Below, piece by piece: positions 1 to 64,000 of a stretch of 64,000 nucleotides of DNA. The position numbers and the translations under genes were made by a program. Within the stretch, counting starts at the first letter, position 1. Every line of letters begins with the position of its first letter. The notes under the pieces are model-generated. The model was not told the origin of the DNA, did not search any database, and saw only the letters and a list, made by a program, of their open reading frames with translations. This stretch comes from Mizuhopecten yessoensis (taxonomy: Eukaryota): assembly GCF_002113885.1 (NCBI RefSeq), contig NW_018404676.1, forward strand, positions 92,948-156,947, in the 5' to 3' direction.

Positions 1-291
1 CAACACTTAAATATGTTTTTATGGTACCATTTAAGTTAAATAAATGATGCCGTTTGTCGTGTATTGTAGTTGTTAAACCAGGAAAGACCTTCACACCGGG
101 AAGCTGGGTATGACAGTGTGTATGACTATATGTGATGTTTGTGGTATTTCCGTTAAAAAATGCTATACTTTTGGAAGCTGGCTATGTCAAATATAATGTT
201 CTGGATGTGTTACCTTTTACCTGCATGTATAAGAAGATCGCCTATGGTAACATACCTACATATGTATGACGTTTGTCGTTTCTGCATGTAG

Positions 292-1574
292 GTAAAACTC
301 ACTTGCTATACTCTTGGAAGCTGGGATGTGACAATGTGGTGGAGCCAGTCCAAACATCCGACTTTAACGTGGAGCAGGTCCGAGCCTCCAGTGGTCACTC
401 TTTTATGGTGTTTGACCTGAGCGGGTCCCCCAACTTCAGAGTCAAACGACGGCAGTTCTACCAGGGCACAGAAGGTACGTACTAATATAATTCTAGTTAA
501 CCTGTACTTGTGTTTTATATTTCGATACTCAAACTGATAGTTTCACACATAACCAATAACATAAACAGCAAACTGATTACAATATTATATTCAACAAATC
601 GGTTTTATGAATGAAATGTTTGCTACCTGCTTCTATAGGTATCGTTTTCGTGGTGGACAGCACGTGCTTGGATACCAAGGAGATGGACGACGCCAAACAG
701 GACCTTGTCAGCGTGCTGCACGACCGGGACCTCATACACACACCTCTTCTTGTCTTAGGCAACAAACAGGACCTGTCAGGTGGGTAATGATTTAATTCAT
801 TTGTTCAGGGTTTTGCTTCTTACCAGCTAAGGTGATGTGAAGATGGTGTTCAAAGATGATGGAACCACTCAAGGGCGTGAAAGAAGGTAAGGGGGAAAAC
901 GCAAATACAGAGATTCCAAGTTTTGAAATAAGGGCAGCATATCAGCAGGAGCGGGGCACACTAGTCGCATCCTGCAATAATCATATTAAGATTGATTTTA
1001 TTCTCCAAAAGACGACTCAATAGTATTGAAAAATGTCGAAACATGTAAACATGATATATATCTATTTAAAGTATCCACACCTGTCAAATGCACAGTTTTT
1101 ATACATTTATAAGCAAATAGTTTCTCTTATCAAATGGAAAACGTCAAGTTTATGCATTAAATAAATAAAAAGGTGTTGTTTTTTTACGTTACGGCAGTTC
1201 ATTATAAAGGTGGTTTTTTTTTAAGTTTACACTTAATAGTAGCAAATGCAGTAATTAATTTTGTTAAGAAAAATACATTTTTTTCTACTTTTAAAGGTGC
1301 TTTACCTCTGGATGAGCTTGAGACAGCTCTTGGGCTGAAGGCAGCCATGACGACCAAAAGACCATGGAAAACAATGGAGGTGTGCTCACTCAGTGAGGAG
1401 AGTGTACAGATGGCATTAGACGGTCTTGTACAGTTAATAGGGTCCTCCGATCTAGTCACAACACGGTCAAACATATCAACGGCTACCACAGAACTTGTTA
1501 CTCCCAGACCGGGAGTGACCACAACGAAACAAGACGTTGTTAAGATTGATGTACCCAAAGCATGGACGAAATAG
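292..1574 (+). CDS. ARF/ARL-family small GTPase, 3' part (5' exon(s) upstream of the window)
   Basis: Exons 292-474, 639-779 and 1297-1574 with GT-AG junctions in consistent phase. Protein GKTHLLYSWKLG..FNVEQV..FDLSGS..FYQGTEGIVFVVDS..PLLVLGNKQDL..RPW follows ARF-family G1 end, switch and NKQD motifs, then a Thr-rich C-terminal extension. Confidence 0.85.
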
Positions 1575-1727
1575 AATGTGGTTCCTAACATGTCAAGGAT
1601 ATACATTATGTCCACTTCATTTTAATTGAAACAAAATTGAACTTTTTAAGATGAGAGCTATGCATTTTGGAATTGTTAATTCTTCATCACTTAACCAGTA
1701 TAGCGGAACTGGACTGGGTCCATCATC

Positions 1728-1828
1728 GGCGACCAGGTAGCTCTTTTGGTAGAGCGTTAGTCAAGAGTTCGGAAGGTCCCGGGTTCGAACCCTGGTCTGG
1801 CCGTTGCATTCCTCTTTCTCCAGTTACG
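1728..1828 (+). mobile_element. tRNA-derived repeat (SINE head or degenerate tRNA-containing mini-LTR)
   Basis: Pol III box A-like TAGCTCTTTTGGTAG and box B GGGTTCGAACC, but imperfect stems, followed by a pyrimidine-rich tail ending CAGTTAC similar to the element at 7463-7619. Confidence 0.55.
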
Positions 1829-4800
1829 CAAGCAATACACGACTCCTTCCCGAGATAATCTGATGCCATAATAGTCTGAAGCCGAAAATTGAGTCATTCA
1901 GATAACTGTCCAACAATGAAAATTTTGAAATAGCTCAATTAAGATATTTTCTTAACTAACTAGATATAGTATTTAAGCTCTCCAGACCTCGTTATAGGTG
2001 CATCTATTTACAGTGACAACAGGTTTAGTCCTGCTATTAAGAGTGGCTGCGTTTTATCAATCAACCAAACAGAAATGCAATATACCAAGAGATTACATTG
2101 ATCATTAGTATACTTATAGCGTCGGCCATACTACAGTCTCATTGCAGTGTACCACATCATACTGATGTATCTCCCGCAATAGCTCGTGTGGCAACTGACG
2201 GGGAGGGTGCCAGGTGAGATATATTTACTCCACAACGCTTCATCGTCATCACAGACTACCAAGAGCAGACTACGATCATTAGTCTACCAAAAGAAATATT
2301 TGAGGTGGCTATAGGTTCGAACTCGGTCCATCTGACCGTTCATCACTTTGCCTATTTCATATCCTCTGCCACATATAGTTATGAGTACCTCATGAGTTGG
2401 CAGAGTGCCCCTTACTAAGATCGTGCCTCCTTTTCCATTACATACAGAGTTACGGTCCTTTGTTCACCGCGAATCATTAAATTGACGGGGACATATCTCA
2501 TGTACTCGTTCATCTCCATGGCCTAATTCTGTATGTCAATATCTCTTTGGATCGTGGGGTGCCACGCACTGCAAAATACACCAAATTATCAATCAATGCG
2601 ATTGATATTACTTTCCCGTTAAGCATTCACTGCATGTAAATTCAAGTTTTACGCGAACACATATTTGTCTATACGTAACATAAGTCATACAGATGAGTGA
2701 AACGCGACTGAAAGAATTATTACAGAAAGACAAGATCGCAAAATTAGGTGTCTTAAAACTGTACGTTGCCTACAGTACTCCAATAGCATACAGTACTCGA
2801 GTATCCTTCTGTACTCCAATGTCATACGGAAGTCGGCGTTGCCAGCAATATGAATGTGAGCCCATTGTGTCATTATAGTCTTTCAGTGCAGTTTAGTCCA
2901 TAGTCATACCCATCACTTGTTTCGATAGTCATTTATGATAGACAGATGAGTTGACACCAATTAATTAAGGAGATTTCAAAGAGTATGAGAATAGAAACGT
3001 TTGAATGATTTGTTGCAAAACCACATTTATAGATAATACCATTTAGAAACGTATGCATATATTCTGATGACATTTCATATTTATTTATTATTGTTTTCCC
3101 GTTTTTACAATTTGTTATGTACATTGATAGAAGTGTTGTAAGTATAAAACCATTCCATTGTCGTTCTGGTCCAGACGTAGAAAAAATAATGCTGTATCGC
3201 AAGTCGAACAATATACACGTTATGGAGTAGAATATAAGTGTATCGAAATAGCTATTTATATTATATGTAGAACCTCACGTGAAGATCAAGATTATCAACC
3301 AAGGTGAAAGGTCAGAGATGTGATGGAATAATGTACGAGTACGTTGTCGGTGTTACAGAGTTAAAATCTTGATCAAGCTATATCAAAACCATACATGTAT
3401 AACGTCTGTAGTAGCTTCATCCCTGCATCTGTTATAGTTTTATTACTTTCAAATTCGACATAGTGTTAATCGATCAGTCCTCTCTTATATATAGTATACG
3501 TATACTTGTGAGTAATGGTAAAGGACAGTTTACACTTAACTGTAACACAGATGTACAGTGTTAAGTATTTTACGTCTCTGACCTGAAGACTTGGATATTT
3601 CGAACAGCTCAGTCCTTTGCTAATATTGAGTTATAAAGTATCCATTGGCAGTTAGTCTTCGATCGTGATTCCTTCAGATTATGTGTATATGTATTTAAAG
3701 AATGCATTATCACTAAAACTCTGAAAAGTAGATATTTGTGTACGTGATCTCACAAACAGATATTAAATTCCGAAACGTGGTGATCCCATAGAACTAGGAC
3801 TACTAACGTTGATTGATATAATAATTATAATATAGTTGTTCCGTGTATACTATTTTAAGTTATGATATTAATAGATTGTGTCGGGACCCTCGTCTATATG
3901 TTATAGTAAAACTTTCATTTCGTAGAAGCTCTTGTGCGAGAAGTATAAAAAAAAAATCATTTAAAGAAAGTTTTTACTGAACTAGTCATGTTGCACGTGA
4001 TTTTACCTTCTGTAAAGACACATTCATCATAAAATCAGTTTAATGTTCACATGGAATTAGTTTGACGTTCATTCGTAATCATCTTTAATGCTCATGTAAA
4101 TTCATGTAATTTTGAATGAAGTAAAAGTGCTATAAGGTAACCTTGTTATTAGTATCATCCAGTAGTGATTTCTAGTGCAGCTTGCGTCCTATATTTTACA
4201 CGGCACCATGTTATTGATGAGCACACTTTATTGTTTTACCTCGTGTTTTTGTCTTATGTCAATACGAGTGCTACCATTAAAACCAAATAAACAGTTTACG
4301 TGTTTGTCATGACGATAGAGCAACTTCACATTACACCGGTTCTTGCTATGAGGACGTGACATCACTTGGATTTGACCTTGATTTACATGGCGGGTGTCGT
4401 CGTTGTAACAGAAGATGCTTACCCTTCCGGAACCATTGTGCGTTTTTTTCTGGGTTTCCATTTAAGTTTTATATAGAAGAGACTGTCAGTAAATGCATGC
4501 CTTTGTGGGGGAATGGTATCCTCTTGATTATATGCCTATGGTATAAGTATATAATTAGTCTCAGTGACACTTAATTAGTATTTTTAACAAACCTGATTAC
4601 CGGCATACACTCTATGAATACATGTTCTTTGGGAACAACAATAATATCACTAAAAACTGCATTTTAAAAAACACCCTGCCAGATCTACAAAACAATTAGT
4701 TACCTTGGGTCCCCATCCAGGTACCTGTGCAGTGTGGTGCATCACGTCAACAAATTATAAGAACAAGACTAGTAACCATTCACAGGCGAAATAACCCCTC

Positions 4801-7462
4801 AGAAGGCATCATGGTCCATATAGAGTTATGAAGGTTAGTAAAAACCCAAAGCGCTGATGTCCCAATATTATAACATGTAATATAATTTCACACAAAATTA
4901 TCTATAGTTTTGTATGACCTTGTCAAACTTTCAAAGTTAGAGAGGCCAATTGTATTAAAATCTTTACACGACTTACCACGAGGCACAAGATAATGATATT
5001 TCACCAGATGCATACAAAGATGAAGGGCTATGAAACTTGTTCAAATACATGACCTGAACCAACTTTAAAAGTCACATGTATAAAATAAATTAAATCTTCC
5101 AATAAGGTGTTCCAATCAGATTCCATACTGTGTGAAGTAACAATCGGCATATTTAACCTTCTTGCTATCATAATTGTTTAAATATATTTGACCTTGAACC
5201 ACTTTTAAAATAAATATTATTATAATTATTATTATGTGGGTTGTTTGTACCAACAGTTTTGAATAACAGGTGAGCAAGACAGGCCCAATGGAACTTTTGT
5301 TCAAACACATCACACAACAAACAGGAACATTGGACACATTTTATTGAACCAAGATTCATAAATATCATTCTACATTCATATTCAATCATACTATATTAAC
5401 AGATTCATGTACATTCCTGTGTGCACTAATGATGAACTCCTGGCATTAAGCTCTCGCACTCTAGATGATTCCTTTCAATCACTTGTATCCCAAGTAATTG
5501 CCTTTCACATCAATTAATAAATCTCACATCAGCAAAGAAATATTTTTGCTAATATGGTTAAACAAATGTTTGATATCACTATCTCCAAAGTCCAATGAAA
5601 TATTTATGGCATTATTGAGAAATACAGTCATCATAAAATGCACCATACTATGTAATTTTCCTCCTTACCATATGCAATAAACATGCTCAATAAAAACATA
5701 TTCTGCCTCTATAGATGTCATATAGACATGAACAAGTCATTGAAGTAAATCTATCCCAGTAGCACCTAATCTTATTTAAAATGGTAACAATCTACACACT
5801 GTTGCCAGCTGGACTTAAGCTCGTACCAACAAAATAAGCACCTGTTGAACACATTGTAGAGGTCAAATCTAGGCTGAAGTGCAAAGTGGTTAAAACAGAT
5901 TGATATGCCAAAAAAGGAACTACATTCTCATAGAGCTCATTATTTTCATTTGACTGAAATATATTTTAAAACGTTTCCTCTACAACACAAATGATATTTA
6001 GCCATGATTCCAATTTTTCCCATCCATATTTGAAGTTCTGTTGTAAGAATTTCATTAACAAGTGAACTACAATGCTCTTTCATCAGAGTCTTAAAAATAA
6101 GTCAAAGGTATTTAAGATATGTATCAAGACAGCTCTTGACTTTCATCAATAAAGTAACATTAATTCACACCCCAACACGCCTGCTTCATAGTGTCCCAAA
6201 ATACTGGGATTTCATAATGACATATATATAGCATTGATTCAAGTCCCAGCACACCTGCCTCCACAATGTCTAAAATACCTAGACCATTTAGTAACAGTTA
6301 TAACAATTATGTTCTTCACTGTTAATATGACTTACATAATTTACATTACAATGCACCACTGTGTATACAGTCATCTCCAAAGGCACCCAAATTCACATAA
6401 TGCAATATGCATGTATACAGAAACTTTCAAAATTCATACATAACATTTGTACACAGAACTCCAACACTTAAACTATCAGTACAATCATCGTTATGAATGG
6501 TAAAGTATCCACGTTACAGCTATACATGGACTTTTGTATATAAAAACAGTTATACAGGTACTGTAGCATACACATTACTGCAATATAGGCTTTTGTAAAA
6601 CGTAGACAAATTGTGCAGGGCAATCCACAGTTCCCCAACAGCTAACAGACAGCATTAAAATTCTCACGCTAGACAATAACTAGACCTTTTCACAGGTAGA
6701 GTAAAATTGCTGGCAGAAGTGAGATGATTGGGGTCAGAGGTAAAAATGTAGGTCACATTGATTTACTTCTGGTAAGTGGCATTATCCCGAGATGTATTGA
6801 TAACTTTGGTAACCCATGTAAAATAGTATGGGAGATACCCTCTGGACAATGAGTTGCAATTTCTACTTTTGTGATCTACTTTTGATATAGAACACTCTTT
6901 CATCCAAAGATGTTCCTGTGTACTAAATCTGTTAGATATTTCCGTGCATATGGTTTCAATGACTGGAATCAAAGGTCAAAATGCAGGTCACACTGACCTA
7001 TTTTTGGCATACAACCCTCATCATACCAAGATGTAACCGAGAGTCAAATTTGGTAACTGTGAGTGAATCAGTATAGAAGAAATCTCTGTTAAACTATTGA
7101 CACAGAATATGGAATGACACAATGCACACCTCCAGCAACAGTGGTGGGGCACTTCTAAGACAATTATACAAGTAACAGTACCTGTATCGATATCTTATTG
7201 TACAAAAGGTCATGTATTATAGCAGTTATGTGTATGATACCATATCACACTGTAATAGATCAGCACTTATAGTTAGTTAATCACTTTAAGATACCTTCAC
7301 ATTGACTCTTCACATGTACACTTAAAATAAAATCATATGTACGGCATATCTTTGCTTCCAAAACCAATTTTCGCTTCTTTTCTCAATAATTTCACAATCT
7401 AATATATCGTTACACAATTGTACTGAGCAAGATGTAAATGTTTGTTACCATTCAACAAGTAC

Positions 7463-7619
7463 TGTAATAGGATGAGGAATGGTGTTAAAGATAGGGCCGT
7501 CGCTGGGGCTCGAACCCGCGACCCTTGGCTCTCAAGCCTGATGCTCTACCGCTGAGCTAAAGGGAAATTCCCTACAGCTGACGCTTGTAAGGCAACCTAA
7601 TTAATCCACATCTTTTACA
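7463..7619 (-). mobile_element. Solo LTR-like element (TGTAA...TTACA, 4-bp GTAC target-site duplication) containing a tRNA-derived segment
   Basis: gtac|TGTAA at 7459-7467 and TTACA|gtac at 7615-7623. The minus strand reads TAGCTCAGCGGTAGAGC (box A) ... GGGTTCGAGCCC (box B) but has no proper acceptor stem. Confidence 0.7.
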
Positions 7620-8373
7620 GTACAATGAATAAGACTATTACAATTATATGCTTTATGTTTACCTCATGAACTGAATTCGTCACCTGTTGACCTGTATTTA
7701 AGCAGAGGGCACCTGGTTTGTGGTTCTCTACAGACGAATGGAAAAGTACCAGATGCTATAATTTTGTTTGAAACACAAAATTTACATCAAATTATAATAC
7801 TACATACAATAACAACCCATATGCCAAATTACAGTCTGTTTTGACCAGTAATAAACATTAAAACTTTTTTGTTTTGACTTGCATGGAAGTACTTATCATT
7901 ACAGAAATCTTGGTTAAATTTCAATAATGATAAAATTTGGCATAGATGTAGTCAGTAACAGGTAATATTGTGGTTTGATGCTCAAAATTTTATATTATTT
8001 TTTGTAAATTATGTGTTTCATACAAAATTTATAATCCATATTCCTCTATTCTGAAGTTCCCTACCAGGACCAGGTGACCTGTGTGTGACCTGTGTGTGAC
8101 TATTCTGTCTGTTGTTAGCAATATTTTCAGGACTTGTCAACATATATATGGTAAAGAAATACTCAAGTTACCTTTTGGTAACTATAAATCATCCGCATTA
8201 GGACTGGATGCAAAATGTTGTAGTGCATTTCATTTTATTGCACTTTTCAATAATTCTATACCCATTTTATGGATTTCATCCACATAATTTCCAACTATCC
8301 TTTGGTGAAAATTATCAGCAATGAGTCTCTTTGACTTGACAAAATAAAAATCCCGAACACACTATTGATCACA

Positions 8374-11300
8374 TCATCTCCGACCTGTGATTCTAACTAC
8401 TGGTAGTCCCGAGCTTGGTTGCAGTGGTACCATATTGTTTTGGACAGGCACAGGTGGTCTTTGAGACTGTCCCATCATAGTGTTTAGTGCCCCTGTATTT
8501 GGAGGCATAGTTTGAAAAGGTGGTGGAGCACTGACACCAGGCTGCTGAGGAGGAAATCCAGGTCGAGGTGGCGGTGGTGGAAAATTAGTCTGTCCCTGGA
8601 AGGGTGGCCCATTAAACTGCTGAGGTGGCGGGAAGCCTGGGGGGTACTGACCTACTTGTGGTGGAGGCTGGTTTGTGTGAAAGGCCTGCTGTGGAGGTGG
8701 AGCTCCAGGATTTGCAGGACCAGCAGGATACCCACCAGGGCCAGGGTACTGTGGCTGGACAGGTGGAGGCTGCTGATAGGCTGTGGGTGGGGCATATGTG
8801 TTTGGCTGGTAGGGGGCAGGGGGGTACTGTGCTGGGGGTGGGTACTGAGGAACTGCTGCAGGAGCTGAGGCAGCAGTTGTGGGGGGCTGAGTCTGTAAGT
8901 AAGATGATGTGGATACAAGTCCTGACCCACTTACTAGTGTCTCTATAGATTTACTACCCTCCTGTGACAGAAACGAGGATGGGTACTGTGATGATGAAGA
9001 TGCCATGTAAGCTCCATACTGTGTGTAGTCTGGTTTGCTCTGTACAGGGGGAGCTGAGCTGTAATTGGAGGCTGGGGCAGAGCGTGGTAAAGCAATCGAG
9101 GATGGGGCTTCCGGTACAGAGCCGTTTTTCTTGCTTGAATTTCGTCTTGAGCCAGAGTCTTTACTTTTCTGCCTTTCTGGTTGTAATTTGGGTACCTTAG
9201 CCTCAAGTGCTGCTTCAGCTGGAGTTGTCTGTAAACATGTATTATAAGCAATCAGTAACCTTTTAACTCTACCATATAGGATTGAAAGCAAAATGCACAA
9301 GGAGCCTCTACTGTTTATACATCTATGTATCATTTCACTATACAAGCAAAGACACTGTCAATTATTCTGATGGCAGAATACTTTAGTAATTTCATGAGTA
9401 GGACAGAAAAAATAGTTAACAATATCTCAGTAGCTATATTGGATATAGAATTGTTTACTTACTGGGAGACTGCGTTTTCCAACCTGTGGTGGCGGTGGAG
9501 GAGGGGTGTCCCTGGCTGTTGACTTTTTACTGGGAGTAACTGGAGGAGAGTCTGTACCAGTTCCCTGGGGATTGTTGGAATAAAGGTCAAGCACCTTGTG
9601 ACATATATCTGAAACATAAAAACATCACAAATCATGTTTTTTATATTACATACCTACCAAATCTTACTACTAATACAGCCAGTTTTCATGCCAAACAATA
9701 CCAGGTTCTGTAATTAAGCTTACAATTATAGAATTATCCTAATACGTATTGTCTAAACTTTATTTTGAGTATAACTTTTAAGCTAACATCCACTGATCGT
9801 TAAGGTTGGACAATTATAATACAATCAACAATACATTTGCAATATATGTCTATCAATATATATTACAAAATGTTTTTGAATCGCCAATATGCAACAATAA
9901 CATTTTTCAACAAACTTTTATTGGGATAGGTACCACGTAGTATGGAAACTTTTTACAGAAATAGTGTTGAAATTGAGTTAATGTAAGTAAACTAAGTTTG
10001 CTTGGTGTAATGACTTCCAGTATTATATATTCTTCAGTTATCTGTCTTTGATTGGAGGTCATGATCAGTAGGTGTAATCATTCAGAGTGTGGTAACTACA
10101 CAAGTGGATGTAAATTGTAAAAGTTGTCTGGACAAGACTCATTGAAAAGTCTTGATGATATCTCTACTTTGGAGCTGTATTATGCGTTAATGATCTAGAT
10201 TTTACCTTCTTCAACTTAATAGCTGTACTTTATTAGTCACTCTGATTATAATTTATCAATAATATAACCATTTATATATTTTCATTTCAAATTGAACATT
10301 ACCCCTATAAATACGAGTTTGATAAGCACATAAGTATTTTAAAATATTTATCATATGAAGTCATACTGTGTCATTAGTTGACAGAATATTTTCTGGACAG
10401 CTCAAATTAATAATTTATTGACTTTATTTCTTATCTATTTTGTATTTAAAGGTGAAATTGACAAAAGAGACTGTAAAAAAGCACCATCAACAGCCTAGTA
10501 CATTGAGAGAAATCAAATTAATGTGAAACAGAAATGATTTTAAAGAGTTAAAAACTGACCTTCCATAAGTTCAACAGTGATATCCTCCACCAGGAACTCC
10601 CACCACCTGGTCTTTGTTCCAGGTACCTTGCCGTGCCAGTCCTGAATATCAAACTTTGTGAGGCGAGTGCCTAGGTACATCAATGACACACTGATCACCT
10701 CTGGCTCCCATTGCAGGCACTGGGTTGTACACAGGCTAAAGGCAAACATTCCACATTAATATCTATAATGTCTGGGGGGGGGGGGGGGGGGGAGACATAA
10801 ATGTCCTAACAAGAATTGTTTAAGGACAGACGGAATGACAGACAGACAAAGGACCATGGACGCAGGGTGATTTGAATAGCCCACCATCTGGCTAAAAAGT
10901 CACGAAAAATTTACTTGAAGGTGAATGAGGAATTAGAGATATCCAAAGTAATGATAATGGTCAAATGTACAAGAATTACAGATTTCCAGTGGGACTCATC
11001 AACCTCTTGAAGAATCACTATATTTCTTTTATGAATTTTAAAATTTTGAAGATGTTTTTGACTAGCCTGAAAAAATCCCTGTAACGTAACTGTTGCACAT
11101 GACCACTACATGTGTTGAAGTATAAGAACACTGCCTATCTAAATACTGACTTACCTGTCATTGATAAAAGTCCAGGCCATCTGTACCAGTTTTTGTATCT
11201 TCTCTTTGTCACCTACAAGCATAAAGAAATTAGGTAAAGTGGCAAAATGTATGCTACTAAGTTACATGCAATAGCGGCAGCCAGAGATACTACCACTACG

Positions 11301-14300
11301 CTAAATAACAATAGCGTACACAGTCAACAAAACTCTGCAGTTGTATTTACTTCAACTCATCGACCAGCTAACACTGGCTCTACAGTGTTAGGATACACAG
11401 TATGATCCTATATTGACCTGATTACGGGGTGATGGGTGCACTGAACTCACAAGGACCAAATTTCTTCCCCCACAGAAAGCTGATGTCCTGTTAAAGTAGA
11501 GCCAATATTGGACAAATAATACCAATGTGACAATAACAGTGACAAAGACTTTATTCTCGCAAACTTGTGTACAGCCCTGTAGATGGTTTTGGTGATTGTG
11601 CAAGCTGTTGTTAACTTGTCTTTTAGTGTCGCATGCTTTACATTCTCCTGAATATGGCTGTTTAACATTGGATGTAAGTGACACTAATGTACAAAAATCA
11701 TTAAAACAAATATCAGTTATCCCAGAAGTATTTCAAATTCAATTTGTCAATGATTTAAAAAAAAAAAATAGCATATATATATTAATCAATACAATATTGA
11801 GGAATTCGCAAGAGCTGCCTTATCAGGTGCTAACTACTAGTCCTATGCCACCTGGCTAATATCTCCCTATGTGTGTATGCCTGTGTGTGTGCTGGAGATG
11901 TATTGTGTTATGTTTAACACTCAAAATGGACTTAAAACTATATACAATGAATTGGATAAAACAACTGTTACAATACATCTTAGCCTCCACTTCAATTTTG
12001 TTTTGTTATACTATGTGCTGATCAAAAGTGGTAATGGGAACTGTATATCTCGAAGTTAATGCAAGCAATAATTTATTTGCACTGTATTAAAACCATGTAG
12101 GCAACAGTTTAAAGGGGCTGGACGGGGAATAAATTACAAAATAAATGGGTCCAAATGCGTTCTCTGGCCTTCCAAAAGTTATACCACGGCAATATGATGG
12201 TTGAGTTCTGCTTGCAATGTCCAGTTTTGACCAGCAATACTATACGTAAATAATTGTTTTCAAAGGTCATGTATGATGCAAGTGCAGTATTCCTACCTAT
12301 ATGTTGTTGTTATATATAACGGTATTGATACCTCGTGCCTGTCATGACTTTTGCGTGCCTCTTTTTCTTTCAACACAATGTTTACATTTGGCCTTGTTGA
12401 TGACGCGCGTGGGGTAAAATTACATCACTGATATGGGTCAATTGAGAGTTTTAGACTGCCAGGTGACGATTTAGGATTTCTTTAATATAATTAGAATTTT
12501 TACTATTAGGGAGTGAGTTTCAGCTAAATTTGAATCGGTATATGCCATTTTAGCAAATATGACATTTTTTCGCCGACCAGCCCCTTTAAAAAGAATATGA
12601 AAAAAAAAGTTATTTGGAAAATACCATATCTCAAATTCCTGAACTAGGTGTTCAGTGTTCGACAGTAAAATGTACTAGCCAAAAGATATTCTTCATAATA
12701 CTGAAGCATTATATTAACGTGTTGTCACACAGAAACTTTCAGCTTAATTTTTTTTTTCCAATTTTAAACTGAAGGTTTCTGTGTACACATAACCCCCATA
12801 AAATGAATGGTAACTGACAGATGCTGTAGTGTGACCTCTTGTGTGTGACATCAATATCATGTGATAATGAAGAAGATGTCCCCAATAAGTTATGATATTC
12901 ATTGGTCATATGATTATCAACTGAACTTGGTTGGGTTTTAATATTATTGTTAGTGTGTATATGTGACACCAAGTATAACATGGTGGCTTTTCATCCGACT
13001 GTTGAGTGTTAACTATTGTGTACCTTTGATGAATTTGGCAAACTTTAGCAGGTATCCGTACGGATGTTCCACTTGTAGGTCAAATTTGATGGTTTGTAAC
13101 AGAATTCTTTCCATTGTCATCACTTCCTCCTACAAATACAAACAAAGGACCATATAGTATTTTACTTCATGTATCAATGAAGGTTTAATATTTCATTCAT
13201 TAAATGCACAATGTATATATATAGTCATTTACCAATTAGTTATACATTCAGTACATTTACAAGCACAAAACTATGTAGAGTACAATTCATAATTACTCAA
13301 ACAAAATAAATAATTTATATACAATGTGCACATTGTACTTACATATCTGCATGTGTGTTTACCAGTAATCTCAATCTTAATTTCAGGTAACTGACAAAGA
13401 CTGACCAGTACAGCATCCAACAGATAACATCTATTTCAAAAGAAAATTCTCACCCTTGGATCATCTCCAAATACACTGAACACCTGAGGTGACAACATAG
13501 ACTGACATATTTTGATGATGTCTTTGCCTTTCTTTGGGGTCTCCTCTACCTTCCCAGCCAAAAATAGACAGCATGCTGCTGTTATCTGTAAAACAAAATA
13601 CATAAATTTAAATTGTCATGAGATAAAGTGTTTTTTCAACTAATAGTTTCAGTAAACACAACAAGAGGCCTGCATTGCTCACATTGTCTGTTATCATCCT
13701 ATTTAAAATCACATTTCATACTGTAACCTAACCTGAATGCAAGTAATGGTCATAAACTTGGTTACAGTTAATAGTCTTTACCCCTGCAAATGACAGACTG
13801 AAAAGTATGAACCTACTAGTCCTACTGCCACTGATATCATTTGATCTATATATATTTTACATTGGACTCAAATGATTGTCACGTGAATGTAAGTCACACT
13901 CATGTATCTTTAAATTCAGCACAAGCGAACTTGAAAGTGATAAGGTCATTTATTAGAACAACTTGGTACTACAACCCTTCACCCCCGCAAGCTACATGCA
14001 ATATATCACAACCTGAGGCCTTATAGTTCTAAGAAGTTGTTTAAAGGAAAGTAAATGATGGATTGATCTAGAAGACAAGGTCATACCATGACATAAGCTT
14101 ATGCCAGGTAGACTTACCAAGCAATGACAAAAATGATTACGATGTCGTGTCATGACAACAAATGTTTCATTGTCATTTATTTTAATGACATTGTATTTGA
14201 CAGGAAACTATTCCAATTATTACCCAATTTCTAAATTTTGTCAATCTGCATATATTGCCAGTGGTAATAATTTCTTATTTAACTGTAAAAAGCCTTACAT

Positions 14301-15064
14301 GTATCACTAATTATACTCACATATCTGTGGAATTCCTTGAAGGAGTGAAACATGTAGAATCTGTGGAAATACACAACACCTGTACCACAGGTATCATATC
14401 GCCTGCCAGACTGTCAAGGATTCATAATTTAATGTACAATGCTCATGTTTATGCCATCTCTATATATTAAATTACAGCATTAAAAAGGGGGACTTGAATT
14501 ATTATTTCAAAGAGATTTTATCATAAATCTCATTTGAGCTTATATGAATCAAAACAATTTTCAATATCAAAAAAATCATTGTGTGCTTGGTACAGAACTT
14601 TCTAAAATGGCTACATTGAATGAAGAACTGATAATTAGCCAATGACAGCATATTGTGTTGTTGTTACATCACATTGCTATACCGTGTGATAACACAGAAT
14701 ACATGTAATGTTGATGTGTATTGATTTGCATTGGCGATGAGTACCTGGTATGACGTCTTTTTCAAAGAAAATCATACCTACGGAATTTCATTATATGATA
14801 TGAACAGGAAACAAATAAAACTAGTGGCTTTCTTAAGTCTGTGAATTGACCTTTACCATACCTCAATGTGCTCCTGTCACTGTGTGAATCTGACAGATGG
14901 AATAAATCTATTTATTACGAAGGATACAGTCCCATCTTGGTACCAGCATCAATGATAAATCTTGCTCCTTCTCGTCTATATCTAGCTTCTGTGCCAGCAT
15001 CAATACCATCTTGGAATGAAGGTGTATTTCGTAATTCTTTCTTTTCAAAGTACCAACACGGCAT
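8374..15064 (-). CDS. CCNK: Cyclin K
   Basis: Coding exons (minus): 15064-14928, 14402-14321, 13585-13454, 13129-13024, 11212-11155, 10735-10560, 9608-9463, 9228-8374; phases consistent. Protein [109 protein letters not shown], then a Pro/Gln-rich tail typical of cyclin K. Confidence 0.96.
11799..11909 (-). mobile_element. Dispersed repeat fragment, same family as 35920-36140 in opposite orientation
   Basis: GAGGAATTCGCAAGAGCTGCCTTATCAGGTGCTAACTACTAGTCCTATGCCACCTGGC... is a close reverse complement of 35920-36031. Confidence 0.75.
12113..12585. mobile_element. Non-autonomous DNA transposon (MITE), TTAA target duplication, Kolobok-like termini
   Basis: ttaa|AGGGGCTGGACGGGGAA ... TTCGCCGACCAGCCCCT|ttaa: imperfect terminal inverted repeat flanked by TTAA, no internal ORF, inside a CCNK intron. 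Confidence 0.75.
14403..14927 (-). other. U12-type (minor spliceosome) GT-AG intron in CCNK
   Basis: Minus-strand 5' site GTATCCTT (14927-14920), branch point TCCTTGAC (14420-14413) about 10 nt from the CAG, no polypyrimidine tract; splicing restores the frame KMGL|RYD. Confidence 0.92.
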
Positions 15065-16029
15065 GTCTGGAATTATGAAATAATATTGATATGATATGTG
15101 CAGCAGCATGTTAATTATTCATTTACCTTCTAATACACAAAAATGTATCGAATGCATTAATGTTTGATCTCCTGTCATTTCTTAGACTACTTGCAAAATG
15201 TCTTTCATAGCAATTCTATTCAACTTACCTTATTTAGTTTAGAAAATGGCAATAGAAATTATCAATGAGAAAAATGTTAATAAACAGCCAAACACAATAT
15301 TTTCAAATACATTTAGTTGTACAAAAACACTGTTCTAATCAATATTTGCCACTGCAAAACTTCAAAACATTTCTGAAAATGTTTTGCATACGATCCTTAT
15401 GAAAAATCTACAAAATTACGACTTCCGTAATCGTCGGTATCGACGGGGGAAGGAGAAAAGATGAAGAAGATGAAATACTGAAATAAATATGTCCAAAAGC
15501 GAAATAAGATGTTGTCGTAAGTTATCTCCCTTGATGCTATTATTTTGCGACGTCTTTTGTTTAAATATATCAAAAGTGGATAAGTATTGCCTTCCGGTGG
15601 TAAAAGAAAACAGAAAACTAAAAATTATCATAGAAATATGTCAAATTACCTACAATTCTCAATAAATCATCCGAGCTGTCAAATTCAGACGTGTAAATAC
15701 AGTAGGCCTAGAGCTGAAATAACAATTACTGTTCATGTTGACTGACTTATATTTGTTGTGACGTTCCATTAGAGACGTTACACATCCACATCAATATCAT
15801 CCATACAACGTCTGGAAAGAGATAAGCCCGTGGTATAAGTCCATGGTACACAACTGAAAATAACCTATCATGAGAATGGGCCGATGAGACTCGACCATTT
15901 GTCGACTAGAGGCACAGCAAAATATTACTTGACGCCGTCCCGTATATCATATATGTTTGAACCAAATAAAGAATTTTACTTAAAATGAATTGTGATAAAC
16001 AAAACCTATCAATTATGATAAAAAAATAC

Positions 16030-16368
16030 CTGTTGAGACTGTTTGAAGATGTTTGTTTTCCAAATAATCTTCACAACATGCGTCACAGTTCTCTCGCCGG
16101 GGAAATATCGTCAACTAGTCTGTAAGTGTCGCAAAACTTAAAACGTTTACAATGAATCGTTTAAAATAGATATGTATATAATGAAGGTTTAAAATACGAT
16201 AATGACATTAAGTTAAATTCCTTTAATAATAAATAAATTATTTTTTATAATTTTATGTTAAAATAAGAAGTTTACGACATACCGAAATGTGATGACGTAG
16301 TCCACACAGCCGCACTTGCTGAGAGAAGAACGTGAGTTGATGAAGTAGAATATTGTGCAATTTTTCAT
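16030..16368. promoter_or_regulatory. Probable bidirectional promoter with non-coding first exons of CCNK (-) and SETD3 (+)
   Basis: Both start codons lie just after splice acceptors (CCNK 15066, SETD3 17825), implying 5' UTR exons. Candidate donors face outward at 16029 (minus, CAG|GTATTT) and 16369 (plus, CAT|GTAAGT). The region is locally CpG-richer and has a CRE-like TGACGTA at 16293-16299. Confidence 0.55.
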
Positions 16369-17853
16369 GTAAGTAACTTTAAATTTACAGTGGAATAATG
16401 TCGAGATATTTCCTTAACAAAAGAGTTGACTTATTCATTTCAAATAAGAAAGATTAACAATTATGTGTGTGGATGCTGATTGATAGGTGCACCATTCTCA
16501 TTACAGTATGATATACCATGATACCATATAAGGGATTCATATAATCGGTCTACTTCTACAAACAAAATACTACATTTTGTATAAGCACGGAATTAGATTG
16601 GGTTATCTAAGTCCGCGGTATAAGTAATTGGAATTATAGTTATCACCATGAGGAGTAAAACTTACAGTTACTGACTTTTTACATATACACTTTTTGTCAA
16701 CGAATTGATTTCCTATTAATCTGAATATAAGCAATGACAAGTGACTACAATAGGATTAGATAACGCTTACTCTCCAAATACTTATATAACATTCTACAAG
16801 GGGGTTAAACCAGCAGCACAGACTCTCCAGTCGGATGCTATACTGATGAAGAAAAGAAAAACTGCATGAGCTAGTGATCAAGGAGACCTTTTACATTAGT
16901 CTTACACACATCAAACAAAAAAAGTAATAAGCATGCTACAAGTTATTCAGCTTATGCCATTAATTACAGCATAATATAATGACTAAGTTTTCTGGATGCT
17001 ATATATTATTATTGTATTCTGAATCTCTGATACCCAATCAGTTCATTTAATTTATGGTTGTGTCAGCAATGCAAGTTCCCCATAACTTTGTTAGCAAGCT
17101 TATATTAAATCCCAAAATGTTGATATACATTGTTGTATGCTTTGGTATCTGTCATCAGAGGATTGTTTATATTGGAACATGACAACATGCTGTTTTATTA
17201 TTAAATTTTATTAAACATGTTACAAAAATATACCAAAATTGTTGACAACCTAGTGAATTAGAGATACTTATAACTGCATACACATGCAATATCATTCTCC
17301 ACCAAATATATTTCTAAATGAGTACTAGTGAATATTCATTTATTTCTGTTCATTCCTTCCCAGATTTTTTTAATTCTAAAAATTTGTATTAAAAAAAATG
17401 TCAATTGCTTTGTTTTATGTAAACAATTTTGCAAAGTTTCTGGATCTTTGTTAATCTACATGCTGGAAAGGAAATTAAGTATTTACTATAACATGTAATA
17501 CCAAAATATTCATAACATAAAAAACAAGAAACAATTACATTATGTTGATTTTCAAAACAGAAAAAAATATATATAAATTTGGTTTCAAAACTTAAATTGC
17601 AAGAAACATTTACATTATACTGTGTTGATTTTGTGAAACAATAAGCAGTTTGACATCTGCAATAAGATATTCACTTTAGCCTCAAAACATTGAAATACCT
17701 GGGTGTCTTTTCATGCCTATAATATCAATAACAATAATGAGTAAAGCTCTGAAAGATTTCAGATTAAAATCGTGTCTAGTGCTCCAAAGTTTTTATTTGA
17801 TATTTATCTGTCTTTCTTATATCAGATAGTGTGTTTATCAGTTGCATAAGAAA

Positions 17854-20800
17854 ATGGGCAAGAAAAATAAAAAACAAAAAGATGCTGCTGCTGCTGCTGC
17901 TGGAAAGCGAGCAAGCACTCCTCCTGAATATAAAGAATTATCAAAGGCTTCAAAGAAAGAAGTGATGGAATTAGCAACAAAGCTGTTGGAATGTAAGTAC
18001 ATTGTATTCTCTCAACAAAGAATAATTCAAGTAACAACGGTTTTAGAAGGATATTTACAGGTACATCCTGAACATCATTTTCAAATGTTGATGAGTCCCA
18101 TTACTAAGAGTTGAGTGTCACAGATAAAGCACAAGTCCAGAACTTGAATATCTCTGTCACCAATATTGCTGAAATATGAGATAGAGATAACCATCACCCT
18201 GTTTAATACTACTTGTTGGTAAGAATGCAGTGCATTCCAAAGTGCACACCAAAGTATCTAATATAGAGTTCAATCAGAGATTGTGATACACGTACCCAGT
18301 AGTTCACCTTTAGTTAAATGGCAGGTAAACATTCATGTATGAGTGATAAAGTGTAAATAACAATGGCTCTTTGACGTGGTCTTGAGGATAATAAAATAAT
18401 AATGAATAATATTTATACTTCAGTGGAAAGTAAACATTTGCCATCACAGTTTCAAAATGATGATTGCTAGCAATATCAATATAAGCTTTATTTTGAATTG
18501 TCTCATTTCATCAGTTTTGATGTTTCAGTTTGTTCCAAACCTATTGCTCCTGGTCCAAAGGAGATAGAAGATTTCCCCGAGATTAACAGCATGGTGGAGA
18601 AAATCCGTAGCATTCAGACAGGTGAGTTACTGAACACTGTCCCTTATATATGATCATATATATAAACCTTGTGTCATTTACCTGACACCAGCATACTATC
18701 TTTGACTCACCATATCCGCTATTCTTGCTCATCTTTACTCTAAATTTGAACATCACACCAACATGTGTCTGACCATTAATTATACCAGTTGAACTTAACA
18801 CCATCAAACAACTTATTAAGATTCTCACATTAATCCAAATTGTGTCTCATTATTACACCAACCTTGACTCACCATCACATCAATTTGTGGGTCAACAGTA
18901 CAACAGTTTACAGCTCGCTATCTCACAAACGTGTGGCTCACCATGACCAACTGTCCATCCTACCAACTTGTGACTCACCGTCAATAATACTTGTGGCTTG
19001 CCTCACAAATATTTTGCTTTCCATGGCCTTTTGTCCCTCAAACTCAACCAACTTTTGACTACAGTAGTGAATTAATTTGTTACTTGTCAGTAAACACACA
19101 GAATCTTCATTTTCTCAAATACAGAAATTGGAAGACATGCTCACACCTAACAACAAATTAATTAAAGTGCACCTTAGTGAAAGAAACGAAATTGAAATTC
19201 ACGTAGTAACTGGTATTAGCATACAAGCAATAAACATACACATGTACTGAAATCTAAGTTTATTGCTCAATGAAAAGTCTTAATTTCGTTCTTTTTAGAG
19301 GCAACATACACTCAACCAGAGAGAGAAGCATGCATTCCTGCATTTATAGAATGGCTAAATAACAGCAAAGTGGACACATCTGCCATAGAAATAGAAAACT
19401 TCCAACATGTGGGATATGGCATCAAGGCTACCAAAGATCTCAAAGTATGTATGAAGAGAGTAATCACAGGATAAACCAAGTTGTTGGGGTGTTGTTGTTT
19501 GTTTGCGGGGGGGNGGGGGGGGGGGGGGGGTTAAAGCACATTTAAAATCTGTGAAAAACAGATATAAAGCTGATATAAGCCAAATATTTATGCAGGCAAA
19601 TGTCAATTTTTAATATTTATAGTTCATAATCCGTTGGTAGTGAAATTATGATGTGTGTGTGTTACCTTTTCTAATCCTAAACAAGAAATTAAGTCAAATA
19701 CATATCTGTAGCAGATTAGTATCAATAGATTTTAAGCCACTTTCTGTTCAGTTGAATTACAAATATTTCAATTGTAAGGTCACAATTGAAATACAAAAAA
19801 GTGCATGAAATTATATTTCTAAGATAAAACAAAAATCTTTGGAAATTAATCTTATCTTGATTCTTCATGAATTTATATATGACAATACATCTAAAAATTT
19901 GATGTAAGTAGTTGGACTTCACTTTTGGACATTTGTTATGACCATCTTACTTACATCTTCAATAAGATTCATCAGTTTGGAAATATGTGATATCAAAGTT
20001 TTACTTTTTTCACAAACAATGTACGCTTAATACGTACATTGTTTGTGTAAAAAGTAAAACTTTGATATCATCTTACTTACAACTTTCTGCCAGACTTACT
20101 AATACTTGTATTCTTTATTGGTGATGAAGCTGTTTTTGGTAAATGAATACAGGTAACCAAAGCTTAACTTAAATACTGAAGCTGGTATAAGACATGTTGA
20201 TTTGTGATTTGGTAGGAAATGGACCCTTTTGTGATTGTTCCCCGGAAGATTATGATAACAACTGACACAGCTAGAGCATCAGGATTAGGTAGGTATGGTT
20301 TACTTAATCGTAACAACCTACATCAACATCAGTGGACATTTGTTTAAGATTTATAATTTGCTTTTCTTATTTCTTTTTTTTTTAAAGAAACTGATGAACA
20401 CATTATTTGTCTATGTACACTGCTTAGATATATGGAAATTACAACAACAAATTATTCAGATTTGACTAGATTCACTTAGAGAAAAATATAATATATCAAT
20501 AGATACAGGTGCACTTAAATAAAGGTCACATAATATAATTCCTGTGTAAAGATGAAGCTTTACGCTGAGTATGTCTTGTTATATTTTGTTTGCAAAGCAT
20601 GATGTTTTATTAATACAAAAACTTGACAATTTATTTACTGTAAATGCAGTATTTTTACCCTACCAGACTATTGCCTTCTGGTCATTTTAAACAAAGTTGC
20701 CCAGTGTTGTATTTCCCCTTCTTTTACTTTGAAATTTTATAGCTGTGTACTAGTTTTTGCCACTTTATTGAATATGTCTTCTCATTCTAGGCAAAAAGAG

Positions 20801-23800
20801 CAAAGCTAGAACGGAGGTGAACTTTTCCTATTTTACTGTTTCAAAAGGCTATACAATTTGATTGCTGGCAGTGAGATTGTGTCCCATTTTTCTGTTGACA
20901 GATGCCTTGATAGCTGAGGACAAGATCTTACAGGCCATGCCAAGCATAGTGTTGGCGCTTCACCTCCTGTGTGAGAGAAGAAGTACAGAGTCTTTCTGGA
21001 AACCCTACCTTGATATCCTTCCCTGTCAAATGTGGTGCAGACCTGTGTCAGTTGCAGGTGTTTTTGCTTGGGAAGCACCTGTTTATAAAAGATAACCAGT
21101 TTGGGACTCTTTGATACAAAAAAAGTAAAATGTAGTGTACAAATCAAACTCAAACTCATCATGTCCAGTAAAAGTAAAGCTATAGAATGGATTTTTTGTT
21201 GTAACAATAAGGATTCTATAGCATATATGTACAAGTCAACTTGTATGAGTTAATCTATGAAGCACATATGATTTTATGTTAGCTAGAATCTTTTCATTGT
21301 AGTGTCAAGATAATTGTTTTTTTCCTTAACACTGCCCTACATATGCTTCCTAGCGGTTACACTACACCTTTATACTTCTCACCAGAAGAGCTGAATTTGC
21401 TGAAGGGATCCCCGGCCTACAGTAAGTACATTTACAGAAGGTTTAACAGATCAGAAAAAACCTGTGTCAAATAATAAGTAGGATAAATTTTACCTCTAAC
21501 AATAATATTACTGGCATTGTTTTGTATCTAAAACGATATATGACTACTGTCGTTGGGCAATGATGTCTTGTTTAACAGGGCAAAATGATTAGGCATACAA
21601 GTGTGTCTGAGCGTTTTAAAAAAATCTTGAGATCTTGCAAATTAAGAACCTTACATTATAATGTGTGTTGATTTTGGTTTTTTCAGAGGACTGTGTTAAC
21701 CAGTACAGAAACATAGCTCGTCAGTATGCCTACTTTTACAGGGTATTACAGGTGAGTTATTGTTTATATAGGCTATGATTTACAATTTGTGTCATTTGTC
21801 ATGCATACCTAATAACAAAAATTGTGAGGATCAACTTTATGTCATTAGGATACAAGCACAACTATTAATAGTAATTAGCACCTATATACTTCTTTGTAGA
21901 ATTTTAGAATGTGCTTGGGGGGGAAAAAATGCTTCTTTAAGGATTGTTTTCTCTTAACAGAACCATCCTGCTGCTGCCAAACTGCCCATAAAAGACTGTT
22001 TCACTTATGATGATTACAGGTAAGGGTTCAATCTGTAAATGTAATATTAGAGATGACGGAGATCTAACAATTACAATCAAAGTTCAACTGCAGATTTTGT
22101 TGTACAAATAAACAATCTACTTCAGTCAACAGGGGAGATAACCCACCCCAGTCTTGCATCTCCATAGGGGAGATAAAACCACCATAGCACTTCATCTCAC
22201 TCGAAGGGGAAAAAATCCTGTAAACTTCTATATCATACCTTAGTCAGTCGTTAAGTAACCTCTTCAGTCCTTACCTTGCTCAGAGTTGGGCATCTCATTT
22301 GTTAGGGGCAACACCTCATTTCAGTCTGTATGCATGGGATACAAGAAATCTTTACATTAATTCTAAAACATATGAAATAACCAATATCTACCAAAATGTT
22401 ACCTGGATCTACATGACAAGCCAGGTCCTTACTTTTACTGACAGATGGGCAGTATCTACAGTAATGACCAGACAGAACCAAGTGCCAACGCCTGACGGAG
22501 AGAGACTGACATTCGCCCTCATCCCTTTGTGGGACATGTGTAATCACTGTAACGGAACGGTAGGTAACTCAGAAGGAATAAAGTGGTTTATTACCTCGCT
22601 TAAAGAAAGAGTTATGTGAGTTTTACGTTGTTGCACAATATCTGTCATTCAAATTAAAAAAAAACTTTTTTTGGTGATTTATGATTTTATAACTGATTCA
22701 GTAATGAATAAGTTTGTTCATACCTGGTATTTTGACTAATTTGTTTTCCAAGATGGCCATCATATTATCCAGAATGGTAATTCCAGTTTGTATCATAATA
22801 AGCGAACCTTTACATTTAATTGTTGAGTTTGGGGTATCATGATGCTTTATCAAGCTGGCTTGTAATAATTATTTATTTTGACGATGTAAAGGTCAAGCTT
22901 TAAACCTGTCTGACAAGAGTAACATTATATATGGACCTGTCATATCACAACTTCTTTTAGTGGTATTGTCCATTTTTGTACTTTCTTGGTGAACCTGCAA
23001 ATGAGACAAACTATTTTAAAACCCTGTTAGAACTAACAATCTTGAAACCACAGTGTCAGCACTACTTTTCATGTTTATCTATCTAAATGAGATGGATAGC
23101 GCTGCTGTATATCACCAGCTGTTTGGTAACATGTGAATGATTGCTGTATGTGTTGACAGATTACTACAGACTATAATGTAGAGGAGGACTGCAGTGAATG
23201 CTTTGCTCTCAGAGATTTTACCAAAGGAGAACAGGTAATATTTCAGCTTGGAAACAAAAATTGAAATGTTTTACAAAAATTACTCATAATTGAGGAATAA
23301 TATTCATTGCAAAAATCCAATAATACTTCAATGTTACTGGTTTGGTAATTATGATCAAGAAAATTATTTTCATTAAATTTTATATTGGCTGCAAATTCTT
23401 AATGTTGAATTCCTTCCTACTTTACTTATATAATACATATGATAATTAGCAATAATAATATAATCTTCATCAAGATTGGAAAGGAGGGTGACCTTACATG
23501 ACATGCTTGTGACTAAAGAAGACAGGAGAGTCCTGACATGACACGATATTTAACTAGGAAGGACAGGAGTGTGCCCTGACATGACATGATTGTGACCTGA
23601 CATAACATGATAGTGACCTGACATGACATGATCCTTGACTAGGAAGGACAGGAGTGTGACCTTACATGATTAAGACTAAAGAGGATGGGAGTGTGACCTG
23701 ACAAGATTAAGAATAGAGAGGACAGGAGGGTGACCTGACATGATCAAGACTAGGGAGGACAGGAATGTGACCTGACGTGATTAATACTAGAGAGGACAGG

Positions 23801-26800
23801 GGTGTGCCCTGACATGATTAAGAGTGTGACCTGACATCACATGATTGTGACCTGTTATGAAAAGATTGTGACCAAACTTGACATCATTGTGACCTGACAT
23901 GATTAAGACTAGAGAAGACAGGAGTGTGACCTGACATGATTAAGACTAGGGAGGACAGGAATGTGACCTGACATGATTAAGACTAGAGAGGACAGGAATG
24001 TGACCTGACATGCTTAAGACTAGGGAGGACAGGAATGTGACCTGACATGCTTAAGACTAGAGAGGACAGGAGTATGACCAGGCATGATTAAGACTAGAGA
24101 GGCCAGGAGTGTGACCTGACATCACATGATTGTGACCTGTTATGAAAAGATTGTGACCAAGCTTGACATCATTGTGACCTGACATAACATGATAGTGACC
24201 TGACATGACATGAATGTGACTAAAGAGGACAGGAGTGTGACATGACGAATGTGCCCTGACATGATTAAGACTAAAGAGGACAGGAGAGTGACATGACATT
24301 ATTTTGACCTGACATGACATGATCTTTGGCTAGGAAAGGAAAGGAGGGTTACTTGAACTGACATAATTGTGACTACAAAGAACAGGAGTGTGACCTGACA
24401 TGAGTAATACTAGAGAGGACAAGAGTGTGACCTGACATGATTAAGACTAGAGAGGACAGGAATGTGACCTGACAAGATTAAGACTAGAGAAGACAGGAGT
24501 GTGACCTGACATGATTAAGACTAAAGAGGACAGGAGAGTCCTGACATGATTAAGACTAGAGAGGTCAGGAATGTGACCTGACATGATTAATACTAGAGAA
24601 GACAGGAGTGTGACCTGAAATGATTAAGACTAAAGAGGACAGGAGAGTCCTGACATAACACGATATTTAACTAGGAAGGACACGAGTGTGACCTGACATG
24701 ACATGATTGTGACCTGACATGACAAGATTGTGACCTGTTATGAAAAGATTGTGACCAAACTTGACATCATTGTGACCTGACATAACATGATAGTGACCGG
24801 ACATGACATGATTGTGACTAAAGAGGACAGGTATGTAACATGACATTATTTTGACCTGACATGACATGATTGTGACTAAAGAGGACAGGTATGTAACATG
24901 ACATTATTTTGACCTGACAATCACATGATTGTGACCTGTTATGAAAAGATTGTGACCAAACTTGACATCATTGTGATCTGACATAACATGATAGTGACCT
25001 GACATGACATGATTGTGACTAAAGAGGACAGGTATGTAACATGACATTATTTTGACCTGACATGACATGATTGTGACTAAAGAGGACAGGTGTGTAACAT
25101 GACATTATTTTGACCTGACATAATATGCTTGTGACTAAAGAGGACAGGAGTGTGACCTGACATCACATGATTGTGACCTGTTATGAAAATATTGTGACCA
25201 AACTTGACATCATTGTGACCTGACATAACATGATAGTGACCGGACATGACATGATTGTGACTAAAGAGGACAGGTATGTAACATGACATTATTTTGACCT
25301 GACATAATATGCTTGTGACTAAAGAGGACAGGAGTGTGACATGACATGATTAAGACTAGAGAAGACAGGAGTGTGAACTGACATGATTAAGACTAAAGAG
25401 GGCAGGAGAGTCCTGACATGACACGATATTTAACTAGGAAGGACACGAGTGTGACCTGACATGACATGATCTTTGGCTAGGAAAGGGAAGGAGGGTAACT
25501 TGACATGACATAATTCTGACTACAAAGAACAGGAATGTGTCCTGACATGATTAAAACTAGAGAAGACAGGAGTGTGACCTGACAGGATTAAGACTAGAGA
25601 GGACAGGAGTGTTACCTGACATGATTAAGACTAGAAATGACGGGAATGTGACCTGACATGATTAATACTAGAGAGGACAGGAGTGTGACCTGACATGATT
25701 AAGACTAGAGAGGACAGGAGTGTGACCTGACATGACATGATCCTTGACTAGGAAGGACAGGAGTGTGACCTGACATGACATGATTGTTACCTGACATGAC
25801 AAGATTGTGACCTGTTATGAAAAGATTGTGACCAAACTTGACATCATTGTGACCTGACATAACATGATAGTGACCTGACACGGCATGATTGTGACAAGGA
25901 AGGACAGTAGTGTGACCTGACATAACATTATTGTAACTAGGAAGGACAGGAGTGTGACTAGAGAGGCTAGGAGTGTGACCTGACATAACATGATTGTAAC
26001 TAGGAAAGAAAGGAGTGTAACTAGAGAGGTTAGGAGTGTGACCTGACTAGAGAGGATGGGAGTATGACCTGAAATGACACAGGAGTGTGACAAGAGAGGA
26101 CAGGTGTGTGACATGACATTTTTTTAACCTGACATGACATGATTGTGACTAAAGAGGACAGGTGTGTAACATGACATTATTTTGACCTGACATAATATGC
26201 TTGTGACTAAAGAGGACAGGAGTGTGACATGACATTATTTTGACCTGACATGACATGATTGTGACTAAAGAGGACAGGAGTGTGACATGACATTATTTTG
26301 GCCTGACATAATATGATTGTTACTAAAGAGGATCGGAGTGTGACATGACATGATTTTGACCTGACATGACATGATTGTGACTAAAGAGGACAGGAGTGTG
26401 ACATGACATGCCATGATTGTAACTAAAGAGGACAGGAGTGTGACCTGACATATTATTTTGCCACTTTTTGTTACGAATGGAACATGATACAATTGTGACC
26501 CCATTTCATGACATGATTTTAACATGTCAGGATCATGACTTAGATCCAAGGCAACTCCTGAACATCTCTTGTGAGGAAGTTTGTTGATAATATGAAAGCT
26601 TTTTTTAACATTTTGGTTTATACATATGTACCAATTTAATATGTAGGAAGAATACAAGAAAGATATCTGTGAAGATTTCCATGCTTTTCAGATAATGATA
26701 TTCTACGGTGCCAGATCAAATGCAGAGTTGCTGATACATAGTGGGTTTGTGTATCCAGACAATGAATGGGATAGAATAGCAGTTAAACTGGGTAAGATAC

Positions 26801-29800
26801 TTTGTATCATGTTAGTGGTATGCTTCCAGGCAATTATACAAGCTTATTTCATTGCCAAAAATGAATCGGTTCCCTTCTAAAAGTATGCTAGTATTTTCAC
26901 GTCTATTACAAAAAAATCCTTTAAAGGTGTTATCAGTTTTTAGAAAGTGAAATCACTGTCATGAATATTATACTATATGAACTATACAACATGTTTGTTT
27001 TAAGTATTCTGACATTCTTTTTTTTAGTATCAAGAAATGAGAGGAAAAGTTTAAAAAACTAATGTTTACCCTCGTTTGACTGTCTTGATTAAAAAGTATT
27101 TGTTTTCCCCTAAAAGACATGTGATTGATGCATGAAGTTGCATTAATCCCAGACTTCAGGGGATAGAGCTGGGGGCCCGGGGTAGATAGGTTCTTTTTAA
27201 CCCTGGCATGCATAACTCATGTTTTATTTCAGTAAAATATACATATAGTACTAGTTATGAGAAATGATGACCAACAGTTTGATACGTAATCAATGTTTTT
27301 GTACCAGGTATCAGTAAAGGTGAACCACTGTTTGACATAATATCGATGTTTTTGTACCAGGTATCAGGAAAGGGGACCCACTGTTTGACATGTTATCAAT
27401 GTTTTTGTACCAGTTATCAGTAAAGGTGATGCACTGTTTGATATGTAAACAATGTTTTGTACCAGGTATCAGTAAAGGCGACCCACTGTTTGATACGTAA
27501 GCAATGTTTGTGTACCAGGTATCAGCAAAGGTGACCCACTGTTTGACATAATATCAATGTTTTTGTACTAGGTATCAGTAAAGGTGACTCACTGTTTGAC
27601 ATGTAAACAATTTTTTTGTTCCAGGTATCAGTAAAGGTGTCCCACTGTTTGATATGTAAGCAATGTTTGTGTACCAGGTATCAGTAAAGGTGACCCACTG
27701 TTTGACATAATATCAATGTTTTTGTACCAGGTATCAGTAAAGGTGACCCACTGTTTGATATGTAATCGATGTTTTTGTACCAGGTATCAGTAAAGGTGAC
27801 CCACTGTTTGACATGTAATCAATGTTTTGTACCAGGTATCAGTAAAGGTGACTCACTGTTTGATATGTAAACAATGTTTGTGTACAAGGTATAAGTAAAG
27901 GTGTCCCACTGTTTGATATGTAATCGATGTTTTTGTACCAGGTATCAGTAAAGGTGACCTGCTGTTTGACATGTAATCAAAGGTGACCCACTGTTTGACA
28001 TGTAAACAATGTTTGTGTACCTGGTATCAGTAAAGGTGACCCACTGTTTGACATGAAATCAATGTTTTTGTACCAGGCATCAGTAAAGGTGACCCACTGT
28101 TTGGGATGTAAACAATGTTTGTGTACCAGGCATCAGTAAAGGTGACCCACTGTTTGACATGAAATCAATGTTTTTGTACCAGGCATCAGTAAAGGTGACC
28201 CACTGTTTGATATGTAAACAAAGTTTTGTACCAGGTATCAGTAAAGGTTACCCACTGTTTGACATGTAATCAATGTTTGTGTACCAGGTATCCGTAAAGG
28301 TGACCTGCTGTTTGACATGTAATCAAAGGTGACCCACTGTTTGACATGTAAACAATGTTTGTGTACCGGGTATCAGTAAAGGTGACCCACTGTTTGATAC
28401 GTAATCAATGTTTGTGTACCAGGTATCCGTAAAGGTGACCTGCTGTTTGACATGTAATCAAAGGTGACCCACTGTTTGACATGTAATCGATGTTTTTGTA
28501 CCAGGTATCAGTAAAGGTGTCTCACTGTTTGACATGTAAACAATGTTTGTGTACCTGGTATCAGTAAAGGTGACCCACTGTTTGACATGAAATCAATGTT
28601 TTTGTACCAGGCATCAGTAAAGGTGACCCACTGTTTGATACGTAAACAATGTTTGTGTACCAGGTATCAGTAAAGGTGACCTGCTGTTTGACATGTAATC
28701 AAAGGTGACCCGCTGTTTGACATGTAATCTATGTTTTTGTACCAGGTATCAGTAAAGATGACCCACTGTTTGATGTGTAAACAATGTTTGTGTACCAGGT
28801 ATCGGTAAAGGTGACTCACTGTTTGATATGTAAACAATGTTTGTGGACAAGGTATCAGTAAAGGTGACCCACTGTTTGACATAATATCAATGTTTTTGTT
28901 CCAGGTATCAGTAAAGGTGACCCTCTGTTTGACATGTAATCAATGTTTGTGTACCAGGTATCCGTAAAGGTGACCTGCTGTTTGACATGTAATCAAAGGT
29001 GACCCACTGTTTGACATGTAAACAATGTTTGTGTACCAGGTATCGGTAAAGGTGACCCACTGTTTGATGTGTAAATAATGTTTGTGTACCAGGTATCAGT
29101 AAAGGAGACTCACTGTTTGACATGTAAACAATGTTTTTGTACCAGGCATCAGTAAAGGTGACCTGCTGTTTGACATGTAATCAAAGGTGACCCACTGTTT
29201 GACATGTAATCTATGTTTTTGTACCAGGTATCCGTAAAGATGACCCACTGTTTGACATGTAATCAATGTTTTGTACCAGGTATCAGTAAAGGAGACCCAC
29301 TGTTTGATGTGTAAACAATGTCTGTGTACCAGGTATCAGTAAAGGTGACGCACTGTTTGATGTGTAAACAATGTTTGTGCACCAGGTATCAGTAAAGGTG
29401 ACCCACTGCTTGATATGTAAACAATGTTTGTGTACCAGTTTTCAGTAAAGGTGACCCACTGTTTGGTTTGTAAACAATGTTTGTGTACCAGGTATCGGTA
29501 AATGTGACTCACTGTGTGGTATGTAAACAATGTTTGTGTACCAGGAATCAGTAAAGGTGACCCACTGTTTGATATGTAAACAATGTTTGTGGACAAGGTA
29601 TCAGTAAAGGTGACCCACTGTTTGATATGTAATCGATGTTTTTGTACCAGGTATCAGTAAAGGTGACTCACTGTTTAATGTGTAAACAATGTTTGTGTAC
29701 CAGGTGTCAGTAAAGGTGACCCACTGTTTGATGTGTAAATAATGTTTGTGTACCAGGTATCAGTAAAGGAGACCCACTGTTTGATGTGTAAACAATGTTT

Positions 29801-32800
29801 GTGTACCAGGAATCAGTAAAGGTGACCCACTGTTTGATATGTAATCGATGTTTTTGTACCAGGTATCAGTAAAGATGACCCACTGTTTGATGTGTAAACA
29901 ATGTCTGTGTACCAGGTATCAGTAAAGGTGACTCACTGTTTAATGTGTAGACAATGTTTGTGTACCAGGTATCAGTAAAGGAGACCCACTGTTTGATGTG
30001 TAAACAATGTTTGTGTAGCAGGTATCAGTAAAGGTGACCCACTGTTTGATATGTAAACAATGTTTGTGGACAAGGTATCAGTAAAGGTGACCCACTGTTT
30101 GATATGTAAACAATGTTTGTGGACAAGGTATCAGTAAAGGTGACCCACTGTTTGACATAATATCAATGTTTTTGTTCCAGGTATCAGTAAAGGTGACCCT
30201 CTGTTTGACATGTAATCAATGTTTGTGTACCAGGTATCAGTAAAGGTGTCCCACTGTTTGACATAATATCAATGTTTTTGTACCAGGTATCAGTAAAGAT
30301 GACCCACTGTTTGATGTGTAAACAATGTCTGTGTACCAGGTATCAGTAAAGGTGACCTGCTGTTTGACATGTAATCAAAGGTGACCCACTGTTTGACATG
30401 TAAACAATGTTTGTGTACCAGGTATCGGTAAAGGTGACTCACTGTTTGATGTGTAAACAACGTTTGTGCACCAGGTATCAGTAAAGGTGACCCACTGCTT
30501 GATATGTAAACAATGTTTGTGTACCAGGAATCAGTAAAGGTGACCCACTGTTTGATATGTAAACAATGTTTGTGTACCAGTTTTCAGTAAAGGTGACCCA
30601 CTGTTTGTACCAGGTATCAGTAAAGGTGACTCACTGTTTAATGTGTAAACAATGTTTGTGTACCAGGAATCAGTAAAGGTGACCCACTGTTTGATACGTA
30701 AACAATGTTTGTGTACCAGGTATCGGTAAAGGTGACTCACTGTTTGATATGTAAACAATGTTTGTGTACCAGGAATCAGTAAAGGTGACCCACTGTTTGA
30801 TACGTAAACAATGTTTGTGTACCAGGTATCGGTAAAGGTGACTCACTGTTTGATATGTAAACAATGTTTGTGTACCAGTTTTCAGTAAAGGTGACCCACT
30901 GTTTGGTATGTAAACAATGTTTGTGTACCAGGTATCGGTAAAGGTGACTCACTGTTTGATGTCTAAACAATGTTTGTGTACCAGTTATCAGTAAAGGTGA
31001 CTCACTGTTTAATGTGTAGACAATGTTTGTGTACCAGGTATCGGTAAAGGTGACTCACTGTTTGATGTCTAAACAATGTTTGTGTACCAGGAATCAGTAA
31101 AGGTGACTCACTGTTTAATGTGTAGACAATGTTTGTGTACCAGGTATCGGTAAAGGTGACCCACTGTTTGTACCAGGTATCAGTAAAGGTGACTCACTGT
31201 TTAATGTGTAGACAATGTTTGTGTACCAGGTATCGGTAAAGGTGACCCACTGTTTGATGGGTAAACAATGTTTGTGTACCAGGTATCGGTAAAGGTGACT
31301 CACTGTTTGATGTCTAAACAATGTTTGTGTACCAGGAATCAGTAAAGGTGACTCACTGTTTAATGTGTAGACAATGTTTGTGTACCAGGTATCGGTAAAG
31401 GTGACTCACTGTTTGATGTCTAAACAATGTTTGTGTACCAGTTTTCAGTAAAGGTGACCCATTGTTTGGTATGTAAACAATGTTTGTGTACCAGTTTTCA
31501 GTAAAGGTGACCCATTGTTTGGTATGTAAACAATGTTAGTGTACCAGGTATCAGTAAAGGTGAGTCACTGTTTGATATGTAAACAATGTTTTTGTACCAG
31601 GTATCAGTAAAGGTGACCCGCTGTTTGACAGGAAGTCTGATTTGCTGATGAAGCTAGGACTAGAAGTGTAAGTAGTGTACATATATTCTTGTTGTTGAAG
31701 TGATGTTTGTTCTATGACCTGATCTTGAAAGTTTTCATACAATTTCAAAAAACATCCATTGGAGAATGATATTACAATATTAATGTTTGTGGTACTCATT
31801 AACCGTGTTTGTTGTTGTTTTTGTTAAAAAATGTCTCTTTGGGAACCTGCTGGTTACATTTGAATTCTTTATGATTATGTCTACTCTGTTAGCCAATATG
31901 TTTATTTTAATTATGGTCAAGGATCCTTATTCAATTTTTGGTTGTGCATTTCCTAGACTAAGTTGATCTCAGTTTGATAACTGCTTTTTGTACTCAAACA
32001 AACTCTGCAATACCCAGAACATAATGTATGTAATATAAAACCATATATGTTAATAATAAACTACCTTCTTAGTATAATTTGTTTAATAGTCAATAGGTTT
32101 ATTTTTATCACCTAATATTGTACACATACAAAAATGTTTCATTTATTTGAATAGTTCTCGGTCGTTCTTCATACATCGGGGAAGAGTTCCACTTGATCCA
32201 CAAATCCTCGCCTTCCTCAGAATCTTCTGCATGACTGATGGTAACTATACAAATTCCTTATATTGAAAACAGTAACATGCATAGTTTCTTTTGGATTGAC
32301 GGACATTATGTAATTATTCATAAATACTCACTTTCAGAAATGTGTCCTCTATCAGCATTAACCAAACAAAGAAATTAAAGAACATTGGAGAATTAGTTTT
32401 CTGATTTTTTCTGGGGGGGTTTCTGACATGTTTTGATAACCTTGTTTTTATATAGACAAATAATGTAAAATGGGAAATTGTTTTACCTGTTTCTTCCAAT
32501 TATCTAAAATTTAAAAGGCAGTTACAACATATTCTATGATGAAATCTGTTTTATTTCACATACATTTATCATTTAATTCATGAAGAAAATCTGAAGGACT
32601 TTCAGTCAGCTCCTCTTACGGAAGAGAAGATGGAGAGCCTTGGTGATGTGTCTACACCAGTATCTATAGAAAACGAGGAGAAGGTCTGGTCGTTTCTGGA
32701 GACACGGTCGGCTTTGTTACAGAAAGCCTACGACACTACTGCAGAGGTATGATACACTTAATAAGGCTTTGGGCTTTCTTTATCTGCAAGACACAGTTAT

Positions 32801-33225
32801 AACAAGTTTTTAATAAACATTTTTCAAACCAGATTGTAACAATATGAATTTTGGTATTTGTTTTTCATGATGGTGATCGGGTGGGAGATAGTTACTACCA
32901 ATCAGAAGAAATCTAGTGAAAGCATTTTAACAGATATAATTACACTATACTGGTGATCACAGAAACCAAAGCGGGTTTTCTGATTTGTTCATTTTCTGAC
33001 AATTCTTACGAGTAGATGTAAATTGGGAAATAACCAAGGAAATTTAAATCCTGTTTTTCTTTTCATCTTCAGGAGGACGAGGAGCTTTTAAAGTCATCAG
33101 ATTTCAATGAAAACCAAAAACTGCTTATTTGTCTACGTTTGTGTGAAAAAAATGTTTTGTTATCAGCCCAAACATTTGCCAGAACAATGAAAGAAAAATT
33201 AACTATGAAAGAGAACAAAGATTGA
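17854..33225 (+). CDS. SETD3: Actin-histidine N-methyltransferase SETD3 (SET domain + Rubisco-LSMT substrate-binding domain)
   Basis: Coding exons 17854-17992, 18529-18621, 19299-19444, 20216-20288, 20902-21012, 21341-21421, 21687-21751, 21961-22019, 22445-22559, 23160-23234, 26692-26791, 31601-31667, 32155-32240, 32586-32746, 33073-33225; phases consistent. Motifs MGKK.., GYGIKATKDL, DKILQAMP, SFWKPYL, YTTPLYF, ARQYAYFY, RWAVSTVMTRQNQVP, ALIPLWDMCNH, IFYGARSNAELLIHSGF, LAFLRIFCM, VSIENEEKVWSFLE. Confidence 0.96.
19988..20070. repeat. Near-perfect inverted repeat (38-bp arms, 7-nt loop) in a SETD3 intron
   Basis: TGATATCAAAGTTTTACTTTTTTCACAAACAATGTACG / CGTACATTGTTTGTGTAAAAAGTAAAACTTTGATATCA, one mismatch. 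Confidence 0.9.
21013..21340 (+). other. U12-type AT-AC intron in SETD3
   Basis: 5' site ATATCCTT at 21013, branch point TTTCCTTAAC at 21321-21330, terminal AC at 21339-21340. Removal gives the in-frame FWKPYL-D-MLPSGYTTPLYF. Confidence 0.93.
23485..26460. repeat. Complex satellite (~37-bp GACTAGAGAGGACAGGAGTGTGACCTGACATGATTAA units mixed with ~21-bp TGACATGACATGATTGTGACC units) in a SETD3 intron
   Basis: Directly visible tandem repetition with higher-order blocks; it produces the spurious MSGH/CQVT ORFs. Confidence 0.95.
27265..31630 (+). repeat. ~53-bp tandem array (~80 units) built from the SETD3 3' splice site and the start of exon 31601
   Basis: Unit GTATCAGTAAAGGTGACCCACTGTTTGATATGTAAACAATGTTTGTGTACCAG; the last unit continues into the true exon GISKGDPLFDRKSDLLMKLGLEV. 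Confidence 0.97.
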
Positions 33226-33642
33226 TTTGTTTGTAGCTATTAATAGACGTCACTCAGTACATACAAGGGAACGAAGTGTGGAAGGCAATGCCAATCATCT
33301 CTACAGCAGCTAAGCGATGATGTCGTCTCCAGTAGAACTCTGAAATACCATTCATTTTTGCAGCAATGTTTTTCTTGCTGATTGAGTAACCAATTCAAAC
33401 CATCAGAAAAACTTCGAAAAACGTGAGGGGATTTTAGTGTGATGTTAATGATATGCAGGTATTACAACTTTCAATCATGTTCTTATACATTGTATATCAT
33501 TGAAAAATAGACTGTCAAACAAAGTCTGTATACATTAAGTCATGTACAAATGAAGTTAAATGCTAATCGTTTTTGAAATGTTTTAATGAATAGTACTCAT
33601 GATAAATGAAAGTGAAATAAGTTTGAGATTTGTTGGAAGTGA

Positions 33643-33646
<4 letters not shown>

Positions 33647-33690
<44 letters not shown>
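33647..33690. repeat. (TA)n microsatellite downstream of the SETD3 stop
   Basis: About 21 perfect TA units. Confidence 0.95.
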
Positions 33691-33694
<4 letters not shown>

Positions 33695-35919
33695 AACAGT
33701 CCCATTGTAACTGCTTCTGGGGTAAATCCACAATATGTTCTAGCCTCTAAGTTAAAGATGTGCTTTTAAATTAATATTTCATTTAATCTATTTTCATATG
33801 ACTAGCTTTTACAAGGATACAAGACTGAAACTCCACTACATTTTGAACCATGGTAGTTGTGAATTCCCTAAATTGTCCCTTTAAGTCACAGCTCTAGAGG
33901 CATGGTCTGGGGTACAGACAGTTACAGGGATATATATCACTGTATATATTGATGAATTGGAGTGATTGACGCAAACTATTTATAAGGTACTTTCGGGATT
34001 GTTTGGATGAGATTTGATGTATGAAGATTAATGTAAAATGTTTCATGAAAACTTTTCACTATGATTTTATGCATTTATTTTCAACGTTTTTGTTGAAAAA
34101 TATGAATCTTTGCAGCATTAAAATTGCTCTAGGCCTGTAGTTTTACTTGATTAGAAATTTTATTTTATGTTTGCAGCTTCACACTTATACCACTAAAATG
34201 ATACTACATAATGTGTACAAGAAAACAACCCTTCATCTGTTACATACGTAGTTCACTATATTGAGTCAATAAGGATGTACAACTGTTTACCAAGGTACTT
34301 TACTGATCTCTCAGAAAAAGTTTTGAAATGCTAGGAAATTTGTATTTCAATACTTGCCATTTTCAACCTAATCAGTGCACTATGTTCATATATATATATA
34401 AAGAACACTAAAAGGGATTTTTTTTCGATATAGTTGCTTTTCATTTAAGACATGCTATCACCTACGTGTAAACCGAATGTTTTCTTTGTTTAAACACTAC
34501 AAAACTTTTGGTAGAAATATGGAGTGACATACATCTACAAACTACAGAGTGGTGCATGCAGCACTAAATCTTATGCAGAATATGTTACAAGTGGACCCTT
34601 TATATGAAAGGGGTGTTGGAGGCACACTGAACACAATGGAAGGGCAGGTCGTGTGATCCTGCTGTAATAATTCAGTACTCGATAATATTCAAGTCAAACA
34701 TATAGATGTACTATTTCAGATAAGGAGTTAGTATTATATAGAAGGATCTGGTAAGGAATTTTTCAGTGCACTACTATAAGTAGTATATTATATACAGTAG
34801 CCTCGGCTCCCCTTAATTCTGTTTTGCATAAAACTAGCACAGATGGGCCAGGAGACTTCCATTGACAATTTTAATACTGTCGTTGATTATAGTTGTTTAT
34901 TTCATCGTCATAAACGTCCCACAAAGAATGGCTTTCTTTACAGAAATGATTTATCAAAGCTAGAGTGATGTAGGAAAGAACAGTTTCTGAAGCATTAATA
35001 GTTTTGGGCAGTGGTACGCAGATCCTTAAAAGGTTTGCAATGTATTACATTTCTGGCTTTGTGTATGAAGTGCAAGTGATTTTATCTGTCATCAATTAAA
35101 GGATGAAAACTATATTTTGAATCTATGAATCCTGAATAAAAAAACATATGCTTAAACATGACTTTTTTCATGCTTTTTCATACCTCTTCAAAGACGACAT
35201 TGCAAATAATTGAAATAGACACAGCTGACTCTCAAATCAAAAGTAACAAAAAATATTGCTTTCCAAAATACAATTTTAATGATTTAACAGTTGCATTATA
35301 TATGTACAAGTACTTCTATTTTAATAACAGTTTGTATCACATAACATATTCTATCTATATTGCCTGACCCATGACCAGTAAATGTACAAACACACAATAA
35401 CGCTGTTGAATATGTGGTCATTTCTTCGAATTCCATCATCTATTATTTGTGATTTTACACCAGACCGGTACTTCATTTTGTCTTGTCAATGTAAGCACAA
35501 TATCGTAAAACATTACTGTCACAAGGTGTCTTGGTGACTAAATGTTGATCACTTCATAATAAGTATGGGTGTGGTACATATTCTACAAGTGTTCTACAGA
35601 TATATCCTACGTAATGGAAGTAATTGTCTCAAAATGGAATCTAGTTAAATCCAAAAAAATTAAGATGGTGATTATACATCTGCCATCTGGGTCATGAAGC
35701 TAAATCTGAAGTTTGGATTTTCAGGAGTTGGGCCTAAAACTGCTTTTATATCATGAACATGGAGCTAGGACTTTGTTGTATCAATGTTTTTAAATCTGTC
35801 GTATTTTCCTCATAAAAAGAAATTAGTGTAAAATATGATGCATCGTGCGAGAATCAAAATGACCACCATGAGATAATAACCAAGCTTACAGAAATTTATT
35901 ATTATTGCATACGCCTTCT

Positions 35920-36140
35920 ACACAATACATCTCCGGCACACACGCAGGCATATACACACATAGGGAGATATAAGCCAGGTGGCATAGGACTAGTAGTTAG
36001 CGCCTGATAAGGCAGCTCCTGCGAATTCCTCAAAAAATGTATACCCTAATTGTATTAATTGTATATCTATGTACTGTAAAGCGCTTTAGAGTGGCTCATG
36101 TTAGCTAGATAGGGCGCTATATCAAATGTTGTATATTATT
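35920..36140 (+). mobile_element. SINE-like dispersed repeat with an L2/CR1-type 3' tail
   Basis: Second copy at 11799-11909. The tail GTAAAGCGCTTTAGAG...GGCGCTATATCAAAT..TATTATT resembles L2-dependent SINE 3' ends (family assignment is inference). Confidence 0.55.
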
Positions 36141-36289
36141 AAACAATCTGTTTCAAATTTAACTTCTCATTAGTCTGGAAAGCTCATCACAGTCCGTTAT
36201 ATAGTATACACACTTTCATTGTAACTTGAATCAATCTTGCTTCCCTAAGCCTGTGTTATGTATATACATATCATACAGAAGAAATATTT

Positions 36290-36482
36290 GGCACTCCCTG
36301 TAACAAGGCAATAATAATTTACAAAGAACGACATTGAAAGTATAAAGAACAGACATGTAAACCAACTGAGGGTCATATCGAAATAGGTATACATGGTATT
36401 TAGCACTTCCTGTAACAAGGCAATAATAATTTACAATGAACGATATTGAAAGTAAAGATAACGGACACCAACTGAAGGTCTC
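36290..36482. repeat. Two-copy ~113-bp tandem duplication just 3' of ZW10
   Basis: GCACT(C/T)CCTGTAACAAGGCAATAATAATTTACAA..GAACGA.ATTGAAAGTA..CAACTGA.GGTC occurs twice. Confidence 0.8.
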
Positions 36483-36533
36483 GACAAAATATGTCTGATG
36501 GCATCACATGTTTGCACACTGTTGCCTGTAGTT

Positions 36534-36978
36534 CTACTTTATTTTGGCCAGAACAGCAGCCCTCCTCTCAGTGTTCTGGAACAAGGCTCTGATCAGTTGT
36601 TTCATCTCATTGGGTGTGAACTCTACAGCTAGGGGACCCTTGCCCTCAGCCCACCTATCGGAGATCTCTAATAGACTGGCATTTAGCACTGTAATCAATT
36701 CTTTAAACCGAAGCCACCTTGAGACATTCCTCTGGAGTTCAAATGTCAAGTTGATCTTATCATCTGATGGGGTTTGCAGTAGTGGTCCAGCCTTATCCAT
36801 GATGATGGTGAGGAGTGTAGCTAGCTGACGAGCATCATCTGAGGAGATGTCCTCCAATACCACAATAGACGCTGTGATGTCCACCACCACAGAATTCAGC
36901 AGTGTGCCTGTTTAATGGAATGGCATCAACTTAGATAATGCAAAGCCCCATATAAAGTTACAGGATTTCAGTTTGANT

Positions 36979-37012
<34 letters not shown>

Positions 37013-40000
37013 TCAAGTAAGTATGACTGCCTCCCCATAAACATTAGGGTCGCATTCGTTTATCGTGATCCAAACGGTTGAACCAGAGTTCATAAAATAA
37101 GGTCAAACCTAGTAATCTGATGCTGCTTTCATGTGAGCCTTGACAAAGCTTTGCAAGGCCTGCATAAATATTTGCAGGTCTGCCAGGATTTATAACCGAA
37201 AATGTTAAATTTAAAAACAGACAAACCAGTTAAACAGGATACGCAAAAGGGTCCTTAGTGGTAGCCCCTTGATTAATCTACTGCCTCCTAATCAACACTA
37301 AGTGGCAGCACATTGATTTATGTGTTGCCCCCCAATAAACATTAAATGGCAGCACCCTGACTTACCCATTGCCTTCCTGTAAACACTAGGTGGAAGCACC
37401 TCTTGCCAGACCTTCTGAAGATGATGAAACTGATGCATGGTCTGTTTTATAGCACGTTCTGCATTGAAGTACATATTTTCCTCAGAAACACTGGCAAACC
37501 CTGTCAATTGAAGCCAAGTCATACCTCAGAAATACAGATTTGAAACAACAGACTATAATGAATTCCACTGCAGGAAAAAATTAAGTTTACCACCAACTTA
37601 GAGGGAAATTAATATGGATACTGGATAGCACCACTGTCAAAGAGATACCAGCATGGTACCCTGTTTCTTAAACAACTTAAGTATTTATCATTGTCCATGA
37701 TATTTTTACATCTGAAAATCTAAGTTCTAATTCAGATTCAATTAATAGAAATTTTTCATTGTACTAAGTCTACTTTAAATCTCAGAAAGCTAGCATCAAC
37801 AAAGTTTTCTACCATTTGCTCCTCCAAGGCACTCCGCCATTACACCTTTCATTCGCGACATCTGTTGTAGGAATGTGTCCGTCCCAAGTCTGCGAATTTT
37901 CTGTACAAGGTCAACAAAGGTTGCATTGATTGATGGTGGCAATTTTTTTCGAAACTGGTGGCCCATGGTCATCAGGTGGTGCGCAATGAACATACAGTTA
38001 TTGTGGAATATGGCTGGAATAAAAGAGACAGAGAATAAGTATCTCCTGCCCAGCCAATATGATTTAATGTCTATGAAAATGCAATGTATTGTAGATTTTG
38101 GAAATCTATTAATTTATCCAATTTCCCCTAGTTCATGATGACATTCAAACCTTAGTATCACCAAGTTTGTTAAACATATTTTCCCTAAGACAAATGAACT
38201 GGTTAAATTAATGCATGCATATGAACTGTGAATTTTCATTTTATTCTTTAGCCTTCAGTAAATACTAAGATATTACTGTAACTAATTGTCACAAAATTTA
38301 TAGATATTGTATAACAGCTCACCACTTAGCTGAGGGAAGTTGACAAGGTTCTCTTTATGGTAAGTGGGGAAAACGCTGCAAAACAGCTCAAGCATATTCC
38401 TGACAGCGTAGAACAGCTGTACCGCACACTGTGGTGAACTCTCACCAGCTTCATGTAGAGTCTCATAAGCAAGAGTCAGCAGCTGCTGAATACAAACACT
38501 GAAACAAAAACAAGTAAATCATATTTATTTATTTTCAAATTATAAAACTGCAAAACTAGGCCAGTAGCATGAAGTATTTGGTATCAGACTTTGAGGACAA
38601 AGAATGATCAAAGTGAAGGATAAACTGTTAAGTGGTGGAAAGGTGGACCAATAGCAAACAAAATCTAATTAGGTGTAGAAGTCAGTGTGACCATTCTTCC
38701 TTGATGCTTTTTGACATCAAAAAGAGGTCAAGTTGACCTTTGACATGCTAAACTTGATTGACAAATATAACCACCAAAATCTAACCAGTCAGAAATTTCT
38801 GACCAGTCTGAGACAAACTAAAACCAAGTTAGTTAAAGTGAATTTAATTTCAAATGTTAAAATTATTGATGATCTTGATGACTAATCTATTGATCTTACA
38901 TGCATATACATGTATATACACAGGAGAGTAGACACATGTACATTGATCTTTCTTTACCTGATGTGACAGGATGGTAATTTGAAGGTATTATCACTAAGTC
39001 TGCATTCTCCTGCCAAGTCCAATTTCCTACTTTTCTTACCGGAAGGCACATCATGTCGTACTTCAAGGGGAGGTAACTCCCCAAGGGGTTTATCATCTGA
39101 CACAGGCACAGAATTATGCATATCAGATGTCATCAAATTTCTGGCTTTCTCCAAAATCTCCTGACATTTCTTGTTGGCAAAAAGAACATTAACATTTTGT
39201 ACAAAATCTGTCAATGTGGTTTCATTTGGTGGTATGAATTTCATCTCTGTAAGTTTCTGGCTGAAGACTTCAGTAGCTGATATGTCATTCTGAAAGCCTT
39301 CCATTTGTTTGTTACTAGTGGGAATAGCATGTGTGAGGCATTGTTTCACAATGAGATCCAGCACCTGGTGAGCCACCATGCCACCCAGTCTCTCCATCAA
39401 CACCTGGCTCTGCCCACTCCCTTCATCATCAATCACAATGTGTAGAAAACAGTCATTCAACCATTTAAATATCTGTGTTATTTTGGAGAATACTTCTACA
39501 GGCGAAGGCGGTTTATCTGAGTTTTCTTCACAACATTTGACCGTCAGGGTCTTAGACTGGCCTGTACTGCTATCCTTCAGCACTGTTTTACAGTGAGAAA
39601 TACATGGCTGAGCAATGTGTAGGACTAGCCTTTCCCCAAAACTTTTCATTTTTGAATCTAAAATGTCCAACTTTTCCATCACTACAACAATGTCTTTCAA
39701 AATGGACAAATTTTCTGCACCTGTCATAATCTTAAGTTCACACTTTTGTTGCTTTGATTCGCTAGTGTCTGGCATCGTCCAAAAAACAAGCTCCTTCCAT
39801 TTGTCGCCTATATCATACAGAAATTTTTCTTTCTGTACCCAGTATTCTGTTTGTAAGGCCATGAGAATATTGACATCTTTGTTACCCTCCACCAGACTGG
39901 ATAGCAGATCATGTATGTTAAGAATGGCTTCAGCTGCTTTGGAGAAATTACAAGTCTTGTTGGCTCCCGATATACACTGAAGACCCTCCTGTATCTGAAC

Positions 40001-41891
40001 CAAGCTCTCCAGAACAAGCATGACATCAGTCACCTCAAGCAGCTGGCGCTTCAGAGATTCCACAACCTCTGTAGACATGTTCAACTGACTCTTGATCTAA
40101 AACACAAAAGTTGTTGTTGATAATTGAGACTGCTTTTAGATGTAAAACAAGGGCAAGTTGTGAGTCACAATGACATTTGGCTCAGGGGTCACACAATAGA
40201 TTCATTGTACAAAAAAATACATGCAAGTACCCCAATACTTCCAAAGTTTGGCATAAAGTTAAGCTTTTGTTAACTTGAAATCAACATTCATATAAAATAT
40301 ACCTCATTTTCAATCCTATCAGAGACATCTGACATTTCTTTCGAAATTCTTTCCACATTTTCTGCCAGCTCTTCAGATGTGCTCATGGTAGACTGGAAGT
40401 CTATGTACTTGTTGTGCGTCACTTCAAACACCTGTATCTTCAGGGAGTCAATCTGCTTAGTAAGGGCATCTAGCTTCCCCTGTACCTCCTGGGTCTCCAG
40501 TTTACCTTAATATTGTAATACAACAATTAAGTACATTTATTCGTAAATTTGTTTCAAATCTAACATTTTCCTTTTACATTCATAGTCTGTTGTAAAAGCT
40601 TGATTAGGCTTGTGTTACCATGTTTTTTAACGATAACTTAGTTGAACTTAGTTTAATCTGAACGCAGGCAAAACTGCCTCTATATTCAGATCATAGTCCA
40701 TGTACTGACTTTAAAATAAAATTTACTGGACTTGACATTCCTGAAACAAATCAGTGTAAATATCCTAAATTTCTGCTCATAATATAACTTAACCACATTC
40801 TGGAAGTTGAAACTATTATGTTCATATTGCCTACAACAGGTCGAGCACAATCGCACATATGGGTCAACGGTCATAATCCTGCATTTGGGTATAAATAATT
40901 ACTGTTTATAAAAAAAATAAAAAAAATAAATTTTTAATTTTGATTTTGTTCTTAAAAATATAAACATACACCACAGAAATAAAGGTAAAAACCTGTATAC
41001 ACCATAGGGACCTCTCGGATAATCTCAGACTCCGGCCAAGCCTGACAAAGAAACAAAGTACTGTACCTAACGGAAGCAGAGACGTTTCTCTATTGTCAGG
41101 CACAACCGGTAGTTAGAGACCCGAGGTACATAACAAACATAATATATATACTNCCCCCCCCCTCAATGATACCAAAACACTATTTAGGATCTAGGAACAG
41201 CAGCCAAAGCTGCATCAACCGGCGCAACGAACCATTTCGGACCAAGGAGTAGAATAGACAACTCCTACCCACCCCCTGAGGGAAGGCAACTTCCCTCACG
41301 CCAACACTTGGACAGAACGCCGACTTCCGTCAGTGAGATGAAACCTGTAAGAGCGGATTCATGTAGGTGCAAAACCCTTCAACCAACCAAGAAATAGAAA
41401 TTGGGAATGAAGTGAATTGTGATGGTATGCTGCCTTGTGCGCAACTATCTGTTATGTTTAAACAGATGACATGATGAGGATACTAGTACTGTCAAACTTC
41501 AACAGGTTTTGTACAACCTCGCATATGGGTAATAATCCTGCATTTGGGTAACTGTTACCATTTACGGTAATATTTTAAAATTTCGTGTTCATTGGGGTGG
41601 AATTTTAAAAAAAGGTGACTGGCCCAAAGGTTAGTGTGTGTGCTGAAACAATGGAATCCTTTTAACAAAGACTGAAATCAACCTAAACTATAAAAGCACT
41701 CCCCCAATCCGGAAGATTATACTCAAGATTAAGGCCTCTCAGGTAGATCAAGATTCAGAGGAGAATAACCATCAGGTTTCACGAAAGTAACAATCAAGTT
41801 TATGCGCTGTCAATGACGATGGAAAGTTATCTTTTTACTGCAACTAATATTTACCCGCCGAAGTTAAAACTTCGGTCACAAAGGAAGCCAT
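36534..41891 (-). CDS. ZW10: Centromere/kinetochore protein ZW10
   Basis: Coding exons (minus): 41891-41855, 40505-40303, 40096-38958, 38498-38323, 38013-37813, 37500-37366, 36907-36534; phases consistent. N-terminus MASFVTEVL, internal [27 protein letters not shown]-terminus [11 protein letters not shown]...[23 protein letters not shown]. Confidence 0.96.
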
Positions 41892-42381
41892 TTCGAGAGA
41901 TCTTCCAGTAGTTGGGCTTATCGGGTAACTACAAAGTGACAGTAGCTCATGAAACGTGTTGTCATTTTAACCGCCGTCGCAGGATATGGCGCGTGTAATT
42001 CAAGGGAGATAATTTGTCGGCGTTTGAATTTCGTTTATTGTAGAATCAACACATTCATTTTAATTAATTTCTTTTGTATGTTAAAAATTATAAACGACCA
42101 GATCTTACACACAAATTGGACTTGCGTACAGTCATTTAAATTACTGATGTAATCTATGTGCGGTACTGTTCGGATAATACTTCCGGTAACAAAACGAAAG
42201 TACAAATAGTATATTTATTTATTGATTTGCCTATCCAGAATTAGAAACAGAAAATAAAGTACTGTTAAAATGGGTATCAAAAAAGGCATGGAATGGATTA
42301 TGATGTTGTAATAAGATAGATTTGTTCAGAGTATCAAACTTTATTGTATAAATAATATATTTTACACTGCACAAATATGAA

Positions 42382-42452
42382 GCATCGGTGGTTCAGTGGT
42401 AGAATTCTCGCCTGCCACGCGGGAGGCCCGGGTTCGATTCCCGGCCGATGCA
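42382..42452 (+). tRNA. tRNA-Gly (GCC)
   Basis: GCATCGGTGGTTCAGTGGTAGAATTCTCGCCTGCCACGCGGGAGGCCCGGGTTCGATTCCCGGCCGATGCA: perfect acceptor stem, GCC anticodon, TTCGA T-loop, downstream T-runs as Pol III terminator. Confidence 0.97.
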
Positions 42453-43374
42453 CATCTTTTGTAACTTTGTTTTTTCAACCACAAATTCAGTGTCTAATAT
42501 ATCCGATAGTAACTAGTAAAGTTAGTTGATCTCTTGGTTACCAACTATTTTAAATATTTAATCAGACTCTTGTATACCAAAACAAATTTTCATTTGCAAT
42601 TCACGTAATACTGTGCCTGTGGTTTATTAGTATGTTACCTTTTCACTATTCCACTGGTAATTAGAAGAAGGTATTTCACAGTGGCCAAATTAGTATTAAA
42701 TGTTTTAGAATTATAGGTAAAATGGCAAACGGAGAATTTCCACCTGTAGTACAAGTTAAAATGACATTAGTACTATTGGTGCATGAGCGTAAGACCTTTT
42801 TCTCATCTTCTACATAGGTACAGTTCTGAGTAATTTTATTAAATTAATTACCATCTGCCAAAACCAGCAATCTGGTGTATAGCAAGTGTCATCCTCAGGG
42901 AAACTATCAGCTGTAAACAAACTTTGTGATATCTTGGAAGTCATTGTATTTACTGTGCGGATTTAATTACTGTACAACACTATACACCATTTTTGACCTC
43001 ATTAAAATGGACACTGATTTTTGTAACATCATTATCCCCATGTGTTAGGTATGCATATGGTTTAGATTTGTCTTCACCATGAACCCATTTCGTGACAACA
43101 TTTAATCAAAGCCGATCTTGTCAATTGGTAATTAGTAATTGGTATTGATAACTATCGATTTTACCACAGGAGATCACTTTGCGAATTGGTTTCTCGGGCA
43201 AAATCACAACAGGGAAGCGTAAATGGATTAGTTGGAGGGATCGACATAAACCACTATAATGTACAGTCAAAAAAAAAAGTTATATATATAGAGAAAACTG
43301 GCCTGGCACAATATGAAATACTCGTGACTACTTGCCAAATCCTGTTCGACTATTTATTTGTGCTTGCAGCCAAG

Positions 43375-46300
43375 ATGGACCCGTTCTCTTCAAACCGATA
43401 CCGATACAAGTCACATAGTGTCGACTATCCTTACGAACCACAGTACAAATATCAAAAGAGTTGGTTACCCATACTAAGAGAAATCTACACGGACCGCATG
43501 GACACCCACACGGACGCCAGACTACTTTTTGATGCCATAAAGAAGGGGAAATACCGCCTGGCCAAATTTATACTGGACGCTTCCCCGAGTGATTTGGCCA
43601 ATTCAACAGACTTAAAGGGCAAGAACCCCCTCACTCTATGTTGTCAGATCAAGGTAATTTCGTCTGTTGTGATTTTGACGTTCCATTGTGTGGTTATAGT
43701 CCATCACAGACAAGTCATACACATTTTTTTATGGACATCACATACTTCCTTTAGTTTCTTGATTTTTGAGATTGAAAAAAATAGCCAACCATTCCCACAT
43801 TTTTATACATTTACTGTAATCGCCGTGTCGTTCCAGAAAAGGAAAAGTTGATTTTTTGTTACTTTATAACTTCTTACAAAATCTCCAAGTGTTTATTTCC
43901 AGCTGCATTATTTATTAGTGTAGAAGTCGCGCGTTAACTGTTTCCAGTCGGATATAGAAAAGCTTTCTAGCGCGAATGATTTGTGTGCCGCAATAGTAAG
44001 GAAATAGCGTAAGGAATAAGAAAATCGGAATACATAAAACCAATTGTCTGTGCGTTTTATTTGGACATCGTATGTGTTTTCTTGTTCATCTGCAAGTTAA
44101 AATAGCATGCATTTTCGCTGACATCATATAATCGACTCTTTTCGCAGACATCTAACAATCGTAGGGTGCCGAAAAAGATTTTCTTTTTAAAAACAGATAT
44201 TGTTACGGACATAAAACAAGTGGATGCTTTCGTTGACATCAGCAAAAATGTACAACTTGTGCGTAGGTCTAACAAACGTTTGTGATTTCTCGGTCATTAG
44301 GGAAAAATATATATTTGTAGACTCTAGAAGTCGCTGGTGATAAAGCGGACATCATATAGTGGTATGTATTTTCAAGGATATCACAAATTCATAAATCTTT
44401 CTGTATACATCAGATATCGAATGTGTTTTCGTGGTCATCAGACAATCGAATGAATTTTGGCGGCAGTCATCAGGGAATCGAACGTGTTTCCACGGACATC
44501 AGACAAACGAATGTGTTTTCGTTACATCAGACAATCTAACGTGTTTTCGCGACATCAGACACTCTAACGTGTTTTCGTGGACATCAAACAATCTAACGTG
44601 TTTTCGCGACATCAGAAAATCTAACGTGTTTTCGGGGACATCAGACAATCTAACGTGTTTTCGCGACATCAGACAATCTAACGTGTTTTCGGGGACATCA
44701 GACAATCTAACGTTTTTTGGTGGACATCAAACAATCTAACGTGTTTTCGTGGATATCAGACAATCTAACGTGTTTTCATGGACATCAGACAATCGAATGA
44801 ATTTTCGCGACATCAGACAATCTAACGTTTTTCCACGGACATCAGATATCGAATGTGTTTTCGTGGTCATCAGACAATCGAATGAATTTTCGCGGCAGTC
44901 ATCAGGGAATCGAACTTTTTTCAACGGACATCAGACAAACGAATGTGTTTTCGTGACATCAGACAATCTAACGTGTTTTCGGGGACATTAGAAAATCTAA
45001 CGTGTTTTCGTGGACATCAAACAATCGAATGAATTTTCGCGACATCAGACAATCTAACGTTTTTCCACGGACATCAGACAAACGAATGTGTTTTCGGGGA
45101 CATCAGACAATCTAATGTGTTTTCGCGACATCAGACAATCTAATGTGTTTTCGTGACATCAGACAATCTAACGTGTTTTCGTGGACATCAAACAATCTAA
45201 CGTGTTTTCGTGGACATCAAACAATCTAACGTGTTTTCGTGGACATCAGACAATCGATTGTGTTATCGTTAATATCGTACATTAATATGTTAAAAGGTAT
45301 TTTTATCATCGTTTCTATCATATTTATTTTTGGTACATTCCCAGAATTTTACTATGCACAGATAATATCACATGTTATCAATGTTGCTATACGGGAATTA
45401 TAAAAGCACAGCATTAAAACGGAAAAGAATTCCTTGACAAGGGAAGTAGCTCCAAGCAAGAATAATTAATTTTTGTTCCTTTATATTCCTCCATTCTTCA
45501 TTATAATCGGGAGCATAGGGGCTTGAGATTATTTTACAGCTATAATTGACTAAGGTGTTCAAAGTCTTTTTACACGTTTTATGGGTTATGCCCATGTAGT
45601 GGTAACATTTCCCGTAGTAACAGGTTCCAGATGGTACGATAAATCGTTAAATTATTCTTCATATTAGCAGAACCAGATAATGATGGACGAAACCACATAA
45701 ATTGCACTTCATTTTGTATTGTCCGTTTGATACCAATATAAGAAAGTTCATGTCCGTCTATTACAGTTTATTATCATAGTATGACGTCGGCCGCCGTTTG
45801 GTACAGAATCTATAACCACAGCTCCCTACAACAACGTTTTAATGCTCACCAATACAACTAATAACCTACAATCTTACATTGTGTACACAAACAAAGTTAT
45901 AAAAAGTAGATACGTCCAAGGTACCTTATCTTCGGGTAAAAAAACAATAGTCTGGTTCACGTAACACACCTGAAAAAATAGGGTACTCGGTCGGTAGGCA
46001 AGTAATTTTATTTTAATTTCAATATTTTTATTTTTATATATCAACATATTTTTTATTAAAACAATTACAATGAATTTCCACTCTTTACAATGCCTGTTGA
46101 TTTGTCTAGAATTAATAAGGGTCAGACCCCAGAACAGGAAGAAATTATATTTTAACGAGTGGCTGTGAGCTTTGCCTGGCTAATAAATTAGTCTTCGGGA
46201 TACAAGTCGGCAGGAAAATCTACGGTACGTCGGGGTAACTGAAATACCCACTCATTGGCCTCATTAAATACGGACTGTACACAGTTGAACTTAACCTGTT

Positions 46301-49300
46301 CGAATTAAATGGGTAAATTGTGTTTGGTTTGTTAAGATACCTGGCAGATTATTAATCAACAATCACTTTTCATCACAAAGTCGTTTTACCTTGTCCCTTC
46401 CGATTATCGGTACGTTCTTATGCACCTTGTGTGTATTTGGTATGTCTAGGAACAGATGCAAAGGAGCGAGATGAGCCTGCTGTTCCTGGAGAAAGGAACG
46501 GACGTGAACTCTCAAGATGACCACGGACGCACGACGATGAGTTACGCGTGCGAAACGAAATGTAATGATATCGTCGACATACTTGTCAGACAGAACGACG
46601 TCGATCCCGATCTGGAGGACCTCAAAGGTAGGGTAAACATAGAGGTCGTACTGTCAACACAGCTCTGTGGTGTCTATACAAACACACACACACATGTACT
46701 TGTCTACAGAGCCCTGTGTTATATATACTATCAAACATATACACGTACCTGTCTACAGAGCCCTGTGTTATATATACTATCACACATACTCACGTATCTC
46801 TCTACAGAGCCCTGTGTTATATATACTAAAACACATATACACGTACCTGTCTATAGAGCCATGTGTTATATATACTAAAACATATACTCGTGTACATGTC
46901 TACAGAGCCCTATGGTGTCTGTATTAACACATATACTGTTATGCATGTGTCTAGTGCCATGTATTTGTTTATGCTTACGAATAGATTATGTCACCTGTCT
47001 TTAGAGCCCCGTGTTATCTATACTACTGTACCTGTCTACAGAGCCCGTGTTGTGTATAATTACGTAATTTATTATTTATTCGTGTATCTGTTTACAGAGC
47101 CCTGTTTTGTCTATGCTATCACATATACTCTTGTTCCTGTCTTCAACATGATAGCACTTGGCAAGGATGTTTTTTGGGGTCTGACTAAATGGCGTGTGCA
47201 AGTGAGACAACACTTAGACAAAGATTAGGGAAGTGCGGTAAGGAGAGCAAAACAACTCAAAATGTATCACAATGAGGGTTGCAAATAAGTTCTGGGCCCG
47301 TAATCAAGAAACCGTTAAGTCGCCGTTCACGACTCGCCGAAGGGTAGAGCAGGCCTATTTACCCCACGAACCTGATTCATTAGAAATGGCTGATATCATT
47401 TATCTGAATGAGTAATACCACCAATGTGATTGAAAGTAAAAATGTAACCCGTGTTTGATAAGTAATTAACAGACAAAGAAAACCGCTGTCATTGGCAAAA
47501 TCGCCTGTATATGACTCCAGTAGCTGTGCATTTGACGTATTTAGCTTGCAGCTCAATATAAAACTGCAGTAATCAAGATAATTAAGCCACGAATATTATC
47601 GACAATTAATGTGTTTCCAGCTATTGTCAATTAAATTGGACGCAAGTCACTTTTCGATTGTTTACAACGATAACTTTTCCAAAAAACTGTTTAAATGCAA
47701 AACTATAAAATATTTGTAACATTTTGAAAATGACATTTATGGCTGCTCATCGTTCAGTGTAGTTACTTAGCTCATCGTTCAATGTAATTAATTAGTTCAT
47801 TGTTCAATGTAATTACTTAGTTCATCGTTCAATGTAATCATTTAGCTCATCGTTTAATGCAGTTACTTCCCTCATCGTTCAATGTACTTACTTAGCTCAT
47901 TATTCAATGTAGTTATTTAGCTTATCGTTCAATGTAGTTATTTAGCCTATCGTTCAATGTAGTTATTTAGCTCACCGTTCAATGTAGTTATTTAGCTCAT
48001 CGTTTAATGTAGTTATTTAGTTCATCGTTTAATATAGTTATTTAGCTCATCGTTCAATGTAATTACTTAGCTCATCGTTTAATTTAGTTACTTAGCTCAT
48101 CGTTCAATGTAATTACTTAGCTCATTATTCAATGTAGTTATTTAGCTTATCGTTCAATGTAGTTATTTAGCTTATCGTTCAATGTAGTTATTTAGCTCAC
48201 CGTTCAATGTAGTTATTTAGCTCATCGTTTAATGTAGTTACTTCGCTCATCCTTCAATGTAATTACTTAGCTCATCGTTTAATGCAGTTACTTCCCTCAT
48301 CGTTCAATGTACTTACTTAGCTCATTATTCAATGTAGTTATTTAGCTTATCGTTCAATGTAGTTATTTAGCCTATCGTTCAATGTAGTTATTTAGCTCAC
48401 CGTTCAATGTAGTTATTTAGCTCGTCGTTTAATGTAGTTATTTAGTTCATCGTTTAATTTAGTTACTTAGCTCATCGTTCAATGTAGTTATTTAGCTCAT
48501 CGTTCAGTGTAGTTATTTAGCTCATCGTTCAATGTAGTTACTTGTAGCTCATTGGTCAATATTTTTATTTTGACTGACGGCTAAAGGCCATAATTAATTC
48601 TCTTGTGTCATTTTCTAACTAAAGGCTCCAACTAATTCCCGTGTGTCATCCTTTTTTTACCTAAAGGCAAAAATGCATTGGCATGTGTCATGTCCATGTG
48701 CCTTTTTTTTTTTTATCTCACTGTCGTATCTGCTTATTATCTTTATTAACTGATTGTACTGTGTATTGACTGACGGCCACAGTTTATTCGCCTTTGCTCA
48801 TGTAAAGCTGTTTACATATTGTAATAGGCAACCATAGTTCATTTGACTTTAAAAGGATTTTGAATGGCGACCAACAATTAACTCTTTGACGTGTATTAGC
48901 ATTTTGAATGATGCTGAAGCGTGTTTACTTTGACTTACGTCTTCAGCTCATAGTTCATTGTCTTCATTTCGACGGTACCAACTCATGAGTAACTTGTGTC
49001 TTATTTTTTGTCCATATAGCTCGTTTGGTCTCTGTATTTATTTTAACTGACAGTCACAGCTCATCGATTTGTGTATATTGACTGTCAGACATAGCTCATT
49101 GGGCTGTGATTTGACTTACAGCCACAACTCAGTACTTTGACTGACGGCACCAGCCCATTGGCTTGTGTATTTCGACTGACGGACATATCTTATTGGCCTG
49201 TGTATTTTGACAGACAGCCACAGCTCATTGGCTTGTGTATTTCGAATGACGGCCATATCCAATTAGCTGGTGTATTTTGACTGATGCCACAGCTTATTTG

Positions 49301-50981
49301 CTCGTGTATTTTGACTGACGGCCATAGCTCATTGGCTTGTCAATATTGACTGACAGCCACAGATTTGACTGACGGCAACAGCTCATTGGCTTGTGCAACT
49401 TGACTGACAGCCACAGCTCATTGGCTTGTGTATTTTTACTGACGGCCATAGCTCATCGGGGTTGTGTTTTTTGACCGACAGCCATAGCTCATCGGGGTTG
49501 TGTTTTTTGACCGACAGCCATAGCTCATCGGGGTTGTGTTTTTTGACTGATGGCCATAGCTCATCGGGGTTGTGTTTTTTGACCGACAGCCATAGCTCAT
49601 CGGGGTTGTGTTTTTTGACCGACAGCCATAGCTCCTCGGAGTTGTGTTTTTTGACCGACAGCCATAGCTCACTGGCCTGTGTAATTATATTTATTGTAAA
49701 CCATAGCTCATTGACGTGAGAATACATTTCTAACCTACCACTACCGATATACACACTAAATATCACTGAGTTGAAGAGTGTTTATCGATAGGTAGCAAGG
49801 TAAACGTATATAGCAAAGGCCATTATACGATTGTAAAACGGCACATTGTTTGGAGTAAGGCTTCACGCGAATGATCATGGCTAACAACTTATGTTTCTAT
49901 TGTTGCAGGCAATACACCGCTCATATACGGCTCTATAGTCGGAAATGATGTCGCCACGGATTTGTTGACTCGCAACTTCCGGCGACTTGGGTTGGAGATT
50001 GATCATGCGAACAAAAACGGTTTCACAGCTCTCTTGACTGCAGCCAAGCACGGGAACATCTCTTGTGCCCGAATCCTTGCCCAGCAAGGTCAGGCTTCGC
50101 TCCATGTCAGGGACAAAGTACATGGCTACTCTGTTCAAGAATGGTTAAAACTCGGCGGATATACACTCGAAGATATAGTTTCAGAGAAAAAAATAAACCA
50201 GTTGAAGTTTAAGCCCAAATTTGTCAACGCACTCAGCATCACACGACTCTCAATTCCAAACAGTTATAACACTGGTGATGATACCAGTGATAACGACGAC
50301 CATCGTGGCGAGGTCGAACGGTACAGTGGTCACAGAGACGAGAGAAGGAGTATCCACCGACAGTCTAGCTATAGAGAGGACAGGGGCAGCCGTAGGGACA
50401 ACATAGATCGTAGAGGCAGTCACCGGGAAGACAGGCGAGGCAGCCCGCGTGATGACAGACGAGGAAGTCCGCGTGAAGACCGTCGGGGCAGTTTCCGACA
50501 GGAGCATCGGAATAGTCAGAGGGAGGACAAAAGGTCCAGTTTCAGAGATGAGAAACGAGAGAGTTTGAGGAGATTGAGAAAACAGCAAAGTACTGAAAAA
50601 GAACGTAAGGAAATGTTAAGCCGGGAGATCGTCGACCTGATCGAGTCAAACGGGAACTCCGGAGAGAGCACACTGATAATCGACCCGAGTTTACCGGTTT
50701 CGAATTCCATGCTGAGAAGGAAAAGTTTGATGAGTGTGATCGACCCGACGGTACTGAAGAACGTCATCGTCCTGCCTCCCATCAACAAGCTGCAACTCGA
50801 CGATTCCGACCCTAGCGACACGGACGCTGATAACACAGAGGTCGACGACTACGAGCAAAACACCGTGCAACGGAAAGATTTCATTTGTGCGAGAACCGAT
50901 CTCGTGCGTAATGACGACGATGATGACGACAGTGAAACTGTATACACTAGTAAGGAAGATGATCGGGCGCCGATTTTCTGA
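43375..50981 (+). CDS. Ankyrin-repeat protein (ANKRD63/ANKRD34-like) with an Arg/Ser/Asp-rich repeat tail
   Basis: Exons 43375-43653, 46450-46627 and 49909-50981 in phase. Ankyrin motifs D.KGKNPLTLCC, DVNSQDDHGRTTMSYAC, DLKGNTPLIYG, FRRLGLEIDHANKNGFTALLTAAKHGN. The subfamily call is from recalled motif similarity only. Confidence 0.85.
44405..45262. repeat. 28-29-bp minisatellite (GACATCAGACAATCTAACGTGTTTTCGTG) in intron 1 of the ankyrin gene
   Basis: About 30 tandem units, with degenerate copies upstream to ~44110. Confidence 0.95.
46690..47110. repeat. Degenerate ~48-bp minisatellite (TGTCTACAGAGCCCTGTGTTATATATACT...)
   Basis: About 8 imperfect tandem units just after the second coding exon. 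Confidence 0.85.
47745..48555. repeat. 25-bp minisatellite (TTAGCTCATCGTTCAATGTAGTTAT)
   Basis: About 32 tandem units. Confidence 0.95.
49040..49672. repeat. 36-bp minisatellite (GACAGCCATAGCTCATCGGGGTTGTGTTTTTTGACC), degenerate toward the 5' side
   Basis: About 6 near-perfect units at 49440-49670 and older copies upstream; source of the spurious ELWLSVKKHNPD ORF. Confidence 0.9.
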
Positions 50982-51857
50982 AGGGATATCTTTCAAAGAT
51001 TGGTATCCTCATTTTCGGTTATTACTGTTCACGATAGGTGGCCGTGATTGTATAGAAACACGCGGGTAATTTGTATCTATATATAACGTCGAGTGATTTT
51101 TGTCTGAAAACTTCCCACTAAACGCGTTTAATCATTCCTTGTATCCGTGTATTTTTACAATGTCCGCCATTCGTTGAACACAAAACAGACCTTTGTTTCG
51201 AAATGCGATTCTGATATCCGACCAACCTGTCAATCTCCAACACCAAAACACTAAAAGTGTCACCTTGACAGCTCGGAATCCACTGACAAACTAAGTAGGC
51301 TTACTATGGTAATTGACAGTCACTGGAAGATGTTAAGAACAATATATTTCGGTTAACAAACGAAGAAATCAAGACAATGATTAAACAATATAATATTTAA
51401 AATGTATGTGTTTATGGCCTGTGATAATCGGATGTTATAAACTGTCGTTTTCGTTCACAGATGTGACGTGACGCTGACGTAACGTTGTGTCCCGTTCATT
51501 AGACGGCGCCACAAACGGTTAGTTTGCAATGTTAGCGCAGCAAAATCGAATCTTGCTATCAAGGGAGTTACAGTGGCATTTATTCAATTTAAACCAGAGT
51601 TACTGCCCGTCCTACTCGTCCTGTGGTACTGGGTGTAGTGATTATTATCATACGAAGGTGAGATACATCATTTACATTTGTGAATTTATTTTCAAAATTC
51701 GTTCTATATTGCATAAAAATATCTTTTCCAAACATCGAAAAATATATCAATCGTTTTTTTTTTTATAAAAACGTTAATATATATATGCAACTCCAAGTGA
51801 ATTTACACCTTTTATACACCGAAACACGTTTTCTCGTAAACTGATTGTGGTATTAAG

Positions 51858-52385
51858 GTGACAAACTGTGATGTTAGGTACAGTCGGGAACCTTGATAAT
51901 CCGGACAAGTGATAGACTGTGATGTTAGGCACAGTCGGGAACCTTGACAATCCGGACAAGTGGTAGACTGTGATGTAAGAAGCAATCGGGAACTTTGATA
52001 ATCCGGACAAGTGATAGACTGTGATGTAAGGTACAGTCGGGAACCTTGATAATCCGGACAAGTGATAGACTTTGATGTTAGGTACAGCCGGGAACCTTGA
52101 TAATCCGGACAAGTGATAGACTTTGATGTTAGGTACAGCCGGGAAACTTGATAATCCGGGCAAGTGATAGACTGTGATGTTAGGTATACATCCGGAAAAC
52201 TTGATAATTCGGGCAAGTGATAAACAGGGATGTTAGGTAAAGTCGGGAACTTTCATAATGCGGACTATTGGTAAACTGTGATGTGAGGTACACTCGGGAA
52301 CCTTGATTAACCGGACAAGTGATAGACTGAGCTATTATACATAGTGGGAAACTTCATAATCCGGACAAGTGATAGACTGTGATCT
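51858..52385. repeat. 51-bp minisatellite (GTGATAGACTGTGATGTTAGGTACAGTCGGGAACCTTGATAATCCGGACAA)
   Basis: About 10 tandem units downstream of the ankyrin gene stop. Confidence 0.95.

Positions 52386-64000: not shown

Follow-up and report, generated by a model that had tools for sequence, protein, structure and literature searches.

A probable mirage minisatellite at the intron 11 splice acceptor of SETD3 in the Yesso scallop

The SETD3 locus and its repeated acceptor

We examined a window of 64,000 nt of the Yesso scallop, Mizuhopecten yessoensis (GCF_002113885.1, contig NW_018404676.1, positions 92,948 to 156,947, forward strand); this whole stretch is what we call the window, and all coordinates below refer to it and to its plus strand. 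SETD3, the gene for actin-histidine N-methyltransferase, has a coding span from 17854 to 33226, with 15 exons encoding 507 amino acids, and each of the 15 exons, checked separately, matches M. yessoensis SETD3 (P0110). Exon 11 (26692 to 26791) ends in phase 1 at the donor TGG|GTAAGA and is supported by the consensus of the loose ends of the junction reads described below. Exon 12 (31601 to 31667) is 67 nt long, begins the substrate-binding domain and ends at the donor AGT|GTAAGT; its junction to exon 13 (32155 to 32240), in which a C/A variant was seen at 32218, is covered by 9 reads. Between exons 11 and 12 lies an old intron of 4.8 kb, present in all of the orthologs mapped. Its first ∼476 nt (26792 to 27267) are unique and are joined to the first repeat unit in DNA contigs of the set X15.

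The remainder of intron 11 is a minisatellite of period 53, which spans 27268 to 31630 and thus runs into exon 12. Each 53-bp unit consists of 23 nt of the intron 11 end and 30 nt of the exon 12 start, and likeness to the exon stops at exon base 30. A preliminary description, made from the sequence by itself, had reported a 4.3-kb array of ∼80 copies of the gene's own acceptor and exon start. This is borne out: sites in the acceptor register number 79, from 27308 to 31601, i.e., 78 decoys and the true site. The exon-derived core occurs 87 times, mostly at a spacing of 53 bp, with four units of 52 bp, seven of 29 bp and two of 33 bp. At its 5′ edge the array begins with a diverged half unit; the first decoy acceptor with its exon-like 30 nt occupies 27285 to 27337 (AG at 27306-27307), and the last decoy unit, 31548 to 31600, holds a consensus donor, AAG|GTGAGT, at 31560 as well as the true pyrimidine tract.

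The decoys resemble the real junction closely, with 89% identity to the true exon start and 89% to the true intron end. The AG is kept in 75 of 78 decoys, YAG in 70 and the juxtaposed AG|GT in 56. Two differences recur. Exon base +20 is G in true exon 12 and A in 69 of the 78 decoys, and a G interrupts the pyrimidine tract in 21 of the 26 decoys nearest the true site. The true 3′ splice site (31578 to 31600) has a tract of five T, kept also in the scallop Ylistrum; a TTGAT motif within the last decoy unit, ∼26 nt upstream of the true AG, is a candidate branch point. The earlier statement that only the last copy has a strong donor was too strong, as the decoys contain donor-like sites, namely, AAG|GTGAGT once, AAG|GTGACT 17 times and CAG|GTATC at most junctions.

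A search of the 988-Mb genome found matches to the 53-bp unit at the SETD3 locus only, which rules out a dispersed satellite or mobile element.

Splicing across the array

Reading each of the 78 decoys as the acceptor, we obtained a stop at the 12th codon in 66 (61 TAA and 5 TAG), in line with the in-frame TAA described earlier for most units, and within 46 codons in the others, so that all 78 give a premature stop. As had been proposed, choice of a decoy is thus predicted to truncate the protein, at about codon 364, with loss of the Rubisco-LSMT substrate-binding domain. Wrong-acceptor products with a premature stop would be expected to be cleared by nonsense-mediated decay (NMD).

Raw RNA reads were aligned to 31500-32800 only, and junctions from donor 26791 were therefore read as loose ends. 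The junction check suggested in the preliminary description gave a uniform answer: 12 of 12 raw junction reads, from one animal without NMD block that possibly carries a short allele, join exon 11 to 31601. There are no loose ends at decoy 31548, and no A replaces the G at 31620. With no decoy junction among these 12 reads, the 95% upper bound on decoy use is ∼22%. Canonical SETD3 mRNA, with exon 11 joined at 31601, is also found in two RNA contig sets, and the mRNA contigs of X2 and X5 continue without a break across donor 26791 and acceptor 31601. The RNA seen fits the suggestion that this locus is a natural test of exon definition.

One could imagine on paper an in-frame microexon of 12 nt, made through AAG|GT at unit offset 12; no matching loose end is listed.

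An indirect route would give the same message. Splicing of exon 11 to a decoy could regenerate a donor from the AG|GT there, a second splice could then lead to 31601, and the mature mRNA would be identical to that from direct splicing. Ratchet points of recursive splicing are juxtaposed acceptor-donor sites (PMC8605326), as found here in 56 of 78 decoys and at the true site. We nevertheless consider this route quite improbable. By a rough tally, the regenerated donor, TGG|GTATCA, agrees with the consensus at 4 of 9 positions, versus 6 for the native donor; the GT at +1/+2 is among the more variable positions of the unit, its T being lost in 10 of 65 units; the intron measures only 4.8 kb; and no intermediate appears in the RNA seen.

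RNA from the array itself is present in two sets. Contigs of array units have a depth of 37-117 in X2 (mRNA, 78) and of 18-42 in X5 (mRNA, 15), and neither set has a contig from the two introns that follow. Counted per copy, array RNA amounts to at least ∼4% of the mRNA in X2 and ∼9% in X5; if the arrays of these animals resemble the reference, the values are ∼10-25% and ∼25-55%, respectively. This excess over the neighboring introns speaks against a reading in which splicing takes no notice of the copies, and a length-dependent splicing cost is possible.

Such a cost would be a mildly harmful splicing load: SETD3 output would be lower the more copies an allele has, as a by-product that is not under selection, comparable to that of the human ABCA7 variable-number tandem repeat (VNTR), whose length alters splicing (PMC5954066). 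Besides the array RNA of X2 and X5, the AG kept in nearly all decoys is consistent with this explanation, and selection against competition could account for the weakened tract of the decoys closest to the true site. On the other hand, the unbroken X2 and X5 mRNA contigs speak against any major alternative path, X24 has only 2 array-like reads, and longer, more uniform arrays that stack ordinary pre-mRNA could yield the same excess. We regard a splicing load as unlikely.

Variation in copy number and among orthologs

The DNA-like contig set X15 looks very different from the reference. It contains a single 53-bp loop, with contigs of 52 and 61 nt, overlaps of 30 nt and 2, 1 and 5 mismatches, and an allele with two acceptors reproduces every one of these loop lengths, overlaps and mismatch counts. 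A reference-like array should leave ∼166 unitigs, versus 3 seen. A long array could instead have yielded the 52-nt contig as a chimera, and the depth would fit (mean multiplicity, ∼2); the four break points, all in register, and the lack of ∼160 other expected unitigs disfavor this and favor a short allele. We infer that, with contig filters as a caveat, the X15 animal carries about 2 acceptor copies, versus 79 in the reference. Individual animals thus seem to differ in copy number, over a range of about 2 to 79.

The near-absence of the array from X15 and the fragmentation of the assembly (82,659 contigs) could also mean that the assembly artificially lengthened a far shorter repeat to 79 copies, the outcome named earlier as one that would undo the whole observation. 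This is extremely improbable. The units are diverged and show a gradient of variants. The longest exact repeat inside the array is 146 bp, and the array contains 2302 distinct 31-mers, which rules out duplication of a block during assembly. Independent RNA sets contain several unit variants, and the ends of one X5 contig (31535-31576) equal those of a unitig simulated from the reference.

Comparison of the orthologous introns, along the lines of another check proposed at the outset, revealed no array at this acceptor in any of eight other SETD3 genes, among them that of another scallop, which rules out a conserved regulatory element here. Ylistrum has an unrelated donor array of 88 units of 26 bp in the same intron and two further donor arrays elsewhere in the gene. 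Among 218 ortholog splice sites (mapping in Mytilus reached exon 5 only), 11 have local, independent copies, compared with 2.8 junction-spanning arrays expected under a crude null. Plain random seeding does not explain this ∼4-fold excess, which suggests that molluscs in general are biased toward such arrays.

These comparisons bear on the proposal of a poison array under selection, whose copy number would tune the SETD3 level through NMD. All decoys give a premature stop upstream of the substrate-binding domain, and array RNA is in excess in two samples, as this proposal would have it. Yet the stops arise simply because reading runs into copied intron sequence; the array is not conserved in the eight orthologs; an apparent 2-copy allele exists; and conservation of the decoy AG does not clearly exceed that of the other unit positions, with 14 of 53 positions invariant. 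The raw junction reads, with the limits given above, contain no decoy junction. The idea of a tunable decoy thus gained no positive support, and we think it very unlikely.

A mirage minisatellite in a mollusc

The closest relatives of the SETD3 array are the mirages of amphioxus, known in Adh3, the globins BflGb6 and BflGb9, troponin C and PGBD5, which are unstable in length and leave splicing undisturbed (PMC3087553, PMC3902484). Somatic instability has been reported for the Adh3 mirage, as related in PMC3087553. Mirages are tandem copies of the host gene's intron 3′ end and exon 5′ start, and the anatomy of BflGb6 is identical to that found here. The SETD3 units lie head to tail across the host exon-intron boundary, with the authentic junction as the edge unit, and they derive from the locus. 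As in amphioxus, where units are 81-100% alike, AG and GT are kept in many units but not all, the mRNA is regular, and haplotypes differ in copy number, the last as deduced from the contig layout of X15. Unlike the amphioxus arrays, this one resides in a mollusc, and our literature search for mirages in bivalves gave no relevant paper. It has 78 spare copies over 4.3 kb, versus 3-6 units in BflGb6, and a unit of 53 bp, versus 150-160 bp in BflGb6 and 10-72 bp in Adh3. The claim of novelty therefore holds for the locus and fails for the kind of repeat, which had been named and found to be splicing neutral and length unstable (PMC3087553, PMC3902484): the SETD3 array is a large example of a type already described.

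Human genes offer partial parallels. In CBS, an intron/exon junction is present twice in the 844ins68 allele; splicing strongly favors the distal site, and normal mRNA is made (PMC2630376). It is a single 68-bp duplicate and not a hypervariable array, and the two-copy allele deduced for X15 resembles it. The 37-bp VNTR of F7 intron 7 contains pseudo-sites that are functional yet silent (PMC1557585), and there too the edge unit spans the exon-intron boundary. In F7 the repeated sites are donors, of which the one farthest upstream is used; in SETD3 they are acceptors, and the one farthest downstream is used. Mutational analysis was used to dissect the F7 mechanism, whereas that of SETD3 is deduced. 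The VNTR of ABCA7 intron 18 likewise varies in length and carries splice signals within its unit (PMC5954066), but it is donor based and its effect on splicing was measured, whereas a length-dependent cost in SETD3 is only modeled on it. Finally, introns can be gained through duplication of an AGGT proto-splice site (PMC3265369), in which, as here, a duplication over AG|GT is spliced out and the mRNA is unchanged; the AG|GT of SETD3 is the existing acceptor of an old intron, and no new intron is seen.

Thus, we conclude that the array is probably a hypervariable mirage minisatellite, born at this locus and tolerated as splicing ignores the copies through exon definition. A 53-bp tandem duplication over the junction of intron 11 and exon 12 may have been the first step and would have created one spare acceptor; short similarity between intron positions −40 to −20 and exon positions +13 to +33 perhaps seeded it. 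The gradient of variants, higher-order repeats at a local scale and what seems to be a 2-copy allele suggest that slippage or unequal exchange then raised the number to ∼79 on some chromosomes. In mature mRNA, exon 11 joins the last copy, presumably because it alone is followed by the remainder of the exon and, 67 nt on, by a GTAAGT donor; its intact pyrimidine tract would assist the choice. Rare wrong choices would bear a premature stop and be removed by NMD, and copies would persist on the intron side because their cost there is small.

In SETD3, splicing passes 78 near-identical acceptors, and normal mRNA is still made. Alleles of about 2 to 79 copies apparently occur naturally in this farmed scallop, and such a series has practical value as a test bed for distal 3′ splice site choice and for the expression cost of decoy number. 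A measurable fraction of the SETD3 pre-mRNA from long alleles might even be spliced to decoys, or only slowly, and copy number would then act as a dial of splicing efficiency. We doubt this; if true, a widespread splicing load set by repeat length would fall on bivalve genes, in which several percent of splice sites have such arrays.

Structure of the intron 11 array

The host gene of the array is SETD3. Its 15 exons, each checked singly, match the Mizuhopecten yessoensis SETD3 protein (P0110) exactly, and the junction of exon 11 (window 26692-26791) with exon 12 (31601-31667) falls at residues 352 to 354. Tandem Repeats Finder places a period-53 array at 27268-31628; parsing into units yields 87 exon-derived cores and 79 sites in acceptor register, the first at 27308 and the last, the true acceptor, at 31601; the other 78 are decoys. 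A full unit consists of the opening 30 nt of exon 12 and, after them, the closing 23 nt of intron 11, and likeness to the true exon stops past base 30. Unit parsing and exon checks thus bear out the composition, intron end plus exon start, given in the preliminary description. The decoys retain AG in 75/78 cases, YAG in 70/78, and AG/GT in 56/78. Units in the 5′ third of the array commonly have a five-T tract, whereas a G interrupts it in 21 of the last 26 decoys; the true acceptor retains the five-T form, as does Ylistrum. Exon base +20 is G in true exon 12 and A in 69 decoys, which would fit decay of a CpG in an early copy that was expanded later.

A genome search matched the unit at the SETD3 locus only. 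The array contains 2302 distinct 31-mers, the most frequent occurring 11 times, and its longest exact repeat is 146 bp. This unit divergence, together with the variant gradient, is the pattern of repeat turnover and not of assembler copying, and it speaks against the assembly artefact that the preliminary description had considered.

Intron 10 of SETD3 (23478-26451, plus strand) is filled by a 3-kb composite repeat of 21, 37, and 58 bp, unrelated to exon edges, a few units of which carry a consensus donor, CAG/GTATGT (about 24830, 24888, 25030, and 25273). Intron 5 (21013-21340, plus strand) is a U12-type AT-AC intron with donor ATATCCTT and branch site TTCCTTAAC at 21322; it is also AT-AC in Ylistrum and Potamilus. 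A cyclin-like gene (about 8400-15100, minus strand) lies head-to-head with SETD3, and a Cyclin_N gene is arranged likewise in Tegillarca (L044:1-1045); humans have a CCNK-SETD3 pair. The window also holds a tRNA-Gly(GCC) gene (42382-42453, plus strand).

Splicing to the true acceptor

Four runs were aligned to 31500-32800, a stretch that leaves out the array. Among the raw RNA reads of X24, 12 join exon 11 to exon 12 at 31600/31601 in full agreement, and 9 carry the next joint, 31667 to 32155; neither a loose end at decoy 31548 nor an A at 31620 was listed among reads on this stretch. These reads, with the unbroken X2 and X5 contigs across exons 11 to 14, establish canonical splicing of exon 11 to 31601. 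The preliminary description had proposed reading junctions from donor 26791 with and without NMD inhibition; these reads answer for a sample in which NMD is active, and 12 of them allow decoy use of up to about 22%. Since only two X24 reads are array-like, this animal may carry a short allele. At 32218, 5 of 10 X24 reads have A instead of C, likely a heterozygous site in the exon by which expression from the two alleles could be told apart.

Splicing to a decoy would be costly. From donor 26791, a stop follows at the 12th codon for 66/78 decoys and within 46 codons for the rest, and because the substrate-binding domain PF09273 begins at exon 12, nearly all of it would be deleted, in agreement with the truncation proposed earlier. 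Stray decoy-spliced products would be NMD targets. The array would have originated in a single 53-bp duplication, with expansion of the duplicated unit afterwards, and the last acceptor would be chosen through exon definition. The remaining 37 nt of exon 12 and the GTAAGT donor follow the last copy only, but the claim that no other copy has a strong donor needs qualification: donors in decoys are weaker except for one AAG/GTGAGT, which would leave a 41-nt intron. A recursive route, in which a decoy AG/GT is reused as donor, is conceivable, as the motif is present and the mRNA would be identical to that from direct splicing, but the regenerated donor is weak.

In the RNA contig sets X2 and X5, several contigs consist of array units, with depths of 37 to 117 against an mRNA depth of 78 (X2) and 18 to 42 against 15 (X5) over 31500-31630; in neither set does a contig cover either of the two introns that follow. 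If all 78 copies stack, array RNA amounts per copy to about 4% (X2) and 9% (X5) of mRNA; at reference-like multiplicities, it amounts to about 10 to 25% and 25 to 55%. Ordinary pre-mRNA stacked on arrays that are longer or more uniform would account for the excess, and slow splicing or a low level of decoy use would do so too. Each set has one unbroken contig across exons 11 to 14, arguing against a major side path.

Length variation and junction repeats in other species

The contig set X15 behaves as DNA, since its intron coverage is even. Four of its contigs lie at the junction. One runs through unique intron and stops 8 nt inside a unit, two short ones measure 52 nt (depth 14.7) and 61 nt (depth 10.1), and the fourth (depth 7.5) extends from the true exon. 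A two-acceptor allele accounts exactly for how long these contigs are, for their overlaps of 30 nt, and for their 2, 1, and 5 mismatches; a reference-like array would give about 166 unitigs on this stretch, versus the 3 found. We strongly infer that this animal has about 2 acceptor copies, versus 79 in the window, with the proviso that contig records may be incomplete.

SETD3 was mapped fully in Ylistrum, Pinctada, Tegillarca, Ostrea, Mya, Potamilus, Haliotis, and Branchiostoma and partly in Mytilus. Intron 11 is present in 8/8 fully mapped orthologs, and none of the eight has copies at its acceptor. The preliminary description had also suggested a poison array tuning SETD3 output; this lacks both observed decoy use (12 X24 junction reads, NMD active) and conservation (8 orthologs). 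In Ylistrum, the orthologous intron opens with an unrelated 88-copy, 26-bp donor array. It is the first of three donor-type mirages (minisatellites whose unit spans an exon-intron boundary of the host gene) in the one Ylistrum balloti gene, at L041:11169-13457, 6641-7587, and 8372-9042, with 88, 53, and 16 copies. Eight further junction-spanning repeats, mostly at donors, occupy different introns in Pinctada, Tegillarca, Ostrea, and Mya (L043 to L046). Of the 218 ortholog splice sites, 11 are accompanied by local copies (9 donors and 2 acceptors), and the introns concerned differ between species. Junction arrays thus arise often and independently, and the intron 11 acceptor is not special. Placement is possibly biased towards junctions: a crude placement null predicts 2.8 sites in the six other bivalve genes tested, versus 11, about 4-fold (Poisson P of about 2e-4, rough as that null is). 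Elsewhere in the window, a minus-strand gene has a putative donor near 57281, and about 40 nt past this donor a 52-bp array (56765-57283, minus strand) begins; the array's likeness to the exon end is weak (best 17/28, not significant), and it is possibly an old donor mirage.

Mirages have been described as tandem duplications of an intron 3′ end and 5′ part of an exon, often with AG/GT, that are length-unstable and leave regular splicing unaffected (PMC3087553); those of Adh, troponin C, and PGBD5 behave likewise (PMC3902484). Where CBS 844ins68 duplicates a junction, splicing strongly prefers the distal site (PMC2630376), and F7 VNTR pseudo-donors are functional yet silent (PMC1557585). Length can nevertheless alter splicing, as for the ABCA7 repeat (PMC5954066). 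The SETD3 array is a real, large example of the described mirage kind, and it is probably a neutral one. The kind of repeat is already described; what makes this array convenient as a test case is its size, the apparent range of alleles from 2 to 79 copies, and the excess of array RNA.
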